Shown here: positions 1 through 64,000 of the stretch, piece after piece | Position numbering within the stretch: the first letter of the stretch is position 1 | How the letters are laid out: every line of letters starts with the position of its first letter | DNA from: a virus | Taxonomy: Duplodnaviria; Caudoviricetes | Direction: 5' to 3' (one strand) | IMG/VR virus record: IMGVR_UViG_3300011113_000415 | DNA length: 64,000 nucleotides | Notes under the pieces: generated by a model | The model's input: only the letters and a program-made list of their open reading frames with translations | Database searches by the model: none | What the model was told of the DNA's origin: nothing | Position numbers and translations under genes: made by a program

Positions 1-8
1 ATTTGTAG

Positions 9-740
9 ATGACATTTAAAAAAATTGTAGGATTTGGTGACTCCTGGATGTATGGAGATGAGTTACTGGATCCTGCACTGATTCAACAGCATGCTGACGC
101 ACACTGTTGTTGGCACCAAAATGATCAATATCGCAACAGTCACAATTTTTTGGGACTAGTGGGCCAACACTATAACGTGCCTACAGAAAATTTTGGCATC
201 GCCGGCGGAAGCATGCAGAGTTCCATTTGGACTTTTCTTTGGTGGTTAGAACACGAATCCTGTCCTCAAGACTGTTTGGTATTAATTGGTCACACTGATT
301 CGGACCGTCTGAGTTTTTACAATCCCAATCATCGCAGTTATGCCAATGACCCACCTTGGAACAAATTCATACACTCAACCTGGGTGCAATATGGATCCAG
401 TGTTGTACCAGAAGACTTTCGTCATATGGTCAAACAACAGTTGGTTCTGACCAATTGCTCAGAATTGGCCAGACTCAATCATATGCAAACTCTTTTATTT
501 TTTGATGGAGTGGCGGCTAGGCAAAAAATACCCATGATGCAGTTTCATATCATGCCCGCAGACAATCAGTTGGATCTGCCAACTGAAATTTGGTCAGGAT
601 TTTCAACAACCATATGGTTTAGAGATCATCCAGGCAACCAAAAGCGAGAACTGATCTGTCCAGGAGGCCATCCTAACGAAATTGGGCATCAAATGATTGC
701 TGACAAGTTGATTTTGACCATAGATTCTGCTACAATGTAG
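9..740 (+). CDS. SGNH/GDSL hydrolase-like protein
   Basis: N-terminal GFGDSW block and C-terminal GHPNEIGH block match the SGNH Ser and His motifs. Confidence 0.55.
   Translation: MTFKKIVGFGDSWMYGDELLDPALIQQHADAHCCWHQNDQYRNSHNFLGLVGQHYNVPTENFGIAGGSMQSSIWTFLWWLEHESCPQDCLVLIGHTDSDRLSFYNPNHRSYANDPPWNKFIHSTWVQYGSSVVPEDFRHMVKQQLVLTNCSELARLNHMQTLLFFDGVAARQKIPMMQFHIMPADNQLDLPTEIWSGFSTTIWFRDHPGNQKRELICPGGHPNEIGHQMIADKLILTIDSATM
708..736 (+). promoter_or_regulatory. sigma70-type promoter of primase (probably leaderless)
   Basis: TTGATT-N17-TACAAT with extended -10 TG; ATG lies 6 nt downstream at 743. Confidence 0.5.
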
Positions 741-742
741 CA

Positions 743-1732
743 ATGCTTGATATACTGCAATACTTGCCTGCGAAACGACGACCCAGTCCACAAGGCTGGT
801 TGAGTTTCAATGCGGTATGTTGTAGCCACAATGGACAAAGTGCGGATCGGCGAGGTCGCGGTGGTATCAAGGTCACAGAACAGGGTTGGGGCTATCACTG
901 CTTCAACTGCTCATACACAGCCAATTTTGTTTTAGGACGCACACTAGGATTCAAGGCCCGGCGATTGTTGTCGTGGATAGGCGTGCCAGACACAGAAATT
1001 GACTTGCTCAATCTCGAAAGCCTGCGGTATCGTAGCATTCACGGCATACTAGAGGATCGACAACGAGTATTCAACACACTCAGTGATATCAAGTTTGAAG
1101 AACTAGACGATTTTCCGCCATTCTCAGAAGTGATCACTCCCGAGTTTCCACGATACTGGGATTACATTCGTCAGCGAGGTGTGCCAGAAGATTTTCCTGT
1201 GATGACTGCTATCAAAAATGATGGGGTTCATTGGACCAGACCTTTTGTGCTAGTGCCGTTTACCTATGACAATCAAGTAGTGGGTTGGACTGCTAGATTC
1301 TTGGATGACAAAACGCCCAAATACATCAATCACTCGCAACCAGGTTATGTGTTTGGCACAGACCTCCAACATGCTGACTGGCAACATGTGCTTGTGATGG
1401 AAGGTATATTTGATGCACTGAGTATAGGTGGACTTGCTGTGATGCACAATACTATCAGTGATGCACAAGCAAGATTAATTCGCAGTCTGGGACGCGAAGT
1501 CACAGTGGTGCCAGATCAAGATTCTGCTGGTTTAGAACTGATTGACCGTGCTGTGGAACTGGGCTGGGCTGTGAGCATGCCCGAGTGGCCCGAGGGTTGC
1601 AAAGACGTCAATGACGCTGTGATAAAACTGGGCAGATTGGGAACCTTGCTAACTATAATGCAAGCACGTGAAACATCAAAAATAAAAATTGAAATAAGGA
1701 AAAAGCAACTTGTTAAAAGACTACGGACTTGA
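743..1732 (+). CDS. phage DNA primase (Zn-binding + TOPRIM)
   Basis: CC..H and HCFNC zinc ligands; TOPRIM motifs VMEGIFDAL and VPDQD; directly upstream of helicase. Confidence 0.85.
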   Translation: MLDILQYLPAKRRPSPQGWLSFNAVCCSHNGQSADRRGRGGIKVTEQGWGYHCFNCSYTANFVLGRTLGFKARRLLSWIGVPDTEIDLLNLESLRYRSIHGILEDRQRVFNTLSDIKFEELDDFPPFSEVITPEFPRYWDYIRQRGVPEDFPVMTAIKNDGVHWTRPFVLVPFTYDNQVVGWTARFLDDKTPKYINHSQPGYVFGTDLQHADWQHVLVMEGIFDALSIGGLAVMHNTISDAQARLIRSLGREVTVVPDQDSAGLELIDRAVELGWAVSMPEWPEGCKDVNDAVIKLGRLGTLLTIMQARETSKIKIEIRKKQLVKRLRT

Positions 1733-3155
1733 TGTCCAGCGATTATTTCTAGAAATGATGTTGGAAGACGCACAAAGTTATGTGCGTGTTCAAAACATCT
1801 ATAACCCGCAAAACTTTGACCGGAGTTTGCGACCAGCGGCTGAGTTCATCAAAGAACACACAGACAAACACAAAACCATGCCTGACCGCACACAGATTGC
1901 GGCCACCACAGGCATCAAGTTGCAACTAGTGCCAGATTTGAATGAGGGACACTTTGACTGGTTCATGGGCGAGTTTGAAGCGTTTACTCGGCGTCAAGAA
2001 CTTGAGCGTGCAATTTTAAAATCAGCAGACTTGCTGGAGAAAGGTGAATTTGAACCTGTTGAAAAACTTATCAAGGATGCAGTCCAAATATCACTCACTA
2101 AAGACATGGGTACGGATTACTTTGCTGATCCTAAGGCTCGCATTGAGAAATACTTCAACTCGGGCGGACAAGTAAGCACAGGATGGCCGCAATTGGATCG
2201 ACTGCTGTACGGCGGATTCAGTCGCGGAGAACTAAACATTTTTGCAGGTGGATCAGGATCAGGCAAATCACTTGTGATGATGAACATAGCATTAAACTGG
2301 TTGCAACAAGGACTAAGTGGGGTATACATTACACTTGAACTGTCAGAAGAACTTACCAGTCTACGTACTGATGCTATGCTGACAAACATGAGCACAAAAG
2401 ATATCCGTCGAGACATGGATACCACAGAACTCAAGGTCAAACTTGTGGCCAAGAAGTCGGGCAGTTATCAGGTCAAAGGTTTGCCAGCACAGAGCAACAT
2501 CAATGACATTCGTGCTTACTTGAAAGAATATCAAATTCAAACTGGCAAACGAGTAGACTTTGTGATGATTGACTACTTGGACTTGCTGATGCCAGTGAGT
2601 GCCAAAGTTAGCCCTAACGATTTGTTTGTCAAAGACAAGTATGTGAGTGAAGAATTGCGTAACTTGGCCAAAGAATTAGGAGTGTTGATGGTAACTGCGT
2701 CGCAGTTGAATAGATCGGCTGTGGAAGAAGTTGAATTTGACCATTCGCATATTTCGGGCGGTATTTCAAAGATCAACACCGCAGACAATGTGTTTGGTAT
2801 CTTTACAAGCCGAGCAATGAAAGAACGTGGCAAGTATCAGATACAATGTATGAAGAGTCGAAGTAGTACCGGCGTTGGACAAAAGATTGATTTGGAATAC
2901 AACATTGAAACCATGCGTATCACAGACGAGGGCGGCGACGAACGAGACAACTTCCGCGGTGGCGCCAAGCCCAGTATCATGGATTCAATCAAGGCCCGGA
3001 GCCAGGTCAAGCCCTCGGAAGAAGGTGAGTCTAGTACGCCACCTTGGGAACGGGCTCAGCCACGCGAAGGTTTTGACCTAGAAGAACCCAAAGTCACAGC
3101 AGATGTTCAAAGTGCCAAACTCAAACAGTTGCTCGGGCAAATTAAAAATGCATAG
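1710..3155 (+). CDS. dnaB: DnaB/gp41-like replicative helicase
   Basis: Walker A AGGSGSGKS, VMIDYLDLL, TASQLNR, KSRSS; TTG start overlapping primase end. Confidence 0.92.
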   Translation: MLKDYGLDVQRLFLEMMLEDAQSYVRVQNIYNPQNFDRSLRPAAEFIKEHTDKHKTMPDRTQIAATTGIKLQLVPDLNEGHFDWFMGEFEAFTRRQELERAILKSADLLEKGEFEPVEKLIKDAVQISLTKDMGTDYFADPKARIEKYFNSGGQVSTGWPQLDRLLYGGFSRGELNIFAGGSGSGKSLVMMNIALNWLQQGLSGVYITLELSEELTSLRTDAMLTNMSTKDIRRDMDTTELKVKLVAKKSGSYQVKGLPAQSNINDIRAYLKEYQIQTGKRVDFVMIDYLDLLMPVSAKVSPNDLFVKDKYVSEELRNLAKELGVLMVTASQLNRSAVEEVEFDHSHISGGISKINTADNVFGIFTSRAMKERGKYQIQCMKSRSSTGVGQKIDLEYNIETMRITDEGGDERDNFRGGAKPSIMDSIKARSQVKPSEEGESSTPPWERAQPREGFDLEEPKVTADVQSAKLKQLLGQIKNA

Positions 3156-4308
3156 TTTATCGGATTTTTATTGCCCATTGTACAATCAAGGTTTATATTT
3201 GGAAAAATTAAACCAAACAGAAACTTTGGTTTCAATGTGTTGCTATCAAAAGTCCAGTGATAAATCATATTCAGATGTGGATTTTGTTCACAATGATTAT
3301 TTGTTGAATATTAGGAAAAAGTACGCAAATGGTAAGGCGCCTGTGGAATGTAATGCTTGTTGGAAACTTGAAAATTTGCATTATCAAAGTTATCGCCACG
3401 GCGAAATATTGGCTCAAGAGACTCATCAGCAGTCAAAGTATTCTACTCCGGTTCTTACCAACCTAACGTATAATTGCGAAAATATTTGCAATTTAAAATG
3501 CATAATCTGTGGACCAAGATATAGCAGTTTATGGAAAGAAGATTATAAAAAATTAGGGTATCCAATTGTTAACATAGCCGAATCCAAAATAAAAACCAAG
3601 CGTAATGATATTTTTTTGCAATTAGATTTTTCAAAATTAGAAAAAATACATTTTCAAGGCGGCGAACCTTTTTTAACCGCAGATCACAAAAAAATACTTC
3701 AAAAGGCCTGTGATGACGGATCCATTGGCAATTGCGTCGTGAGTTACAATACCAATGGCACCGTGCTACCTGATCAAGAAACTATTGAACTTTGGAAACA
3801 AGCCAAGTTGATCAAGATTTACTTCAGCATTGATAGCATTGGTGATAGTTTTAACTATGTGAGATTTCCAGCAGATTGGCAACAGGTTGAGAACAATATT
3901 GTAAATGGTTTTTTCACAATTGCTGATCCCAATATTGTTTTTTCCATTGGTCCAACAGTAAACATCACTAATATTTTCTACCTTGGGGATATTATTAATT
4001 GGGTTCAAGACAAGATTGCATACAATATTCAAGGAGATCCAACAAACATTTATATCAATCCCGTCGGCGAATTAAGTTATGGTGGCAAAATCTTGGATCT
4101 TAAAAATTTCAGTTACTCTATGCAACAAAGGGCTTTGGAATACCTTGACAGACTGCAATATCACAAAGCAATATCCCCAATCATAAATTCATTGAGTTCT
4201 ATCTCGCCAAATCCAGGAGACTGGATTGAATATTTAAATAAAATAGATCAAATAAGGGGCACCAATTGGCGAGAATCACTTGTCCATCTCAGTCAACAAA
4301 TTGTATAG
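3148..4308 (+). CDS. radical SAM protein with N-terminal SPASM/Twitch-like region
   Basis: CNLKCIIC, FQGGEPF, YNTNGT, FSIDS; start moved to ATG 3148 (track gives 3103). Confidence 0.85.
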   Translation: MHSLSDFYCPLYNQGLYLEKLNQTETLVSMCCYQKSSDKSYSDVDFVHNDYLLNIRKKYANGKAPVECNACWKLENLHYQSYRHGEILAQETHQQSKYSTPVLTNLTYNCENICNLKCIICGPRYSSLWKEDYKKLGYPIVNIAESKIKTKRNDIFLQLDFSKLEKIHFQGGEPFLTADHKKILQKACDDGSIGNCVVSYNTNGTVLPDQETIELWKQAKLIKIYFSIDSIGDSFNYVRFPADWQQVENNIVNGFFTIADPNIVFSIGPTVNITNIFYLGDIINWVQDKIAYNIQGDPTNIYINPVGELSYGGKILDLKNFSYSMQQRALEYLDRLQYHKAISPIINSLSSISPNPGDWIEYLNKIDQIRGTNWRESLVHLSQQIV

Positions 4309-5352
4309 GTCGGGCAGATATTCTTGCCAGTTGATTCCTTTGGCTATGTCTTGTCTTGCAATTTGTTTGAGGCAAATTTCCCAATTTTGTTGATCCACCT
4401 GGGTATGCTGGGTACCAATGTAGGTCAGGTAATCTGACTCACACATTGCTGTTTTCAAATGTTGTTTGATATGCTGTGGCAATGCACGAGGCTGTAACCA
4501 AGCAGGCTGATAAATGGGGTTGTTGCTGAAATCAATATTGTTTTGTTTGAACCAATCAACAGTCCGACCATGGTACAATATATTTAGATTACTGAGTGTG
4601 TAGTTTGCACTCACATTGTCAGTTATCTCTCGGAAAAATTTCAAATTGTCTACAAGATCCTGCCACTTTAATGGAAATCTAAGATATTCAAACACCGGTC
4701 CAGTTCCATCAATGCTGACACAAAAATTTAAATTTTTAAATTTGCCAAGCACTTGTTTTTGATGTTCACTGAGAACCACACTGCCATTGGTCACCATGCT
4801 TAAAAATACTGTGTTGTTGCCCTGTTCCAACAGATGTTCAAGCAAGGCAAAATTGCGTTTTTCATAAAGCGGCTCACCACCGATGAGACTTAACGTCTTG
4901 AGTTCTTTGAAATCAACTTTTTGTTTTATTGTGTCAACATTTACAAATCTTGAGGGTTGAATTGGAAAAGAAGGATTCATTCGATGATTCAATTGACTCC
5001 AACTGCTACTACTGCCTGCATTGCAACTCACACAGGTGGCATTGCAAGTGTAACTGGTTATCAATTTCAACATCAGTATGCTGGTCAGACCTTGTTTGGC
5101 ATCTTGTTTGATAAGTTCTAAATCTTTATCCCAGTACCAATCCAAAGCAGAGTTTTTCAGTTGCCTATCACTCTGTAGGTTTTGTTGTTCTAGGTTCCAA
5201 CATTTTTGACATTCATTGGGTTGTTTGCCCTCTAACATGTCCGATTTTATTTTTTCTATATCATAATAATCAGGCAACAAACAACAATGTGTTTCTTTTT
5301 GATTCCAGTCTATTTCTCGGCCAAACCAGGGCAATACGCAAAATGTATCCAT
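4276..5352 (-). CDS. radical SAM protein with N-terminal SPASM/Twitch-like region
   Basis: FCVLPW, CQKCW, CNATCVSC, IGGEPL, VTNGS, SIDG. Confidence 0.85.
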   Translation of the reverse strand: MDTFCVLPWFGREIDWNQKETHCCLLPDYYDIEKIKSDMLEGKQPNECQKCWNLEQQNLQSDRQLKNSALDWYWDKDLELIKQDAKQGLTSILMLKLITSYTCNATCVSCNAGSSSSWSQLNHRMNPSFPIQPSRFVNVDTIKQKVDFKELKTLSLIGGEPLYEKRNFALLEHLLEQGNNTVFLSMVTNGSVVLSEHQKQVLGKFKNLNFCVSIDGTGPVFEYLRFPLKWQDLVDNLKFFREITDNVSANYTLSNLNILYHGRTVDWFKQNNIDFSNNPIYQPAWLQPRALPQHIKQHLKTAMCESDYLTYIGTQHTQVDQQNWEICLKQIARQDIAKGINWQEYLPDLYNLLTEMDK

Positions 5353-5411
5353 TCATTATTTAAGTTTAAAAGGGTCAAGATCAAATAAATAACTCAAAGG
5401 TCACCGCCGCA

Positions 5412-5660
5412 ATGCAGAAAAAAACACGCAGTTTGCTAGAAGAATTAGATGCAATGTATATCGAGCGCGAGCGCCATCTAGTGATAGAGAGCCGTGCCAG
5501 CAATATCATAGCCAGTGCTATTAACTTGTTGGAGCAAATTGATGCCACTTTCCCGCCCGAGCAAGCAGAAAATCTCACTAGAAAACTGCTGAATGCTATT
5601 CGCACCCGAGATGCTGGCCGTTTTGAAAGAACAGTGAGACGTACACATGCAGATTCATGA
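5412..5660 (+). CDS. hypothetical phage protein
   Basis: 82-aa helical ORF after TAAATA at 5386-5391; overlaps next ORF. Confidence 0.65.
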   Translation: MQKKTRSLLEELDAMYIERERHLVIESRASNIIASAINLLEQIDATFPPEQAENLTRKLLNAIRTRDAGRFERTVRRTHADS

Positions 5661-6765
5661 ATTGACTAGATCTCAACTGAACGAAGTGGACATTGTTGGA
5701 CCCGGTGGATTATTGTCTAAAATAGGCGCCGCTGGCCGCGCTCTAGTGCAACCGGGTGGAGTAAAAGACGCACTGAGAACAATCACCCCCGGTGCTGGCC
5801 AAGGTGCTTTAAGCACTCATGATCTAACACAGAGTGATTTTGCCAAGCGCATGCAAGCAGTCAAAAACACAGCGGCCATGAAACAAGTGGCAGCCAATCT
5901 ACAGGCACAGTGGAAACAGGTCAGTAAAAGTCTTCGAGCCGCGCAGACTCCTGCCGCTCCGTCTCAAACAACAACTGCTCCAGGTTATAGTTCTGTAAAG
6001 ACTAATGCTCCGGCTGGTATTCCCACAGTTGGTGGCTCAAAATTACCACAACCAGCAGTGGCTACGTCACCTGAATCTAACAAATCTAGAAATGAACTTG
6101 CATTACTAAAAAAAGCAACTGCAAGTTTACAAGGTGGCCCTGCATTATCACCACAAGAATTACAGAAAGTAAATGCAATTCGGGCAAGTAATAGTCAACC
6201 GCCAATACCAACACCAAAAATCGAACCAATAGTAGTTGGCAAAGGACAAAAACCATTGGATCCTAAAAATCCAGCAGATGCCGCATTGATAGGAAAAATT
6301 CAAGCGGCAGGAAAAAAATCACCTATAACTGAAGCGGCTTCACTTGGTCAACTTACCGACTGGTACAAAAAATCAGTGATTCCACAATCAATGGCAGCGC
6401 ACTCAGCCACGTACTTGGCCAATTCTGTTATCAAAAATGCTTTGGCTCAAATTTCAGCCACTGAAAACAACCCTAGCGAACAAGAGAAAGCGTTTCAAGA
6501 TCTTGTGGCTGCCACCAGTGTAGAAAGTCAACAGATCACAGCAGCCAATCCACAGACCACAGCCGCATCGGGTGGTGCTGTTGGACAAACAAAAAGATTG
6601 TCAGGTGGTGCATCTGTGGCTGCCACCGATATTACCAAAGCAGCCGGTATCAGTGCCAGTCAGTTGGAAGCAATTAAAAAAATTACCAGTGCTCTGTCTC
6701 CAGTACGCAGTGCTGACGCCACTACCACAGCCTATCTAGAGGCGTTGGGATTCACAGTATCATGA
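5647..6765 (+). CDS. Ala/Thr/Pro-rich hypothetical protein, possibly virion-internal
   Basis: 372-aa ORF in operon; MQIHEL start; no recognised domain. Confidence 0.5.
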   Translation: MQIHELTRSQLNEVDIVGPGGLLSKIGAAGRALVQPGGVKDALRTITPGAGQGALSTHDLTQSDFAKRMQAVKNTAAMKQVAANLQAQWKQVSKSLRAAQTPAAPSQTTTAPGYSSVKTNAPAGIPTVGGSKLPQPAVATSPESNKSRNELALLKKATASLQGGPALSPQELQKVNAIRASNSQPPIPTPKIEPIVVGKGQKPLDPKNPADAALIGKIQAAGKKSPITEAASLGQLTDWYKKSVIPQSMAAHSATYLANSVIKNALAQISATENNPSEQEKAFQDLVAATSVESQQITAANPQTTAASGGAVGQTKRLSGGASVAATDITKAAGISASQLEAIKKITSALSPVRSADATTTAYLEALGFTVS

Positions 6766-8687
6766 AATTGTTTGAAGGTGGTAATGTATTCAAAGATGCT
6801 GATGGCCGTCCACTTACTCAACGCATCAACCAAACTGATGTGCCCAGCACCGTAACCTGGCTAGAACAACTCACAGGACTAGAATTTCCGCGTGAGCGTT
6901 GGTTAGGTTCCACCGGCAAAGCCGCCACGTCTGGTGACCTGGACCTAGCAGTTGATGCCAGCAAAATTTCCAAAGATGAACTGGCCGCACGACTAGAAGC
7001 CTGGGCCAGAAGTCATGGTCAAGATCCCAAGACCTGGGTCAAGAAGTCGGGGGAAGTACACTTGCGTACTCCCATAACAGGAAGACCCGATCTTGGATAC
7101 GTACAAACAGACTTTATGTTCTTCCCCAATCTTGACTGGGGCACATTCTTCTACAATCAAGTCACACCGTCCTCCTACAAAGGCATGGTCCGTGCTGTGC
7201 TCATGAGTTCGATTGCCAAGCAACTGGGACTCCGAATAGGCGCCAATGGCATGTTCAGCCGTGCCACAAATGAACTGGTGAGTCAAGATCCAGACTACGT
7301 GGCCAGGGCCATACTAGGACCCAAGGCCACTAGAGGTGACTTGGGCAACGTAGAGAGTATCTACGCCTTTTTGGCACGTGATAAAGACCGTGACAGCAAG
7401 TTAGCAGACTTCCGTGAGTACTTGACTCGGGAAGGTCTCAAAGAACCCACACAATTAGAAGAAAGCGGTGATGTTTACTTCCTGGCACGATTGCGTGATC
7501 GTATTGTAAATCAAGGCATGTATGCTCTAGTAGAGGCTGCCAAACCTGCACCTGCTGCCGCACCAGTAGGCGGCCGGGCCAAGGGCATTGAGCACCTGGA
7601 AGATTATGTGTTTAGAAATGGCACAGCCGGCGTCAAAACAGCCCTGGCTATCGTGGATGCATTCAAAGAAAACAGCAAAGTGGCATCGGTGAAATGGGAT
7701 GGCAAACCTGCTGTGGTATTTGGTCGCAAACCTGACACAGGCGAATTTGTTTTAACAGACGGATCAGGATTTGAAGCAGTGGGCTATGACGGTTTGTTTA
7801 CCAGTCCCCAAGCCATTGCAGACAACATGGCACAGCGTGATGCCAATGCGGCTGCCAAAGGAAATGTGGCCAATCGAGTGGAACAACTGTTACCTGTGTA
7901 TCAAGCCATATGGCCATACTTAGAGGCTGCCACTCCCAAAAACTTTAGGGGTTATGTCAAGGGTGATTTGTTGTACATCACAACACCGCCTGTGGTAGCA
8001 GGCAATTTGGAGTTTAAACCCAACACTGTAGAATATCGTATTCCTGTTAAAAGTCGACTAGGCACAGCCATTGCCAACAGCAAAATTGGCGTGGCAGTAC
8101 ATACCATGTATGAAGATGCAGGCGGCGCCAAACAACCATTGGCCAGAGTCAAATTCAACCCTGTGCCTGGCCTATTGTTGATTGAACCCATCTATGCTCA
8201 GCCAGTAGAACTTGAAAATCAGTACGTTAAAAAAATCAAGAGCCTGTTGCGAACCATGGGTCCTGCCATTGACACACTTTTCAATCCTGCAGAACTACGA
8301 GCCATGAAAATCACAGACCTGGCAAAATTGTGTGTTGATTATATCAACCGGCGTATCAATCCCAACTATCCTGCCTACACAGGCGATTTTAGTGATCTAG
8401 TGCCAGGTTTTATGGATTATTTGAAGGCCACACAAACTCCACAAAAGTTTCGCAACATTACTGAATATCTGCGTAGTCCCAGTTCCAACGAAGGCGCATT
8501 AGCCGCTGCCTTTGTGTTGTTTGAATTGCTACATGATTTGAAACTGGATTTGTTGGGCAAACTAGACACCCAAGTGCCCGGCAACGAGGGCTGGGTGTTT
8601 GCAACCCCTGCAGGCTATGGCAAAGCAGTGAGTCGTTTTGATTTTACTGCTAGAAATATCCAGCGAAACAACCCACCAAAAGCCTAA
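6762..8687 (+). CDS. two-domain protein: Pol-beta-like nucleotidyltransferase + KxDG ligase-like domain
   Basis: LGSTGKAATSGDLDLAVD fits hG[GS]x9-13DhD; C-half has GIEHLED and KWDGKPAVVFG (DUF6267-like, from recall). Confidence 0.6.
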   Translation: MKLFEGGNVFKDADGRPLTQRINQTDVPSTVTWLEQLTGLEFPRERWLGSTGKAATSGDLDLAVDASKISKDELAARLEAWARSHGQDPKTWVKKSGEVHLRTPITGRPDLGYVQTDFMFFPNLDWGTFFYNQVTPSSYKGMVRAVLMSSIAKQLGLRIGANGMFSRATNELVSQDPDYVARAILGPKATRGDLGNVESIYAFLARDKDRDSKLADFREYLTREGLKEPTQLEESGDVYFLARLRDRIVNQGMYALVEAAKPAPAAAPVGGRAKGIEHLEDYVFRNGTAGVKTALAIVDAFKENSKVASVKWDGKPAVVFGRKPDTGEFVLTDGSGFEAVGYDGLFTSPQAIADNMAQRDANAAAKGNVANRVEQLLPVYQAIWPYLEAATPKNFRGYVKGDLLYITTPPVVAGNLEFKPNTVEYRIPVKSRLGTAIANSKIGVAVHTMYEDAGGAKQPLARVKFNPVPGLLLIEPIYAQPVELENQYVKKIKSLLRTMGPAIDTLFNPAELRAMKITDLAKLCVDYINRRINPNYPAYTGDFSDLVPGFMDYLKATQTPQKFRNITEYLRSPSSNEGALAAAFVLFELLHDLKLDLLGKLDTQVPGNEGWVFATPAGYGKAVSRFDFTARNIQRNNPPKA

Positions 8688-8749
8688 AATTTTGCTGATT
8701 CGATAAATAAGTGTAGGGCGAAAAGCCTACTTATTAAGGAGATTTTAAA

Positions 8750-9181
8750 ATGGCAGGATTTACAAAAACCAACGGTACCACCCAACCAGTATTCCACATG
8801 GACACTGGCAATGGCAACATTGGCGGTACAGCAAACATCGCGGCAACAGGTAGTGTTAACTTCCAAGGTCCAAAACTAGACTTTTTCTCAGTTGTGGCCA
8901 ATGGTTCTTTGACAACATCTGGCAACGTTAACGGTTACATCAACAATTTGTTGCAAGCAATTCAACAAACTGCAACAGTTGCTATGTATCAAGTTAGCCC
9001 AGCAGCCCCAACAATCTTGAACTTGGCTGTATACCCAACAGGCGCATACACAGCCACAACATTGTTGGCCACTGCTAACACAAGTTCTACAGTTGCTTCT
9101 GGTGGTCAAAACCTACAGTTGAACTCATGTGCAGGTAACGCTGTGTTCACTACAAGCGCAACAAATTTTGCTCCGGTCTAA
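8750..9181 (+). CDS. putative virion structural protein
   Basis: TAAATA at 8704, leader hairpin, strong AAGGAG RBS, Thr/Gly/Asn-rich sequence, followed by terminator. Confidence 0.5.
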   Translation: MAGFTKTNGTTQPVFHMDTGNGNIGGTANIAATGSVNFQGPKLDFFSVVANGSLTTSGNVNGYINNLLQAIQQTATVAMYQVSPAAPTILNLAVYPTGAYTATTLLATANTSSTVASGGQNLQLNSCAGNAVFTTSATNFAPV

Positions 9182-9205
9182 TCAGTCTTAGATTGTGGTA
9201 TGTTG

Positions 9206-9236
9206 ACCCTGGACGTAAAAAATCCAGGGTTTTTTG
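9206..9236 (+). terminator. rho-independent terminator
   Basis: ACCCTGGA-loop-TCCAGGGT followed by T run. Confidence 0.85.
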
Positions 9237-9254
9237 TTGGCTGTAAATACAGCC

Positions 9255-9668
9255 ATGACTACTAGGATTCGTGTGACCACCCACTTTGATTGTACAGTCA
9301 CAGGAGTTACTGGACATTTTAGAGCCACGGCCTTGCCATTTGAAGATCGCGAAGGTCAACCTATTCAAGATCACGCAGCCTGGAACCGATCTAGAAATCA
9401 ACAACGCAACTGGGAAACGCTGTTACAGATCATTGGCTTGTATACACAGGCTCAGGACATTTCACCTACCGCACGTACATCGCAAGGTTGGACATTTGAA
9501 TTCTCCACAGACTTTGATGATGTTTTTGCTGATCGTGGCGATCCATTGGGACTGCTGAAAAAAGCCTGCCACGGCGTTCCTATGTTTGCCGACCTTGACA
9601 ATGCTCCTACTACTGGTATGTTGGATCCTAACAGCAACATTGAGTTTGAGATAGTAGACCATAAATAG
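9255..9668 (+). CDS. hypothetical phage protein
   Basis: ATG 5 nt after TAAATA (9244-9249); track start 9234 lies upstream of that promoter. Confidence 0.6.
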   Translation: MTTRIRVTTHFDCTVTGVTGHFRATALPFEDREGQPIQDHAAWNRSRNQQRNWETLLQIIGLYTQAQDISPTARTSQGWTFEFSTDFDDVFADRGDPLGLLKKACHGVPMFADLDNAPTTGMLDPNSNIEFEIVDHK

Positions 9669-9683
9669 TGCATTGGAGCAATC

Positions 9684-9947
9684 ATGGCCGACACCACCGA
9701 TATCGAAAAGAAAAGTCTAGAAGCACATGTGGAACTGTGTGCTGAACGTTATCGCGCCTTGGAGGCCCGAATAGATGACGTCAAACAGGACACAGCAGAA
9801 CTCAAAACAAGTATCCATGATGTGCATCGAGCAGTGGTACAAATGTCAAACAATCGTAACGCACAATTGATTGGTTGGGGCATAGGACTTATTGGATTTT
9901 TAACAGCCGCCCTGGGCTACATGGTCAGTCACTTTGTTCTAAAATGA
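9684..9947 (+). CDS. coiled-coil protein with C-terminal transmembrane helix
   Basis: heptad-like N-half; hydrophobic LIGWGIGLIGFLTAALGYMV tail; GGAG RBS; TAAATA at 9662. Confidence 0.6.
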   Translation: MADTTDIEKKSLEAHVELCAERYRALEARIDDVKQDTAELKTSIHDVHRAVVQMSNNRNAQLIGWGIGLIGFLTAALGYMVSHFVLK

Positions 9948-10435
9948 AACCCAGTCAAAAACTTGCGGCACTTGCCGAGCAAGAATTACCCAAATTATTG
10001 AATCATGTGATTGTGGCCGATGGTGACAAATATAGGGTGTTTGGATCATATGTATTACGTCAAACACCACGCGGTTACACAGTGACCTATCAAGATCAGC
10101 CAGTGGGCACATTTACCAGCACCAGAAGTGCCATGGCTTGGTGTGTAGCCGATCGAAATCGTCAGTACAATCTAGCACAAGAAATACAACACCTAGATTT
10201 TGCCCTGCTGAGACTACGCAATGATATAGAAATTCGTGGTCAACAGGCTCAAAAAGCCAGCGGAACATTTTGGGAAACAGTCACAGCCAAAACCCAACAC
10301 AAACAAGCACACAGTCAGCACCTACAAAATGAATTGACAAAATGCGTAAATCGGGCTAAATACCTACAACTTCGAGGAAGCAACAATGAAACTGCAAGAA
10401 CTGGCCGTAACACGCCCCACAAAACAAGTCGCTAA
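9944..10435 (+). CDS. hypothetical phage protein
   Basis: ATGA overlap with previous stop supports start 9944 (MKPSQKL). Confidence 0.65.
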   Translation: MKPSQKLAALAEQELPKLLNHVIVADGDKYRVFGSYVLRQTPRGYTVTYQDQPVGTFTSTRSAMAWCVADRNRQYNLAQEIQHLDFALLRLRNDIEIRGQQAQKASGTFWETVTAKTQHKQAHSQHLQNELTKCVNRAKYLQLRGSNNETARTGRNTPHKTSR

Positions 10436-11273
10436 AGTATTTGAAAGTCATTTTGACCAACGTGTGTCTTTTGACTCCATGAATCCCCGCCAAGTGCGTC
10501 ACATGCTACAACGTGTGCGTGGCCTAGTCAATGAGCATAGATCCAGTGCCGACTTCCACCACAGCGAAAAAAATCCTGCCTATCTCAAACTGATCATGAT
10601 GGAGCAGGCATTAGCACAGCAGTTGCGTGAGTATGGTGCTTCAGCCGCCGATGCAGATCCTGCCAAAACTGCTGCCTTGGCCACTGCTCAACAGCAACAG
10701 AAAAAGAAACAAATTCAAGACGAAATCAAACAAAAGCAAAAAGAAATACAAGACTTGCAAAAAGCCATGATGAATCCTACCTTGGGTATGACTGAAAACA
10801 ACACTGGCAACTTCTTGAAAGAATCAGAAATACAACAAGCACAAGTGGTATTGGCCGCTCAAGACATGGTAGACCGTGTGCAGAAAATGTTAGAAGACAC
10901 AACAGAAATGCAATTCAAAGAATTGCCTGCCTTGATTGATTCAATCAAGAATGAAGTTGGTGCTGATCAAGCCGCACAGTTCAATGCCGACGCTGCCGCT
11001 GCCTTGTCAGGCTTGGTGCAAAACTTACAGGCCAGCAAAGGTCAACTGGAGGCCGCACTGGGTGTGGTAACAGGTCAAGGTGGTGCTCCTGTGGTTCCTG
11101 GTGCCGAAGCCGGAGCCGACATTGGTGCCGAAATGGGTGCTGACCTAGGTGCAGACCTAGGAGCCGACATGGGTGCTGGTGCAGAACTTGATGCCGCGGC
11201 TGCCGCCGCCGGTGCCGAACCAGAACCCGAGCCTGCCACACCAGCAGCCAGTTTGGGTCGCGGACGTAGATAA
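10386..11273 (+). CDS. putative head/core (scaffold-like) protein
   Basis: helical Gln-rich body, Ala/Gly/acidic tail ending LGRGRR; in a late operon. Confidence 0.45.
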   Translation: MKLQELAVTRPTKQVAKVFESHFDQRVSFDSMNPRQVRHMLQRVRGLVNEHRSSADFHHSEKNPAYLKLIMMEQALAQQLREYGASAADADPAKTAALATAQQQQKKKQIQDEIKQKQKEIQDLQKAMMNPTLGMTENNTGNFLKESEIQQAQVVLAAQDMVDRVQKMLEDTTEMQFKELPALIDSIKNEVGADQAAQFNADAAAALSGLVQNLQASKGQLEAALGVVTGQGGAPVVPGAEAGADIGAEMGADLGADLGADMGAGAELDAAAAAAGAEPEPEPATPAASLGRGRR

Positions 11274-11611
11274 TGCGCATTGACGAAGTTGGTCATGGTC
11301 ACGATCATGGCACAGCCGCAAAACTCCTGGCCTTGGCCGAATTCTTGTTGGGACGGGCCCGAGACACAGGTGGTCAAAAACAAATCAGCATGCAGAGTTT
11401 TTTAAACCTGGCCAAAGGCATGCAGATTGATCTCACGCCAGACACACTGCAAACCTTGGCCGGTCAACCTCCACTAGATGGTGTGTTTCTGCCTATTGAA
11501 CCCAATTCGGGTGTGATCAAATTCAAAGGCAACAGTTCAGAGCCGGTGGCCATGCCGGTAAACAAAGCACAAGACATTGTGGCTGCCGCGGCCAAACGGG
11601 CAATGAAATAA
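11273..11611 (+). CDS. hypothetical phage protein
   Basis: TAATG coupling to previous ORF; MRIDEV start. Confidence 0.6.
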   Translation: MRIDEVGHGHDHGTAAKLLALAEFLLGRARDTGGQKQISMQSFLNLAKGMQIDLTPDTLQTLAGQPPLDGVFLPIEPNSGVIKFKGNSSEPVAMPVNKAQDIVAAAAKRAMK

Positions 11612-11631
11612 CCAAATCAGTCAACCAAAGA

Positions 11632-11660
11632 TTGACACAAAACGTTAAATATAGTATACT
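11632..11660 (+). promoter_or_regulatory. composite early/late promoter
   Basis: TTGACA-N17-TATACT with TAAATA inside the spacer. Confidence 0.65.
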
Positions 11661-11678
11661 GTCTACAAGGAGAGTACT

Positions 11679-11987
11679 ATGAAAAGACTCATCGCTCTAG
11701 TTCTAATGGCATTCAGTGTGTCAGCAATGGCACAATATCCACATCACAATCATCGCTATGGTGGTTACAACAGTTGGGGCTGGGTGGCGCCTGCTGTGAT
11801 CAGTGGTGCTGTGGTTTATGCCGCAACACGCCCTCAGGTGGTGGTTCAACAACCTCCTGTGATAGTACAACAGCCTCCTGTGGTGATGCAACAGCCCACA
11901 GACATTGTGTATCTTGATGGCATTGCTTATCGCCGACAGTTGATGTTGGTGAATGGTGCCTATCAAGAAGTTTTGATAAGAATGTAA
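11679..11987 (+). CDS. exported Pro/Gln-rich protein
   Basis: signal peptide MKRLIALVLMAFSVSAMA; repeated VVQQPPV. Confidence 0.65.
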   Translation: MKRLIALVLMAFSVSAMAQYPHHNHRYGGYNSWGWVAPAVISGAVVYAATRPQVVVQQPPVIVQQPPVVMQQPTDIVYLDGIAYRRQLMLVNGAYQEVLIRM

Positions 11988-11988
11988 T

Positions 11989-12375
11989 ATGGCCTACTCA
12001 GACAAAGTTATAGATCATTATGAAAATCCCCGAAATGTGGGCAGTTTTGCTACTACTGACGATACCGTTGGCACTGGAATGGTCGGGGCACCTGCTTGCG
12101 GGGATGTGATGCGATTGCAGATCAAAGTTGAAGATGGGATCATAACAGATGCAAGATTCAAAACATACGGTTGTGGGTCGGCCATTGCCAGCAGTAGCCT
12201 CGTTACAGAATGGGTCAAAGGTCGAACTCTTGAGGAAGCAGGATCCATACGCAATAGCGAGATTGCTGAAGAACTTGCTCTCCCCCCAGTCAAAATCCAC
12301 TGCTCCATCCTGGCCGAGGATGCCATAAAAGCCGCTGTAGCAGATTATCGCAAGAAGCATGATCTCGCTCACTGA
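11989..12375 (+). CDS. iscU: Fe-S cluster scaffold IscU
   Basis: YSDKVIDHYENPRNVG, GAPACGD, FKTYGCGSAIASSS, LPPVKIHCS. Confidence 0.97.
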   Translation: MAYSDKVIDHYENPRNVGSFATTDDTVGTGMVGAPACGDVMRLQIKVEDGIITDARFKTYGCGSAIASSSLVTEWVKGRTLEEAGSIRNSEIAEELALPPVKIHCSILAEDAIKAAVADYRKKHDLAH

Positions 12376-12682
12376 CACAGCAAGAAACAAAATACAACGA
12401 TTAGTCACAGCCAAAGGCTACGCTGGCATCCGCCTTGGCGTCAAAACTACTGGTTGCTCTGGGCTTGCTTATGTGTTAGAATATGTTAAAGAATACACTG
12501 ACGAACCCTACACAATAAATTACGCACAACCAGGCTTTGTAGTGTTAGTGAACCAAAAAGATGATGTATATCTACGTGGAATGACCGTAGACTATGTGCG
12601 TCAAGGCCTTAACGAGGGATTTGAATTCTCAAATCCCAATGAACGTGACCGTTGCGGTTGCGGAGAAAGTTTTCGAGTGTAA
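12359..12682 (+). CDS. iscA: A-type Fe-S carrier IscA
   Basis: GVKTTGCSGLAY and C-terminal FSNPNERDRCGCGESF. Confidence 0.95.
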   Translation: MISLTDTARNKIQRLVTAKGYAGIRLGVKTTGCSGLAYVLEYVKEYTDEPYTINYAQPGFVVLVNQKDDVYLRGMTVDYVRQGLNEGFEFSNPNERDRCGCGESFRV

Positions 12683-14343
12683 TGAAAATAAAATTTTGTT
12701 CCTTGGGTCCTGGACCAAAAACACGTTCTAAAGATAACTTTGCCTCGGTAGCAATTAACCCATCATTTTTTTTCTTTAAAAAGTACTACGAACTGCATGG
12801 TCTAAATCCCAAGGTTGATTGGTTATATCCTGAATTGGTAAAACTTGAACCGGCCCAAGATATTATCCAAAGAATTATTAATGAAAAACCAAATCTGTTG
12901 GGGTTGGGAGTTTATGTTTGGAACAATGATCTACAGTTTTTGATTGCTCAATCAGTGAAAAAACACTTGCCCAACACAATTATAGTGCTAGGGGGTCCTG
13001 ATTTGTCTGTGCATAAAGAGTTAGAACAGGACAATGATTTTTTCAATCAGCATCCATATGTGGACTATGTGGTATATGGTGATGGCGAAAAAGCATTTCA
13101 ACAGATCATTGATTATCATTCAGGCTACATGCCCGATAAACAGACGTTGATAAACACTATTGAAAATTTCAATGGCCACAAAATAGTCTATCCTTATGAA
13201 ATACTCGACGACAAATTGTATTTGAGTCAAAGTCCATTTGTAAGCAATGAGTCATTGATAACGCAAATTAGAGATGATCTAGTCCAGCAAGGCATATCCC
13301 GACGGGAACAAAAATGGTCGATTGAATTTGCTCGTGGTTGCATGTACAGTTGTAGTTTTTGTGATTGGTCTCAAAATCTTACCAAGAAAGTCAAACGAAG
13401 AAGTCATGACTGGAAAGAAGACATTGATTTATTCTGGCGATTAGATGTTCCTGTAAGAGAAACTGATGCCAATTTTGGACAATGGCCGGATGACATTAAG
13501 GCCTACGATTATGCCTGTTCACTGTATGATCCCAAACGGAATTTTTCTTTTGTTGTGGGTAACACTCCAAAACTCAAAAAGCACATTACAGAATATATAA
13601 TATACAAAAATTGCATGGTATATCATAATACAGGACACAGGCCAGCAATAAGTTTTCAGGATACCAATGATGACGTATTATCAGCCGTTGATCGTCCTAG
13701 TGTTTCCTGGGCTGAGATTGTCAAAATGATCAATAATCTCAAAGCAAAATTGAGCCCCGAAGTTTTTGGGTCAATAGAAGCAGAGATGATTCTGGGATTG
13801 CCGGAACAGACCATTGACAAAATAATTCACTCCTGCGTGACATTGTTTGACCTGGGTATCACAAAATATAGATATGATAACTGGTATATGTTGAGCAATA
13901 GTCCAGGTGCTGATCCTACCTATCAAAAAATGTGGGGATTGCAAATACACAATGTATATCAACTGCAAACACCCAAAGCATCAATACTAGACTTAGAATC
14001 GACTTATCAAAATCTAGCACTCAACCAAAGACAGGATAACACCCAGTTGTATGACATGTTTCACAAGGTATCTTTTGTTACAGGTCATAAAAAAATGTCA
14101 CTTATTGAACTTTTAACTGCAAAAATTATGCTGAGAAAATGGAACGAACTCAACCAAATTAAAAATACAGTAGAAAAATACGATTCAACACAGATTAAAA
14201 AAATCTTCAGACGATTGTTGATAGAGGCCATGATAGAATCCAAAAAACAATACAAAATTCATCAACAATATATTGACAAGTACAATATTATAGTTTGGGG
14301 ACACTACGACATCAATCAGAAAATACTTTATGAAGATTTTTGA
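12682..14343 (+). CDS. cobalamin-binding radical SAM protein
   Basis: B12-binding-like region (LGVYVWN, IVLGGP, VYGDGE) and RGCMYSCSFCDW; start moved to ATG 12682. Confidence 0.8.
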   Translation: MKIKFCSLGPGPKTRSKDNFASVAINPSFFFFKKYYELHGLNPKVDWLYPELVKLEPAQDIIQRIINEKPNLLGLGVYVWNNDLQFLIAQSVKKHLPNTIIVLGGPDLSVHKELEQDNDFFNQHPYVDYVVYGDGEKAFQQIIDYHSGYMPDKQTLINTIENFNGHKIVYPYEILDDKLYLSQSPFVSNESLITQIRDDLVQQGISRREQKWSIEFARGCMYSCSFCDWSQNLTKKVKRRSHDWKEDIDLFWRLDVPVRETDANFGQWPDDIKAYDYACSLYDPKRNFSFVVGNTPKLKKHITEYIIYKNCMVYHNTGHRPAISFQDTNDDVLSAVDRPSVSWAEIVKMINNLKAKLSPEVFGSIEAEMILGLPEQTIDKIIHSCVTLFDLGITKYRYDNWYMLSNSPGADPTYQKMWGLQIHNVYQLQTPKASILDLESTYQNLALNQRQDNTQLYDMFHKVSFVTGHKKMSLIELLTAKIMLRKWNELNQIKNTVEKYDSTQIKKIFRRLLIEAMIESKKQYKIHQQYIDKYNIIVWGHYDINQKILYEDF

Positions 14344-15089
14344 TTGCAATTCATCTTTTCAGAAAGTTACATTTGTACAATCCACGATTTAATTATCAAC
14401 CCATACCCAGGGTCACAATAGAGGGTCGGCGTTACTACGCCACCCCAGATGGCAACAACTTGCCGTCAGTGACCACAATCCTTGATCGAACCAAGCCTCC
14501 AGAAAAAGTTGAGGCATTGAATCAATGGCGTCGGCGTGTGGGCACAGAACGAGCACAACAAATCACCACAGAAGCCGCCAATCGTGGCACAAGAATGCAC
14601 ACATATCTTGAACACTATGTGCGAACAGGTGAAATCAAAGAGCGTGGATCAAACCCATTCTCATGGCCCAGTCACGCCATGGCTCAAACGGTAATTGAAC
14701 AAGGCCTCAAAAACGTTAGTGAATTCTGGGGCATTGAAGTTCCCTTGTATTTCCCTGCCATTTATGCAGGAACCACAGACGGTGCGGGCATACATTTGAA
14801 TGAAGAAGCCATCCTGGACTACAAGCAAACCAATCGCCCCAAGCGGCGCGAGTGGATTGACGATTATTTTGTACAGTTGTGTGCTTACGCAGAAGCACAC
14901 AATGAACTGCATGGTACCCGGATTCGAAAAGGTGTGGTTTTGATGTGCGTAAAGCCGGACCTAGATGAGCAATACAATATCATAGGACAGACACAGTACC
15001 AGGAATTTGTGCTGGAAGGCGCAGAATTCGACCGATATCGTGACTTGTGGTGGCGAAAGGTCGAGCAGTACTACATGCTAAATACATGA
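14340..15089 (+). CDS. PD-(D/E)xK phage exonuclease
   Basis: LPSVTTIL, RGTRMH, AGTTDG, ILDYKQT, QLCAYA; true start may be TTG 14373. Confidence 0.85.
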   Translation: MIAIHLFRKLHLYNPRFNYQPIPRVTIEGRRYYATPDGNNLPSVTTILDRTKPPEKVEALNQWRRRVGTERAQQITTEAANRGTRMHTYLEHYVRTGEIKERGSNPFSWPSHAMAQTVIEQGLKNVSEFWGIEVPLYFPAIYAGTTDGAGIHLNEEAILDYKQTNRPKRREWIDDYFVQLCAYAEAHNELHGTRIRKGVVLMCVKPDLDEQYNIIGQTQYQEFVLEGAEFDRYRDLWWRKVEQYYMLNT

Positions 15090-15108
15090 TAGCAAGAGGA
15101 CGACCACC

Positions 15109-15669
15109 GTGGCAATTGTACAAGTATCCCGAATCACAAACCGTAAAGGTCTAGCAGAAAATGTGCCGCAATTGGCCGGCGCAGAACTTGGCTGGGCAAT
15201 TGATGAACGTAGACTGTTTATCGGCAATGGCACCCTGCAAGAAGGTGCTCCAGTAATCGGCAACACAGAAGTACTCACAGAGTATTCAGATGTGTTCTCG
15301 GGTCGCACACAATTCTCATTTGGTGACTACATTGTAAATGCAGGAACCACTGCCACCTTGGACAACAATGCCACCACTCAAACAGTGTTTACCATTGACG
15401 CCAACACAATCCCAGCATTTGAAGTAAAATACATGATACGCCGTGGTGTGTACACTAGAACTGGCACTTACATTGTGGTAGGCAGTACAGACGGTACAGG
15501 TGGAACATTGACAACTTCTGATGCCAATGCAGTACAAAACGGATCAACCGGGGTCACCTTCACAGTGACTGAAAGCGCCAGCACAATCACATTTGCTTAC
15601 TCCAGCACCAATACTGGTATCACTGGAACTCTTTATTACTCCATCAGTTACTTTTTACCTACAGTTTGA
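15109..15669 (+). CDS. putative tail/fibre structural protein
   Basis: N-terminal GAELGWAIDERRLFIGNG resembles fibre attachment domains; Thr-rich; TAAATA at 15079 and AGAGGA RBS. Confidence 0.55.
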   Translation: MAIVQVSRITNRKGLAENVPQLAGAELGWAIDERRLFIGNGTLQEGAPVIGNTEVLTEYSDVFSGRTQFSFGDYIVNAGTTATLDNNATTQTVFTIDANTIPAFEVKYMIRRGVYTRTGTYIVVGSTDGTGGTLTTSDANAVQNGSTGVTFTVTESASTITFAYSSTNTGITGTLYYSISYFLPTV

Positions 15670-16094
15670 TGTGGCCTGCTACCTTTGAACAACGCCTGCA
15701 TGCGTGGGGTGTTCTTCGTGAAAGTGTTCAACACGCACCTCTTGAACAAGTCCTTGCTGAAGTCAACACCTGGTGGTTTCAAACTCCTTGGCGAGTGTAT
15801 CATTTGCACTGGGATGATCGGACAAAATGGCCTGATCCCTGGGAACTTTTGAGCGACAATATCTATTGCGATCTTGCTCGCGGGCTAGGAATCCTGTATA
15901 CTATAACTTTGCTGGATCGTGCGGATCTGCAAGATTCGGCACTGGTGGAATCAGATCAGGGCAATTTAGTCCTGGTCGAACAAGGGAAATATATATTGAA
16001 TTGGGACTCGCAACAAGTGTTAAATATCAATCCAGGGCAGATCAAAGCCCAGCACAGCGTGACGCAACAACAAATAAAACAACAACTCGGGTAA
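15666..16094 (+). CDS. transglutaminase-like/hypothetical protein
   Basis: WPDPWELL..NIYCDLARGLG with a conserved-looking Cys. Confidence 0.45.
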   Translation: MMWPATFEQRLHAWGVLRESVQHAPLEQVLAEVNTWWFQTPWRVYHLHWDDRTKWPDPWELLSDNIYCDLARGLGILYTITLLDRADLQDSALVESDQGNLVLVEQGKYILNWDSQQVLNINPGQIKAQHSVTQQQIKQQLG

Positions 16095-16096
16095 CA

Positions 16097-18415
16097 ATGA
16101 AGCAGATAACAGTACAAAAACGTGACGGAACTCGCGAGCCATTGGCATTGGAAAAATGGCAAGCACAAATAGCCAAGGTGTGTGCAGGCACCGCAGATGT
16201 AAGTCAAAGCATGATTGAAATCAAGGCACAACTGCATTTTTATGATGGCATTACAACAAAAGAAATTGATGGCATTACTTTACGTGCTATTGTAGATTTG
16301 ATTGACGTAGAGTCAAATCCTGATGTGGGCCATACCAACTATCAGTATGTGGCAGGTAAACAACGACTATCAATGTTGCGTAAAGATGTGTACGGTTCAT
16401 ATGATCCACCTCACTTGTATGACATTGTAAAGCGAAATGTGGACACTGGCCTGTACACTCCTGAATTGTTGGAGTGGTATTCTGAAGAAGACTGGAATCG
16501 CATGAATGACATGATTGATCATGCCAAAGACGAACAGTATTCCTATGCCGCAGTGGAACAGTTGATTGAAAAGTATCTTGTGCGTAATCGCTCCACCAAG
16601 GAAATTTATGAAACACCACAAGTCAGATACATGGTTGCCGCAGCCACAGTATTCCACAGCGAAGAACCCAACACAGCCAGAATGCGCTACATCCGAGAGT
16701 ACTATAATGCCGCAAGTGATGGCCTGTTTACTCTTGCTACTCCTGTGCTTGCCGGTCTTGGTACTCCTACAAAGCAGTTTTCAAGTTGTGTGCTTATTCG
16801 CAGTGATGATGATTTGGATAGTATTTTCGCATCAGGTGAGATGATGGCCAAGTATGCCTCAAAGCGAGCAGGCATTGGCTTGGAGATTGGTCGACTACGT
16901 CCCTTAGGCTCGCCCATACGTGGTGGAGAAATCATGCACACCGGCATGATACCATTTTTAAAAAAATGGTTCGGTGATTTACGCTCATGTTCACAAGGTG
17001 GTATTCGTAATGCAAGTGCAACTGTTTTTTATCCCATATGGCATCATCAGTTCGATGACCTTATTGTTCTCAAGAACAATCAAGGTACAGAAGAAACCCG
17101 TGTGCGGCACATGGACTATGGGGTTGTTCTTTCCGCATTTTTCTGGAGACGATTCAAGAACCGAGAAAACATAACATTCTTTGACCCTAACGAAGTACCC
17201 GATCTCTACGAAGCATTCTACGCCAACACTGAACGCTTTGAAAAACTTTATACGGAATACGAGAAGCGTCGAGACCTACGTACCAAAGTAATGAGTGCTG
17301 AAGAAGTGTTCAAGTCAGGCATACTCAAAGAGCGCACTGACACTGGACGCATCTATCTTGTGTTCATTGACAACGTTCAGAATCAAGGACCCTTTGACAC
17401 TGAATATCATACCATTTACCAGAGTAACCTTTGCTGTGAAATTCTGTTACCTACCAAACCGTTTAAAAGACTGGACGATGAAACAGGTCGCATTGCACTA
17501 TGCACCTTGGGATCCATCAACTGGGGTGCGTTCCGTAATCCTGAAGACATGCGTCGTGCTTGCAGGATTCTGCAACGCAGTCTCTGTAACATTCTCGATT
17601 ACCAAGACTTCCTCTCGATCCAGAGCCAACTCTCGAATGACGAAATTCAGCCGCTTGGCATCGGCATTACTAACCTTGCTTACTGGCATGCCAAGCGCGG
17701 ACTGCAATATGGTGATAAAGACGCTCTTGCCGAGGTTAAGTCTTGGATGGAGCACCAGGCCTATTACCTTACCGAAGCAACAGTTGAATTGGCAAAGGAA
17801 CGAGGCCGTTGCAAAGATTCTGACCGGACCTGGTACGGTAAAGGTGTCTTTCCTTGGGAGAGACGTAGCGCCGGGGTCAATGAACTCACGGACTTTACAC
17901 CTGAACTGAACTGGGAAGCCCTACGTGCAGAAATGCGATCCTACGGAGTCAGAAATGCTACACTTATGGCCATTGCTCCTGTTGAAAGTAGTAGTGTGGT
18001 TATTAATAGTACCAATGGTATTGAAATGCCCATGAGTCTTATTTCAGTCAAAGAATCAAAAGCAGGTAGCCTTACACAAGTTGTGCCCGAGTATCACAAA
18101 CTCAAGAACAAGTATCAACTGATGTGGGCACAACGAGACTGTGACGGTTATTTGAAAACTGCGGCTGTGTTGGCAGCCTATGTTGATCAATCAATCTCAA
18201 CAAACACATTCTACAATCCAGCACACTTTGCTGAACGTAAAGTTCCAACAACACTAATTGCCAAGAACTTGATGCAAGCACACTATTGGGGATTGAAAAC
18301 ATTCTACTACAGCCTGATCAACAAGCAAGGTAGCAAACAAAAAGATGAAGAAGCGGCGCCACTTGAAATCATTGATTTTGACGATGCGGAAGACTGCGAA
18401 GCATGTAAGTTATAG
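16097..18415 (+). CDS. nrdA: class Ia ribonucleotide reductase alpha subunit
   Basis: ATP-cone start MKQITVQKRDG, QFSSCVL, SNLCCEI, LCTLGSIN, C-terminal CEAC; start moved from 15866. Confidence 0.97.
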   Translation: MKQITVQKRDGTREPLALEKWQAQIAKVCAGTADVSQSMIEIKAQLHFYDGITTKEIDGITLRAIVDLIDVESNPDVGHTNYQYVAGKQRLSMLRKDVYGSYDPPHLYDIVKRNVDTGLYTPELLEWYSEEDWNRMNDMIDHAKDEQYSYAAVEQLIEKYLVRNRSTKEIYETPQVRYMVAAATVFHSEEPNTARMRYIREYYNAASDGLFTLATPVLAGLGTPTKQFSSCVLIRSDDDLDSIFASGEMMAKYASKRAGIGLEIGRLRPLGSPIRGGEIMHTGMIPFLKKWFGDLRSCSQGGIRNASATVFYPIWHHQFDDLIVLKNNQGTEETRVRHMDYGVVLSAFFWRRFKNRENITFFDPNEVPDLYEAFYANTERFEKLYTEYEKRRDLRTKVMSAEEVFKSGILKERTDTGRIYLVFIDNVQNQGPFDTEYHTIYQSNLCCEILLPTKPFKRLDDETGRIALCTLGSINWGAFRNPEDMRRACRILQRSLCNILDYQDFLSIQSQLSNDEIQPLGIGITNLAYWHAKRGLQYGDKDALAEVKSWMEHQAYYLTEATVELAKERGRCKDSDRTWYGKGVFPWERRSAGVNELTDFTPELNWEALRAEMRSYGVRNATLMAIAPVESSSVVINSTNGIEMPMSLISVKESKAGSLTQVVPEYHKLKNKYQLMWAQRDCDGYLKTAAVLAAYVDQSISTNTFYNPAHFAERKVPTTLIAKNLMQAHYWGLKTFYYSLINKQGSKQKDEEAAPLEIIDFDDAEDCEACKL

Positions 18416-18424
18416 TAGGAACCA

Positions 18425-18607
18425 ATGAGCAAGAGAAACAACTCAAAAAAGAAAAAAAGGTATACCCCTGATGAAATTGCAGAATTTAATAGACTTCATG
18501 ATTTAAAAAATCCTGATCCACTTAGCGGTCTTAATTTTCAAACAAGTTATAATTCAAGCGCAGGGCCTGTCAATGCAAAAGTTAGTAAATTTTTTAAGGG
18601 AAAATAA
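18425..18607 (+). CDS. small basic hypothetical protein
   Basis: AGGA RBS; fills the gap between nrdA and aceA. Confidence 0.45.
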   Translation: MSKRNNSKKKKRYTPDEIAEFNRLHDLKNPDPLSGLNFQTSYNSSAGPVNAKVSKFFKGK

Positions 18608-19816
18608 ATGAAAAAACGAAATTACACACAAGACACTGTTTGCAAACTACAAGGTAGCGTACAGATTGAACACACACTAGCCAAGCGTGGCGCATATAAA
18701 TTGCGTGAACTATTAGCCAACGAACCATACATCAATACACTGGGTGCATACAATGGACAAATGGCTGTACAACACGCCAAGGCAGGATTGAAAGCAATTT
18801 ATTTGTCAGGCTGGCAAGTGGCCGCAGCCAACAACACAGCCAATCAAACTTATCCTGACCAAAGTCTATATCCAGTGGATTCAGTGCCCAAGGTTGTTCG
18901 AGGCATCAATAATGCTTTCCGCCGTGCTGATCAAATTGAATACCTAGAAGGCAAGGTAACAACTGATTACTTTTTGCCTATTGTAGCAGATGCGGAAGCC
19001 GGCTTTGGTGGTGCATTGAACAGTTATGAACTAATGATGGCAATGATCGAAGCCGGAGCCGCCGGTGTACACTTTGAAGACCAATTGAGTTCAGAAAAGA
19101 AATGTGGCCACTTGGGTGGCAAGGTATTAATCCCTACAGGGCAAATGATCCGCACACTCAATGCCGCACGTTTGGCTGCAGATGTTGCAGGAGTAGATAC
19201 AGTTATTATGGCACGTACAGACGCAGAGAGTGCTACACTTATTACTAGCGACCATGATCCATTAGACCGGGAATTTATTATTGATGAACGCACCGAAGAA
19301 GGATTCTACAAATTTAAAAACGGCATTGATGCTTGCATTAGCCGAGGTCTTGCTTATGCCCCTTACGCTGATCTCTTATGGTTTGAAACTTCAACACCTG
19401 ATATTGCACAGGCTAAAAAATTCGCTGATGCTATACACGCACAGTACCCTGATCAAATGCTGGCTTATAATTGCAGTCCTAGTTTTAATTGGCGTAAGTT
19501 TTTAAGCGAAGACGAGTGCGAAACATTCCAACGCGAACTAGGCGAACTAGGATTCAAGTTTCAATTTATCACATTGGCTGGTTTCCACTCAGTGAACCTT
19601 GCCACATTTGAACTTGCTGAAGCATATAAGGCTCGTGGCATGGCGGGTTACGCTGAAATGCAACAACGTGAGTTTGCGGCACAGGCTCGTGGCTTTACTA
19701 CTGTGAAACATCAACGCGAAGTCGGCGTTGGATACTTTGACTTGATCAGCGAAGCAGTGGGTGCTACATCAACAGTGGCCAACAAATCATCAACTGAAGC
19801 GGATCAATTCCATTGA
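18608..19816 (+). CDS. aceA: isocitrate lyase
   Basis: catalytic [49 protein letters not shown]. Confidence 0.97.
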
Positions 19817-20004
19817 ACAGTTTTGAAAGAATATGGGCTCGGGCCACCGGGCACTTGATGGGCAAGTCAGATCATGACCGCCCAGATGTGCCCATACTCA
19901 CACTGAAGGAGGCCCGAATAGCCTTGTTCTTCAAAACGTTTTGGGTTATAATACATGTCATCACCTGTGGTTTTATTATAGCAAATACAATCAGACACTG
20001 GTGA
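19813..20004 (+). CDS. small membrane protein
   Basis: TTG start overlapping aceA stop; C-terminal hydrophobic helix. Confidence 0.55.
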
Positions 20005-20019
20005 AACTGAGTAAAATTT

Positions 20020-21159
20020 ATGAATTCAAAAACTTTTTGTTTGGCTCCTTGGGTCAATACCTGTGTTCTGCCTTCGGGACATTTGACGCCGTGTTGTGTT
20101 TGGCAAGAAACGTCAGATGCAACTTTTAAAGATTTTGATACTTGGCATAATTCGGACTATTTGAAAAACATTAGAAAGCGCATGTATCAAGGCGAAAAAA
20201 TTTCAGCCTGTGCCACATGTTGGCATGATGAAAGTATTGGAAAAGAAAGTCTAAGACAAATTTATAACCAAGAATGGTCAAAATTCTCTGTGAGAGATAT
20301 TATCAATAAAAATTGGCATGCTTCACACGGCGTTTGTGCGTTGGATTTAAAATTAGGAAATTTGTGCAATTTAAAATGTGTCATGTGTTCTCCTTCATCA
20401 AGTAGCCAATTGCTTTCTGAATACAAAACAAATACTACAAAATTTAACAATTTGAAATATTATGCTGTCAACTTTTTGGAAAAAGATTTTTCGTGGCCAT
20501 TGACTGATGATTTCAAAGATTTTTTAAAAAAATTCCAAAATCAATTACGGTGGATTAAATTCACTGGAGGTGAACCTACAATTATACCACATGTATTAGA
20601 TGTATTGGACAACTTGAATTGCGATAAAGTCACAGTGACCTTGGCAACCAATGGTACCAGACTTGATCAGCAATTTGTAGACAAGATTAAAAAATTTCAA
20701 ACAGTTTGGCTGACTGTGAGTCTTGAAGGTATACAAGAACATAATGATCAAATTAGATTTTTATCCCAATGGGAAGAGATTGAAAAAAACATTTTATCTG
20801 TTTATAATTTGCCAAACATCTATTTTAGCATTAATCATGTTTTGCAATGTTTTAGTGTGAATACCTTTATACCTTTGTTACAATGGTGTGAAAAATATCA
20901 AATTAAATTAGATGTAAATGTATTATCAAAACCTGAGTATCTAAGCATAAATGCAGTAGGTGTAAATATCATTGAGAAGTTTATAAATCAATTAAAGCAA
21001 ACGCATGTGACAACTAACCACCAGGTTATTCCGCATGTGCTTGGACATTTGAGTAATTATTCATACCGTCCTGATCTTGAAAAACAGCGACACGAATATT
21101 TGCAATTGTTAGATTCAATTAGGCATACAAATACAGATAATATTATTGAGGGTAAATAG
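20020..21159 (+). CDS. radical SAM protein with N-terminal SPASM/Twitch-like region
   Basis: FCLAPW, CATCW, CNLKCVMC, FTGGEP, ATNGT; AT-rich. Confidence 0.85.
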   Translation: MNSKTFCLAPWVNTCVLPSGHLTPCCVWQETSDATFKDFDTWHNSDYLKNIRKRMYQGEKISACATCWHDESIGKESLRQIYNQEWSKFSVRDIINKNWHASHGVCALDLKLGNLCNLKCVMCSPSSSSQLLSEYKTNTTKFNNLKYYAVNFLEKDFSWPLTDDFKDFLKKFQNQLRWIKFTGGEPTIIPHVLDVLDNLNCDKVTVTLATNGTRLDQQFVDKIKKFQTVWLTVSLEGIQEHNDQIRFLSQWEEIEKNILSVYNLPNIYFSINHVLQCFSVNTFIPLLQWCEKYQIKLDVNVLSKPEYLSINAVGVNIIEKFINQLKQTHVTTNHQVIPHVLGHLSNYSYRPDLEKQRHEYLQLLDSIRHTNTDNIIEGK

Positions 21160-21162
21160 ATA

Positions 21163-22263
21163 ATGAGTCAAGCACAATACAATTTAAAACAAAAAACAGA
21201 TTATCTCAGTCGCAAGATGTTCTTGGATCCAGCAGGTCCAGTAACAGTACAACGATTTGAAGAAGTCAAGTACAACAAACTGGTCAAGTACGAACAAGAA
21301 GCACGTGGCTTCTTTTGGGTGCCAGAAGAAATCTCTTTGACCAAAGACGCACAAGACTTTAAAGATGCATCAGAAACTGTACGTCATATCTTTACATCAA
21401 ACTTGTTGCGGCAAACGGCCTTGGATAGTTTGCAAGGTCGAGGACCCAGTCAAATCTTTACACCTGTGATTTCGATTCCTGAACTGGAAAGTCTTGTGTA
21501 CAACTGGACATTCTTTGAAACCAACATTCACAGTCGCAGTTACAGCCACATCATTCGCAACATCTACAATGTGCCCAAGGATGTGTTCAACACAATCCAT
21601 GACACACAAGAAATCGTTGACATGGCGTCAAGTGTGGGCAATTACTATGATCGACTACACATGATCAACTGTCGCAAAGAGTTACTGGAAGAGTTTCCAG
21701 AACGTGAACACATCAAGGCAGTTTGGTTGGCACTCAATGCCTCCTATGCTTTAGAAGCGTTCCGCTTTATGGTTAGTTTTGCTACAAGTTTGGCAATGGT
21801 TGAGAACAAGATCTTTATTGGCAACGGCAACATTATTCAGTTGATCTTGCAAGATGAACTGCTACACAAAGAGTGGACTGGGTGGTTGATCAATCAAGTA
21901 GTCAAAGAGGACACACGTTTTGCGGCCGTTAAGACTGAATGTGAAGCGGAAGTATACCAAATGTATCTAGATGTGATTCGCGAGGAAAAAGCCTGGGCTG
22001 ACTATTTGTTCAACAAAGGTCCTGTGATTGGTCTTAATGCAAACATTCTCAAAGACTTTGTGGACTTCACAGCATTCAACGCTCTCAAAGAGATTGGAAT
22101 CAAGTACACAGAAGAACACCCACGTTCAACACCCATTCCTTGGTTTACCAAACACGTGGACACCAGCAAGAAACAAACTGCACTCCAAGAGTCAGAATCG
22201 ACTAACTATGTTATTGGAGTGATGTCCGATCAACTGGATTACGAGGAGTTACCTGATCTATGA
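21163..22263 (+). CDS. nrdB: class Ia ribonucleotide reductase beta subunit
   Basis: FWVPEE, QTALDSLQ, ETNIHSRSY, LEAFRF, DELLH, QESESTNY. Confidence 0.96.
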   Translation: MSQAQYNLKQKTDYLSRKMFLDPAGPVTVQRFEEVKYNKLVKYEQEARGFFWVPEEISLTKDAQDFKDASETVRHIFTSNLLRQTALDSLQGRGPSQIFTPVISIPELESLVYNWTFFETNIHSRSYSHIIRNIYNVPKDVFNTIHDTQEIVDMASSVGNYYDRLHMINCRKELLEEFPEREHIKAVWLALNASYALEAFRFMVSFATSLAMVENKIFIGNGNIIQLILQDELLHKEWTGWLINQVVKEDTRFAAVKTECEAEVYQMYLDVIREEKAWADYLFNKGPVIGLNANILKDFVDFTAFNALKEIGIKYTEEHPRSTPIPWFTKHVDTSKKQTALQESESTNYVIGVMSDQLDYEELPDL

Positions 22264-22691
22264 GAAACTTAATTAATTTAATGGAAGACCAAGGAGTTAC
22301 TGACGCTTGGTTTCAAGATGGCGGCTTTGAAACATACAAAAAAGACTTGCCTGTGATATATGCTACTGCGGAAACTCCTGGTATAATAAACACTCTAGAA
22401 AATCCTGTAGGGTATCAAGCAGGATACAAAATTATAACAGGACCCAACGGTGAACAGTATCCGATACCTCCAGAGAAATTTGCCGGCCTGTATGATGACA
22501 ACAAGGATGGCACAGCCACTCCTAAGAAGATCATCAAGATGGCCAAGTTAGCAGATAACAGTGGATCAGTTAAAACCTCATGGGGTGAGACTTTGAACTA
22601 CACTCGAGGTAATGACTACATTGTGCGTCATGGCCCTGGAGACTATGGCGTGGTCAAAAAAGATATCTTCCCTAAGACATACCAAACATAA
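22260..22691 (+). CDS. PGDYG-motif protein
   Basis: GPGDYGVVKKDIF motif; internal duplication of a G.Y.I..G..G.Y unit. Confidence 0.6.
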   Translation: MRNLINLMEDQGVTDAWFQDGGFETYKKDLPVIYATAETPGIINTLENPVGYQAGYKIITGPNGEQYPIPPEKFAGLYDDNKDGTATPKKIIKMAKLADNSGSVKTSWGETLNYTRGNDYIVRHGPGDYGVVKKDIFPKTYQT

Positions 22692-22710
22692 CAACTATAA
22701 GGAGAACATT

Positions 22711-22941
22711 ATGAAAGCCATTGTATGGTCAAAGAATCACTGCCCCTATTGCGATCAAGCCAAGAACTTGCTCAAACTAAAAGGCATTGAATATGAAGAA
22801 CGCAACATCAACGACGGTTGGGACAAAGAAGATTTGCTGGCGGCTGTACCAGGCGCGAGAACAGTGCCACAAATTTTTCTAGACGAGGAATTGGTGGGCG
22901 GATTTACAGAACTAAAGAAAAGGTTAACAGATGCTACTTGA
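22711..22941 (+). CDS. grx: glutaredoxin
   Basis: CPYC active site, TVPQIF, GGFTEL; AAGGAG RBS supports start 22711. Confidence 0.93.
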   Translation: MKAIVWSKNHCPYCDQAKNLLKLKGIEYEERNINDGWDKEDLLAAVPGARTVPQIFLDEELVGGFTELKKRLTDAT

Positions 22942-23227
22942 AATTGACAAAGGACTCGCCGAAGGCGACGTGGTCACACTCAAACTCACATCCGGTGAGG
23001 AGATTGTGGCAAGACTGGACAAAGAAACTGACACGCACTACAGGTTGACCAAACCCATGGTCATTGCTATGGGACCAAACGGCCCCGGGCTTTTGCCCTA
23101 CTTGTTCACAGTGAGTCCGGACAAGACCATTGGCTTATCCAAAGGTACTGTGACTGTGGCGGTGACTTCAGACAAGCAGTTTGCAAGCCAGTACATGCAG
23201 AGCACAACCAACATACAAATGGTTTAA
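22931..23227 (+). CDS. hypothetical phage protein (Sm-like?)
   Basis: LKLTSGEEIVA beta-rich motif; in operon. Confidence 0.55.
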   Translation: MLLEIDKGLAEGDVVTLKLTSGEEIVARLDKETDTHYRLTKPMVIAMGPNGPGLLPYLFTVSPDKTIGLSKGTVTVAVTSDKQFASQYMQSTTNIQMV

Positions 23228-23258
23228 AACACCGGCTTTTCTTTTCCATAAATAATCA

Positions 23259-23474
23259 ATGGGACATCGCTTTGTGATCATGCAGGATGATACGTTGTAT
23301 GAATACACAGAATATGATCAGATTCCTAATGAATTTGATCATGTGATTGAATTTGCTCCTGAAATTCCGCCCGGTCCTCATACTGACGAACAGCATGATG
23401 AAATTGATCAGTGGCAAGTTAAGTTTAGTAGATTAATGGAAATAGAATATGCCAGCAGCCGCAAGAAAGAATGA
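23259..23474 (+). CDS. hypothetical phage protein
   Basis: ATG 4 nt after TAAATA (23249-23254). Confidence 0.6.
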   Translation: MGHRFVIMQDDTLYEYTEYDQIPNEFDHVIEFAPEIPPGPHTDEQHDEIDQWQVKFSRLMEIEYASSRKKE

Positions 23475-23832
23475 TAAATGTGTGCCTCACTGTTCACCTT
23501 TTAACATAAAAGGCGCCAGCACCAGTGTGTTCGTAAACAACAAAGGGGCATCTCGTGTGGGAGATCCAGTTGTGCCACACAAAGAAGGCGGAGGTGCCGC
23601 TGGAGCAGCCGGAACAGCGGCATCCATAGGATCAAGTTTTGCACCGCCACCATACAGCGTTGCAATTGCAGTTGTTGGAAAATTAGTAAAGTGTAAAAAT
23701 CACGCTCCAAGCATTGCAACAGGATCAAGTTCAGTTTTTATCAACGGAAAAGCAGCCGCGTTTGTTGGCAGTAGTATAACTGGATGCACCAGTGTTGCGG
23801 CCGGTAGCACAACTGTTTTTATTGGTAAGTAA
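23449..23832 (+). CDS. PAAR-like baseplate spike tip protein
   Basis: PAAARKND, HC, GSxxVFxNxKxAxRVGD-type repeats, terminal TVFIG. Confidence 0.75.
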   Translation: MPAAARKNDKCVPHCSPFNIKGASTSVFVNNKGASRVGDPVVPHKEGGGAAGAAGTAASIGSSFAPPPYSVAIAVVGKLVKCKNHAPSIATGSSSVFINGKAAAFVGSSITGCTSVAAGSTTVFIGK

Positions 23833-23834
23833 CC

Positions 23835-25124
23835 GTGCCTTCAATATTGACCCCACTGCAGATGATTGCCGGAGCCACGCTCAGTAACAATCAAGGTGTG
23901 GCCATTGCTACAAATTTTACCAATGCTATCTCCTCTTATACCGGTACTACACTACTGACACCATTGTTTGGGGCCCTTGGAAATAGTGCAAGTGCAAATC
24001 TAACTCCCACAACTCTTATCAGTTTAGAGACCATGGCAGCCAACAGTTGCCCTGCTTTAGCAGATAGCACACCCGAAGCGTATGCCAGCAATATAGGTAA
24101 CATACTAGGCCCTAGAGTAATTGCAAATTTCACCACCAACTATACCACATTTAGTGGCAGTATTGCTGGAAACACGTTGACGGTGACTACAGTTCCTGAA
24201 CCAAATTTGATATATGTTAGTCTACAACTTGGTGCTGTTGGCCTTACTGCAAATACTTTTATCACTGCTGATCTAACAGGTGGTGGCGGAGTCGGAGATT
24301 ACGAAGTAACACCTGAACAGACTATTCCTTCCTCTACCATAGTTGCCAACCCATCGCTGGCTTCTTATGGTAACAGTATCAATGGATTCACCGGAGTTAT
24401 TACCGACATTGGTAATACCTATCTTGGTCAAGGTAACACCACAGTTTTTGCACAAGTGTTTACAGGAGCACAGAGTTATATAAATCAGAACAATGATTTT
24501 ATTAACACCGCCTACAATAGTCAAACCTACTTGGGTAGTACATTTACCTCCATGAACAGTTTGATCACCGGCAACTTGACTGACGTAAACTTGGCACTAC
24601 CTGCATTTGGTAGCGATTTAGCACGACTTGGTTTTCTTATTGATTTAAATAATCTTGGCAACTTTGGCCTACCTAGTTCGGTATTCCGACAATTAGCCAC
24701 AGTGACCAACTTGACTCCTAGAATTACTGTGGCACTCAAACAGGTAGGATTCACCACGGCTCAAATTGAAAGCATTACCGATCCTGATGCTACGTTAACT
24801 GATACACTAGAGGCCAAGTTGTATCGAGCCATGCTGTTGATCACAGGCCAGGCACTCCAGCAGGTTTGCAACATCCTTGGAGTCACGTTACCAGTGTTTG
24901 GGGTCAACACAACCCAACCTCAGAGTCCTGGGCTCGAAACAATGGCTGATCTGTTGAATCCTGTAAAAATATTCCCTACCAGTTTTGCCAGCCTCACGGT
25001 AAGGACCTACAATCAAAACACAACCAGTGAGTTGAGAGCAATCTATCTAGACTCAATTGGTACTATCAACAGCAAGTTGTTACAGTACTTGCCAAGATAT
25101 GTTCTAACAGTGGTGCCAGCATGA
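23835..25124 (+). CDS. putative baseplate/tail structural protein
   Basis: Thr/Asn/Gly-rich; follows PAAR gene in late operon. Confidence 0.45.
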   Translation: MPSILTPLQMIAGATLSNNQGVAIATNFTNAISSYTGTTLLTPLFGALGNSASANLTPTTLISLETMAANSCPALADSTPEAYASNIGNILGPRVIANFTTNYTTFSGSIAGNTLTVTTVPEPNLIYVSLQLGAVGLTANTFITADLTGGGGVGDYEVTPEQTIPSSTIVANPSLASYGNSINGFTGVITDIGNTYLGQGNTTVFAQVFTGAQSYINQNNDFINTAYNSQTYLGSTFTSMNSLITGNLTDVNLALPAFGSDLARLGFLIDLNNLGNFGLPSSVFRQLATVTNLTPRITVALKQVGFTTAQIESITDPDATLTDTLEAKLYRAMLLITGQALQQVCNILGVTLPVFGVNTTQPQSPGLETMADLLNPVKIFPTSFASLTVRTYNQNTTSELRAIYLDSIGTINSKLLQYLPRYVLTVVPA

Positions 25125-26062
25125 TTACCTATGAACGTCTAAGTAGAATTATACCCGCAGATCAAGCCTTGGCTTGCAAGGCCATGAGTGTGAGTTTACA
25201 ACAAGTAAAAAACATCGATACGTTGAGTTTGCCACAATTGGCCGCTGCCTTTGTCGACACAGTGACTACCAAAGACCTAGATCAAATCAATGCGCTTACT
25301 ACAGCAGTGCCACCTGATGTGGCACAATTTTATACTGATTACTATGCTACAGGAACAGGTACAGGAAACACACTGGTATTAACTGACCTGTTGGGTGCCG
25401 CTGTCGGAGTGACTTATATTGATCAGTTGAACAACGTTGTGACCACGCTTAATTCAATAGGCAATGGTTTATCAAATCTCACAACCATTTACACTAGAAT
25501 GGAAAACACAGTGAATGGTGTGTATGGCAATGCAGTAACAGGACCAGTTGTGATTCCTGCAGGATATGCCGCTGGTACCTATGCCAATGCAGACGCGGCA
25601 TTTAGCAACGCATTGATTTCTAATGCAGTGATTGAAATTGGCAACATTGTCACTGCCTACCCGACACAGACCACGTCACTCAACTCAGAATTCAATACCA
25701 TGGCGCAAAAGATCATCAGTGAAACTGATAATTTAACTTTGGCCACTATAAACATAGCCGAATTAAACACTGACGATCGTAGTCCTGTAATGAGTTTTGT
25801 TGAAAGTCTACCCGAATATGGAGTCAACAAAGAAGAAAACGGGCCCACATGGTTCCTGGAACAAGTGGCCGATCTTACCACACTAGGCGGGCAAGCCATT
25901 GTGGGTTGTTTGAGAGAAGGGCAAAATCTAGCAGTGCTCAACAACGTAGGAATTGGTGTAGATACCAACATTCCAAGCGAGCCCAGTTCGCCCAATCCGG
26001 TTGCAAATCTCATTCCGGCCACGTATACTGAGTCACAAGCAGCCAATTTAGTGGTGATTTAA
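25121..26062 (+). CDS. putative baseplate/tail structural protein
   Basis: Thr/Asn-rich; ATGA-coupled to previous gene. Confidence 0.45.
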   Translation: MITYERLSRIIPADQALACKAMSVSLQQVKNIDTLSLPQLAAAFVDTVTTKDLDQINALTTAVPPDVAQFYTDYYATGTGTGNTLVLTDLLGAAVGVTYIDQLNNVVTTLNSIGNGLSNLTTIYTRMENTVNGVYGNAVTGPVVIPAGYAAGTYANADAAFSNALISNAVIEIGNIVTAYPTQTTSLNSEFNTMAQKIISETDNLTLATINIAELNTDDRSPVMSFVESLPEYGVNKEENGPTWFLEQVADLTTLGGQAIVGCLREGQNLAVLNNVGIGVDTNIPSEPSSPNPVANLIPATYTESQAANLVVI

Positions 26063-26138
26063 TCACGTAAAGCGTGATTCCGCTAAATATTATTCTGTGT
26101 TTGTAACAAGACACTATCTTTTTAAAAGGAAAAACTAA

Positions 26139-26681
26139 ATGAAGAAAATCTTCGCAATCTTGGCCGTGGCCATCTCCGGTACTGCTTTTGCAGCCGATTA
26201 CGTATCAGTTGACGTTGACCACGTCAAGAGCAATCAAGGCTATGCCAACAGCACCGTTCAGTATGTTCGTGCTGGTAAAGAAATTGGTGGCATCCAAGCC
26301 GGCCTACAAAGCCGTACTGCCGTATCCAGTTCTGGTGGCATGTACAATAGTCTTGAATTAACTGGTGGCAAGGCAATTAGCGGATTCACACCATTCGTTG
26401 GTATGGGTTTTGACAATGGTGCTAGTGGTGCCAAGAACGGTGACTATCGTTACACATTGGCTGGCGTAACAACTGGTACTCCAGTGTTAGGCGGATATGG
26501 GTTGGTAGGTTTGAAAACCCGCTTGACCAGTTCAGAAGCAAACATGACTCATCAAACAGTCGCATTTGGTACATATTCGTATCCAGTGTTAAAAGGTGTT
26601 GCAGTCAATTTGAACTTGAGCAAATCATATCAAGACATCAAGGAAAACACTTGGGGTCTAGGAGTTGGCTTTGCATTCTAA
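26139..26681 (+). CDS. outer-membrane beta-barrel (porin-like) protein
   Basis: signal peptide MKKIFAILAVAISGTAFA; alternating amphipathic strands; C-terminal GLGVGFAF ending in Phe. Confidence 0.7.
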   Translation: MKKIFAILAVAISGTAFAADYVSVDVDHVKSNQGYANSTVQYVRAGKEIGGIQAGLQSRTAVSSSGGMYNSLELTGGKAISGFTPFVGMGFDNGASGAKNGDYRYTLAGVTTGTPVLGGYGLVGLKTRLTSSEANMTHQTVAFGTYSYPVLKGVAVNLNLSKSYQDIKENTWGLGVGFAF

Positions 26682-26711
26682 AAAGTAACACTTTTTTGTT
26701 ACCCTAAAAAG

Positions 26712-26729
26712 GTAATACTTTAGTACTAT
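26712..26729. repeat. 18-bp palindromic motif, copy 1
   Basis: GTAATAC-TTTA-GTACTAT; degenerate extra copy at 26685-26702. Confidence 0.7.
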
Positions 26730-26730
26730 A

Positions 26731-26760
26731 AAACCCTGCCATGTGCAGGGTTTTTCTTTT
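26731..26760 (+). terminator. rho-independent terminator
   Basis: AAACCCTGC-CATGT-GCAGGGTTT plus T run. Confidence 0.85.
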
Positions 26761-26762
26761 GG

Positions 26763-26791
26763 TTGACTCGAAATATCCAAAATGTTATAAT
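26763..26791 (+). promoter_or_regulatory. sigma70-type early promoter
   Basis: TTGACT-N17-TATAAT. Confidence 0.85.
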
Positions 26792-26797
26792 CATAAT

Positions 26798-27031
26798 ATG
26801 AAGTTAGAAATCAATGAAATACTACAGTGGACCGGAGCGGTGTTTATCATTGCAGGCCACAGTCTCAATGCTGTGGGTCCTAGTGTGTACCCTTACAACA
26901 TTCTTGCATTTTTCCTAGGAACAATTTTGTTCATGGGCTGGAGCATTCGTGTTGCAAATAAACCACAGTTGATGGTGAACATTGTGGCCCTGTGCATTGG
27001 AGCATCAGGACTAGTAAAAGCATTTGGTTGA
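26798..27031 (+). CDS. small membrane protein
   Basis: three hydrophobic stretches; ATG 6 nt after -10; track start 26741 reads through the promoter. Confidence 0.65.
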   Translation: MKLEINEILQWTGAVFIIAGHSLNAVGPSVYPYNILAFFLGTILFMGWSIRVANKPQLMVNIVALCIGASGLVKAFG

Positions 27032-27056
27032 CTCGAAATAGCCGATTTGCTATAAT
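27028..27056 (+). promoter_or_regulatory. sigma70-type early promoter
   Basis: TTGACT-N17-TATAAT; -35 contains the upstream TGA stop. Confidence 0.85.
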
Positions 27057-27087
27057 ATAGGCATAGTAAGACAAAAAGGAATCCAAA

Positions 27088-27243
27088 ATGAAAGATGAGA
27101 TACTTACAAAGTTGGCAGAAGTTGAAGCCATGCTGTTAGAGGCTACACAAGATGGCCGCCAACTGGCAGAACTAGATTGTTTTAAAGACGTAGAGGATGC
27201 TATGAGCACCCTAATACAAACAGTTGACTATTACGTTGATTGA
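27088..27243 (+). CDS. small acidic early protein (51 aa, not in ORF track)
   Basis: AAGGA RBS; MKDEILTKLAEVEAMLLEA...YYVD. Confidence 0.6.
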   Translation: MKDEILTKLAEVEAMLLEATQDGRQLAELDCFKDVEDAMSTLIQTVDYYVD

Positions 27244-27268
27244 CTCGAAATTACCGATTTGTTATAAT
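27240..27268 (+). promoter_or_regulatory. sigma70-type early promoter
   Basis: TTGACT-N17-TATAAT. Confidence 0.85.
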
Positions 27269-27297
27269 ACTTGTATAGAAACTAACAGGAGCCCACA

Positions 27298-27558
27298 ATG
27301 ACAGAGCAAGAAAACCGTGAAGTCCGTATGTACGGTACCACTGAAGCCGCATTGCGTGAAAGTATTGAGCGTTCAATGACATTCAAAGTCTCTGGGCCTA
27401 CAATGATTGTAGCCGGCATGTTGAGCGATGTACAAGAAATGATGGCATATGGTCCGTATGATAGCGATACACTTGCTAACATCCAGGAAGACCAGCGTCA
27501 ACAACTTAACCGTGCCAAGTGGGTTTTATTTGAATACATGAGCGAGGAAAGAGTATGA
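27298..27558 (+). CDS. hypothetical early protein
   Basis: AGGAG RBS; downstream of promoter. Confidence 0.65.
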   Translation: MTEQENREVRMYGTTEAALRESIERSMTFKVSGPTMIVAGMLSDVQEMMAYGPYDSDTLANIQEDQRQQLNRAKWVLFEYMSEERV

Positions 27559-27704
27559 GCAAAATGAGCGATATCGAAATACAAATCGAAGAACTATTAG
27601 ACCAAGGGCAAACCCCTTTCATGATTGCACAGATGCTGGACATTCCAATTGCATGGGTCTATAGTGTAGAAGAAAATAGCCCTTTTGCAACATCAAACAG
27701 TTGA
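27555..27704 (+). CDS. small early protein, possibly HTH-like (49 aa, not in ORF track)
   Basis: ATGA overlap; GQTPFMIAQMLDIPIAWV resembles a helix-turn-helix. Confidence 0.5.
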   Translation: MSKMSDIEIQIEELLDQGQTPFMIAQMLDIPIAWVYSVEENSPFATSNS

Positions 27705-27729
27705 CCAGAAATTCATTTTCGGTTATAAT
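27701..27729 (+). promoter_or_regulatory. sigma70-type early promoter
   Basis: TTGACC-N17-TATAAT. Confidence 0.85.
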
Positions 27730-27760
27730 ACATTTTTAATTCATCAACTTAGGAGATTTT

Positions 27761-28129
27761 ATGTCTTATTCTTTTGCAGGTACTTCTGTACTAAAAGGTG
27801 AACTCAAAGTTCGTTTTGCTAACTCAGACGCTCGTGCCAAGCAATTGGCCAAACTGGGCGACACTGATGTAAACATTGTTCAGTTGCCACGTGCAATGGA
27901 CAAGGCCGAAGCCGTTGCATACTTGCTAGAGTCTGGCTTTGCCAAAGATGTACTAGTTCGTGCTGTGCTGGAGGCAGAAGTGGCTCCTAAGACCAAAGCC
28001 AAGGCACCTCGTACTGTTCGAGTACGTGCAAAGTCAGTCAAGCCCAAAGCAAAGTCCAAGGTAGATCGCACTGACGCTACTGAAGCCGAAGTAGATGCCT
28101 TGTATGAGGCAGTTTACGGCAACCAGTAA
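27761..28129 (+). CDS. early protein with Lys/Arg-rich tail
   Basis: AGGAG RBS; PKTKAKAPRTVRVRAKSVKPKAK segment. Confidence 0.65.
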   Translation: MSYSFAGTSVLKGELKVRFANSDARAKQLAKLGDTDVNIVQLPRAMDKAEAVAYLLESGFAKDVLVRAVLEAEVAPKTKAKAPRTVRVRAKSVKPKAKSKVDRTDATEAEVDALYEAVYGNQ

Positions 28130-28278
28130 TGATCGTCAACGCCTTTTTTGTTTGGCTCAATTGGCGTATTGCCGATTGGTGCTTTGAAAACAACAGCCCC
28201 GGTTGGGGCTGGGCCAACATCTTTTTCAGTGCCTACAATGGTGCTATAATTGCCTATCAATTGTTTGGTAACATATGA
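28129..28278 (+). CDS. small hydrophobic protein (49 aa, not in ORF track)
   Basis: TAATG coupling; Trp/Phe-rich. Confidence 0.5.
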   Translation: MIVNAFFVWLNWRIADWCFENNSPGWGWANIFFSAYNGAIIAYQLFGNI

Positions 28279-28439
28279 AAATGTCTTTTAGATCTTGGTT
28301 GCAGGAACGCTGGTATGCCCACTGCCTTGAAGTAGAAGAATGGACAGGGCGATTGCCAACTTATCCCATGCAAGAATATTTTGCCAAGTACAAATATTGG
28401 CTCAAACGTGAATATCGTCATCAACAAGGAGAACAGTAA
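28275..28439 (+). CDS. small hypothetical protein (54 aa, not in ORF track)
   Basis: ATGA overlap at start; stop coupled to the next ATG. Confidence 0.55.
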   Translation: MKMSFRSWLQERWYAHCLEVEEWTGRLPTYPMQEYFAKYKYWLKREYRHQQGEQ

Positions 28440-28882
28440 TGGGTCTTGACATGTATGCTTACACTGCCGCTCGCGCAGGCCAACAAAATGAATTCTATGA
28501 AGGCGCGGAGTGGGACGCCGAACGCAAAGAGAGTGTGAATCCTGATGTTGCTAAACCACGTGAAATTGCCTACTGGCGCAAGCATCCTAACCTGCATGGT
28601 TGGATGAAACAACTGTGGGAAGACCGTTTGGCCGCCCAGGGCCGAACGCCGGGTCAAAGCCATTTTGGTAGCACCTTTAATGGTGTTGAATTAGAACTCA
28701 CCAGAGAGGATATAGATGCACTTGAGGCGGATATACTTAAAAAACGACTGCCCTCCACATCGGGTTTTTTCTTTGGCGAAGACGCAGATGATTACTACCG
28801 AGAACAAGATCTTGAATTTGTCAAGAAAGCCCGTACAGAATTGTTTATGGGCTTAAAAGTGTTTTATAACTCGTCATGGTAA
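28439..28882 (+). CDS. conserved-type hypothetical phage protein
   Basis: MGLDMY...YWRKHPNLHGWM...SGFFFG pattern; AAGGAG RBS. Confidence 0.7.
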   Translation: MGLDMYAYTAARAGQQNEFYEGAEWDAERKESVNPDVAKPREIAYWRKHPNLHGWMKQLWEDRLAAQGRTPGQSHFGSTFNGVELELTREDIDALEADILKKRLPSTSGFFFGEDADDYYREQDLEFVKKARTELFMGLKVFYNSSW

Positions 28883-28892
28883 TGCAGTAAAT

Positions 28893-30263
28893 ATGATAGA
28901 CTATACACAAGAAAGGTTCGTGAGAACTGTGAGTTCAGGTTGGATTCGCGATCTTGAATCAAGCGACAGCCGGATTCACAAAGAAAAAACTATCGAAAAG
29001 GCCTTGATGGCCTCTAGGCTGGGTAGTGCCGACGCACAGGCTTTTTTGTTCAACTGCTATCAAGCCTACAATCCTTTCTACACATTCCATGTGAAACAAG
29101 TTCCTGAAGTGTCGGCACAAACAAATCGATCCAATGACTGGCCCAAGTTCTGGGGCTTGTTGGAAAGTTTGCGCACCCGTAGTGTGACAGGTGATGCGGC
29201 TCGACTGGCCATTGAAGAATGCTCCAAGTTGTTTGATACTGATGAATGGAACATGGTATGCCGTCGAGTGATCATTAAAGATCTGCGTTGCGGCATTTCA
29301 GAAAAGACCTTGAACAAAATACTGAGCAATACAGATTGGAAGATTCCGGTGTTTACTTGCCAACTGGCTCAAGACTCCACAGACCAACCTCGCAAACTGC
29401 TAGGTGTCAAACGACTAGAACCCAAATTGGATGGTGTGCGTGTGCTGGCAATGGTACAAGGCATGAACGTGAGTTTGTTCAGTCGCAACGGCAAAGAATT
29501 TGCAAATTTTCCGGAGATTGCTCGAGACATCATGAGACACAGAGATGTGTTTCAACGAAATCTTGGATCCGGTGGCCGCTTTGTGCTGGATGGCGAAGTC
29601 ACCGGAGAAAGTTTCCAGAAACTCATGCGGCAGGCACATCGTAAAAGCGATGCCAAAACCGAGGACATGGTGTACAACATTTTTGACATCATACCCTTGG
29701 ATGACTTTCAACGTGGTTACTGGAATGCACAACAGTACAAACGATTTGAAATTTTGGAACAAGCCTGGGGTCGACTGCAAGACAATCCTTGCAGTTTGAA
29801 AGTGGTCTCAGGCCTGGAAGTGAATTTGGACACAGCAGAAGGTCATGACATCATGCAACGCTATGCTGAAGATTGTGTGGCTGAAGGTTTTGAAGGCATC
29901 ATGATCAAAACTGTGGATGCGCCTTATATCTGCAAACGTTCAGACTATTGGATGAAATGGAAACCGGTTATATCGGTTGATTTGGAAATTGTGGGTTTTG
30001 AACAAGGTACTGGTCGCAATGCCGACCGGTTGGGTGCTATAATTTGTGAAGGAGAAGACAATGACCGTAGAATTCGTGTTAATGTTGGTAGTGGGTTTAG
30101 TGATACTGTTCGTGATGAGTATTGGGCCAATAGGGATCAGTTACTTGGTCACTTGGTTGAAGTCCAAGCGGACGCAGTTACCCAAAACCAAGACGGAACC
30201 TACAGTCTCCGATTCCCAAGGTTCTTGAGATTCCGTGACTTTGAAGCAGGGGAGAAAGTGTGA
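28893..30263 (+). CDS. lig: ATP-dependent DNA ligase
   Basis: motif I EPKLDGVR, LDGE, FDI, EGIMIK, WMKWK, OB-fold VGSG and RFPRF; start may be GTG 28929. Confidence 0.95.
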   Translation: MIDYTQERFVRTVSSGWIRDLESSDSRIHKEKTIEKALMASRLGSADAQAFLFNCYQAYNPFYTFHVKQVPEVSAQTNRSNDWPKFWGLLESLRTRSVTGDAARLAIEECSKLFDTDEWNMVCRRVIIKDLRCGISEKTLNKILSNTDWKIPVFTCQLAQDSTDQPRKLLGVKRLEPKLDGVRVLAMVQGMNVSLFSRNGKEFANFPEIARDIMRHRDVFQRNLGSGGRFVLDGEVTGESFQKLMRQAHRKSDAKTEDMVYNIFDIIPLDDFQRGYWNAQQYKRFEILEQAWGRLQDNPCSLKVVSGLEVNLDTAEGHDIMQRYAEDCVAEGFEGIMIKTVDAPYICKRSDYWMKWKPVISVDLEIVGFEQGTGRNADRLGAIICEGEDNDRRIRVNVGSGFSDTVRDEYWANRDQLLGHLVEVQADAVTQNQDGTYSLRFPRFLRFRDFEAGEKV

Positions 30264-30454
30264 TGACACCTTTACATGATATTGTACTAGTAGCGGTCAT
30301 GGTAGCACATAGTGCTTTTGGCCCGGCACAACTGGAATACCAATCAGTTGATTATTATAATTCTTGGGCTCGATGTAACCAAGAACAAAAACGATTGAGT
30401 CAAAACAAAGATAAAAAAACTGCATATATTTGTCTAAAAGTTGATAGGTCATAA
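30260..30454 (+). CDS. small exported protein
   Basis: hydrophobic N-terminus; two Cys. Confidence 0.5.
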   Translation: MMTPLHDIVLVAVMVAHSAFGPAQLEYQSVDYYNSWARCNQEQKRLSQNKDKKTAYICLKVDRS

Positions 30455-30682
30455 ATGACAGCACAATCAGCCAATGGTGTTCGCGGACATCTACTAAACT
30501 TGATCGACGGAACTGTAGTGTTTCGTGTGTATGATGCTGAACACAACTTTGTGGACTATGATCTGCATCACAGTGATTTGTGTGTGACCATCGACGATCC
30601 TGATGCATATTTTTATCATCGGGATGGTCAGGACATACTGGATCATGCTCCTATGACATTAGGAATTGAAAATGATACTTGA
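30455..30682 (+). CDS. hypothetical phage protein
   Basis: abuts previous stop. Confidence 0.6.
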   Translation: MTAQSANGVRGHLLNLIDGTVVFRVYDAEHNFVDYDLHHSDLCVTIDDPDAYFYHRDGQDILDHAPMTLGIENDT

Positions 30683-30787
30683 AATATTTTTAGCAGGAAT
30701 GATCACTGCCTTTGGGTGGTGGACCAGCACACACTATATTATTGAACCTTATTTTCCACCACCCATTGAAAAGAAAGTGGAACAAAA

Positions 30788-31228
30788 ATGAAAATCGGAC
30801 TCAGTTACAGTCGTTGTGTTCGTGACATTGTGGACGGTACAGTAGACATCGATGATGTTCTTGTATTAATCACTCGTACAGATTTTGATCCGCATGATGA
30901 CAAGCAATGGTCGGGCATTTGGATTGGTTACGGCGGTGGCACGGACAATGGATACACTACAGGATTCTTTAGTCAGAGCAATCCTGAATGGGCTGGTTAC
31001 CACGACGAAGACCGTTTCCGTAGTGTCAGTATCGAACTTTGGGAAACAGGTAAGTTGCACCAACCACGTAAGTTTGGTGTAAAGCCTGCTCGTCGTCCTG
31101 AAATATGGTTGGAAACTGTGTTACCTGATTCAGAGATGATGAATCGTCCCGCAGTGAAAGATGCCTGGGACCAGTTCCAGACCATTGCAGGTTTGACCAA
31201 CACCAAACTGGATCGAGAATACAGATGA
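30788..31228 (+). CDS. hypothetical phage protein
   Basis: MKIGLSYSRCVRDIV start; in operon. Confidence 0.65.
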   Translation: MKIGLSYSRCVRDIVDGTVDIDDVLVLITRTDFDPHDDKQWSGIWIGYGGGTDNGYTTGFFSQSNPEWAGYHDEDRFRSVSIELWETGKLHQPRKFGVKPARRPEIWLETVLPDSEMMNRPAVKDAWDQFQTIAGLTNTKLDREYR

Positions 31229-31240
31229 AGGAGAACAAGA

Positions 31241-32476
31241 GTGCCTAAAAAACCCAAAACAGCAAAAGTAGAAACTGTAAATCCTGAGCATGACAAACTC
31301 CTGGAGGTGCTAAAGTTTACTCCACGTACCTACAAGATCAGCATGTGGGGTTATGGTGGCGAAAAAGTCATGGGCACAGTGGATAAGAAAGTTTGGGACT
31401 ACTGCATGGAGCATCAAGTTGACTTGTCTGACATTGCCTGGGGCGATGAAGATACAGTTACGAGCATGGGTCTTGATCCTGACATGTTGCCATTCTCTGC
31501 AGGGTCATGGTATGAGTGTGACGACCTAGCGCACACCAATGGTGTAAGTCGCGATGCTGGCACATTAGAAATTCAAGACGAGCATGGCAATACAGTTTTC
31601 CAGAGAAGTCTAGAAGATTGTAACAACGACGACGAAGATAACCCGGAGTGGTCATGTAGTGACGAAGTATGGGTTGGTCGAGCCGAAGCAGGTAAGGTTG
31701 TGTTTGTTGGTAGCAGTAACGAAAAAGGCACATTCTATGAGTCGGATGTTGAACTTCGACAACCATTTGATATTACCAAATTAACACTATGCTACGAAGA
31801 AATCGACGGTGAAGAAATTGTCAATGGTGTAATATACGATGGCGAAGAACTTGACAACTGGGGTGGTAGCACAGATGGTAAGAGTTCAGACTTTACCATG
31901 TGTTTGGTCAAAGAAAATGGCGAGTGGGATCGTTACGAACCAGAAGAAAAAGACTGGGGTCATCCTCCACATGGTACTAGTCCAAGTACCTGGGAAAGTT
32001 CACCCAAGTTTGTGTTTAAAAAACAAAAACCTACCATACCAGGTTACTATAGTGTGAACTGGGGCGGTGGCAGTACATATGGTAGTCTGTATTGGAACGG
32101 AGAAGCATTTGGCGAATGGGAATACGGCAAGTTTAATCCAGTAAGACAAGAGGGTGTAAAAACTTGGAGTGGTTACAACTGGGATACCAGCAGTTGGGTC
32201 AATCAACCTCCTGAACCAGCGGACGTCATGTGCGACAATAAAAAATGTGGCTGGGTTGGTCGAAGTGAAGATCGTCGAGAGGATGATGACTACAACGACC
32301 ATTGTCCTGCGTGTGATGGCACATCATTTACCTGGATTGATTACGACCCTAACACCAAAGAAGGTCGTAAAAATCGTGATAAGTATTGTTTAAAGTGGGA
32401 TCCGGTAGTGGCACTAGAAAGAATTGTGGCACCGGTGGATGATACACAGGCCAAATGGCCAACTAATAGACCTTAA
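31241..32476 (+). CDS. acidic multi-domain hypothetical protein with Zn-ribbon
   Basis: AAGGAG RBS and GTG start; CDNKKC...CPAC near the C-terminus. Confidence 0.6.
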   Translation: MPKKPKTAKVETVNPEHDKLLEVLKFTPRTYKISMWGYGGEKVMGTVDKKVWDYCMEHQVDLSDIAWGDEDTVTSMGLDPDMLPFSAGSWYECDDLAHTNGVSRDAGTLEIQDEHGNTVFQRSLEDCNNDDEDNPEWSCSDEVWVGRAEAGKVVFVGSSNEKGTFYESDVELRQPFDITKLTLCYEEIDGEEIVNGVIYDGEELDNWGGSTDGKSSDFTMCLVKENGEWDRYEPEEKDWGHPPHGTSPSTWESSPKFVFKKQKPTIPGYYSVNWGGGSTYGSLYWNGEAFGEWEYGKFNPVRQEGVKTWSGYNWDTSSWVNQPPEPADVMCDNKKCGWVGRSEDRREDDDYNDHCPACDGTSFTWIDYDPNTKEGRKNRDKYCLKWDPVVALERIVAPVDDTQAKWPTNRP

Positions 32477-32487
32477 AGGAGAAAACT

Positions 32488-33171
32488 ATGTTTACTACAA
32501 CTTATAACGATACTTATCGTTCGGCAGAAGAAATCAATACTGCCATGGGCCGTGTTTACGGACACATGAGTCTAGCAGTGCTTGTGTCAATGCTTGTGAG
32601 TTACTTGGTAGGTTCTAGTCCAGAGTTGCTACAGTTCTTTTTTACTGGCGTAATGAAATGGATTGTGATCTTTGCACCCTTGGCGGCCATATTTGGTGTG
32701 AGCATGGTGCTGGGCAACAATCCAAGTAAACCAGTAGCACAGTTATGCCTACACGGCTTTGCGGCATTGATGGGACTGAGTTTCTCAATGATCTTTGCTG
32801 TGTTTGCCATGGGATCGATTGTGAGTGCCTTCATGGGGTCAGCCATCTTGTTTGGTGTCATGAGTGGCTATGGATACTTTACCAAACGCAGTCTTGAGAG
32901 TATGGGACAGTTTATGTTTATTGGTTTGATCGCCATCTGTATTGCCAGTATTGTGAACATCTTTATTGGCAGCACCGTGATGCAGATGGTGATCTCCGCA
33001 TTGGCTATCATTATCTTCTTGGGCCTTACTGCCTATGACACACAACAGATCCGCGAAGAACTCATGTACGAAACCAGCGATGCCGCGGAAGTGCGTGGTG
33101 CGCTAACGTTGTACATGGACTTTATCAACTTGTTCTTGAATTTGTTACAACTGTTCGGAGATAGGAAATAA
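32488..33171 (+). CDS. yccA: Bax inhibitor-1/YccA family membrane protein
   Basis: seven hydrophobic segments; AYDTQQI and GALTLYMDFINLF motifs. Confidence 0.88.
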   Translation: MFTTTYNDTYRSAEEINTAMGRVYGHMSLAVLVSMLVSYLVGSSPELLQFFFTGVMKWIVIFAPLAAIFGVSMVLGNNPSKPVAQLCLHGFAALMGLSFSMIFAVFAMGSIVSAFMGSAILFGVMSGYGYFTKRSLESMGQFMFIGLIAICIASIVNIFIGSTVMQMVISALAIIIFLGLTAYDTQQIREELMYETSDAAEVRGALTLYMDFINLFLNLLQLFGDRK

Positions 33172-33173
33172 TC

Positions 33174-33557
33174 ATGGCAACTTGGGTACTAACAACACTG
33201 GAAAAGAAAAACGTCGTAGAGACTGAGTTCTGGAGCAAGGACGGAAAAACTATCAAACGCAGTACCGGCTTTCGTTGGGGCACAGTCTATTGTGAAAGCG
33301 ATGAACGGCCTGATATTGATTTAGAGAATCCTGATGGATTAGACGTATTCAATACTGACTATGACTTTGAACTAGACAACCTAGATGATGGTTGCTGGGT
33401 AGACGTTGAATATCCTGAAGACATGAGCGAAGAAGAACAAGAACGCATGGATGAACTCTGGGAAGAAGAAGGTTACGATGCCTGGGAAGGCGAAGGCTGG
33501 TCAAACGATGACACAGAGACTTGGTTCAATGGACCATTGGGATTGGAGGAGCAATGA
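33174..33557 (+). CDS. highly acidic hypothetical protein
   Basis: about 30% Asp/Glu by hand count. Confidence 0.65.
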   Translation: MATWVLTTLEKKNVVETEFWSKDGKTIKRSTGFRWGTVYCESDERPDIDLENPDGLDVFNTDYDFELDNLDDGCWVDVEYPEDMSEEEQERMDELWEEEGYDAWEGEGWSNDDTETWFNGPLGLEEQ

Positions 33558-33874
33558 AAACACTAAATGAAGTTTGGGCACTTGCGGAATCTTTAAACGA
33601 AGAAGCACACTCTGATGCATGGGATAGTTGGATAGCCGCCGATGAGATGGAAGAGTCGGAAGAAGATGAAGATGGCACTTCAGCAGAACAACTGCGCGAA
33701 GAAGCCAGTGATGAACAGGCTGGCTACTTTCGAGACTATTACTGGGATCTAAACGCGGAAGATCAAACAGCAATCAAGCATTGGCTTAAAGAGGATGAAT
33801 CGTTTCGAGATCAGTTTAGTACTTGGTTTGGCTACGATGCATTTGAAGAAGAGTTTGACGTAGAAGACAAATAA
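33554..33874 (+). CDS. highly acidic hypothetical protein
   Basis: GGAGG RBS and ATGA overlap give start 33554; about one third Asp/Glu. Confidence 0.65.
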   Translation: MKTLNEVWALAESLNEEAHSDAWDSWIAADEMEESEEDEDGTSAEQLREEASDEQAGYFRDYYWDLNAEDQTAIKHWLKEDESFRDQFSTWFGYDAFEEEFDVEDK

Positions 33875-33878
33875 ATTA

Positions 33879-33908
33879 TTGACACAGCCACCACTTTCCT
33901 TGTATAAT
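33879..33908 (+). promoter_or_regulatory. sigma70-type promoter
   Basis: TTGACA-N18-TATAAT. Confidence 0.75.
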
Positions 33909-33914
33909 GTCTAT

Positions 33915-34080
33915 GTGCATGAGCAAGGAGATTGGTGGCGATCTAATGGTGTGAGCGGGGTGATTCGATAACCCGGGCCCGACACAACCGTGGCAGGTAG
34001 ATATAATGCCCACAAGGTTGAGACACTGTCCAAGACTTAGAAATAGGTCAAAACCGACTGATACTCGGTGTATGCTCAAG
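33915..34080 (+). ncRNA. candidate structured non-coding RNA or long leader
   Basis: ORF-free on +, GC-richer, outer stem TGAGCA/TGCTCA, several internal hairpins including a GAAA tetraloop. Confidence 0.55.
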
Positions 34081-34108
34081 TTGGAAATCACAGTGAAAGG
34101 AACGTTAA

Positions 34109-34435
34109 ATGTCTGTTAAAATAGAAGCCACTGATTCCATGCTTCAATCCCTTGACTCTCTTAGAACAACGGCCTTGCCCATGCACAAATTATATTTCGA
34201 ACTGTCAAGTGTTGACGCATGGTATGCCATCATGCGTGAAGCACGAGCACAGTTCGGGCAGAACTGGCGTTGTCAACGTCATGTCAAACGCAGATTGGAA
34301 CGTGCGCATATCTGGAATCCACCAGGCACCGCAGAGCGTGTTTGGTTTGAAGTGCCAGATCCTGCTTTTGGCACCTGGGTAGCCATTAAACATGCTGTAC
34401 GGGTAGTGGGTGCCCCAATAAATAAAGATCTATGA
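34109..34435 (+). CDS. hypothetical phage protein
   Basis: GAAAGGA RBS. Confidence 0.65.
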   Translation: MSVKIEATDSMLQSLDSLRTTALPMHKLYFELSSVDAWYAIMREARAQFGQNWRCQRHVKRRLERAHIWNPPGTAERVWFEVPDPAFGTWVAIKHAVRVVGAPINKDL

Positions 34436-36063
34436 TATTTGGTTTAGGTATCTTGGCCACTGCACTATTACTGAGTGTGGTGGCCGCTTACTACTCGGTA
34501 GCAGGTTTGACTGCTATCTTCTCAGCGGCCACGATACCAGTTATCATCATGGGTGCCAGTTTGGAACTAGGCAAAATTGTGGCCACAGTATGGTTGCACA
34601 ACAACTGGAAACGTGCCGGCATCATATTCAAACTGTATCTCATACCCGCGGTAGCATTTCTCATGCTACTGACTTCCATGGGTATCTTTGGATATCTCTC
34701 CAAAGCACACTCAGACCAAAGCCTGGTGTCGGGTGATGCTGTGGCCAAGGTTGCCATCTATGATGAAAAGATCAAGATATCCAAAGAAAACATAGATGCC
34801 AACCGTCGCGCTCTCAAACAAATGGACGAAGCCGTTGATCAGGTCATGGGCCGATCAACTGATGAAAAAGGTGCCGACAAGGCCGTGGCCATTCGCAGAA
34901 GCCAGCAACGCGAACGTGCCAGAATGTTGGCCGAAATTGAAACTGAACAGAAAAAGATAACCAGCCTAAACGAAGAACGAGCACCACTTGCGGCCGAATT
35001 CCGCAAGGTTGAGTCGGAAGTGGGTCCAATCAAATACATTGCGGCCTTGGTTTATGGCGACAATCCAGATCAAAACATACTTGAACGAGCGGTACGACTG
35101 GTCATCATCATGATTGTGCTGGTGTTTGATCCACTGGCCCTGACTCTGATTTTGGCTGCCAACAAACAGTTTGAGTGGGCACGACAAGGCACAGGAGGGT
35201 TCATACACGATGATCCCCCACCCCAGTATCCACCAGATGATGGCCCACTCACTGAAGATCAACTAGATCAAATACAAGCCAGTGCGGATCCACATCCACC
35301 CGGTTGGATGTTTAGAGATGATGCGGTCCAACCCGAGCCACCACCACCGCCCGACGATCCTATACCTTGTTACAAATGTGGCACACCTTTGGTAGACGCT
35401 CCCGGCATAGGCCTGTTCTGCCCTAACAAATCCTGTGATGTGATTGACAATGTGTCAGGAGAAGAGCCTGTTGAATTAACGGCACCAGTTAACTATCAAT
35501 TTTTGGATGAGCATCATGAACCAGACCTTCATGTGTATAATGACGAACGCTTGGTCAGTCGCTTTGACAAAATTCAAAGCGCGGAACGTCCAGGCGATTA
35601 TTTGACACCACCTGATGAAGAAACTGATGCTGAAAAAGAAGCCAAACGTCAATGGAAAAGTAAACATCCTGGCGAGACTGTGAAAGAACAAAGACGACTG
35701 CATGAAACAGGTGCAATCAACAGTTTGCCTTGGCAGGACTATATAAATCTGCAGGCCGACAATGACGGCATGCTGTTGAAGACGGGTCAATTGAAAGGCT
35801 TTGGAATTCGTTTCCCTGACAATCCTGTCAAGGGAGATTCATTCATTAGAGTGGATCAATTGCCCAGTGCTTTGTACAAGTACAATGGCATGAAATGGAT
35901 TGAAGTTGACAAAGGTCTCAGTGATCAATATGCCTATGACACAGCCTATATAGATCACTTAATTGACAAACTAACAACAGGCGAGTACGATCCTGAATTG
36001 CTGAATGACGCAGAAAGAGAACAAGTGGCACAACGCTTACAAAACAATACCAAGGGTGCATGA
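34432..36063 (+). CDS. membrane-anchored coiled-coil protein with Pro-rich/Zn-ribbon tail
   Basis: three N-terminal TM helices, long coiled coil, fourth TM, CYKC...FCPNKSC. Confidence 0.65.
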
Positions 36064-37271
36064 TGGCATCTGATTTGCACAACACCTGCAGTTTTTGCGG
36101 CAAACACAAAGACTCAGTCAAAAAACTCATAGTAGGCGAAAAAGTAGGCATCTGCAATGAGTGTGTGGATTTTTGTCAAGGTTTGTTGATTGATGATTCT
36201 CCAAGATCCACAGATGCTGAACAGACACAACCAAGAAAACTGGACCCCATAGCACTCAAACAATATCTAGATCAGTATGTGATTGGCCAAGATTCAGCCA
36301 AGATCATGTTGAGTGTGGCCATTGTAAATCACTACAAGCGCATCAACAAAACTACTACAGAACCCGAACTGGAAAAGGCCAATGTGCTCATGTTGGGCCC
36401 CACAGGTTCAGGCAAGACCTTGTTGGCCAAATCAGTGGCACGCTATCTCGATGTGCCGTTTGCCATTGCTGATGCCACCAGCATAACCGAAGCAGGTTAT
36501 GTGGGCGACGATGTAGAAAGTTTGATCACCAGATTGTACACAGCCGCTGATGGAGATGTAAACAGAACACAACGTGGCATTGTGTTTGTGGACGAAATTG
36601 ACAAGATTGCTCGCAAAGGTGAAAGCACTTCAATCACAAGAGATGTATCAGGAGAAGGTGTACAACAAGCCTTGCTGAAAATGGTGGAAGGCACTGTGTG
36701 TCGCATACCAGCCGGAGGTGGCCGCAAACACCCATCCGGAGACATGATTGAAATTGATACTAGAAATATCTTGTTCATTGCCGGCGGTGCGTTTGTAGGC
36801 TTGGACTCAATTGTTAAGAATCGTGTGCAAGGAACTTCAATTGGATTTGGTGCTCGAGTAGAAAGTGATTCAAATGCTGACCTTGTGTTGACCACGCCTG
36901 ATGACTTGGTCAAGTATGGCATGATTCCCGAGTTCGTGGGACGTTTTCCCAACTGGGTCAGTTTGCAAGAACTCACCAAACAGGATCTTGTACACATTTT
37001 AACTGAGGTCAAAAACAACTATATCGAGCAGTACCAATGGCTATTTGCTGAAGATGGCGTCGAATTGCAATTCTCAAACGATGCTTTAGATACCATTGCT
37101 GAACGCACACTTGAAAGCCGAACAGGTGCTCGAGGACTACACAGCGAACTGGAACGTGTGCTGATGCCACACATGTACAATCTCAAACGCTATTCTGGAA
37201 TGGGAATAAAGTGCGTACAAATTGATCCTGTTTTGGTAAATATTCCTACAGCACTAGAAGGAACAAATTGA
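36060..37271 (+). CDS. clpX: ClpX AAA+ unfoldase
   Basis: CSFCGK..CNEC zinc finger, [17 protein letters not shown] loop, IGF loop, TGARGL. Confidence 0.96.
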
Positions 37272-37489
37272 AACTACACGGAAGATCAGTACTGGTACAA
37301 GATGGCAACGTTGAGCGAGCCCTGCGTAAATTCAAAAAGAAAATTGCAGAATCCAATCTCATAAACGATCTGCGCGACAGAGAATTTTACGAAAAACCCA
37401 CTACCACACGCAAACGCAAAAAGTCAGCGGCTCGAAATCGCTGGCGCAAAAAACTGGCAGAGCAACAACTGCCCCGAAAACTCTACTGA
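37268..37489 (+). CDS. rpsU: ribosomal protein bS21
   Basis: [12 protein letters not shown]...[22 protein letters not shown]; TTG start; TAAATA at 37238. Confidence 0.9.
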
Positions 37490-37746
37490 TGTTTATCGAA
37501 TTCCAACTGCCCACTGGTTCTGCCGGTATGGCAGCAGGGATGGCCCTACAAAGAATACGTCGAGAACTCAAGTCCTGGAGTGATCGCTACGATATTGCCT
37601 ACACCAGCAAAACCGTAAAATACACACATCGAGTGTGTTTTGATTCGGACAGCCTGTACGATTTTTTTGTAATGAGTTGGAATCCCAAAGGCATTGATTA
37701 TTTGAATAGATATGTGGTTGTATCTGACCGAAATAATAGACCATAA
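37489..37746 (+). CDS. hypothetical phage protein
   Basis: TGATG coupling to rpsU. Confidence 0.6.
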   Translation: MFIEFQLPTGSAGMAAGMALQRIRRELKSWSDRYDIAYTSKTVKYTHRVCFDSDSLYDFFVMSWNPKGIDYLNRYVVVSDRNNRP

Positions 37747-37759
37747 ATGAGATTTCGTG

Positions 37760-37829
37760 TATAAATAACATTGTAAGACGCCGATGGTCGGGTTTTACAT
37801 AGTCATAACTTGCTTAATAGGAGAAAAAC
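37760..37829 (+). promoter_or_regulatory. late promoter plus structured hsp20 leader
   Basis: TATAAATA; hairpin TGTAAGAC-G-CCGA-TGG-TCGG-GTTTTACA; AACTTGCTTAATAGGAGAA. Confidence 0.7.
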
Positions 37830-38261
37830 ATGACAAAAATCACATCTTTAGATCTCACCCCTTTCTACCGTAACACAATTGGCATGGACCGCCTGTTTGA
37901 CAGGATTGTCAGTCAATTTGATCATGCTACGCAGACCAACTATCCACCCTATGACATTGTCAAAACAGGGGACGACAGTTATGAAATTCGTGTGGCAGTG
38001 GCCGGCTTTGGCCAAGGTGAAGTTGACGTGACTTTCCATGAAGGTCAGTTGGTTATCACTGGCGAAAAGCGCACGGAAGAAAATGTCAACTATCTACATC
38101 ACGGCATCAGTGCTAGAAAATTTACACGCAGTTTTCAACTGGCAGAGTATGTGGAAGTTAAATCAGCAATTGCCCAGGATGGCATTCTCACAGTGTGTTT
38201 AGAACGCACGGTGCCCGAAACAGCCAAGCCTAAAACTATTGCTATCACCTACACTTCCTAA
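37830..38261 (+). CDS. hsp20: small heat shock protein Hsp20 (IbpA-like)
   Basis: NYPPYDI, VAVAGF, YLHHGISARKFTRSF, DGIL. Confidence 0.93.
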   Translation: MTKITSLDLTPFYRNTIGMDRLFDRIVSQFDHATQTNYPPYDIVKTGDDSYEIRVAVAGFGQGEVDVTFHEGQLVITGEKRTEENVNYLHHGISARKFTRSFQLAEYVEVKSAIAQDGILTVCLERTVPETAKPKTIAITYTS

Positions 38262-38277
38262 TATAATTGTGTAAATA

Positions 38278-38302
38278 CAGTAGCGGGACTGTCCCGCTAC
38301 TG
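38278..38302. repeat. 25-bp near-perfect palindrome right after TAAATA
   Basis: CAGTAGCGGGAC-T-GTCCCGCTACTG. Confidence 0.85.
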
Positions 38303-38320
38303 AATCAACAAGGATCATTT

Positions 38321-38629
38321 ATGTCGCAAGCAGAAACAGTTGTAGCCACAAGAACACGAACTTCAGTTAAAGAACCCTGTTTATATCGGGTTATCTATCT
38401 CAATGACAACACAACCACCATGGAATTTGTGGTAGAAACCTTGATAGAATTCTTTGGATACACAGAAGAAACAGCCGCACAGATCACAGTTGACATACAC
38501 GATGCAGGATCAGCCACTGTGGCAGTGTTGCCATATGAGATTGCCGAACAAAAAGGTGGAGAAGTTACACTCAGTGCTAGATCACAGAACTTTCCGCTTC
38601 AGGTCAGAATCGAGCCCGACACAGCCTAG
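38321..38629 (+). CDS. clpS: N-degron adaptor ClpS
   Basis: YRVIYLNDNTTTMEFVV, IHDAG, YEIAEQK, FPLQVRIE; AAGGA RBS gives start 38321. Confidence 0.88.
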   Translation: MSQAETVVATRTRTSVKEPCLYRVIYLNDNTTTMEFVVETLIEFFGYTEETAAQITVDIHDAGSATVAVLPYEIAEQKGGEVTLSARSQNFPLQVRIEPDTA

Positions 38630-39433
38630 TCACCAGGCAATTTCAATGCGTTTGGGGTAGTACACATGGTTGCGATGCGGAGTGTCTCCGCGACCGCGAC
38701 AGTTGTTCACGTAACGTATGTTGTTCAGAACTCGATCCACGGAACCATGATAATGTCCAAAACACCAGGTATGAATTTTGCGTTCTGTATCATTGGTATG
38801 CACCATGTGCATGAGTCTGTTGCCCATGGCGTTGAAATGATAATTTCCTGCTAGATCTATATCATGCTGTATCAACTGGGCTTCAGGTACTGTATGAGTC
38901 ACAATTACAATTTTTTTCACATCTTGATGAGTTTGTAGTCTTTGCACACTGCTTACCAAATAAGCCGCATCTGTTCTACTGGCATCGAGAATCCTTTGTG
39001 TATCTACTGTGATCTCAGGGTGATGTGCTTCATAACGATTTTTCATCCATTGTTGTGAACCTTCCAGATCTAAATTTTCGTCTAGATCAAAACCCCACCA
39101 GCCATTGGTTCCCAGAATAGCCACACCATCAATCACAACAACATTTTCTTGTAGATAAGTTACTCTTGGTATTCTGCGTATGGCCTGATTCAATCGTGCA
39201 TAACTGGCGCCAAGATCGTCCAGTTGAAACCGATGCTCATCGTTGCCATCTATGTAAAATACTGCGGCATAACACTCAGAAACATGTTTCAGAAACTTCC
39301 TCACTTGAGCATGATCTCGGGCAATATCCCCGGCTACCACGCACACAGGACTGGTGGCCTGACCAGAAAAGTTCAGTTCATCGTTCCAGGTTTCCAAATG
39401 CAAATCGGAAATTAAATCAAATGCCATTGTCAT
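38630..39433 (-). CDS. calcineurin-like metallophosphoesterase
   Basis: ISDLH, AGD, GNDEH, THTVP, FGHYH. Confidence 0.85.
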   Translation of the reverse strand: MTMAFDLISDLHLETWNDELNFSGQATSPVCVVAGDIARDHAQVRKFLKHVSECYAAVFYIDGNDEHRFQLDDLGASYARLNQAIRRIPRVTYLQENVVVIDGVAILGTNGWWGFDLDENLDLEGSQQWMKNRYEAHHPEITVDTQRILDASRTDAAYLVSSVQRLQTHQDVKKIVIVTHTVPEAQLIQHDIDLAGNYHFNAMGNRLMHMVHTNDTERKIHTWCFGHYHGSVDRVLNNIRYVNNCRGRGDTPHRNHVYYPKRIEIAW

Positions 39434-39457
39434 GATACATATTTAAAAGGAAATGCA

Positions 39458-39826
39458 ATGAACATAATATTTGGATTAGATTCGGTAAAGCCGCTCGAAG
39501 AACGTTACACTGTACTGGAATTAGACACCTTTAATTTACTGCCAACCAATGAGGTAATCACTGCCTACTGTCTGGTAGAAACAATACCCTTAGAAGAAAT
39601 GCCGGCGATTGAGAGTCTCAAACAACAACATCAAAATCTCATGGCCGAATACAAAAAACAGAACTGGCGCTACTGTGAAGATGCCATTGCACATTTAACT
39701 GGCAAATGGGGCGGTGAAGTAAACAGTTTTTACGCTGAATTGTATCAGCGTATACAAACTCTCAAACAAGAGAATCTTCCCGAGAACTGGACTGGTCGTG
39801 TTGATAAGATTGTCGAAGTTGTCTAG
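39458..39826 (+). CDS. hypothetical phage protein
   Basis: AAGGA RBS; divergent from the phosphoesterase. Confidence 0.6.
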   Translation: MNIIFGLDSVKPLEERYTVLELDTFNLLPTNEVITAYCLVETIPLEEMPAIESLKQQHQNLMAEYKKQNWRYCEDAIAHLTGKWGGEVNSFYAELYQRIQTLKQENLPENWTGRVDKIVEVV

Positions 39827-41087
39827 CAAATTTGGTATACTCACGCCGTAGTTTGATTTTATCTGTCAATTTGTATTTTTTTACAAGTTTTAAAAATTCA
39901 AAATAATGTTTACATCGAGATTTTGTCACTTGATTATATGCGGCGTGCAAGTTATTTTTTAACTCACAGTCAATAGAATCCCAAAACTTTTGACTGAAAA
40001 AATGTTTTTTATTAAAGTCGGCAATCTTTTTTGTGTTTTGATAAAAGTTTTCGGCCTGTCTTCCTTGTAAATTTTGTATCTGTTTCATAGCATTTAGGAT
40101 TTTTCCTAGACGTTCAAAAGAATTTTGTTCCAAGTCATAAGATTCGTCTATCCAAGGAGCAAATGTTTTGAATCCGTAATCTCTAAGATATTGCAATGAT
40201 CCAGGACCTGCGGCTAGAATAAAAGGATGACCGCAGGCAATGGCCCTTAACGTTTTTTCAGTAAGGTGCACTCTGCTATCATCAAATACTGTTTCTAAAA
40301 TTACACTTATCTCGGTTGAAATGTAATCACTATAAACATACTCAGAACTTTGAGTACTTGAATACTGATTGTTTGGAATTTTGTCAATTAATTCGGGCTG
40401 TGTTAGATTAAAGGCAGCATTTGCAAATTTGTGCTGAGTGTAATGCACATTATCACTATTAGTGTGCATAATGCTGGTCTGACTTTGAGTATCAAGGCCA
40501 TTGGCTACCAACATCTCTAAAAATTTTAATCTATATTCTCTACGATGACTCCAATCTCTGCAATATATTAAAAATTTCTTTTTTGGAGTACATCTGATGT
40601 TTAATCTAAGGTCATGTTCGGCAAATCTATACCAGTCTCTTGCAATTATTGCATGAGCCCAATAGTACACATCAATAAATCCGTGTTTTTGATATTGAAT
40701 CAAGTCATTTGAATTTTTTTCTGAATGAATAATAATAGCATTATCATAATGTGCGCTGTAAGCCAATAATCTAGATAGCAAATTAAAACTTGCGCTGTAT
40801 TTTAATTTTATTTCGTAAATCGGTGAATCTTTCCAGTCTTTCCAGGGATTTTTCCATTTTTTTGATTCTAAATATATCTGCGGATCATTGTAAAAATTCC
40901 AATCCAATGGTTCTTGATCATGGGCAATTATACCTGGATACTGCCAGTATGCACTAAGGTCATAATCATATAACCAATCTAAATTAGAAATTTTTTTACT
41001 TCCGTGTGGAGAGAATACATAAACTAATGCTGGACCGGGCAACATGTTTGAAATCCAGTGGTATAGATTATCTAAAGGAACGCTCAT
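39762..41087 (-). CDS. putative glycosyltransferase-like protein (TEKT family)
   Basis: ILET..HLTEKTLRAI..GHPFI..GFKTF..WIDESYD; start placed at ATG 41087. Confidence 0.5.
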   Translation of the reverse strand: MSVPLDNLYHWISNMLPGPALVYVFSPHGSKKISNLDWLYDYDLSAYWQYPGIIAHDQEPLDWNFYNDPQIYLESKKWKNPWKDWKDSPIYEIKLKYSASFNLLSRLLAYSAHYDNAIIIHSEKNSNDLIQYQKHGFIDVYYWAHAIIARDWYRFAEHDLRLNIRCTPKKKFLIYCRDWSHRREYRLKFLEMLVANGLDTQSQTSIMHTNSDNVHYTQHKFANAAFNLTQPELIDKIPNNQYSSTQSSEYVYSDYISTEISVILETVFDDSRVHLTEKTLRAIACGHPFILAAGPGSLQYLRDYGFKTFAPWIDESYDLEQNSFERLGKILNAMKQIQNLQGRQAENFYQNTKKIADFNKKHFFSQKFWDSIDCELKNNLHAAYNQVTKSRCKHYFEFLKLVKKYKLTDKIKLRREYTKFARQLRQSYQHDQSSSREDSLV

Positions 41088-42326
41088 ATGGAAAAAATTG
41101 GATTTATTGGGATTGGCAAATTGGGTCTCGATTGTGCCGAAGTCATGGCAGAAAAGCATGAAGTCAGAGGCTACGATATTTACCCACGAGTCAGTGACTC
41201 AGTAAAAGTTTGTGACATTGACGAATTGGTCAACGAAAGCGAATGGATTTTTATCGCTGTACCAACGCCACATGCAGAAGGCTATGATGGATCGGTTCCA
41301 TCAAGTCACATGGAACCTAGAGACTTTGGACACGACGCTGTGATTGACGCCATCAACAAAGTGAATACACATGCTTGTTCACCCAAAAAGGTTGTGTTGA
41401 TTTCCACAGTTCTGCCAGGAACCACACGCCGCAAGTTTTTTCCACTATTAGATCCTCAACATCAATTTTTGTACAATCCTTATCTTATTGCCATGGGATC
41501 GGTCAAATGGGACATGGTCAATCCCGAAATGATCATGATTGGCACAGAAGACGGTGCCTGGAACGGCGTGGCTGGCGAACTTAAAGATTTGTATGACACA
41601 GTGATGCAAAACAATCCACGTTATGAAATTGGCACCTGGGACGAGTGCGAATCAGTAAAGATATTCTATAACACATTTATTTCGGCCAAAGTTGGCCTGG
41701 TAAACATGATTCAAGACTTTGCATTACGTATTGGTAATATTGATGTTGATGTGGTCACAAATGCACTGGCACGAAGCACCATGCGTATCATGGGCCCCAA
41801 GTACATGACAGCCGGCATGGGCGATGCAGGTGCTTGTCATCCTAGAGACAACATTGCCTTGCGCTGGTTGGCAGAAGAATATGACATTGGTTATGATTTG
41901 TTTGACACCATCATGTATGCTAGAGAAATACAAGCAAAGAATCTTGCTCACTTTTTGGTTGATCAAGCCAAAGAACGCGGCATGAGTATTGTGATTCACG
42001 GCAAAGCCTACAAGCCCGATGTACCTTATTGTATTGGATCTTATTCTACCTTGGTTGGACACTATGTTAAAGAAGCAGGGTTTGGTGTGCGATATCTCGA
42101 TCCATTAGCAGATGATCCTACAGAAGTTATTTCTGAATTGGTTGGACCAGTTGTTATACTGTGGGCACACAATCGTAAAATCACGTATGAATACACCGGT
42201 GATCAACCTGATACACTGCCTTATTGTGCTATTCCTCAAGGTTGTGTGATTGTTGATCCATGGCGTAAACTTCCCCAGATTGAAGGACTGACTGTGGTCC
42301 ACTATGGCAACACCCGTAAAAAATAA
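41088..42326 (+). CDS. ugd: UDP-glucose/GDP-mannose dehydrogenase family protein
   Basis: Rossmann GIGKLG, AVPTP, ESVKIFYN, catalytic GACHPRD, AYKPD. Confidence 0.9.
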   Translation: MEKIGFIGIGKLGLDCAEVMAEKHEVRGYDIYPRVSDSVKVCDIDELVNESEWIFIAVPTPHAEGYDGSVPSSHMEPRDFGHDAVIDAINKVNTHACSPKKVVLISTVLPGTTRRKFFPLLDPQHQFLYNPYLIAMGSVKWDMVNPEMIMIGTEDGAWNGVAGELKDLYDTVMQNNPRYEIGTWDECESVKIFYNTFISAKVGLVNMIQDFALRIGNIDVDVVTNALARSTMRIMGPKYMTAGMGDAGACHPRDNIALRWLAEEYDIGYDLFDTIMYAREIQAKNLAHFLVDQAKERGMSIVIHGKAYKPDVPYCIGSYSTLVGHYVKEAGFGVRYLDPLADDPTEVISELVGPVVILWAHNRKITYEYTGDQPDTLPYCAIPQGCVIVDPWRKLPQIEGLTVVHYGNTRKK

Positions 42327-42825
42327 TACCTGGGCCCGCGGGCATGTGGCACCTTGGTGGGGGTTACGTCATCGCGAGTTGGCCTATTTCAACGAAGCAT
42401 TTAATGATCCTGTGAGTCTCAGTGAATGGCGCAGTCTAGGTTATACGCAAAAGAAATTCACAGGGGATATGTACGACATGCGCATGCCCGAGCCCGAATG
42501 GATGCGACAGTTCTCAGATATTTTTCCATTTCAACATCTCAGTTGGAGCGTGTATCGCATGACACCAGGTTGTGTGTTGCCCACGCACAGCGACACTTAC
42601 ACTAGGTTCAAAGAAATATATGCTGTGCCACCTTCAGTCACAGTGGTGCGTACTATTGTGTATCTTGAAGACTGGGCAAGCGGTCACTACGGGGAAATGG
42701 CTGGAGAGCCCATCACAGGATGGCGTGCTGGGGATTGGGTAAGTTGGCATGATGACTTTCCGCACTTGGCAGCCAACATGGGCCGAACAGATCGTTATAC
42801 ATTGCAATTAACAGGAATATTATGA
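42304..42825 (+). CDS. 2OG-Fe(II) oxygenase/cupin-like protein
   Basis: HxD (PTHSD), distal His (PHLAAN) and RYTLQ. Confidence 0.6.
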   Translation: MATPVKNNTWARGHVAPWWGLRHRELAYFNEAFNDPVSLSEWRSLGYTQKKFTGDMYDMRMPEPEWMRQFSDIFPFQHLSWSVYRMTPGCVLPTHSDTYTRFKEIYAVPPSVTVVRTIVYLEDWASGHYGEMAGEPITGWRAGDWVSWHDDFPHLAANMGRTDRYTLQLTGIL

Positions 42826-43733
42826 TATCAAGTGTCAACGAATGGAGTCCATTAAAAAAGATTGTAGTAGGCTCAGCCACTGATGCCAACTGGCCTGTTA
42901 ACGATCCTGTGTTCGCCAAAGAAAGTGAAAAAACAACCTGGAAAGAATCGCCTGTGCCACGTGGACCAGTTCCACAGCGTATAATTGAAGAAACCAATGA
43001 AGATCTAGATGTATTAACCACGACCTTGATGAGTCTAGGCGTCGAAGTTGTACGCCCAGATCCACTCAATTTTCAAGTTCACGATGGCATGTACAATTAT
43101 TGCCCACGTGACAGGCTGCTGGTGTATGGATCCACAGTGATCGATACCGCCATGATGTATCCTTGTAGAGACATGGAATTGCAATGTTATCATGACTTGA
43201 TACAAAATGCTGACGTTGTCCGCATGCCACGTGATCAAGGCATGGTGTTGGATGCAGCCAATGTATGCAGATTGGGCGATCGCATGTTGTTCTTGGAATC
43301 AGCGTCAGGAAATCGTAAAGCATACCAATGGTTGTGTGATAAGTTTCCTGATGTAAGCATAGAACTCTGCAATTTCTATGCTGGGGTGCATATTGATTCA
43401 ACCATTGTTCCGTTACGTGAAGGCCTGGTCATGCTGAATTCTAGCCGTGTGACGTTTGACAATGTACCACATGTGTTTGATGGTTGGCACAAGATCTGGG
43501 TCAACGACGTGGTAGCACAGGACTTCTATAAATATCCTTATGCATCAAAATGGATAGCCATGAACATGTTGGTAGTTGACCCCCACACTGTTATTTGTGA
43601 TCGGAACCAAACTGAATTGATTAAAACTTTACGGAGTTATCGATTTGAAGTCATTCCTCTTGAATTACGTCACAGTCGCACACTAGGCGGCGGATTTCAT
43701 TGTGTTACATTAGACCTGCATCGTGAGTCATGA
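42822..43733 (+). CDS. amidinotransferase (StrB1/AGAT-like)
   Basis: NEWSPLKKIVVG, CPRD, LDAAN, HID, GGGFHCVT. Confidence 0.88.
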   Translation: MISSVNEWSPLKKIVVGSATDANWPVNDPVFAKESEKTTWKESPVPRGPVPQRIIEETNEDLDVLTTTLMSLGVEVVRPDPLNFQVHDGMYNYCPRDRLLVYGSTVIDTAMMYPCRDMELQCYHDLIQNADVVRMPRDQGMVLDAANVCRLGDRMLFLESASGNRKAYQWLCDKFPDVSIELCNFYAGVHIDSTIVPLREGLVMLNSSRVTFDNVPHVFDGWHKIWVNDVVAQDFYKYPYASKWIAMNMLVVDPHTVICDRNQTELIKTLRSYRFEVIPLELRHSRTLGGGFHCVTLDLHRES

Positions 43734-44284
43734 ACATCGCATGGTTGTTTGCTGAAAACACCCTGCTACCTCCTGCCACAGACGTACAGGCCATAAAGAA
43801 TGTGGCACCCATATGGGGATCCTGGCGCACACAACGTGGCTATCAGACAGACAATGTGATCTGCTGGGACTCCGAACAAGCCACCCAGTTGGTGTCACAA
43901 GGTTACGGTGCTATCTGCAATCTGTTCATACACCAGACGGTTTATGATAAATTAGGCAAACCGAACAATGTACGTGTGTTTGGTGGAGAATTTGTGCATG
44001 AGGTAGATTCTCACGATGATGTTGTGGGCATGCACTTGGTGGCCAGCGCCGCAGATGTCATACTCATGGTGGGATTCGACTTTACCGAACCAAAGAATCT
44101 CACAGAATCCCGAACCAATTATCTGGGTCTGGCAGCACAAGTGGTACAAGATCACCCGCGACAGCAGTGGGTCATGATTGATCATCCAACCGAATTAGCC
44201 AAACCGTTCGTAGGGCTGGAAAATATCACTTGCGATTCAATGAAAAATGTGTTACAATTACTGATGTTAAACACAACCGAATAA
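43730..44284 (+). CDS. hypothetical protein
   Basis: ATGA-coupled; contains VGFDF. Confidence 0.55.
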   Translation: MNIAWLFAENTLLPPATDVQAIKNVAPIWGSWRTQRGYQTDNVICWDSEQATQLVSQGYGAICNLFIHQTVYDKLGKPNNVRVFGGEFVHEVDSHDDVVGMHLVASAADVILMVGFDFTEPKNLTESRTNYLGLAAQVVQDHPRQQWVMIDHPTELAKPFVGLENITCDSMKNVLQLLMLNTTE

Positions 44285-44287
44285 TGT

Positions 44288-45316
44288 ATGACTGCTAGAA
44301 TTGGTTTTTGTTGTAAATGGCTCAATGATCCTTCAGAATGCGGGGGCATGAAAGTCAATGCAAAAGATCGTGATCTCAACGGCAGATCAACTACCATGCG
44401 TTGGCTTCGTGAGCACCCTGAAGATGCTGATCAGCGCCAATGGGATATTATGAACCACAATGCCTCAGCCGCGGTGCGATTGATTGAGCGTGTGGCTACC
44501 TTGCCCGAGGGTCGTAGAATGGTACGACTTGGTAGTGAGATGCTACAAGGCTACACTGAACCCAATTGGATTGACTGGTGGCAACGCACAGAAATACAAG
44601 ATCATTGTGCAAAAATTTTTGCACCTGTTGGCGAGGCCGCTAGACGGCTGGGTGTGCGACTGAGTTTTCATCCTGGACAGTTTTGTGTACTGGCCTCAGA
44701 ATCGGACGAAATCGTAGAACGATCAATCTTGGAATTTGAATATCATGTGGACATGGCTCGTTGGATGGGCTATGGTAAGACCTGGCATGATTCGGGATTC
44801 AAGATCAATGTGCATTTATCGGGCAAAGGTGGTCCCGCTAAATTCTTGCAGACACTAGGGCGACTCACGCCTGAAGCAAGAAACTTGATAACCATCGAGA
44901 ATGACGAGATGACAAATGGATTGGACACTACTTTGGCTGTGGCTCAGCATGTGGCTCTTGTGTTGGATTTGCATCATCATTTTATCATGACTGGGGAATA
45001 TATTTCGTCAGATGATGATCGAATTTCTTATATTGTTGACTCTTGGCGCGGTGTCCGTCCTGCACTTCATTACTCACTGAGCCGAGAAGATGAGTTGATT
45101 GACCATGATTCTAAAATTCGACCGAATCTTTCTGAACTTCTGGCCATTGGTCATAAGAAGCAAAAACTTCGAGCACATTCAGACTTTATGTGGAACAATG
45201 CATGCAACGAATGGGCCCTTACTCATTTAGATTGGGCAGATATCCAAGTTGAAGCAAAAGGAAAAAATCTAGCGAGTCAACAATTATTTGAGTTCTGGAA
45301 AGGCCTTGAAAAATAA
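44288..45316 (+). CDS. uvsE: UV-damage endonuclease
   Basis: RLSFHPGQF, INVH, TIENDE, LDLHHH, HYS, RAHSD, VEAKGK. Confidence 0.92.
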   Translation: MTARIGFCCKWLNDPSECGGMKVNAKDRDLNGRSTTMRWLREHPEDADQRQWDIMNHNASAAVRLIERVATLPEGRRMVRLGSEMLQGYTEPNWIDWWQRTEIQDHCAKIFAPVGEAARRLGVRLSFHPGQFCVLASESDEIVERSILEFEYHVDMARWMGYGKTWHDSGFKINVHLSGKGGPAKFLQTLGRLTPEARNLITIENDEMTNGLDTTLAVAQHVALVLDLHHHFIMTGEYISSDDDRISYIVDSWRGVRPALHYSLSREDELIDHDSKIRPNLSELLAIGHKKQKLRAHSDFMWNNACNEWALTHLDWADIQVEAKGKNLASQQLFEFWKGLEK

Positions 45317-45464
45317 ATGTGTTCGATTTTTCAACTTGAAGCAGACTCCTCTACCAACACCTAACTGAATAGATACTTGGTCTGCTGAAATTCCTTTGTT
45401 AAAATAACCTGGCCAGCCAACAGTTGTACGACCAAGCCAATAAATAATCATTTAAGGAGCCAGC

Positions 45465-45761
45465 ATGCGTGAATTTGCGCTGGCGTTCCTATTTTGCTTG
45501 ATCAGCACCATAGCCAACGCTCAAATCAACCTAGACAAACCAGTATACTGTGATTCTGCCACAACAATATTGCAGATAATAAAAGACCGATACCGAGAAA
45601 CACCAGTCTGGATAGGCAGTCAAAGCAGTGGTATCATAATGTTGACCTTGAACGAAACCACACAGTCCTGGACCTTGCTGGAACTCTATGATGAATTGGC
45701 CTGCATACTTGGCACAGGAAAAGCATTCAACACTATGCAAAAAACACGCCCTGTTCTGTAA
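45465..45761 (+). CDS. exported hypothetical protein
   Basis: signal peptide; TAAATA and AAGGAG upstream. Confidence 0.6.
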   Translation: MREFALAFLFCLISTIANAQINLDKPVYCDSATTILQIIKDRYRETPVWIGSQSSGIIMLTLNETTQSWTLLELYDELACILGTGKAFNTMQKTRPVL

Positions 45762-45790
45762 CAAAATTGTAACACACTTTGGCCTAAATA
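45756..45790 (+). promoter_or_regulatory. Pho-box-like repeat plus TAAATA upstream of pstS
   Basis: CTGTAAC-AAAA-TTGTAAC (11-bp period), 11 nt, TAAATA. Confidence 0.7.
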
Positions 45791-45812
45791 ATTGTCTAAC
45801 AAGGAGATTCTA

Positions 45813-46814
45813 GTGAAACAATTATTTGCAATCGTATTAGCGGCATTGACATTATCAGCGTCAGCACAGATCACAGGTGCTGGTGCAACATTTCCATACC
45901 CCATCTACTCAAAGTGGGCAGAACTTTATAACCGGGAAACTGGCGTAACACTCAACTATCAATCCATTGGATCCAGTGGCGGCATTCGTCAAATTGATGC
46001 TAAAACAGTCACCTTTGGTGCCAGTGATGCACCTGTTGCCGGAGACAAGTTGGCCGCAAACGGTCAAGTACAATTTCCAGCAATCATTGGTGGTACAGTT
46101 GCTATTGTTAATTTGGATGGTTTCAAACCAGGCGAACTACGTATCACAGGGCCTGTATTAGCAGAAGTATTTTTAGGCGAAATCTCTAAATGGAATGACC
46201 CAAAGTTAACAGCACTTAACCCGGGTAAAAAATTACCTGACTTGGAAATTACTATTGTGCATCGTGCAGACGGGTCTGGAACAACATTCAACTGGACAGA
46301 TTATTTAACAGCAGTAAGTACCAAGTGGGCTGAGAAGGTAGGTAAAGGTGCCGCAGTCAAATGGCCAGCAGCCTCATCAGTGGGTGGCAAAGGCAACGAA
46401 GGCGTGGCCGCCAACGTACAACGTGTTAAAGGCTCAATCGGCTATGTTGAATATGCTTATGTTAAAAAGAACAACTTGACTTTCTTGCAATTGCAAAATA
46501 AGTCAGGCAAGTATGTTAGTCCAGATGACCTAACATTTGCTGCCGCGGCAGCAGGTGCTGATTGGTTCTCAGTCCCTGGTATGGGCGTGAGTATTGTGGA
46601 TCAAAAGGGCGATACTGTATGGCCCATAAGCACAGCCAGTTTCATCATCATGTACCGAGATCCCGCAGACAAAAAAGCCAGCCAGGACGCACTAAAATTC
46701 TTTGACTGGGCATTCAAGAATGGTAAGAAAGCCGCAGAGGAATTGGATTATGTAGCATTACCTGATAGCCTGACCCGACAAATTCGCGAGCGGGTTTGGA
46801 GTCAGATTAAATAA
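45813..46814 (+). CDS. pstS: phosphate ABC transporter substrate-binding protein
   Basis: GAGATFPYP, YQSIGSSGG, FGASDAP, HRADGSGTT, GKGNEGV; AAGGAG RBS and GTG start. Confidence 0.96.
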   Translation: MKQLFAIVLAALTLSASAQITGAGATFPYPIYSKWAELYNRETGVTLNYQSIGSSGGIRQIDAKTVTFGASDAPVAGDKLAANGQVQFPAIIGGTVAIVNLDGFKPGELRITGPVLAEVFLGEISKWNDPKLTALNPGKKLPDLEITIVHRADGSGTTFNWTDYLTAVSTKWAEKVGKGAAVKWPAASSVGGKGNEGVAANVQRVKGSIGYVEYAYVKKNNLTFLQLQNKSGKYVSPDDLTFAAAAAGADWFSVPGMGVSIVDQKGDTVWPISTASFIIMYRDPADKKASQDALKFFDWAFKNGKKAAEELDYVALPDSLTRQIRERVWSQIK

Positions 46815-46817
46815 ACA

Positions 46818-46860
46818 AACCGAGTGCAACGATAGAGTACTGCTGGAACTCGTAACCAGC
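46818..46860 (+). ncRNA. candidate small structured RNA
   Basis: lies between TAAATA (46808) and a terminator; pairings GCTGG/CCAGC, CGAGT/ACTCG, AGTGC/GTACT. Confidence 0.4.
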
Positions 46861-46892
46861 AAATACCCCATTTTTTTTGGGGTATTTTTTTT
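46861..46892 (+). terminator. rho-independent terminator
   Basis: AAATACCCCA-loop-TGGGGTATTT plus T run. Confidence 0.85.
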
Positions 46893-46917
46893 GTACGTAA
46901 CGATTATAAATATCTGT

Positions 46918-47082
46918 ATGAGTTGGTTCAAAAGAATACCGCACAGATATCCACCCACAACTGCCGCACCCACACCCTATAGGTCCAGCCCTGCTACAGA
47001 TCTAGCACTGGAACAAGCCAAAGCGACCCGCCCAAAATCTCGTAAAAAATCAGTCAAAAAACACCCACTAAATAAGGGATGA
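46918..47082 (+). CDS. small basic Pro-rich protein
   Basis: ATG 5 nt after TATAAATA (46905-46912). Confidence 0.5.
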   Translation: MSWFKRIPHRYPPTTAAPTPYRSSPATDLALEQAKATRPKSRKKSVKKHPLNKG

Positions 47083-47723
47083 AACCCACTATAGCACTGT
47101 TCCTACATCATCCTAGGACTTCGGTGCAGAGTGGAAACGCTGTAATGCAAGCCTTGCGTGAGCATTATCATTTCAAAATATTCACACGCCACGAACTCGA
47201 ATCCGAGTTCTTCAATGATGTAGACTGTGTGGCCTTTCCAGGCGGCATAGGCGATTCAGATTCCTATGACTGGTTGTTCAGAGTCAACGGCCCTGTGATA
47301 CGTAACTACATGGCTCGGGGTGGTAGATATCTTGGCATCTGTATGGGTGCTTACTGGGCAGACGCAGACTACTTTGACATACTAGATGGAGTGCGGGCAG
47401 AACAGTATATTCGAAGACCCGGCACAGACACACGTCGTCCACATGCCAAAGCAGCCAGCATAACTTGGCAAGGCAACCCTGAGCGCATGTATTTTTATGA
47501 TGGCTGTGCCTTGGTGGGTGACGAATCTAGATTTGAAACTGTGGCCAGATATGCCAATGGTGATGCCATGGCCATCATACAAAATCGTGTGGGCCTGATT
47601 GGTTGCCATCCTGAAAGTGTTGAGTTTTGGTACGACAAGAGATATTTAAAACAACATTGGCATCATGGTCGCCATCATCAATTGTTACTAAATTTTGTAA
47701 ATCGATTATTTGTAACAAAATAG
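47079..47723 (+). CDS. class I glutamine amidotransferase-like (BPL_N-type) protein
   Basis: FPGG, YLGICMGAY nucleophile elbow, GCHPE. Confidence 0.75.
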   Translation: MKPTIALFLHHPRTSVQSGNAVMQALREHYHFKIFTRHELESEFFNDVDCVAFPGGIGDSDSYDWLFRVNGPVIRNYMARGGRYLGICMGAYWADADYFDILDGVRAEQYIRRPGTDTRRPHAKAASITWQGNPERMYFYDGCALVGDESRFETVARYANGDAMAIIQNRVGLIGCHPESVEFWYDKRYLKQHWHHGRHHQLLLNFVNRLFVTK

Positions 47724-47744
47724 TCACATGATTTTGCCTAAATA
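47710..47744 (+). promoter_or_regulatory. Pho-box-like repeat plus TAAATA upstream of the plcP-like gene
   Basis: TTGTAAC-AAAA-TAGTCAC, 11 nt, TAAATA; same geometry as the pstS site. Confidence 0.62.
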
Positions 47745-47748
47745 CAGC

Positions 47749-48534
47749 ATGCTGAAAACGTATCGCAGTATTTTTATCAGTGACGTACATCTAGGCACAA
47801 GAGATTGCAAGGCAGAAGAACTCAACAACTTTCTAAAACACAACTCATGCGATACCTTGTATCTTGTGGGTGACATTATAGATGCCTGGAAAATTCAACA
47901 AAACAAATGGCGATGGAAACAAACCCACACCAATGTTGTCCGTCGTGTGCTAGGTCATGCCAAGCGCGGTACTCGTGTGGTATTCATAGCAGGCAATCAC
48001 GACGAGTTTTTAAGACCAATGATACCATATGGATTCAGTTTTGGCTTGATAGAAATTGTCAATCAAACTGAACACATAGGTGTAGATGGTCGGCACTATC
48101 TTGTGGTGCATGGTGACCTGTTTGATGGTATCACAAGACTAGCACCGTGGATTTCATTCTTAGGAGATCGAGCATATGACTTTATTCTTGCGCTTAATAG
48201 CCGATTCAATTGGCTACTGCATCGTTTTGGTATTGGGTACTTTAGTCTTAGCCAGTACCTTAAAAAGCGAGTGAAAAAAGCAGTAGACTTTATTTTTCAC
48301 TTTGAAAAAAATCTAGCCAGTTACTGTCGAAAGCGTGGCTACGATGGTGTTATATGTGGACACATACACCACGCAGAAATAAAAGAAATAGATGGCGTGG
48401 TCTACATGAATGACGGAGACTGGGTAGAGTCATGCACTGCCCTGGTAGAACATCACGATGGACGATGGGAGATTGTAACATGGACACGAAGAAATGACAA
48501 AGAAGATATTAATGGTCACGGACAATGTTCCTGA
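47749..48534 (+). CDS. PlcP-like phospholipase C (LpxH-family metallophosphoesterase)
   Basis: IFISDVHLG, LVGDIIDAW, GNHDEFLR, HGDLFD, ICGHIH, NDGDWVESCTALVE; adjacent GT4 gene. Confidence 0.75.
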   Translation: MLKTYRSIFISDVHLGTRDCKAEELNNFLKHNSCDTLYLVGDIIDAWKIQQNKWRWKQTHTNVVRRVLGHAKRGTRVVFIAGNHDEFLRPMIPYGFSFGLIEIVNQTEHIGVDGRHYLVVHGDLFDGITRLAPWISFLGDRAYDFILALNSRFNWLLHRFGIGYFSLSQYLKKRVKKAVDFIFHFEKNLASYCRKRGYDGVICGHIHHAEIKEIDGVVYMNDGDWVESCTALVEHHDGRWEIVTWTRRNDKEDINGHGQCS

Positions 48535-49501
48535 TCAAATAAATGGTGTCAACACAACTTATCAAAATATCGAGAAGTATGCAATTTTGGATGATTATAT
48601 TATCCATACTCTTCATCCCGGGTGCTTCCGCTACATTGATTGTCCTAAATATAACGAAGTCAAACTTGCCATTCCAAGCAAGATGGGACAGAAGATTGAG
48701 GAGATATCTCCGGATTATATACACATCCAAACAGAAGGTCCTCTTGGTCTGTGGGCTAGAAAGTATCTTTCAATATGTGGTTATAGGTACAACACCGCTT
48801 ATCATACTAAGTTTCCTGAAGGGCTAAAGAAACTGTTTGGTATTCCTGAATTGGTGACATGGCCTCTAGTGCGTTGGTTTCACAAACACTCAGGCAAAGT
48901 GTTGACCACAACTGATAGCATGGTAGCGGAATTGCGCTCACATGGATTCCGGGGCGAAATTGTGTCATGGACACGTGGAGTTGATCGTGAGATATTTCGA
49001 CCCGAACTCAGACAAAACTTTCCTGCCAAGTATTTACTGTGCGTAAGTCGTGTGAGCAAGGAAAAAAATCTAGAAGCATTCTTGGACCTGGACTATCCTG
49101 GCTATCAAAAAATCATGGTAGGTGATGGCCCCATGTTGGAAACATATCGCGAACAGTATCCCGATGTCACATTCTCCGGATTCAAAACAGGTACGGAACT
49201 TGCTAGATATTATGCCAATGCTGAAGTATTTGTATTTCCCAGTCAATGGGAAACATTTGGTATTGTCATGATCGAAGCCATGGCCTGCGGAACTCCAGTG
49301 GCTGCTTATCCCGTTCAAGGTCCGGAGGATGTTGTAGATGAAGGCGTGACAGGTTGTTTGAATTCCAATCTCAAGCAGGCAGTTACTGATTGTTTGTTTT
49401 TAAATAGACAACAGGTATGGTCTGGCAGCCAACGTTGGTCATGGCAACGTGCGTGGGAAATATTCAGAGACAACCTAGTTCCAGCAAAGCCACAAAAATA
49501 A
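48494..49501 (+). CDS. Agt-like GT4 glycosyltransferase (putative DAG glycosyltransferase)
   Basis: VTD..PDQINGV, HIQTEGPLG, YHTKFPE, RGVD, RVSKEKNL, ETFGIVMIEAMACGTPV. Confidence 0.75.
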   Translation: MTKKILMVTDNVPDQINGVNTTYQNIEKYAILDDYIIHTLHPGCFRYIDCPKYNEVKLAIPSKMGQKIEEISPDYIHIQTEGPLGLWARKYLSICGYRYNTAYHTKFPEGLKKLFGIPELVTWPLVRWFHKHSGKVLTTTDSMVAELRSHGFRGEIVSWTRGVDREIFRPELRQNFPAKYLLCVSRVSKEKNLEAFLDLDYPGYQKIMVGDGPMLETYREQYPDVTFSGFKTGTELARYYANAEVFVFPSQWETFGIVMIEAMACGTPVAAYPVQGPEDVVDEGVTGCLNSNLKQAVTDCLFLNRQQVWSGSQRWSWQRAWEIFRDNLVPAKPQK

Positions 49502-49555
49502 ATTACTCATATTGTGTGTGCTTTTATTTTTAGCACCCAAGTTTAAATACTGTCT

Positions 49556-49696
49556 ATGAGCAGTATTTTTGAAGAACTGAATGATCTTATAACTAAGTCA
49601 TCAGTAGGCAAGGTATTGGGAGTCACTTTGATGGTCCTTGTTTTCTCTGGAGCCGTTGCTCTTGGTTTTGCCTATTGGATAACCCACAGGCATTGA
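49556..49696 (+). CDS. small membrane peptide (46 aa, not in ORF track)
   Basis: ATG 6 nt after TAAATA; one TM helix. Confidence 0.45.
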   Translation: MSSIFEELNDLITKSSVGKVLGVTLMVLVFSGAVALGFAYWITHRH

Positions 49697-50476
49697 TCAT
49701 CGGCCGGTATAACGTTTGGGTTCTGCTTCATATCTACGTTGTGCTTCAGTCTTGGGAATGATACCAGTGCCCAATTGAGGATACTTTTCGATTCTATCTT
49801 GTATAATAAACGCAAACATCAGACCAATGCTTGCCGCAATAATTATGCCCATTACTCCCCATATGGCATTGGCCCAGATTGCATCTAGTCGACGACGTTT
49901 CCTAACCGCACGAACGTGATCTTGTTGCATTTGCTTGGCCACAAGTAATTTTTGTTGCTTGCCCATGACCTTCATCATCTCTTCCACTTCTGAATGCAAT
50001 GCACCCAGTTCAGGAGGCGATTGATATACCATTATCTCACGCAGTTCAGTGCCCATCTGTTCCAGTTGCTTGCGCATGAGCACACGTTGTAAGGCACGTT
50101 TGCCCAGACTGGCATCACCTTGATAGATTTCGTGTTGGCTGTGCTTTTCTTCTTCTTCAAAGATGGCCATGCACTTGTAGTAGTTGTCATAGTAGGCGCC
50201 CAAGTGCTCACCAAGTTCAGTATAGATACCTGTTGTTTCACCATCACGTTTGTTCAGTTCAATGATGCGATTTTTTTCTTCTACAAATTGTTTCCTGGCT
50301 TCAGGGCTGGGTGTTTTGCCCTTGGCCTCGTATGCGCCATGAAACTGCTCGTCGAGATCCTTGAGCACGGCTTTGACATCTCCGGCAGCACCTTTGATGT
50401 CTTTGTAGAGTTGGCAACCTTTTTTGACAGCAGCCACAGCACCATTGGCCAGGGCAAATAACGTTAACGGATCCAT
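49697..50476 (-). CDS. helical protein with C-terminal TM segment
   Basis: likely start MDPLTLFALANG at 50476; hydrophobic IWGVMGIIIAASIGLMFAFII. Confidence 0.6.
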   Translation of the reverse strand: MDPLTLFALANGAVAAVKKGCQLYKDIKGAAGDVKAVLKDLDEQFHGAYEAKGKTPSPEARKQFVEEKNRIIELNKRDGETTGIYTELGEHLGAYYDNYYKCMAIFEEEEKHSQHEIYQGDASLGKRALQRVLMRKQLEQMGTELREIMVYQSPPELGALHSEVEEMMKVMGKQQKLLVAKQMQQDHVRAVRKRRRLDAIWANAIWGVMGIIIAASIGLMFAFIIQDRIEKYPQLGTGIIPKTEAQRRYEAEPKRYTGR

Positions 50477-50724
50477 TATTTTGCCCCCTTGAGCATGCGC
50501 CACTCCTTACAGATTAAAGTTCTGTTATTGATATCTCCGATCCAGGCTGTTCTAACACATTCAGCCGCGCCTGCAGACAGTTGTACTTGTTTGGGTTTGA
50601 ATTCTTTTGCCACACTTGACTGATTGCCACCGTACAAGGGACTAGATGACACAATCGCAGAACCACATAGTATTAACAATAATACTAGGATTACAGTTCT
50701 GTAGATAGCCCCATATTTTTTCAT
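50476..50724 (-). CDS. small exported protein
   Basis: hydrophobic N-terminus; two further Cys; TAAATA upstream on the minus strand. Confidence 0.5.
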   Translation of the reverse strand: MKKYGAIYRTVILVLLLILCGSAIVSSSPLYGGNQSSVAKEFKPKQVQLSAGAAECVRTAWIGDINNRTLICKEWRMLKGAK

Positions 50725-50812
50725 TGTACTCTGTGCCCTTGTTGATCAGGACTTAAAGTATTTAAACCAATGTTTGTTCTAGATTAAACAGCGGTTAATT
50801 ATTTTGACCAAT

Positions 50813-50832
50813 AAAAAAGCCCCTTGCGGGGC
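50813..50832 (-). terminator. rho-independent terminator
   Basis: GCCCC-loop-GGGGC with a T run on the minus strand. Confidence 0.75.
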
Positions 50833-50836
50833 GGTG

Positions 50837-51157
50837 TTAGTTGGCAGGAGTTTTTTTGACTCTGGGCTTTTTAAGCACAACTGGTTTTTCAACAGGTGCT
50901 TTTCTAGCACGAGGCTTTTTGGGTTTGGCAGGATTGTCTGCATGATTGGCCCATTCTTCAGGGGTCAGCGAGTGAAGGCCAACACAGAATCCTGTTTGGC
51001 TACGCCCACAACCGCATTTGGTCTGGGTACTTGCTTGAGCAGCCACATCTGGTCTGGGGAATGGCCAATTGGTTGTGGACGCCTCAACTTTGTATGGTGC
51101 TTGGGGTGCGGCCTCTTTTGGTCGGCCAAAAAAGAATTCTTTGAACTTGTTAAACAT
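50837..51157 (-). CDS. CDGSH-like iron-sulfur domain protein
   Basis: CGCGRSQTGFCVGLH fits a CxCxxS...CxGxH variant; AAGGAG RBS; TATAAATA at 51181-51174. Confidence 0.6.
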   Translation of the reverse strand: MFNKFKEFFFGRPKEAAPQAPYKVEASTTNWPFPRPDVAAQASTQTKCGCGRSQTGFCVGLHSLTPEEWANHADNPAKPKKPRARKAPVEKPVVLKKPRVKKTPAN

Positions 51158-51246
51158 TGTGTTCTCCTTGAAGTATTTATATTCTAGTGATCGCTCACTA
51201 GTAAAAACCATTGATTTGCACTTGCAATATCATATATAATAGTACA

Positions 51247-51300
51247 TAGGACGCTGGATAGGCCGGGTCCTACAGTAAACTCGCTTTATAGGAGAACATT
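51247..51300 (+). promoter_or_regulatory. structured leader related to the hsp20 leader
   Basis: TAGGAC-G-CTGG-ATAGG-CCGG-GTCCTA then AACTCGCTTTATAGGAGAA. Confidence 0.7.
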
Positions 51301-51576
51301 ATGTTTACAGCAGACGCAATTATCGACACAGTTCAAACTGGTAAAAAAACCATTGTTAACACATTCGTCACAAACGAATCAGTTAAAGAAGCAATGATCA
51401 AGTTCATTGACACACAAGCAGACTATACCAAAAAAGCCACCAAGGTTGGTATGGATACCATGACCACAATTTCAAGCGAATTGGTCAAGCAGATGGAAGC
51501 CGCGGCAAAATTTGATTATGCCAAAGCCGGCCAGGAGTTTTTAAAGCCATTCCAGCCAGCAACTTCTAAAAAGTAA
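51301..51576 (+). CDS. phasin-like amphipathic helical protein
   Basis: 91 aa, all-helical amphipathic pattern, no Cys/Trp; family call is tentative. Confidence 0.4.
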   Translation: MFTADAIIDTVQTGKKTIVNTFVTNESVKEAMIKFIDTQADYTKKATKVGMDTMTTISSELVKQMEAAAKFDYAKAGQEFLKPFQPATSKK

Positions 51577-51590
51577 TACCTTAGTATTAC
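51573..51590. repeat. 18-bp palindromic motif, copy 2
   Basis: GTAATAC-CTTA-GTATTAC; contains the upstream TAA stop. Confidence 0.8.
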
Positions 51591-51597
51591 CATTTGC

Positions 51598-51624
51598 AAG
51601 CCCTGTTCAATGCAGGGCTTTCTC
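51598..51624 (+). terminator. terminator-like hairpin
   Basis: AAGCCCTG-loop-CAGGGCTT followed by TCTC. Confidence 0.7.
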
Positions 51625-51653
51625 TTGACCAATAAAGGTCATTCTGCTATACT
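51625..51653 (+). promoter_or_regulatory. sigma70-type early promoter
   Basis: TTGACC-N17-TATACT. Confidence 0.8.
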
Positions 51654-51659
51654 TGCCAC

Positions 51660-51896
51660 ATGAGATACTTAATACCGTTGATGGTTGTGATAGCAGGCTG
51701 TGCCAATGTTCGCCCACCTGTGGACGTCACGCTCATACCCAATGACTGTGCCAACCAAACTGCTATTGTCAACTGGTTGGAAGAACAAAGTAAAATCTCT
51801 CCTTCAACGTTTTCAGACAAGGATCAATATGCGAGACACCGTGCCTCGATTCGCCAGCGTGTATGGAATATGCGTTATACTTGCAATCCTGTGTAA
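51660..51896 (+). CDS. lipoprotein
   Basis: lipobox IAGC; ATG 6 nt after -10. Confidence 0.7.
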   Translation: MRYLIPLMVVIAGCANVRPPVDVTLIPNDCANQTAIVNWLEEQSKISPSTFSDKDQYARHRASIRQRVWNMRYTCNPV

Positions 51897-52170
51897 TGCA
51901 GGTTGCTCAACTGTACAGCAAACCCCAATGGGATTCCAGGACCTTGACCACTTTAAGATCAATTGCAAGAAAAAAGGTGAACAAATCGCATTCTTACAAA
52001 GTATGCGACCCACTCGAGATGAAAAATTACTTGCAGGGTTCAGTGCTATGTTCCAACCCTGGACCTACATCACAAATCCTTATGAGCATGACAGCAACCG
52101 GGCAGTATCAACAGGAAGATCAGAATGGGTAATAAATCAATTGTTAATGGAACTTCGCGACAACTGCTGA
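51829..52170 (+). CDS. putative lipoprotein (start uncertain)
   Basis: hydrophobic stretch ending NAGC; start either ATG 51829 or GTG 51859. Confidence 0.5.
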   Translation: MRDTVPRFASVYGICVILAILCNAGCSTVQQTPMGFQDLDHFKINCKKKGEQIAFLQSMRPTRDEKLLAGFSAMFQPWTYITNPYEHDSNRAVSTGRSEWVINQLLMELRDNC

Positions 52171-52718
52171 TTGTGAGTTTGTTGGCACCTGTCATGGCCT
52201 TGGCCCAACAGTGTGTGATGCAGACCAAAACAGTTATTCAGAGCCAAGTTCAAATCGAAGAACGTAGTCAAATTACCGCACAGATAGTACCAGTTCCTGG
52301 CGGCGACCAACGATGCATGATCACCATGCGCGGTCGTGTAGGGGCCACGTGGTATACTGGTTTTGGCGATTTTGTTTTTACCAGAACAGGTGTTCCCGAA
52401 CAGGCCTGTGCTTATGCTCGCTCGCGGGCCGAGGCCAGCATTGTGTCACAAGCAGGACCCAAGCAGGTAGCAACAGATAATACTTTGGTTTGCCGGGAAG
52501 ACCCCACACTAGATACAATACGTAAAACGGATCCAGGTACGGTGGCCAAATTGGCACAGTACCGCCCACATCCGGATTACCCGCGAGAATTCCACTACAA
52601 CGGATCACGGTGCCGTTGGTTTTTGGATCCTGCTTGGACCGGACGTGATCTGCGTACAGGACAGGGCATAATTTGTAACCTACAAGAAAACAATTGGGTT
52701 GTGGTTGACAAATTTTAA
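52125..52718 (+). CDS. exported hypothetical protein
   Basis: signal-like LLIVSLLAPVMALA; several Cys pairs. Confidence 0.6.
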   Translation: MGNKSIVNGTSRQLLIVSLLAPVMALAQQCVMQTKTVIQSQVQIEERSQITAQIVPVPGGDQRCMITMRGRVGATWYTGFGDFVFTRTGVPEQACAYARSRAEASIVSQAGPKQVATDNTLVCREDPTLDTIRKTDPGTVAKLAQYRPHPDYPREFHYNGSRCRWFLDPAWTGRDLRTGQGIICNLQENNWVVVDKF

Positions 52719-52733
52719 CAGATCGGTTATACT
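52705..52733 (+). promoter_or_regulatory. sigma70-type promoter
   Basis: TTGACA-N17-TATACT. Confidence 0.75.
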
Positions 52734-52764
52734 ACAAACATCGTTAATCACCAAAGAGGTAGAT

Positions 52765-53514
52765 ATGAAACTTTCAGTAATAGCACTAGCACTTGTTGCC
52801 AGTATCGGAGCCGCCCGGGCTCAAACACAACCGCATCCTTATGCGATGAATCAAGCACCTGTGGTGGCACCACCTGCCGCACCTACCTGGTTCACAAGAC
52901 TGCCTGAGGACACTCCGGACATGATCTTTTCAGCCGCAGTAGGTTCCAGTGTGGACGAACAGATGGCCTATGACAAGGCTCGTATGCAAGCCGAACGCAA
53001 ACTGGTTGAACTCATGAGTTCTAGAGTTCGCAGTAATGTTAAAAGTTACCGCAATGACCGTGGCGACTCCATGCAAGAAAGCACAGAGATCACTATCAAC
53101 AAAACAGCCGATGGCGAGTTGATTGGGGCACAACGTGTGGACAGTCAAGCCACGTTTGACGGTCGTGTGTATCGCGTTTATGTGTTGCTACGCTACCCGC
53201 TGGCACAGAACAACACCTTGCGTAAAGAACGTGAGGGTGCTCAAAGCAAACGTGAAGCAGACTTAAGAGCCGCACGGGCACAACAAGATCTTGAGCGTGA
53301 AACTCAACGTCAGCGTACAGACTCAGAAGCCGCAGATCGTAGACTCCGAGAGGAAATTGGACCACGCTCTGATGCTCCGACATCTGCTACTACAGTAAAC
53401 ACCACTGAAGGGCCGGTAAAGTTGCTGGATGTGGACAATGCTGAGTACAAGCAAAAACGTGCTGACGCACTAGCCAAACCTGGCGCAGTGATTGGACAAA
53501 CAGTCGTCCGATAA
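52765..53514 (+). CDS. exported LPP20-like protein
   Basis: GAGG RBS; signal peptide; AVGSS..AYDKARMQA pattern. Confidence 0.55.
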   Translation: MKLSVIALALVASIGAARAQTQPHPYAMNQAPVVAPPAAPTWFTRLPEDTPDMIFSAAVGSSVDEQMAYDKARMQAERKLVELMSSRVRSNVKSYRNDRGDSMQESTEITINKTADGELIGAQRVDSQATFDGRVYRVYVLLRYPLAQNNTLRKEREGAQSKREADLRAARAQQDLERETQRQRTDSEAADRRLREEIGPRSDAPTSATTVNTTEGPVKLLDVDNAEYKQKRADALAKPGAVIGQTVVR

Positions 53515-53529
53515 ACGGCGTATAAATAG

Positions 53530-53557
53530 AAGCGGTGCCAACAACACCGCTTTTTCT
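53530..53557 (+). terminator. rho-independent terminator overlapping a late promoter start
   Basis: AAGCGGTG-loop-CACCGCTT plus T run; TATAAATA at 53521-53528. Confidence 0.75.
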
Positions 53558-53563
53558 CTTTTG

Positions 53564-54148
53564 ATGAACATGCCCACACAAGAAATCATCACTACTGATA
53601 AAAACCACACTGACTCCCTGGCCGACTCTGGCATGTATGTTTTCATGGGTGACGTGGATGACGAAAACATCCGACCTGTTATCGAGTGGATGTTGTATGA
53701 AAACTATGTGACTAAGAAAAAGAAAAAAGAACTGCTACTAATGATCTGCTCCAGTGGAGGAGACATGGGTGCGGCCTTTGCACTTATTGACGTCATGATG
53801 AGTAGCCAGATCCCTGTGAAAACTGTGGGGCTGGGTACTATTGCGTCAGCAGGCCTACTAATCTTCATAAGTGGCACTCCGGGCCGTAGAGTACTCACGC
53901 CCAATACATCAATCCTAAGCCATCAGTTCTCCTGGTACAACGAAGGTAAGGTGCATGAGTTGTTTGCCACAATGAAAGAGTTTGAACTTACACAGGCTCG
54001 TATGTTGGCACACTATGAATTGTGTACCGGGCTGGGTAGAGAAGAGATACGCAACAATCTACTACCAGCACAGGATGTTTGGTTATCAGCATCAGAGGCA
54101 CTGGCCCTGGGCGTGTGCGATGATATCAGCGTTTTGAATAGAACTTAG
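53564..54148 (+). CDS. clpP: divergent ClpP-like serine protease
   Basis: ICSSGGD, TIASAG (Ser), LSHQ (His), QDVWLSASEAL; start moved to 53564. Confidence 0.8.
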   Translation: MNMPTQEIITTDKNHTDSLADSGMYVFMGDVDDENIRPVIEWMLYENYVTKKKKKELLLMICSSGGDMGAAFALIDVMMSSQIPVKTVGLGTIASAGLLIFISGTPGRRVLTPNTSILSHQFSWYNEGKVHELFATMKEFELTQARMLAHYELCTGLGREEIRNNLLPAQDVWLSASEALALGVCDDISVLNRT

Positions 54149-54321
54149 CCGCCACGTGCGCTTCGTCGGGTGACATTGGCACCACCAAAGCCTTTAGTGT
54201 TTGCTTTGGGACCTTGCTTTTTAGGTGCCCGACCCAGACCAGGATGCAATTCCTGGTTTTTCTTTTTGGCATCCATGGCCATGTTGATAAATGGATTGGA
54301 ACTTTTCTTTGGTTCTGTCAT
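54145..54321 (-). CDS. small basic protein ending RRSARGG (58 aa, not in ORF track)
   Basis: AAGGAG RBS; open frame translated by hand. Confidence 0.6.
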   Translation of the reverse strand: MTEPKKSSNPFINMAMDAKKKNQELHPGLGRAPKKQGPKANTKGFGGANVTRRSARGG

Positions 54322-54330
54322 GTCTACTCC

Positions 54331-55953
54331 TTAGCGTTTTCTTATACCACGACCCAGCACATCCTTGGTCTTCCTGGGTTCTTGTGCCTGTCTAGCGGCC
54401 TTGGCACCTGGGCCAGTCAAACGTTTTTTGTCAGTTTGTGCATCTAATTTGTCGGTGCCGACTCCAGGTCCCATGTAGTCCACAAGTTCTCCGGCTTGAC
54501 TAGGGCCAGGTGCATCTGTTGTAGCCGCCTTCTCAACGTTGTCTATCGCTCGAGGTTCTTTATTGATGTTGAATACCAGTTTACCGCTGGAACTTGAAGT
54601 TGAACTGTAACTCTTTTGTGCTTCCAGCGTGACTTGCGTAAACAACTTGCTGGGCCATATGGTTCTAAAGCCGTCAATCACAAACTCACCGTCTTTGGCT
54701 TTGCTGGCATCAGTGTACATTTGCACAAAGGCCGAGTGATTGAGAATGTCAGCGGCTGCTTCGGAGAAGTTGGTCTTCAAGTTGATTTCGTTGCAGACTT
54801 TGTAGGCAATCGAACTTACCAAGTGATTGAGTGGAACCACCTTTTTAGGATCTTCAGCGGTGCGATCGTGGTACAGTTGTTTGAGATTGTCTGACAACTT
54901 GGTTTTGTTGATATCAAACTTCGCATCACCTGCTGCCTGCTTGAGACTCATCACCTGTGGTATCTCGTCAGCAGTGATAATCCCCAACTGCACGGCCAAA
55001 TCCAGCGGGCCTGAATTGTGATCGCCCCGGTCAATGGTCTTGAGAATCTCAACCACCTCAGGATAATTCTGTGCAAACTCAGGCATGCCGGCGGCTTCAA
55101 GTTCACGCAAGGCAACCAACAAATTCACACTGCTGGCCATGGCACCTTTTGCGCCCTTGCTCGAAAGTTTGATTTGCTTGCCTTCAGGACTGACCAACAA
55201 GGAATCGTATAGGCCACCACTTACATTGGTGTTGAAACTAACAGTGCAACCTGCAAATCCGTTTCGTCCCATGAACAAAGCAGCCGCTTCGCCTGCATTG
55301 CCTTGAACTTTGCCACCATTGATCAGCACACAGGGCTGTAGCATTTCGCAGAAGTAATCGCGGAAACCTTTGAAGTCCATACCTGTACCATCTACTGCTA
55401 CAGGAAATGTAGGTGAGTTCATTATGGTTTTGGCTGCTCTGTATTCAGCACTGTCTGTAGTAAACTTGGCACCAATCTGTGCCAGGATACTTGCAGGTGT
55501 TTGTTTTTTGAGATCGCTCAATACATCACTGGGCTTGTAACCGGCTTTTTCCTTGCTACCTCGAGCATCTGCTTGGCTGAACCCTCCGGGTATGTCTTTG
55601 GTTTGAAAAAATTTGTTAGCATCAAACACAGGTTTGATTTCAGAAGTAAATTTGGCCAGGTATCTTGTGCCCACAGCAGTGTCAAATGCGGCAATACCAA
55701 ATGCTCGTGTGGCGGCAGTGGGTTGATTGACCTTTTCAATTGGGTGGTCAAGTGATTGCTCTGCGGACATCCAAGCATCCATAAAATCGTGAGCATCTTT
55801 ATATTTGCCAACTTTAGGATAAAATGTTAGGGATTTAAACACAATTTTGTCATCGTCGGTGTCTCCTCGAGAGTACACAGCACCGGGTTTTCTACCGCTG
55901 AGTCCACGGCTTTCTGCAATTGAGTCTAGTAAGTTGATTAAATCTCTCATCAT
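54331..55953 (-). CDS. large hypothetical protein, possibly virion-internal
   Basis: MRDLINLL start; YDSLL..IKLSSK resembles a degenerate PD-(D/E)xK; ends LGRGIRKR. Confidence 0.55.
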   Translation of the reverse strand: MMRDLINLLDSIAESRGLSGRKPGAVYSRGDTDDDKIVFKSLTFYPKVGKYKDAHDFMDAWMSAEQSLDHPIEKVNQPTAATRAFGIAAFDTAVGTRYLAKFTSEIKPVFDANKFFQTKDIPGGFSQADARGSKEKAGYKPSDVLSDLKKQTPASILAQIGAKFTTDSAEYRAAKTIMNSPTFPVAVDGTGMDFKGFRDYFCEMLQPCVLINGGKVQGNAGEAAALFMGRNGFAGCTVSFNTNVSGGLYDSLLVSPEGKQIKLSSKGAKGAMASSVNLLVALRELEAAGMPEFAQNYPEVVEILKTIDRGDHNSGPLDLAVQLGIITADEIPQVMSLKQAAGDAKFDINKTKLSDNLKQLYHDRTAEDPKKVVPLNHLVSSIAYKVCNEINLKTNFSEAAADILNHSAFVQMYTDASKAKDGEFVIDGFRTIWPSKLFTQVTLEAQKSYSSTSSSSGKLVFNINKEPRAIDNVEKAATTDAPGPSQAGELVDYMGPGVGTDKLDAQTDKKRLTGPGAKAARQAQEPRKTKDVLGRGIRKR

Positions 55954-55983
55954 GTACTTATCTTCACACTAAGTAAACTCACA

Positions 55984-57015
55984 ATGAATGTCACAATACC
56001 CATAGAAGTCAGCGGAGATATATGGTACAACGAGCAGGCAGTACGACAACAGTTACAAGAGTTAGACGGTTCCACCACGATAACACTAGATCTACGCAGT
56101 GAAGGACCCAGCCTGCATCGCCTGGGTATAGTGGCTGTGATAGATGCTTGGCTAACCCAACACAGTTTGCCTGCGGACACTGTCACAGTCACACGGTGGA
56201 GTAATGCTGTAGAAACAGTTGATTATAAAAAATACCAGTGTAGTGTACCCAGCCACTTTTGGTACTTTGCCCAACAATATCAACGGCCACCGGCACACAA
56301 TTTTGATGGCCCAAGGTCTCAATTGTTTGGCATGTTCTTGGGGCGGGCCACAATACATCGCAATGTAATTCTATACGAAGTATCACAAAGATGGCTAGAT
56401 AGATTTTTAATCAGTCGATTGCCAGCATTCACGCCCGAAGGAACACCTGTGCCAGAACCCTGGCACATAAAAAACATCATGGAATGGCGTCTTCCAGAAA
56501 AACTAGAGGATTGGACATCGACTCCGCAATCTATTGTTGATTGGTTTGATTGTCAAACATTTGCCAGTTTGGATTCTAGAACAGTTAGAGATCAGTATGG
56601 GGACCCGTACAATCATTTTGTACACAACAGCAGTATATTAGAACACTATGATAAGTTTTCAATAGAACTTGTGTGCGAAAGTTACACGCTTGGCCAAACC
56701 TTTTTCCCCACCGAAAAAACTGCCAGACCCATAGCAGGAACTCGACCCTGGTTGATATATGCGGCATCGGGCTATATTCAAAATTTACGTCGCATGGGTT
56801 TTCGCAGTTTTGATTCATTATGGGATGAATCATACGATCAACTGGAAGGACCTGGTAGATGGCGGGCCATGAAAAAAGTAATACAAAATTTGATTGATTT
56901 AGATGCTAGTACATTATATGATGTATTGGTACAAGCACATAAAATTGCCATACATAATCACATGCATCTTGACAATATCAATCCTAACATGAAGATTCAA
57001 TTTCAATTTCAATGA
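55984..57015 (+). CDS. putative glycosyltransferase-like protein (TEKT family)
   Basis: VCES..FPTEKTARPI..GFRSF..WDESYD. Confidence 0.5.
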   Translation: MNVTIPIEVSGDIWYNEQAVRQQLQELDGSTTITLDLRSEGPSLHRLGIVAVIDAWLTQHSLPADTVTVTRWSNAVETVDYKKYQCSVPSHFWYFAQQYQRPPAHNFDGPRSQLFGMFLGRATIHRNVILYEVSQRWLDRFLISRLPAFTPEGTPVPEPWHIKNIMEWRLPEKLEDWTSTPQSIVDWFDCQTFASLDSRTVRDQYGDPYNHFVHNSSILEHYDKFSIELVCESYTLGQTFFPTEKTARPIAGTRPWLIYAASGYIQNLRRMGFRSFDSLWDESYDQLEGPGRWRAMKKVIQNLIDLDASTLYDVLVQAHKIAIHNHMHLDNINPNMKIQFQFQ

Positions 57016-58001
57016 TAACAAAAACATTTGATCAAGGTTGGGGCCAACAATGGCCACTCAAACAATTTGAACAAAGTGTGGTGCAAGATGCGATAAAATA
57101 TTTTGCGGCCAGCAACCAACGTGTGGTCATTATCAACAGCGTATGGTATTCACAGCAGGTGCATGAACAAGTCATGGCATGGTTACGCAACAACGATTGG
57201 GATCAAATTGTGCTGGTGGCCATGTTAGATGCTGCCATACCCCGTGCTGATCAATATGCAGAATTTGACCGTCCTATAACAGGTATAGGCTATTATCCAG
57301 GCGCAGGAAAGGTTGACTTTTGTGCCATGTTTGTTGATCATTTTTTCCAACCACCAGACCAGGACGTTTTACAAAATGCCAGCACTATCGACACTGCCTA
57401 CATGTGTTTGAATCGCAAACCTCATTGGCATAGAAAACAATTGTATGCAAGATTACAGGCGGCAAATCTACTAGACAAAGGTATTGTGAGCATGGGAGGT
57501 GATGGTAAAGCAGTAAAGGCATTGACACAAGACCGTGACCATGACAATTTGGCTCCCAATGCCACACGAGATCACTATGGCATTCCCAACGACATTGTGA
57601 GTCTGGGTCATCCGGGCAATTGGTCTAGACATTTGGTAAACATAGTTACTGAAACCTTTTATGATATCAATCACACAGGATTTGTGAGTGAAAAAATCTA
57701 CAAACCCATTGTGGGGTGCAGACCGTTTTTGGTCTATGATCCTGATGGCGGTACAAAGTGGTTGCAGGATCGAGGGTTTGAACCTTACACGCAAGACTTC
57801 AGCGACATTTCGGATCTAGATCTAGCCTTGCCGCATAACATACCACGATTTCTCAGTGTGCTGTGTGAACAAACTCCTGCTTATTGGCAGAAGAAATTTG
57901 TTGACTTGCAGGAAAAAATCCAGTACAATAAGGCTCATTTTGCTGATTACGTTGCTCAGCAGAACCACATAGTCAAACAAGGAATACCATGCCCAATTTA
58001 G
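57012..58001 (+). CDS. putative glycosyltransferase-like protein (TEKT family)
   Basis: [28 protein letters not shown]. Confidence 0.5.
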
Positions 58002-58585
58002 TGCCAATCGTGCTTGAACAAACAGCCAAAGGCGAACGCAGTTACGACATCTACAGTCGCTTGTTAAAAGACCGTGTGATCATGCTGGACACAGAAGTGT
58101 CAGAACACACAGCCAGTCTGTTGGTGGCACAGATGCTGTTTTTGGAAAGTGAAAACCCAGACAAAGACATAGCCTTGTATATCAATTCGCCAGGCGGAAG
58201 TGTAACAGCAGGCATGGCCATCTATGACACTATGCAGTTTATCAAATGTGATGTGCAAACCATTGTGATGGGTCAGGCCTGCTCCATGGGATCATTGTTG
58301 GCACAAGCAGGTGTCGCAGGCAAGCGCATGATCTTGCCCCATGCTAGACACATGATTCACCAACCTTCGGGTGGTGCTTCAGGCCAGGCCACAGACATTC
58401 AAATTCAAGCCCGTGAGATTCAAAAAATGAAACAGTATCTAACTGAAATCTATGTGCAACACAATACGGCCGGTAAAGACTTTGAAGTTTTAAGTGCAGA
58501 CATGGAACGTGATTTTTTCATGAGTGCTCAAGAAGCCGTGGACTATGGACTGGCGGACAGGATTATTGCAAAACGTGACCTCTAA
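57989..58585 (+). CDS. clpP: ATP-dependent Clp protease proteolytic subunit
   Basis: [44 protein letters not shown]. Confidence 0.96.
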
Positions 58586-59846
58586 CTTACAAAAATATTT
58601 TTGCCCAAGTCCTTGGTTTCACATGCGTATCTTTAATGATGGTGGTATGAATTACTGTCGTTGGGCTGTTAAAGATCAAATACAAACAAACATGCGAGAT
58701 GTTGATCCCAAAATTTTTTTCCAGCAACACATGGAGCACATTAGAACCAGTATGTTACAAGGACATGCTGTTTTGGGTTGCAAAAAATGCTATCAAATGG
58801 ATCAACATCACAAGATCAGTGGCAGACAAAAACAGTTATTGAAAATTGGTGTGCGCACGGAGCATTTTGAAAAATCATTGGCCAGCAGTCCTTGGGTCAA
58901 TACATTTCGATCAGAAAAATTTACACAACTACCGCAAGACTGGCAAATTGATTTGGGAAACTTTTGCAATAGTGCTTGTGTATTTTGCAATCCAAGTGCC
59001 AGTTCGAGACTGGCAAGCGAATGGAAGCAAATTGGTTTCATTGATAAATTGCCCAATGCCAATTGGACTGACGATCCAGAACTGGTGGACAGATTTTTGG
59101 TTATGCTTGAGGCAAGTGCTAACATTCAGTATCTACATTTTATTGGTGGGGAAACACTGATTACTCCTGCTTTTCATACCATTTTAAAAGCATTGATAAA
59201 ATCGGGTCTGAATCGTACTGCTACAATTGGATTCACTACAAATTTAATATCTTGGAATCAACAGGTAGTTGATTTACTGAAACAATTTGCAGGTGTAAAT
59301 CTTGGTATGAGCATTGAAACATTTGATAATATTAATGATTATGTGCGTTGGCCAGCCACAATGTCAAAAATTTATGAAATTCTGGAAAAATGGCTATCAA
59401 TTGCCAAGTCCCACAATTGGCTCATGCAGTTTCGTACCACTCCCACTGTATTGACTATACATAATTTGTTGAGCGTCTACAAATATGCTTGGGACAGGTC
59501 AATTGCTATTGAAAGTTGCGATTTTCTAAATGAACCTGCATTCATGCGCCCATCAGTTTTGCCCATGCTGTATCGAGAACCAATCATTAAATCAATGACT
59601 GCATGGATTGATAAACACAACGCCAGTGATCCACTTATTGTTAATACTCGTAATCCTGGTGTAGCACAACAACAAATAGTGCAAGATTTGCAAAGTTATG
59701 TTAACTATTTACAAACCCAACCAGATGAAAGTTGTAGATTACCAGATCTTGTTTCGTATCTAAAACGACTTGAAAGCAATCGTGGCAATAGCATTTTAAG
59801 TTATCTACCGCAATATGAAGAACTTTTCAGAACTGCTGGCTACTGA
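58524..59846 (+). CDS. radical SAM protein with N-terminal SPASM/Twitch-like region
   Basis: [27 protein letters not shown]; true start is likely slightly downstream. Confidence 0.85.
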
Positions 59847-60063
59847 CCTAAAATTAACCATTCAAGTAAATGGCTGTATCAGAGTGTGTGATTTGCATGA
59901 GCCTTTGTGCTTTAACCATGACGACCATGTGTTAATTGATGGCATTGAAGTTTTGCCAAGATACAGTCACCTAGTAATCAATGGTACTTTACGAATATCT
60001 GCGCCATTTTATCAATGGCTTCACCATGCGTCAGATCAAGGTTGGTTGCTGTTGCCACATTAG
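59815..60063 (+). CDS. hypothetical protein
   Basis: overlaps the radical SAM stop. Confidence 0.5.
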   Translation: MKNFSELLATDLKLTIQVNGCIRVCDLHEPLCFNHDDHVLIDGIEVLPRYSHLVINGTLRISAPFYQWLHHASDQGWLLLPH

Positions 60064-60155
60064 TACATGCCATAACCACGACGTTTGGTCATTTGATAAC
60101 GATACTCGCCTACTGCTTTGAAAAATTTCCAAATTGCGCCAAAAACTTTTTTCAT
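60060..60155 (-). CDS. small amphipathic peptide (31 aa, not in ORF track)
   Basis: MKKVFGAIWKFFKAVGEYRY...; ATGA-coupled to the upstream minus-strand ORF. Confidence 0.5.
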   Translation of the reverse strand: MKKVFGAIWKFFKAVGEYRYQMTKRRGYGMY

Positions 60156-60316
60156 AGATAAACCCCCTGCTTGTTTTTTTGATGATATTCACGTTCATAA
60201 TATTCCACGTCGGCGGCTGACTTGGGATATCGGCTGGAGATGTAGCGTTCTAAACGGGATTGATAATTCTGTCGGGGAAACATCTCAGCCAACCTTTTTA
60301 ATATTTCTGCTAACAT
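60152..60316 (-). CDS. small protein, DUF3563-like (54 aa, not in ORF track)
   Basis: AAGGAG RBS and TAAATA upstream; QSRLERYISS...ADVEYYER pattern; family call from recall. Confidence 0.55.
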   Translation of the reverse strand: MLAEILKRLAEMFPRQNYQSRLERYISSRYPKSAADVEYYEREYHQKNKQGVYL

Positions 60317-60375
60317 AATGGTTTCTCCTTCTCAGTATTTACCACGAGATATCAGTGATTGTACAAATTTTTTAC

Positions 60376-60399
60376 AAATTAGTACATGAGTACTAATTT
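60376..60399. repeat. palindromic motif, copy 3
   Basis: AAATTAGTAC-ATGA-GTACTAATTT. Confidence 0.8.
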
Positions 60400-60405
60400 T
60401 ATAGT

Positions 60406-60435
60406 TTGACCAAAAAATACTCAAAGTGTTATAAT
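60406..60435 (+). promoter_or_regulatory. sigma70-type early promoter
   Basis: TTGACC-N18-TATAAT. Confidence 0.75.
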
Positions 60436-60469
60436 GTAGATATCGATAGTACACCTAAGGTATTCAACA

Positions 60470-61684
60470 ATGAAAATTTGGTCTATATGTGTATGTTTAG
60501 CATTAGTGGCATGCGGAGGAGGTGGAGGAAGTGGCGGGTCAGGAACTCCTGCAAATTCAGCGTCCTTAGGAACCAGGGTGATTAATCAAACTTCTGGTGT
60601 GCATAAGAATACGGTTAAAAATTATGCGGTAGGCGATCTCAATAATGACGGACTGGATGATGTGGTTATAGGAGGATGGAGCGGCACCGGAACATCATAT
60701 TTGGCCTTACTAATACAAAATTCAGACGGAACACTTGTTGATAAAACAACAGAGTTATTAGCAAGCAACACATACCCGGGCAGTGGTCATATTTTTATTT
60801 GGGATTTTGATAACGATGGCCGTGCAGATATTTGGCTGCCAGGCGCTGATGATCATGTTGCTAGTTCTAATAGTGTAATGCTTTGGGGCAGTGGCACCGG
60901 AACCTTTAGTCCACAAATTTTTCCAGAATCAATGGCCAGTGCAGGCGCTTGTGTTTTTGATATCAACAACGACGGTCGTATGGATATGTTGGTGAGAGGT
61001 ACCTATGTGCAGGCAATCAATACTTATGGATATTATCTAAATAACGGAAACAGAACTTTTACATTTGTTGCTGACCAATACGTTAATGGTGCAAGTGCGT
61101 GTGCTGTAATCCGTGATTCTGCCACTGGCCATTTGGCTGTAATGCAAGGAGGCAATAACCAGGCCAGCACTTCAGATACAATTAGCATTGTAGATGCTAA
61201 TCTTAATTTAATTAAGTTAATAGCCATGCCCAAACAAGATTCTAATTTGGCAGGTATGATAGGAGCGACCACAGCGGATGTCAACAACGATGGACTGTTA
61301 GATTTTATCATTGTGTATGAGTCTTATGTGCCAGGATCTCCAGGTCGTAAAGAAGTTTGGTTAAATCAAGGCACAGATAACTTTGAATATGCTTATGCTG
61401 TAGATACCACATACAATAGTACAGGCGATATTGTAAACTTTCGGTATCAAGGTGTTCAATACTGTTTCTTTGATGGTCCCAATGGAGATGCAACATTATA
61501 TCAATTGGCCAATGCCTCGTTGAGTTTATATAAACATGAAGATTTTTTAAGTATGGGTCGATTGTTAGGTGGTAAACCGGACGTCAAAGATTGGAGTATA
61601 ATGAGTGCTACAGTATATCGTGGCAGTAAGGGAATTTACATGCTTCAAGATATCAATGGTACACTCTATACTCAGAAACTTTGA
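60470..61684 (+). CDS. FG-GAP/VCBS repeat lipoprotein
   Basis: lipobox LVAC, Gly/Ser linker, repeats GDLNNDGLDD, DFDNDGRAD, DINNDGRMD, DVNNDGLLD. Confidence 0.85.
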   Translation: MKIWSICVCLALVACGGGGGSGGSGTPANSASLGTRVINQTSGVHKNTVKNYAVGDLNNDGLDDVVIGGWSGTGTSYLALLIQNSDGTLVDKTTELLASNTYPGSGHIFIWDFDNDGRADIWLPGADDHVASSNSVMLWGSGTGTFSPQIFPESMASAGACVFDINNDGRMDMLVRGTYVQAINTYGYYLNNGNRTFTFVADQYVNGASACAVIRDSATGHLAVMQGGNNQASTSDTISIVDANLNLIKLIAMPKQDSNLAGMIGATTADVNNDGLLDFIIVYESYVPGSPGRKEVWLNQGTDNFEYAYAVDTTYNSTGDIVNFRYQGVQYCFFDGPNGDATLYQLANASLSLYKHEDFLSMGRLLGGKPDVKDWSIMSATVYRGSKGIYMLQDINGTLYTQKL

Positions 61685-61747
61685 TCAACTGCGTTGACAA
61701 ATCAATGAAACCTGTGCTAAATTGTTGTAAAATTTGAAAGGATTATC

Positions 61748-61972
61748 ATGAACAATTGGGACCGAGGAAATTTGGACTTTATTTTAAATTCCACCGAGGA
61801 AGACCTAGCAGACTTTTTGTCCTGGGCCACAGATGAAGACCTAGCGTATGCACTGGAACTGCTTCAAACAGCCCGTGCAGAACTCACAACCAAGGAACTT
61901 GAACTGCTAGACAGCGAAACAGTAGAAGATCTATCACAAGCAAGAGCCATACTAGAAAGATTTCGTCTATGA
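61748..61972 (+). CDS. small acidic hypothetical protein
   Basis: AAAGGA RBS. Confidence 0.6.
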   Translation: MNNWDRGNLDFILNSTEEDLADFLSWATDEDLAYALELLQTARAELTTKELELLDSETVEDLSQARAILERFRL

Positions 61973-63042
61973 AAATACGACTGATAGGCAAACGCAACAA
62001 TTTGGGTATTGGTACCCATTTTGCCGCTTTTGCAGACGCCCTCAAGCGAATCAGCCACTGGGGTGCCTGTGTTGAAGAGTTTGATTGCGAGGATCCTGCA
62101 AGACTTCAAGCAGAGGCTCAGGTCAGCAAGTCCGGTGACATCAACATCTGCTTTGTAAGCATACCCTTGCAGGATCATTTTCAGGGCACCAATATTCAAT
62201 GGGTGGTGTTTGAAAGTACTCTAGTGCCGCCCACAGTGATGAGCACCATGATAACCGCAGATCAAGTGTGGGTGCCCAGTTCATGGGGACGACACACATT
62301 GATCGCCAACGGACTGGACCCGGCACGTTGTGAGATCATACCAGAAGGTGTTGATGCTGATCAGTATCATCCTTATGCACCCAGAGTTGACAGTCCGGTC
62401 ATGACCTATCTAATTACTGGCAAGTACGAACTGCGGAAAAGTATCATTGAAACTGTGCTGGCCTGGAGCCAAGAGTTTGGTAATGATCCTGATGTGGAAC
62501 TGGTGATCAAGACCAATCACTTTTGGCACCAAGAAGCCAAGTACAACGAACTGGCCAACTACATTGGTCAACTGGGCTTGACCAATGTGCGAGTGATCTG
62601 GGGTAGCACTGCTCCTGAAGACATGGTCAATCTCTATCAGCAGAGTCATGTGTTTGTGTTGCCCACCAAAGGTGAAGGTTGGGGACTGCCACTTATCGAA
62701 GCCGCGGCTGTGGGTCTACCCATTATCACAACCTGGCACAGTGCTCACACAGAATTTTTACAACACATACAATCCAGTGTGGTGGTAGTGGAGCATGATA
62801 TGACTCCAGTCAACTGTCAAGAGTATCAGTTGTTTTATCCCACAACAGATGGCAATTGGGGTTCCTGGGCACAACCCAGAATTGACAGCATTAGGGCGGC
62901 CTTGAGATCCAGTCGTCAAAATTACACATACCTGCACCGAAGAGCCAAAGAAAATAGTGTGATCATACGCCGGACATTTTCCTGGGCCCAAAGTGCTGAT
63001 CGTGCCCTGCAAACCCTGCAAAAGCATGGGTTACTAAAGTAA
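61969..63042 (+). CDS. GT4-family glycosyltransferase
   Basis: VWVPSSW, IPEGVD, RKS, GEGWGLPLIEAAAVGLP. Confidence 0.85.
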   Translation: MKIRLIGKRNNLGIGTHFAAFADALKRISHWGACVEEFDCEDPARLQAEAQVSKSGDINICFVSIPLQDHFQGTNIQWVVFESTLVPPTVMSTMITADQVWVPSSWGRHTLIANGLDPARCEIIPEGVDADQYHPYAPRVDSPVMTYLITGKYELRKSIIETVLAWSQEFGNDPDVELVIKTNHFWHQEAKYNELANYIGQLGLTNVRVIWGSTAPEDMVNLYQQSHVFVLPTKGEGWGLPLIEAAAVGLPIITTWHSAHTEFLQHIQSSVVVVEHDMTPVNCQEYQLFYPTTDGNWGSWAQPRIDSIRAALRSSRQNYTYLHRRAKENSVIIRRTFSWAQSADRALQTLQKHGLLK

Positions 63043-63056
63043 TACTCTAGTACTAC
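63039..63056. repeat. 18-bp palindromic motif, copy 4
   Basis: GTAATAC-TCTA-GTACTAC; contains the upstream TAA stop. Confidence 0.8.
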
Positions 63057-63062
63057 TTTTTG

Positions 63063-63087
63063 ACCCTGAAAAGATCAGGGTTATTTT
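63063..63087 (+). terminator. terminator-like hairpin
   Basis: ACCCTGA-loop-TCAGGGT followed by TATTTT. Confidence 0.7.
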
Positions 63088-63089
63088 GG

Positions 63090-63118
63090 TTGACTCAAAA
63101 TCGTCCATTTGCTATAAT
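63090..63118 (+). promoter_or_regulatory. sigma70-type early promoter
   Basis: TTGACT-N17-TATAAT. Confidence 0.85.
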
Positions 63119-63148
63119 AATGACATGTTAAGCAAAAAGGAGTTCCAA

Positions 63149-63400
63149 ATGCGTCATGTATCAGGTTTTAGTAATAGCACAAAGATTCGCTATATCGTCA
63201 ACGGTTTTGGCATGTACGGCACCATCAACGACATCTATACAAAAACAGCCACGGTGAGTCATGGTGAGGCTCTACGCCTTGCAATCCAAAAATTGGCTTA
63301 CGATCGCCGTCACAGTAGTTTCAAGGACGAAGGTCGTCCAGTTGGTGTCAGCATCACTCACGAAGGCATTCAAGTGCAGATTGATTTGATGGCCAACTGA
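63149..63400 (+). CDS. hypothetical early protein
   Basis: AAGGAG RBS gives start 63149. Confidence 0.65.
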   Translation: MRHVSGFSNSTKIRYIVNGFGMYGTINDIYTKTATVSHGEALRLAIQKLAYDRRHSSFKDEGRPVGVSITHEGIQVQIDLMAN

Positions 63401-63402
63401 AA

Positions 63403-63420
63403 GTAATACTTGAGTATTAC
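63403..63420. repeat. 18-bp palindromic motif, copy 5
   Basis: GTAATAC-TTGA-GTATTAC. Confidence 0.85.
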
Positions 63421-63429
63421 ATTTTTTGG

Positions 63430-63458
63430 TTGACCCAAAATTACCCATTTGTTATAAT
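63430..63458 (+). promoter_or_regulatory. sigma70-type early promoter
   Basis: TTGACC-N17-TATAAT. Confidence 0.85.
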
Positions 63459-63488
63459 ATACACATAGACATACAAAAGGAGCCCACT

Positions 63489-63764
63489 ATGTTTTACATT
63501 ATTGCTCGAGGTACTGGACTTATTGTTAGCGACGGCCCCAATCGCAGTCGTGCCTACAAAACTTGGGGCGCCGCTAGAGCCACTCGCACTCGACTCTGCA
63601 ACAAGGCAGGTTATAGTGCCAGTGATCTCAGCATCATTGATACCAAATACCACAAACCAAAAATGGTTACACGTACCAATCTTATGACTGGGCAAGAATA
63701 TCAAGAGGACGTTAATACTCCTAGATCTTGTTCGCCAGCCTCAGAACTTTTTTGGAGCATGTGA
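63489..63764 (+). CDS. hypothetical early protein
   Basis: AAGGAG RBS gives start 63489. Confidence 0.65.
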   Translation: MFYIIARGTGLIVSDGPNRSRAYKTWGAARATRTRLCNKAGYSASDLSIIDTKYHKPKMVTRTNLMTGQEYQEDVNTPRSCSPASELFWSM

Positions 63765-63886
63765 TGAATCACACTGTTTGGATCTTGCGTTGGAGCCAGC
63801 CTTATACCAATTGGCAACCCTTTGAATTGCCCATTACAGATTTCACTCAAGCCCGTGAAGTACTTGCAAGGATCATGGCAAAATGA
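63764..63886 (+). CDS. small hypothetical protein (40 aa, not in ORF track)
   Basis: TGATG coupling. Confidence 0.45.
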   Translation: MNHTVWILRWSQPYTNWQPFELPITDFTQAREVLARIMAK

Positions 63887-64000
63887 AATGGTTTGCCGAA
63901 ACAACTGACTATCAAGACTCAGTGCCCAACGGTATCTACTTGTTGGATGACGCCAAGAGCCGAATGTATGCATTCACTCCTGGTGGTGCCAAACAAATCA
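63883..64000 (+). CDS. hypothetical phage protein (partial; runs off the window)
   Basis: ATGA overlap; open to the window end (MKWFAETTDY...). Confidence 0.55.
   Translation, partial: MKWFAETTDYQDSVPNGIYLLDDAKSRMYAFTPGGAKQI

Follow-up and report, generated by a model that had tools for sequence, protein, structure and literature searches.

A predicted phosphate-starvation module with PstS, a PlcP-type phosphoesterase and an Agt-like glycosyltransferase in a freshwater jumbo phage

The 64-kb window (the whole stretch of DNA that was analysed, 64,000 nucleotides) comes from a roughly 350-kb freshwater phage with bacterial-type genes. It likely carries a phage-borne phosphate-starvation module of proteobacterial descent, which strong purifying selection maintains in a lineage of freshwater phages with genomes of roughly 350 kb; their hosts are probably Burkholderiales. 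Since bacterial-type genes for phosphate binding, phospholipid cleavage and glycolipid synthesis are placed behind starvation control sites, the phage probably strips phosphate from the membrane lipids of its host for replication.

Organization of the locus and its phage origin

The genes follow each other in the window in the order pstS, a GATase1-like ORF, a metallophosphoesterase and a GT4 glycosyltransferase that overlaps the phosphoesterase ORF by 41 nt. The features are:

45757-45790, + strand: pstS promoter region, with TGTAACAAAATTGTAAC at 45757-45773, an 11-nt spacer and TAAATA at 45785-45790 (sequence, composite motif)
45813-46814, + strand: pstS, periplasmic phosphate-binding protein (NCBIfam PstS equivalog, translation)
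46861-46895, + strand: intrinsic terminator closing the pstS unit (10-bp stem, then a T run)
47079-47723, + strand: class-I glutamine-amidotransferase-like / BPL_N protein, 214 aa (Pfam BPL_N 35.4 bits, GATase 22 bits)
47711-47744, + strand: plcP-agt promoter, with TGTAACAAAATAGTCAC at 47711-47727, an 11-nt spacer and TAAATA at 47739-47744 (sequence, composite motif)
47749-48534, + strand: PlcP-type metallophosphoesterase, predicted phospholipase C (Pfam Metallophos, tree, motifs, AF2 model)
48494-49501, + strand: Agt-like GT4, predicted diacylglycerol glycosyltransferase (Pfam Glycos_transf_1 and Glyco_transf_4)

The phosphate-starvation gene set of the preliminary description, namely pstS, an LpxH-family metallophosphoesterase and an overlapping GT4, is thus confirmed with slightly corrected coordinates, and the motifs quoted for these proteins are found in the translations. 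The spacing of 0.9 kb given between pstS and the phosphoesterase is also correct, but the 214-aa GATase1/BPL_N-like ORF lying between them (47079-47723) had been overlooked. This protein possesses both the GICMG Cys and the CHPE His-Glu, and its Atlas clusters consist of viral BPL_N proteins. Among 80 related loci, about 40 have its gene at most a few kb away from the phosphoesterase; none of the cellular plcP loci compared has it there.

The possibility that the contig is host-derived, raised at the outset, is countered by its relatives. More than 590 IMG/VR contigs encode the phosphoesterase at 81-93% identity, a terminase is present in all five related contigs checked, and two of these, which are syntenic, are near-complete genomes of about 350-360 kb (CheckV; IMG/VR contigs). 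Furthermore, DNA of this type occurs in viral-fraction metagenomes. The contig is therefore phage-type. Since the nearest relative, L008, is devoid of pstS at the corresponding position, the three genes do not form an obligate unit. A signal from RNA libraries was obtained at the contig level for relatives, and it could reflect DNA carry-over.

The pstS gene is genuine, as the preliminary description had it: the protein scores 403.9 bits on the NCBIfam PstS equivalog, for a cut-off of 339. The ORF as listed opens at TTG 45792; translation likely begins at GTG 45813, located 6 nt after AAGGAG. The N-terminus is a Sec signal peptide ending in ASA and followed by QITGAGATFPYPIY. At the other end of the unit, the terminator was predicted at 46861-46887. 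PstS is 79, 76 and 75% identical to the PstS of Burkholderiales genomes, and in the 2.05-Mb genome that carries the 79% identical protein, plcP, agt and pstS are contiguous. The hosts of this phage lineage are probably Burkholderiales.

The phosphoesterase is of the PlcP type

The phosphoesterase ORF spans 47728-48534. Alignment with relatives places the start at ATG 47749 (MLKTYRS), and the alternative upstream ATG 47728 falls within the promoter. The protein fails both LpxH equivalogs of NCBIfam, with 50.8 bits for a cut-off of 134 and 38 for a cut-off of 190. Similar scores on the LpxH model are given by second paralogues of Ectopseudomonas (56.9 bits) and Acidovorax (45.9 bits), two genomes that encode a true LpxH as well (331 and 241 bits, respectively). 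The only gene of the PlcP/LpxH kind in Caulobacter segnis reaches 49.6 bits, and no LpxH over the cut-off was found in the one genome searched. In a tree of 108 sequences, a long, fully supported (100%) branch sets the three LpxH apart, and all phage copies group in one clade inside the PlcP-type radiation. The metallophosphoesterase motifs are invariant, with GNHD in the phosphoesterase where LpxH has GNRD. Scores below both cut-offs and placement in the PlcP-type clade bear out the earlier proposal of a PlcP rather than an LpxH, and a phospholipase C activity is predicted for it.

The AF2 model (pLDDT 83.6) shows a phosphoesterase core with a helical insertion, which is an LpxH-like fold, and LpxH, which acts on lipids, accounts for every one of its best 25 PDB matches. 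A dN/dS of 0.04-0.07 indicates strong purifying selection on this gene. Its cellular homologues are 50-59% identical, and in most of their loci the phosphoesterase gene is followed by a full-length GT4. Other genes found downstream of these homologues encode BtaA/DUF3419, polyphosphate kinase and a patatin-like phospholipase, which matches the published types of plcP neighbourhood (PMC4796936). The link to PlcP and Agt runs via orthologous operons of Pseudomonas, Caulobacteraceae and Comamonadaceae, in alignments that comprise no experimentally characterised PlcP or Agt.

The adjacent glycosyltransferase is Agt-like

Over its full length, the GT4 is 38-43% identical to the GT4 encoded directly 3' of plcP in Proteobacteria. 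In all three bacterial genomes searched, this plcP-adjacent gene is its best genome-wide match (219-243 bits, versus at most 86 for other genes). Such orthology at the agt position upholds the earlier assignment as Agt-like, and the protein is predicted by sequence to glycosylate diacylglycerol. Its residues H104, G18, G82, G85, R186, K191, T254, F255, G256 and E261 line up with positions of the SAR11 enzyme GTcp whose essential role has been demonstrated (PMC8231724). Some positions differ: the phage protein has Glu at a position that is Asp in the group of SAR11 and Agrobacterium Agt, and its SRVSKEKN replaces GRVAxEKN. Comamonadaceae orthologues have the Glu and RVS state in common with it, but keep the leading Gly. 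The dN/dS of this gene is 0.07-0.17.

The pairing is well conserved, 76 of 80 related viral loci having either this GT4 or an unrelated 239-aa GT2 directly 3' of the phosphoesterase; three of the four exceptions are loci that end at most 220 nt from the phosphoesterase gene. Cellular best matches of the GT4 include Pseudomonas genes in the Agt1 position, and P. aeruginosa Agt1 makes a glucosyl lipid only (PMC8528852). The gene at 41088 had been put forward as a ugd that could supply UDP-glucuronate. This link is not supported, as the gene scores below all UDP-glucose dehydrogenase cut-offs (97 bits versus 670, and 126 versus 190 for a subfamily) and belongs to a separate overlapping operon among unrelated ORFs.

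Two Pho-box-like promoters precede the transcription units

A loose half-site pattern on its own is not enriched in the window, and TGTAACAAAATTGTAAC is the sole exact TGTAAC-N5-TGTAAC match there. We defined a composite motif as a Pho-box-like repeat, 6-18 nt and TAAATA. Its only two occurrences in 64 kb precede pstS and the phosphoesterase, in line with the initial claim that each transcription unit has its own Pho-box-like site. In 810 kb of related phage loci, the composite motif is followed by the phosphoesterase 25 times, by pstS 7 times and by one other gene 3 times. The arrangement upstream of pstS is retained in seven of eight relatives, and the box upstream of the phosphoesterase in many, with changed spacer bases.

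Pho boxes of the sampled host pstS genes read TGTCAY-N5-TGTCAY, whereas the phage half-sites are mostly TGTAAY, so it is uncertain that PhoB binds, and the repeats could be recognised by a factor of the phage instead. TAAATA makes a poor -10 element for sigma-70 and may be specific to phage promoters. In the plcP-agt unit it ends only 4 nt ahead of ATG 47749, which suggests a leaderless mRNA.

Proposed function and alternative explanations

In a phosphate-starved infected cell, host PhoB would bind both Pho-box-like repeats at the -35 position, 11 nt before TAAATA, and switch on two units, pstS and plcP-agt. Exported PstS would provide extra phosphate-capture capacity for the host PstCAB transporter. 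In the cytoplasm, the PlcP-type metallophosphoesterase would convert inner-membrane phospholipids to diacylglycerol and a phospho-headgroup, from which a host phosphatase would free phosphate; the region itself yielded no gene for a phosphatase acting on this headgroup. The Agt-like GT4 would then turn diacylglycerol into a glycolipid without phosphorus, a glucosyl lipid being the most likely product. This glycolipid would keep the membrane intact while lipid phosphorus goes into phage DNA synthesis, with a presumable gain in phage fitness.

Alternatively, the repeats could be operators of a phage-encoded regulator or a class of middle or late phage promoters, so that expression would track the infection programme and not host phosphate. 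The TGTAAY half-sites and their constant coupling to TAAATA, closer to a phage-type element than to TATAAT, speak for this explanation. We regard it as unlikely, since the repeats resemble PhoB-dependent promoters in their 11-bp period, in lying 11 nt upstream of a -10-like element and in being confined to pstS and plcP; moreover, relatives L027, L032, L059 and L080 have textbook TGTCAT/TGTCAC half-sites at the equivalent position, and no OmpR/PhoB-type regulator was found in the two near-complete relatives.

The PlcP-GT pair could also remodel the envelope for a purpose unrelated to phosphorus, such as blocking superinfection, lysis timing or membrane stability in a long-infected cell, acting via lipid composition on receptor or porin behaviour, with phosphate release as a side effect. 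Indeed, the lipid composition of a membrane is reported to influence both its protein content and the attachment of phages (PMC9938194, PMC9804370), surface modification is common among phage glycosyltransferases, the GT4/GT2 variation of the partner is expected under diversifying pressure on product identity, and the linkage of pstS to the pair is inconstant among relatives. Nevertheless, pstS and the pair share one type of Pho-box-like promoter, found before almost nothing else in the 810 kb of relatives, and cellular orthologues reside in phosphate-starvation neighbourhoods (agt, btaA, ppk, pstS). Neither enzyme has a signal peptide, and both would work on the cytoplasmic side of the inner membrane instead of at the surface. 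On these grounds together, an envelope role is quite improbable. An LpxH-like enzyme of the lipid A pathway, with a glycosyltransferase modifying LPS or another envelope glycan, would fit the name UDP-2,3-diacylglucosamine hydrolase given to homologues by JGI and GenBank, as well as LpxH being the nearest solved structure and NCBIfam model. It is very hard to reconcile with scores far under both cut-offs, GNHD in place of GNRD, the fully supported branch separating LpxH, the status of the PlcP type as a second paralogue beside true LpxH or, in one Caulobacter genome, as the only copy, and neighbours that include agt and btaA and no lpx genes.

Comparison with known systems

No published description of a phage-borne plcP-agt was found. 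The phage genes resemble the bacterial PlcP-Agt lipid renovation pathway (S. meliloti SMc00171; Phaeobacter MED193_17359; SAR11 HTCC7211 PB7211_983/960; P. aeruginosa PA3219/PA3218; A. tumefaciens Agt Atu2297) in having both protein families, the order plcP then GT4 and a Pho-box-like site upstream. Identity to the orthologous bacterial operons is 50-59% for the phosphoesterase and 38-43% for the GT4, and characterised PlcPs are about 46-47% identical to each other (PMC8528852). The glycosyltransferase paired with plcP varies in bacteria too (PMC4796936), and this phage lineage likewise has GT4 and GT2 versions. In contrast to the bacterial systems, the pair is encoded by a ~350-kb phage, its promoter combines the repeat with TAAATA 4 nt before the ATG, and the predicted diacylglycerol glycosyltransferase carries SRVSKEKN in place of GRVAxEKN and FPSQWETFG in place of FPSxTDTFG. 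LpxH (UDP-2,3-diacylglucosamine diphosphatase) shares the fold of the phosphoesterase, with its metallophosphoesterase core and helical insertion, but is only about 19-21% identical to it and forms a separate clade.

The control of cyanophage pstS by the host Pho system is established. Like the auxiliary pstS genes of cyanomyophages and pelagimyophages (PMC12379486), the gene described here encodes a periplasmic phosphate-binding protein that is a close relative of its host counterpart, and is a variable cassette among relatives; unlike them, it is of Burkholderiales type, belongs to a freshwater jumbo phage and adjoins a lipid-remodelling pair. In the isolated Pelagibacter phage Mosig EXVC030M (MT647606; Mosig_00119/00120), pstS is divergently adjacent to a PlcP-type phosphoesterase 47.5% identical to that of the window. 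Neither a GT4 nor a GT2 homologue was detected across the 12.7 kb of the Mosig locus, whose phosphoesterase is annotated as a putative UDP-2,3-diacylglucosamine hydrolase.

Organization of the module

The region between 45.7 and 49.5 kb of the window comprises four genes, all in one orientation.

Genes and terminator of the module
45813-46814, + strand: pstS, with a likely GTG start and AAGGAG 6 nt before it
46861-46887, + strand: intrinsic terminator of pstS
47079-47723, + strand: GATase1/BPL_N-like ORF of 214 aa, absent from the preliminary description
47749-48534, + strand: metallophosphoesterase; an upstream ATG at 47728 is not common to relatives
48494-49501, + strand: GT4 glycosyltransferase of 335 aa, overlapping the phosphoesterase gene by 41 nt

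The GATase1/BPL_N-like protein carries an apparent Cys-His-Glu triad (GICMG, CHPE). About every second related phage locus has this ORF close to the phosphoesterase gene and no cellular plcP locus does, and the protein may constitute a third part of the module. Directly 5' of pstS lies a 98-aa ORF (45465-45761, + strand) with a signal-peptide-like N-terminus and no family match, the stop codon of which overlaps the Pho-like box. No tRNAs were found within the 64-kb window.

The phosphoesterase belongs to the PlcP type

The preliminary description had proposed that the phosphoesterase and the GT4 form a PlcP/Agt-like lipid-remodelling pair, and the motifs it quoted are all present in the two translations. 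The phosphoesterase (Pfam Metallophos, 45.8 bits) possesses every calcineurin-like metal-binding motif, namely DxH, GD, GNHD/E, H and GHxH, and the residues D12, H14, D42, N83-H84-D85, H121, H205 and H207 are invariant among 28 phage and cellular sequences. The alternative is LpxH, UDP-2,3-diacylglucosamine diphosphatase, the label carried in GenBank by the homologues of Pelagibacter phage Mosig EXVC030M (Mosig) and S-SRM01. Both NCBIfam LpxH equivalogs were failed, with scores of 50.8 against a cut-off of 134 and 38 against 190, and the protein has GNHD where LpxH has GNRD. Ectopseudomonas oleovorans and Acidovorax kalamii each encode two paralogues: a true LpxH (331 and 241 bits, respectively), located elsewhere in the genome, and the counterpart of the window protein (57 and 46 bits). 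In Caulobacter segnis, only the latter (PlcP) type is present, with 50 bits on the LpxH model. In a maximum likelihood tree of 108 sequences, obtained with a quick IQ-TREE run, LpxH of E. coli, E. oleovorans and A. kalamii are set apart by a long branch (100% support), and all the freshwater phage copies form one clade (100% support) within the proteobacterial PlcP-type radiation, the Mosig copy branching basally. Collectively, the sub-cut-off scores, the separate clade, the GNHD motif and the status of second paralogue make LpxH very unlikely.

The phosphoesterase is also 55% identical to the protein of plcP-agt1-type operons of several Pseudomonas species, taken as a proxy for characterised PlcPs, which share about 46-47% identity with each other (PMC8528852). 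The PDB holds no PlcP structure, and the nearest entry by profile is LpxH (E = 1e-11). An AF2 model (pLDDT 83.6) consists of the phosphoesterase core with a helical insertion at about residues 122-196, and all of its best 25 PDB matches are LpxH; this modelled fold fits a diacyl-lipid substrate taken at the cytoplasmic face of the membrane. Judged from its sequence, the phosphoesterase is of the PlcP type, a predicted phospholipase C as had been proposed, and the LpxH label currently given to its phage homologues appears to be erroneous.

The GT4 is the orthologue of the plcP-adjacent glycosyltransferase

The window protein has Pfam GT4 domains and nearly the length of GTcp, the Agt-type GT4 of SAR11 (334 aa; PMC8231724). 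Compared with three whole genomes, it matches the plcP neighbour best in every case (219-243 bits; full-length identity 40-41%), the runner-up GT4 scoring at most 86 bits. Mutation of G16, G82, G85, R190, K195, T257, F258, G259 or E264 abolishes GTcp activity, and His104 belongs to the catalytic dyad (PMC8231724); the window equivalents, G18, G82, G85, R186, K191, T254, F255, G256, E261 and H104, are all kept. The signature motifs read SRVSKEKN for GRVAxEKN and FPSQWETFG for FPSxTDTFG, so that the Asp of the dyad is replaced by Glu. The plcP-adjacent orthologues of Comamonadaceae (GRVSYEKN and FPSRSETFG) have the same RVS and Glu states, the alphaproteobacterial copies agree with the published motifs and those of Pseudomonas nearly do. 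The GT4 tree was built without an outgroup and without the much more divergent copy of locus L121. As the preliminary description supposed in placing it with Agt, the GT4 is an Agt-position orthologue and a predicted diacylglycerol glycosyltransferase.

It had further been suggested that a ugd gene at 41088 could supply UDP-glucuronate to this enzyme. The product of that gene fails both the best UDP-glucose dehydrogenase equivalog (97.2 versus 670 bits) and the NDP-sugar dehydrogenase subfamily (125.9 versus 189.8 bits), and is a predicted divergent nucleotide-sugar dehydrogenase. The gene heads a separate overlapping operon with three ORFs that have no family over the curated cut-off, one of them with a weak dimethylargininase/amidinotransferase-like match. 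The UV endonuclease gene uvdE follows 3 nt downstream, and most of the order of this block (41088-45316, + strand) is kept 5' of the module in the related loci L008, L009 and L011-L013. Moreover, the best cellular matches of the GT4 include Pseudomonas genes in the Agt1 position, and the product of P. aeruginosa Agt1 is a glucosyl lipid only (PMC8528852). Since the dehydrogenase stays below every cut-off, lies in a separate operon and Agt1 makes only a glucosyl lipid, a supply of UDP-glucuronate is speculation.

Pairing with a glycosyltransferase is conserved

Cellular homologues 50-59% identical to the phosphoesterase are found in Hyphomonadaceae, Caulobacteraceae, Comamonadaceae and Pseudomonas. 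At most of these loci, a full-length GT4, 38-43% identical to that of the window, stands directly 3' of the plcP-type gene; other genes in 3' position encode BtaA/DUF3419 (betaine lipid synthesis; Hyphomicrobium), polyphosphate kinase or a patatin-like phospholipase. These neighbours correspond to the plcP neighbourhood types of marine bacteria, where plcP is located upstream of agt, of other glycosyltransferase genes including pgt, or of btaBA (PMC4796936), and the plcP-agt1 operon of P. aeruginosa has the same arrangement (PMC8528852).

The pairing extends to the viruses. Of the 80 related viral loci, 76 have the gene for the GT4, or one for an unrelated GT2 of 239 aa, directly 3' of the phosphoesterase gene, and three of the four exceptions end 220 nt or less from the phosphoesterase gene. 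The exchange of non-homologous partners with the pairing kept argues for a functional link. The GT2 could not be assigned to processive Pgt/GT21 enzymes, its Glyco_transf_21 match being marginal (27 bits) and its relatives generic GT2, and it has no homologue in 80 cellular plcP loci. A faecal phage contig, cyanophage S-SRM01 and Mosig also encode the phosphoesterase, next to which neither a homologue of the window GT4 nor one of the GT2 was detected. Both the phosphoesterase gene (dN/dS 0.04-0.07) and the GT4 gene (0.07-0.17) are under strong purifying selection. Most of the sequence pairs compared show saturation at synonymous sites; for the closest pair, the values are 0.05 and 0.11, respectively.

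Pho-box-like elements upstream of both units

Each unit had been credited with its own Pho-box-like site.

Promoter elements of the module
45757-45773: Pho-box-like repeat before pstS, TGTAACAAAATTGTAAC, direct repeat of 11-bp period, TAAATA 11 nt downstream
47711-47727: Pho-box-like repeat before the phosphoesterase gene, TGTAACAAAATAGTCAC, direct repeat of 11-bp period, TAAATA 11 nt downstream

Both repeats occupy the -35 position and have TGTAAY half-sites. Loose forms of the pattern, TGTAAC-N5-TGTAAC with two mismatches and TGTMAY-N5-TGTMAY with one, are not enriched over shuffles in the window, and a sigma-70 consensus scan gave nothing above shuffled expectation. By contrast, the composite motif, in which a Pho-box-like direct repeat is followed after 6-18 nt by TAAATA, occurs only twice in 64 kb, before pstS and before the phosphoesterase gene. 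It is thus as two conserved and specific composites, rather than as half-sites, that the proposed elements stand. Related loci totalling 810 kb contain 48 copies of the repeat on the + strand, which is the phosphoesterase strand in every locus, and 38 of these copies are accompanied by TAAATA. On both strands, the ORF just downstream of a composite site encodes the phosphoesterase in 25 cases, PstS in seven and one acidic protein in three. The latter, rich in Ala, Val and Glu (MRLEDLAARL...), is encoded at L031 7650-8175, L053 3315-4045 and L058 7729-8448, and has no homologue in the window.

In relatives, the half-sites persist while the spacer bases vary, and some copies have the canonical TGTCAT/TGTCAC. 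Host pstS genes are preceded by TGTCAY-N5-TGTCAY, and in one host genome four TGTCAT-like half-sites stand in a run of 11-bp period upstream of plcP. Because the composite motif is specific, its half-sites persist, the sites resemble those of hosts and no OmpR/PhoB-type regulator is encoded in two near-complete relatives, the best reading is that both units would be controlled by PhoB. The A in place of C in the half-site (TGTAAY versus TGTCAY of the hosts) and the non-canonical TAAATA leave some room for a phage factor that would read the repeats instead of PhoB.

The two units also differ in their leaders. The ATG of the phosphoesterase gene lies 4-6 nt after TAAATA and lacks a Shine-Dalgarno sequence, in the window (47739-47751) as in many relatives among L008-L087, suggesting that the mRNA is leaderless. 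The leader of pstS, on the other hand, is 22 nt long and includes AAGGAG.

PstS, the host and the origin of the module

The identification of pstS in the preliminary description was borne out: the protein passes two NCBIfam PstS equivalogs (NF008171, 403.9 bits against a cut-off of 339; TIGR00975, 366.3 against 205) and has a Sec signal peptide ending in ASA, followed by QITGAGATFPYPIY. PstS is the one protein from which the host is deduced. It is 79, 76 and 75% identical to PstS of genomes from the order of Acidovorax kalamii (Burkholderiales), and has no match at E = 1e-10 in the tested Pseudomonas, Caulobacter and Hyphomonas genomes. Neither the phosphoesterase tree nor the GT4 tree nests the phage clade within a particular host family.

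In the genome with the best PstS match (2.05 Mb, local GC 54%), plcP, agt and pstS follow one another directly on the same strand, and in another genome the three genes are no more than about 4 kb apart.

Host plcP/agt/pstS islands in small Burkholderiales genomes
L174 (genome G028), 7065-10842
L175 (genome G178), 9183-14775

With plcP, agt and pstS contiguous or close in these small genomes, the phage module mirrors a host Pho island. Identity to the host copies is uneven, reaching 79% for pstS, about 53% for plcP and about 40% for agt. Furthermore, the nearest relative (L008, 4084-5346) has no pstS separating uvdE from the GATase1-like ORF, and in G206, a complete 359-kb relative, pstS is found at 149692-150666, about 170 kb from the phosphoesterase gene. 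Since divergence from the host copies is uneven and the gene is absent or displaced in relatives, pstS looks like a more recent or mobile, variable cassette. Two contigs of MAGs labelled Synechococcus sp. UW140 (L121 and L129) are probably mis-binned; plcP of both and agt of L129 cluster inside Hydrogenophaga (Comamonadaceae).

A lineage of large freshwater phages

The window encodes a primase, a DnaB-type helicase, both ribonucleotide reductase subunits and an ATP-dependent ligase, along with many ORFs without a family, and nearly all of its genes are on one strand. L008, L009 and L011-L013 keep the window gene order for most of the way between the ugd-like gene and the GT4 gene. A large terminase is encoded in each of five such records, and CheckV completeness is 100% for the record of 359,563 bp and 97% for that of 349,369 bp. 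The exact window DNA was found in viral-fraction, lake and river metagenomes of nine studies, and the module is abundant, the phosphoesterase being present at 81-93% identity in more than 590 IMG/VR contigs. Given these syntenic terminase-bearing relatives, the complete records and the viral-fraction metagenomes, the window contig is a member of a freshwater phage lineage with genomes of about 350 kb; derivation of the contig from a host is rejected on account of the same relatives and the viral-fraction DNA. A blastn search of the region against 50,697 GenBank phage records gave no nucleotide match. One metatranscriptome contains contigs 85-92% identical over all four genes; these come from an RNA library but belong to relatives, and are no proof of transcription.

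A possible role in membrane lipid renovation

Phage phosphate-uptake genes (pstS, phoH, phoA) are textbook examples of viral auxiliary metabolism. In a small cell, the phosphorus of phospholipids is, by a rough estimate, of about the same order as that of the chromosome; if so, membrane lipids would offer a substantial supply for building a 350-kb genome in phosphate-poor lakes. The gene identities, the linkage and the regulation-like motifs of the preliminary description are largely supported, the link to UDP-glucuronate is not, and we see about an even chance that jumbo phages of freshwater Burkholderiales draw on the inner membrane of the host as a reserve of phosphorus. A PhoB-controlled phage PlcP and an interchangeable GT4 or GT2 would swap phospholipid for glycolipid during infection, phage PstS would lift phosphate uptake, and together they would provide a meaningful share of the phosphorus of the 350-kb genome. 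A full-text literature search, with most subscription journals outside its scope, returned work on PlcP-Agt of bacteria and on pstS of phages, but no report of plcP or agt encoded by a phage, and no description of phage genes freeing phosphorus from host membrane lipids. If the phosphorus-store reading is true, virus-driven renovation of membrane lipids would form a new class of viral auxiliary metabolism, and a measurable signature would be expected in lake lipid and phosphorus cycling. The alternation of GT4 and GT2 partners also constitutes a natural experiment on which glycolipid suffices.

Other genes of the window and its relatives

An isocitrate lyase family protein, unusual as a phage auxiliary metabolic gene, is encoded at 18608-19816 (+ strand; Pfam ICL, 339.6 bits). 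The window also encodes five radical SAM proteins (3103-4308; 4276-5352, - strand; 12652-14343; 20020-21159; 58524-59846), one with a B12-binding domain. In the 350-kb relatives L003 and L006 (about 7557-13737), genes for an eIF-1a-like protein, an Fe/Mn superoxide dismutase, a LysM-GH19 lysin, NifU and two Fe-S assembly proteins lie beside the phosphoesterase-GT2 pair.

Follow-up and report, generated by a model that had tools for sequence, protein, structure and literature searches.

This locus raises the question of which polymerase, answering to whose signal, reads two promoters that look bacterial in their upstream half and viral in their downstream half. The source is a giant T4-like freshwater phage from a jumbo group that is very abundant and uncultured. 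We found no DNA-level match among cultured phages for the window (the whole 64-kb stretch of DNA analyzed here), and 6% of the words sampled from it were present in one public metatranscriptome only, in its assembled contigs.

Both bipartite strings of the original prediction were recovered by a direct check of the sequence, and all of their elements lie on the plus strand. At site 1, a Pho box (45756..45773) made of the direct repeats CTGTAAC and TTGTAAC, 7 bp each with AAAA between them, is followed by an 11-nt spacer (45774..45784) and by TAAATA, the late-type core of the pstS promoter (45785..45790). At site 2, the order is the box TTGTAAC-AAAA-TAGTCAC (47710..47727), an 11-nt spacer (47728..47738), and TAAATA as the late-type core of the plcP promoter (47739..47744). 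The boxes were assigned by pattern match and the cores by direct reading, both with support from relatives. The spacer of site 1 is fixed in length and free in sequence in relatives, and that of site 2 was assigned from the relatives' plcP promoters. The 11-bp repeat period (7+4) and the 11-nt gap hold at both sites. GCC before TAAATA, proposed as a further shared feature, is present at both but does not generalize; it was found in only 13/53 unique related promoters, so we dropped a functional role for it, and it appears to reflect the relatedness of sites 1 and 2 instead.

With a strict pattern the two sites stand by themselves. YTGTMAY-N4-TWGTMAC has an expectation of 0.04 in 64 kb and, with both strands scanned, matches only at sites 1 and 2, a count of two that 0/100 shuffles reach, and GCCTAAATA is present in the 64-kb window at the same two sites only. 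Under a looser half-site score the window contains about 10 boxes, no more than the 12.6 of shuffles; as some 12 are expected by chance in 64 kb, we rejected this score as uninformative when used alone. Among those roughly 10 loosely scored boxes, sites 1 and 2 are the only ones with TAAATA at +11. A chance origin of the sites is untenable because they are conserved in relatives, as described below.

The genes downstream of both boxes are of the Pho-regulon type, and site 1 is predicted to serve pstS. This gene (45813..46814, plus strand) encodes a phosphate ABC transporter periplasmic binding protein with a signal peptide (NCBIfam NF008171, PF12849), begins with GTG, and is preceded by the Shine-Dalgarno sequence AAGGAG (45801..45806, read directly and kept in relatives). 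Its product scores 403 bits against NF008171, for which the cutoff is 339, placing it at the equivalog level, and it is 75-80% identical to Comamonadaceae PstS; by these similarities it is clearly a host-derived phosphate-uptake gene. An intrinsic terminator, read from the sequence as a GC stem and then a T run, lies 3' of pstS (46861..46892, plus strand). Two genes on the same strand separate it from site 2. The first is a small ORF of 54 aa (46905..47082) with a directly read late-type promoter in leaderless geometry, TATAAATA-N5-ATG, with the ATG at 46918. The second encodes a GATase-like / BPL_N-like protein of 214 aa (47069..47723) and has TAAATA (47069-47074)-N4-ATG (47079); its TAG stop codon (47721-47723) falls within Pho box 2.

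Site 2 is predicted to serve a PlcP-like phosphoesterase and a glycosyltransferase, which are probably co-transcribed. The plcP-like gene (47749..48534, plus strand, PF00149) encodes an LpxH-like metallophosphoesterase and has TAAATA 4 nt before its ATG at 47749, with no Shine-Dalgarno sequence, a leaderless-type geometry that relatives share with gaps of 4-7 nt. The site 2 spacer contains another ATG at 47728, which probably does not serve as the start, as judged from its absence upstream of the gene in relatives. The protein reaches 51 bits only against LpxH models (cutoff 134), is 47% identical to a gene product of Pelagibacter phage Mosig and 52-53% identical to Limnohabitans homologues, and has more than 590 relatives in IMG/VR. 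The start of the GT4 glycosyltransferase gene (48494..49501, plus strand, PF00534/PF13439) overlaps the end of the plcP-like gene, and its product matches lipid glycosyltransferases weakly. As in the PlcP-Agt operons of phosphate-starved marine bacteria, an LpxH-like phosphoesterase that is not LpxH adjoins a glycosyltransferase behind a predicted Pho box, so that the first protein is a candidate phospholipase C for lipid remodeling and the second a candidate Agt-like glycolipid synthase. Here, in contrast, the pair is phage-encoded, its function is suggested by family and context, and the GT4 similarity is weak.

Judged from PstS similarity, the only basis for host assignment, the hosts are probably Comamonadaceae and likely Limnohabitans-like, and the candidate hosts encode PhoB (327 bits). 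The two sites have PhoB-type architecture, with two 7-bp repeats that recur at 11 bp and a 4-bp spacer rich in A/T between them; the boxes are of the proteobacterial TGTNA type and do not fit the cyanobacterial PyTTAAPyPy(T/A) repeats. In bacterial PhoB promoters (E. coli pstS and phoA, Comamonadaceae pstS) such 7-bp TGTCA-type repeats, with their 4-bp A/T-rich spacer, likewise replace the -35 element just upstream of a -10-like element, with pstS downstream. The difference is in what follows the box. Comamonadaceae pstS promoters have TAnnnT (TAGAGT, TAAAGT, TACAGT) exactly 10 nt after the box in 67/73 cases and TAAATA in 0/73, whereas the phage uses exactly 11 (or 21) nt and TAAATA, which ends in A; the host-type layout of box, 10 bp, and TAnnnT is thus absent from sites 1 and 2. 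The phage-type pattern does not rise above background in 401 Burkholderiales genomes (2 matches versus 2 in the reversed control), while the host-type pattern has 29 matches versus 2. The Limnohabitans plcP homologues are uninformative as a second host baseline, since they are operon-internal genes that lack a strong box within 420 nt.

This baseline bears on the possibility that these are ordinary PhoB/sigma70 promoters that were acquired with the host genes, TAAATA being simply their -10 and its likeness to a late core incidental. A box with an A/T-rich hexamer about 10 nt further on is the textbook Pho layout, and the genes are clearly host-derived, given the identity of PstS to its Comamonadaceae counterparts. 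However, the host promoters of the same gene differ in both hexamer and spacing in 67/73 cases and none has TAAATA, the pattern is at background in the 401 genomes of the host order, and the hexamer is the phage's own abundant late core, which is invariant over 53 diverged box-bearing promoters. We therefore consider this explanation unlikely.

That TAAATA is a late-type core without a -35 element, as originally predicted, is borne out by a promoter survey of a relative and by the sigma factor of complete relatives. Genome-wide tests were made on G002, a syntenic 349-kb relative, in which TAAATA precedes 82/395 ORFs versus 28 for its reverse complement. This promoter class shows no information upstream and no -35 element. 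It fronts the portal gene, the tail sheath gene (E 1e-209; missed by Pfam PF04984 and found with PHROGs), and three virion structural protein families; an exact TAAATA was not found directly upstream of the G002 capsid gene. In G002 genes without a Shine-Dalgarno sequence the modal gap from TAAATA to ATG is 5 nt, which fits a +1 on the A of ATG. Both near-complete relatives encode a gp55-family sigma (phrog_234, E ~1e-23; phrog_12791, E 1e-75) in a long form of 306 aa (phrog_12791) with an insertion of ~130 aa, and from these genomes we infer that the window's phage has one as well. A search of G002 with phrog_223 (gp45 clamp) gave no match; the control genomes did not validate this search, and, like the miss with PF04984, it does not speak for absence.

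The resemblance to T4 late promoters (TATAAATA, -13 to -6, recognized by gp55 together with gp33 and the gp45 clamp) extends to the single -10-like A/T box without a -35, the gp55-family sigma of the relatives, and the presence of the box before virion genes. The core is shortened here to TAAATA, the sigma is the long form, and a predicted host activator site is found in the upstream region that normally carries no information. Conservation does not extend to the TA at -13/-12, which makes the lineage's core a variant of the T4 consensus; loss of this TA has been reported for phage Aeh1. T4-type late promoters are described as having no -35 sequence requirement, and this does not apply to the two promoters or their homologues, which have a conserved Pho box at -40 to -23. 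Both promoters are therefore hybrids.

Scanning relatives in IMG/VR for the bipartite motif, we found the design conserved in dozens of related phages. Strong Pho boxes had TAAATA at 11 or 21-22 nt in 76/78 cases, comprising 55 contexts at exactly 11 nt and 21 contexts at 21-22 nt. Among unique pstS contexts, 35 have the 11-nt gap, and 45 distinct 11-nt spacers occur among the relatives (27 in pstS and 18 in plcP class-11 promoters), with the spacer of pstS class-11 promoters carrying 0.1-0.4 bit next to TAAATA. The half-sites are kept in 41-43 of 54-56 unique pstS upstreams, where core positions carry 1.0-2.0 bits each, and 26-35 of 69 unique plcP upstreams have a box. The distance from TAAATA to the start codon varies from 19 to 35 nt with AAGGAG kept. 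Terminator-like hairpins are located directly upstream of the Pho boxes in relatives. These comparisons support strong selection on the fusion geometry, which is unlike the host design.

Conservation does not by itself say that the repeats bind PhoB, and they might instead be sites for a different regulator, encoded by the phage or by the host, or have a negative effect on the late promoter. Most phage half-sites are TGTAAC where the host has TGTCAC, and a published warning holds that predicted phage Pho boxes are unreliable without EMSA (PMC10976474). Nevertheless, the 7+4+7 layout with a TGTnA core is the signature of PhoB, some relatives have TGTCAC, and TGTAAY half-sites occur in host-type promoters of some Burkholderiales genomes. 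The boxes are also found only before genes of the Pho-regulon type, which applies to 2/2 in the window and in G002 to the two homologous genes and a neighbor of the cassette, and they relocate together with pstS/plcP-type genes between genomic positions. A regulator other than PhoB thus seems very improbable, and it is highly likely that the sites are PhoB-responsive promoters built on a late core.

The hybrid architecture of the original prediction is accordingly upheld, with Pho-box-like repeats before Pho-regulon-type genes fused to a late core, but strict gating on PhoB is doubtful. In a relative, roughly 80 other genes have TAAATA in front of them with no box; the late core should therefore fire regardless of PhoB, and it is more likely that the box adds a phosphate-starvation input. 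In the mechanism that we tentatively favor, PhoB~P acts with the gp55-type holoenzyme at both promoters, although we would give this somewhat less than an even chance. The composite promoter would consist of a host-type PhoB site fused in fixed helical register to the phage TAAATA core, which the phage's gp55-family sigma would read without any -35 element. The T4 late box has its first T at -13, and A-12, A-9, and A-8 are flipped by gp55 (PMC2988020, PMC7892883). In this register TAAATA would occupy -11 to -6 and the pstS transcript would start at about 45796-45799, roughly 6 nt after the last A. With the 11-nt gap, the box would then end at -23, the position that it has in host PhoB promoters, where 10 nt are followed by a hexamer at -12 to -7. 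The gp55-type holoenzyme would bind the core, and PhoB~P, which only hosts starved of phosphate contain, would sit in the place of the -35 and stimulate this polymerase, so that pstS and the plcP-like/GT4 pair would be expressed late at a basal level and more strongly under phosphate starvation.

The established mechanism of PhoB is through region 4 of sigma70, and gp55 lacks region 4. This weakens the case for PhoB acting with gp55, as does the occupation of the beta-flap tip by gp33 in T4. Any contact between PhoB and gp55 would be mediated by DNA and might be indirect. On the other hand, activators of the OmpR/PhoB family also touch the beta flap and alpha, besides sigma region 4 (PMC11825685), which counts in its favor. 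We suggest, a little more tentatively still, that PhoB~P may directly activate a polymerase carrying a region-4-less gp55-type sigma through a contact unused at bacterial promoters. Such a contact might be made with the beta flap, with alpha, or with the insertion of ~130 aa in the long gp55, and through it PhoB~P would take over from the sliding clamp and gp33 as activator at some of the late promoters.

A slightly less probable but still substantial possibility is that the promoters are used twice. PhoB~P with host sigma70 would act early, the TAAATA region serving as a weak -10 that depends on the activator, and the gp55-type holoenzyme would act later and independently of PhoB, so that one compact element would combine an early promoter gated by phosphate with a late promoter that is constitutive. 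Geometry does not decide the matter; we rejected it as proof of gp55 usage when taken alone, since box-N11-TAAATA is equally box-N10-nTAAAT in sigma70 register. Read in the latter way, the sites keep the host spacing and the T at -7 but lose A-11, while TAAATA itself as a sigma70 hexamer lacks the conserved T at -7, so either register is without one key sigma70 position. Relatives have variants with these two promoter types, early and late, in tandem, box-N10-TAATAT/TACTAT (TAnnAT) followed 5 nt on by TAAATA, showing that the ordinary PhoB/sigma70 design with host-type spacing also exists in the lineage for the same gene. TTGACA-N17-TAAATA occurs at one site in the window, at 10334, suggesting that sigma70 may be able to use TAAATA. 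The tandem promoters, that site, and the sigma70-type -10s of cyanophage Pho promoters all weaken the reading in which PhoB works with gp55, and dual use would also rely on the canonical PhoB mechanism and make a phosphate-uptake protein early, which is physiologically sensible. Against it, the sigma70-type promoters of G002 (TTGACA-N16-18) have TATAAT, TACAAT, or TAAAAT, with TAAATA in 0/86, and the gp55 gene has its own sigma70 and TAAATA promoters in tandem, not merged. The absence of TAAATA from the 73 host pstS promoters and the background-level count in the 401 genomes argue in the same direction.

Cyanophage Pho-box promoters, such as that of P-SSM2 pstS as cited in PMC10976474 and those of S-PM2d (Rihtman et al. 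2024), are the nearest precedent, as these are also T4-like phages with host-derived phosphorus-acquisition genes behind host PhoB sites. Their boxes are of the PyTTAAPyPy(T/A) type, and in the two cases inspected the box is followed by a host-like sigma70-type -10 (TATATT, TATAAT) and not by a late core. T4 middle promoters (MotA/AsiA) are similar in that an activator at -30/-35 stands in for -35 recognition; there the activator is phage-encoded and works via a remodeled sigma70, whereas here we propose a host response regulator and a late gp55-type core. We know of no description of a fixed fusion of a Pho box to a late promoter in cyanophages.

Borrowing of host phosphate-starvation signaling is already known in marine cyanophages, although the evidence there rests on weak box predictions. 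What is new here is a host regulator site joined to the phage's own late core, at a base-pair-exact spacing that is unlike the host's and evolutionarily constrained. If PhoB does drive a region-4-less phage sigma, it would be a new mode of activation both for the OmpR/PhoB family of response regulators and for T4-type late transcription. The comparative evidence suggests that the phages infecting freshwater Betaproteobacteria match phosphate uptake, and probably the replacement of membrane phospholipids, to the phosphorus status of the host, which matters for phosphorus cycling in P-limited lakes.

Both composite sites of the original prediction are present in the window as it had described them. 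In site 1, the Pho box CTGTAAC-AAAA-TTGTAAC (45756-45773) is followed by an 11-nt gap and TAAATA (45785-45790), and in site 2 TTGTAAC-AAAA-TAGTCAC (47710-47727) stands at the same distance from TAAATA at 47739-47744. On both strands of the 64-kb window, a degenerate Pho box pattern matches these two sites only (0.04 expected), as does GCCTAAATA. A looser half-site score finds about ten boxes, which is chance level, and only the same two have TAAATA at +11. We consider it highly probable that the sites are PhoB-responsive promoters built upon a phage late core.

Site 1 precedes pstS (equivalog level, 403 bits against a cutoff of 339), whose GTG start, with AAGGAG before it, lies 22 nt after the site; an intrinsic terminator is found downstream of the gene. 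The pstS leaders (window 45791-45800 and the related phage loci L081-L160) have a conserved, half-site-like TTGT..(T)AAC motif immediately after TAAATA, around the predicted start; it may represent an additional half-site for PhoB or an element of the 5' UTR. The stop codon of a GATase-like gene falls within site 2, and 4 nt separate the TAAATA of this site from ATG 47749, the start of an LpxH-like metallophosphoesterase gene; this ATG is conserved among relatives, while ATG 47728 in the spacer is not. The LpxH score of 51 bits, far under the 134-bit cutoff, would be expected of a PlcP-type enzyme. An overlapping GT4 glycosyltransferase gene comes next. A 54-aa ORF that follows the pstS terminator and precedes the GATase-like gene (46905-47082) is opened by TATAAATA-N5-ATG, and the GATase-like gene has a TAAATA-N4-ATG of its own (start 47079).

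We took the plcP and pstS upstream regions from 160 related loci. A strong box is present in 78 unique contexts; TAAATA stands at exactly 11 nt in 55 of them and at 21-22 nt in 21, with none in 2, so the proposed bipartite motif recurs across relatives. The 11-nt promoters have 45 distinct spacers. Their half-sites carry much information, the flanks and the spacer next to TAAATA almost none, and the pstS start codon follows TAAATA at a variable distance of 19 to 35 nt. From this pattern we infer that the box-to-TAAATA distance is under selection and not merely inherited.

The window, which encodes DnaB helicase, ribonucleotide reductase, ATP-dependent ligase, UvdE, radical SAM enzymes and many orphans, had no DNA match when cultured phages were searched. 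PlcP-like proteins 82-93% identical occur on more than 590 IMG/VR contigs and related PstS on 263, with contigs of up to 360 kb. One relative, G002, is 97% complete at 349 kb and shares synteny with the window, at a nucleotide identity of 65-78%. It has a major capsid protein and portal of T4 type, and carries box-N11-TAAATA before both plcP and pstS. These cassettes lie at another genomic position and in reversed order (window 45756-49501, G002 342592-345363), which suggests that the promoters travel with the genes and that the cassettes behave as mobile modules bringing their own promoters. A third box-N11-TAAATA in G002 (box at 224758) precedes a 143-aa ORF (L255:4269-4700, minus strand; G002 224269-224700). 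This ORF has a weak malonyl-CoA decarboxylase C-terminal (GNAT-like) match, its homologues adjoin pstS or plcP in six related loci (L081, L084, L138, L139, L157 and L033), and its window equivalent is expected just past base 64000.

In the window, TAAATA is three-fold enriched in non-coding DNA. Apart from Shine-Dalgarno sequences, no other hexamer is enriched at 4-7 nt before ATGs that open ORFs, where TAAATA occurs 8 times against a mean of 0.5. Of the 395 ORFs of G002, 82 have TAAATA in front, compared with 28 for its reverse complement; the gaps to the start fall into two classes, 4-7 nt without a Shine-Dalgarno sequence and 16-26 nt, and there is no information upstream of the hexamer. 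Portal and tail sheath (E 1e-209) are among the genes behind it, along with three families of virion proteins. Sigma70-type promoters of G002 (TTGACA-N16-18) have TATAAT, TACAAT, TAAAAT or TATACT, and never TAAATA (0/86). Taken together, this distribution, the virion genes and the avoidance by sigma70-type promoters identify TAAATA as a late-type, gp55-class core. It is shorter than the T4 core TATAAATA; phage Aeh1 is reported to lack the first two bases in a similar way (PMC2988020). A late sigma of the gp55 family is encoded in G002 and in a second complete relative.

In the G002 homologue (306 aa, phrog_12791; L247:5007-5924, plus strand; G002 65007-65924), an insertion of ~130 aa separates the sigma-2-like domain from the conserved N-terminal motif, and the gene has a tandem promoter, TTGACA-N16-TAAAAT with TAAATA 3 nt on. 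No exact TAAATA lies directly upstream of the T4-type major capsid gene, where the region G002 86335-86454 has TTTATAAT and TATATAGGAG instead; this gene may have a variant core or be transcribed together with others. The single TTGACA-N17-TAAATA of the window (10334-10362), before an ORF starting at 10386, is a candidate merged early/late promoter. TAAATA-N4-7-ATG without a Shine-Dalgarno sequence occurs at window starts 5352(-), 9255, 21163, 23259, 34432, 39433(-), 47079 and 47749 and at 28 G002 genes (pieces L244-L261), which implies that leaderless or near-leaderless late mRNAs would be widespread, those of the portal gene and RNR small subunit included.

The phage PstS is 75-80% identical to that of Limnohabitans, Acidovorax, Hydrogenophaga, Polaromonas and other Comamonadaceae, and canonical PhoB is present in all three Limnohabitans genomes checked. 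In 67 of 73 Comamonadaceae pstS promoters, TTGTCAC-N4-TTGTCAY is followed after exactly 10 nt by TAGAGT, TAAAGT, TACAGT, TACATT or TAAATT, and none of the 73 has TAAATA within 45 nt. Across 401 genomes of the host order (Burkholderiales), box-N11-TAAATA occurs twice, the same as its reversed-pattern control, and box-N10-TAnAGT 29 times against 2 in the control. The host promoter form and these counts argue that the phage design is no copy of the host's. Limnohabitans plcP homologues (L262-L266, L274-L276) lie within operons, behind another gene and without a nearby Pho box, and in two genomes share a contig with phoB, ~14 kb away.

The T4 late box spans -13 to -6, with A(-13) variants mentioned in a review (PMC2988020), and by cryo-EM A-12, A-9 and A-8 are flipped into gp55 pockets (PMC7892883). 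This register would place TAAATA at -11 to -6 and the end of the Pho box at -23. Host promoters, with a 10-nt gap and a hexamer at -12 to -7, also have the box end at -23, so PhoB would be placed alike relative to the polymerase active site. The modal TAAATA-to-ATG gap of G002 genes lacking a Shine-Dalgarno sequence, 5 nt, agrees in the T4 register with transcription starting at the A of ATG. N11-TAAATA can also be read as nTAAAT, a sigma70 hexamer at host spacing that keeps T-7 and loses A-11, so geometry alone does not name the sigma.

Six related pstS promoters with TAAATA at 21-22 nt have box-N10-TAATAT, TAACAT or TACTAT, exactly the host-type geometry, then TAAATA 5 nt on, and appear to be tandem PhoB/sigma70 and late promoters; plcP promoters of this class are a mixed set. 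In cyanophage pstS operons (S-SM1, SynMITS9220M01), cyanobacterial Pho boxes are followed by the sigma70-type TATATT or TATAAT without a late core, unlike the TAAATA of the window phage. A separated arrangement thus occurs too; most promoters in the lineage of the window phage have the merged N11 form. In another phage group (L009, L020 and L045 for plcP, L091-L113 for pstS), TTGTGAC-AGTT-TTGTT(A/T)(A/C) boxes have TACATA or TAGATA 15 nt downstream, possibly a late core of variant form (TAnATA) that is spaced differently.

The original prediction of a hybrid promoter gating phage transcription on PhoB~P is supported as regards a PhoB-responsive element on a late core, but strict gating is unlikely because TAAATA alone serves as promoter at ~80 other genes. 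A basal late level with a starvation-dependent rise, or an earlier onset, would be more plausible. We lean slightly, and tentatively, to PhoB~P acting on a gp55-type holoenzyme, since TAAATA makes a poor sigma70 element whichever register is used, phage sigma70-type promoters avoid it, hosts never use it, and OmpR/PhoB-family activators contact the beta flap and alpha besides sigma region 4 (PMC11825685). Nearly as likely is dual use, with sigma70 and PhoB early and gp55 late, which would keep the canonical PhoB mechanism and is favored by the tandem variants in relatives and by the occupation of the flap tip by gp33 in T4. We regard it as improbable that the sites are plain host-type promoters, and as very unlikely that the repeats are something other than PhoB sites.

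It is established for cyanophages that host PhoB controls phage genes (PMC10976474; PMC3037559). Our literature search found no paper in which a Pho box is joined to a late-promoter core or PhoB acts with gp55, and none on the phage group of the window. The two sites offer a substantial chance of a mechanistically new mode of activation.
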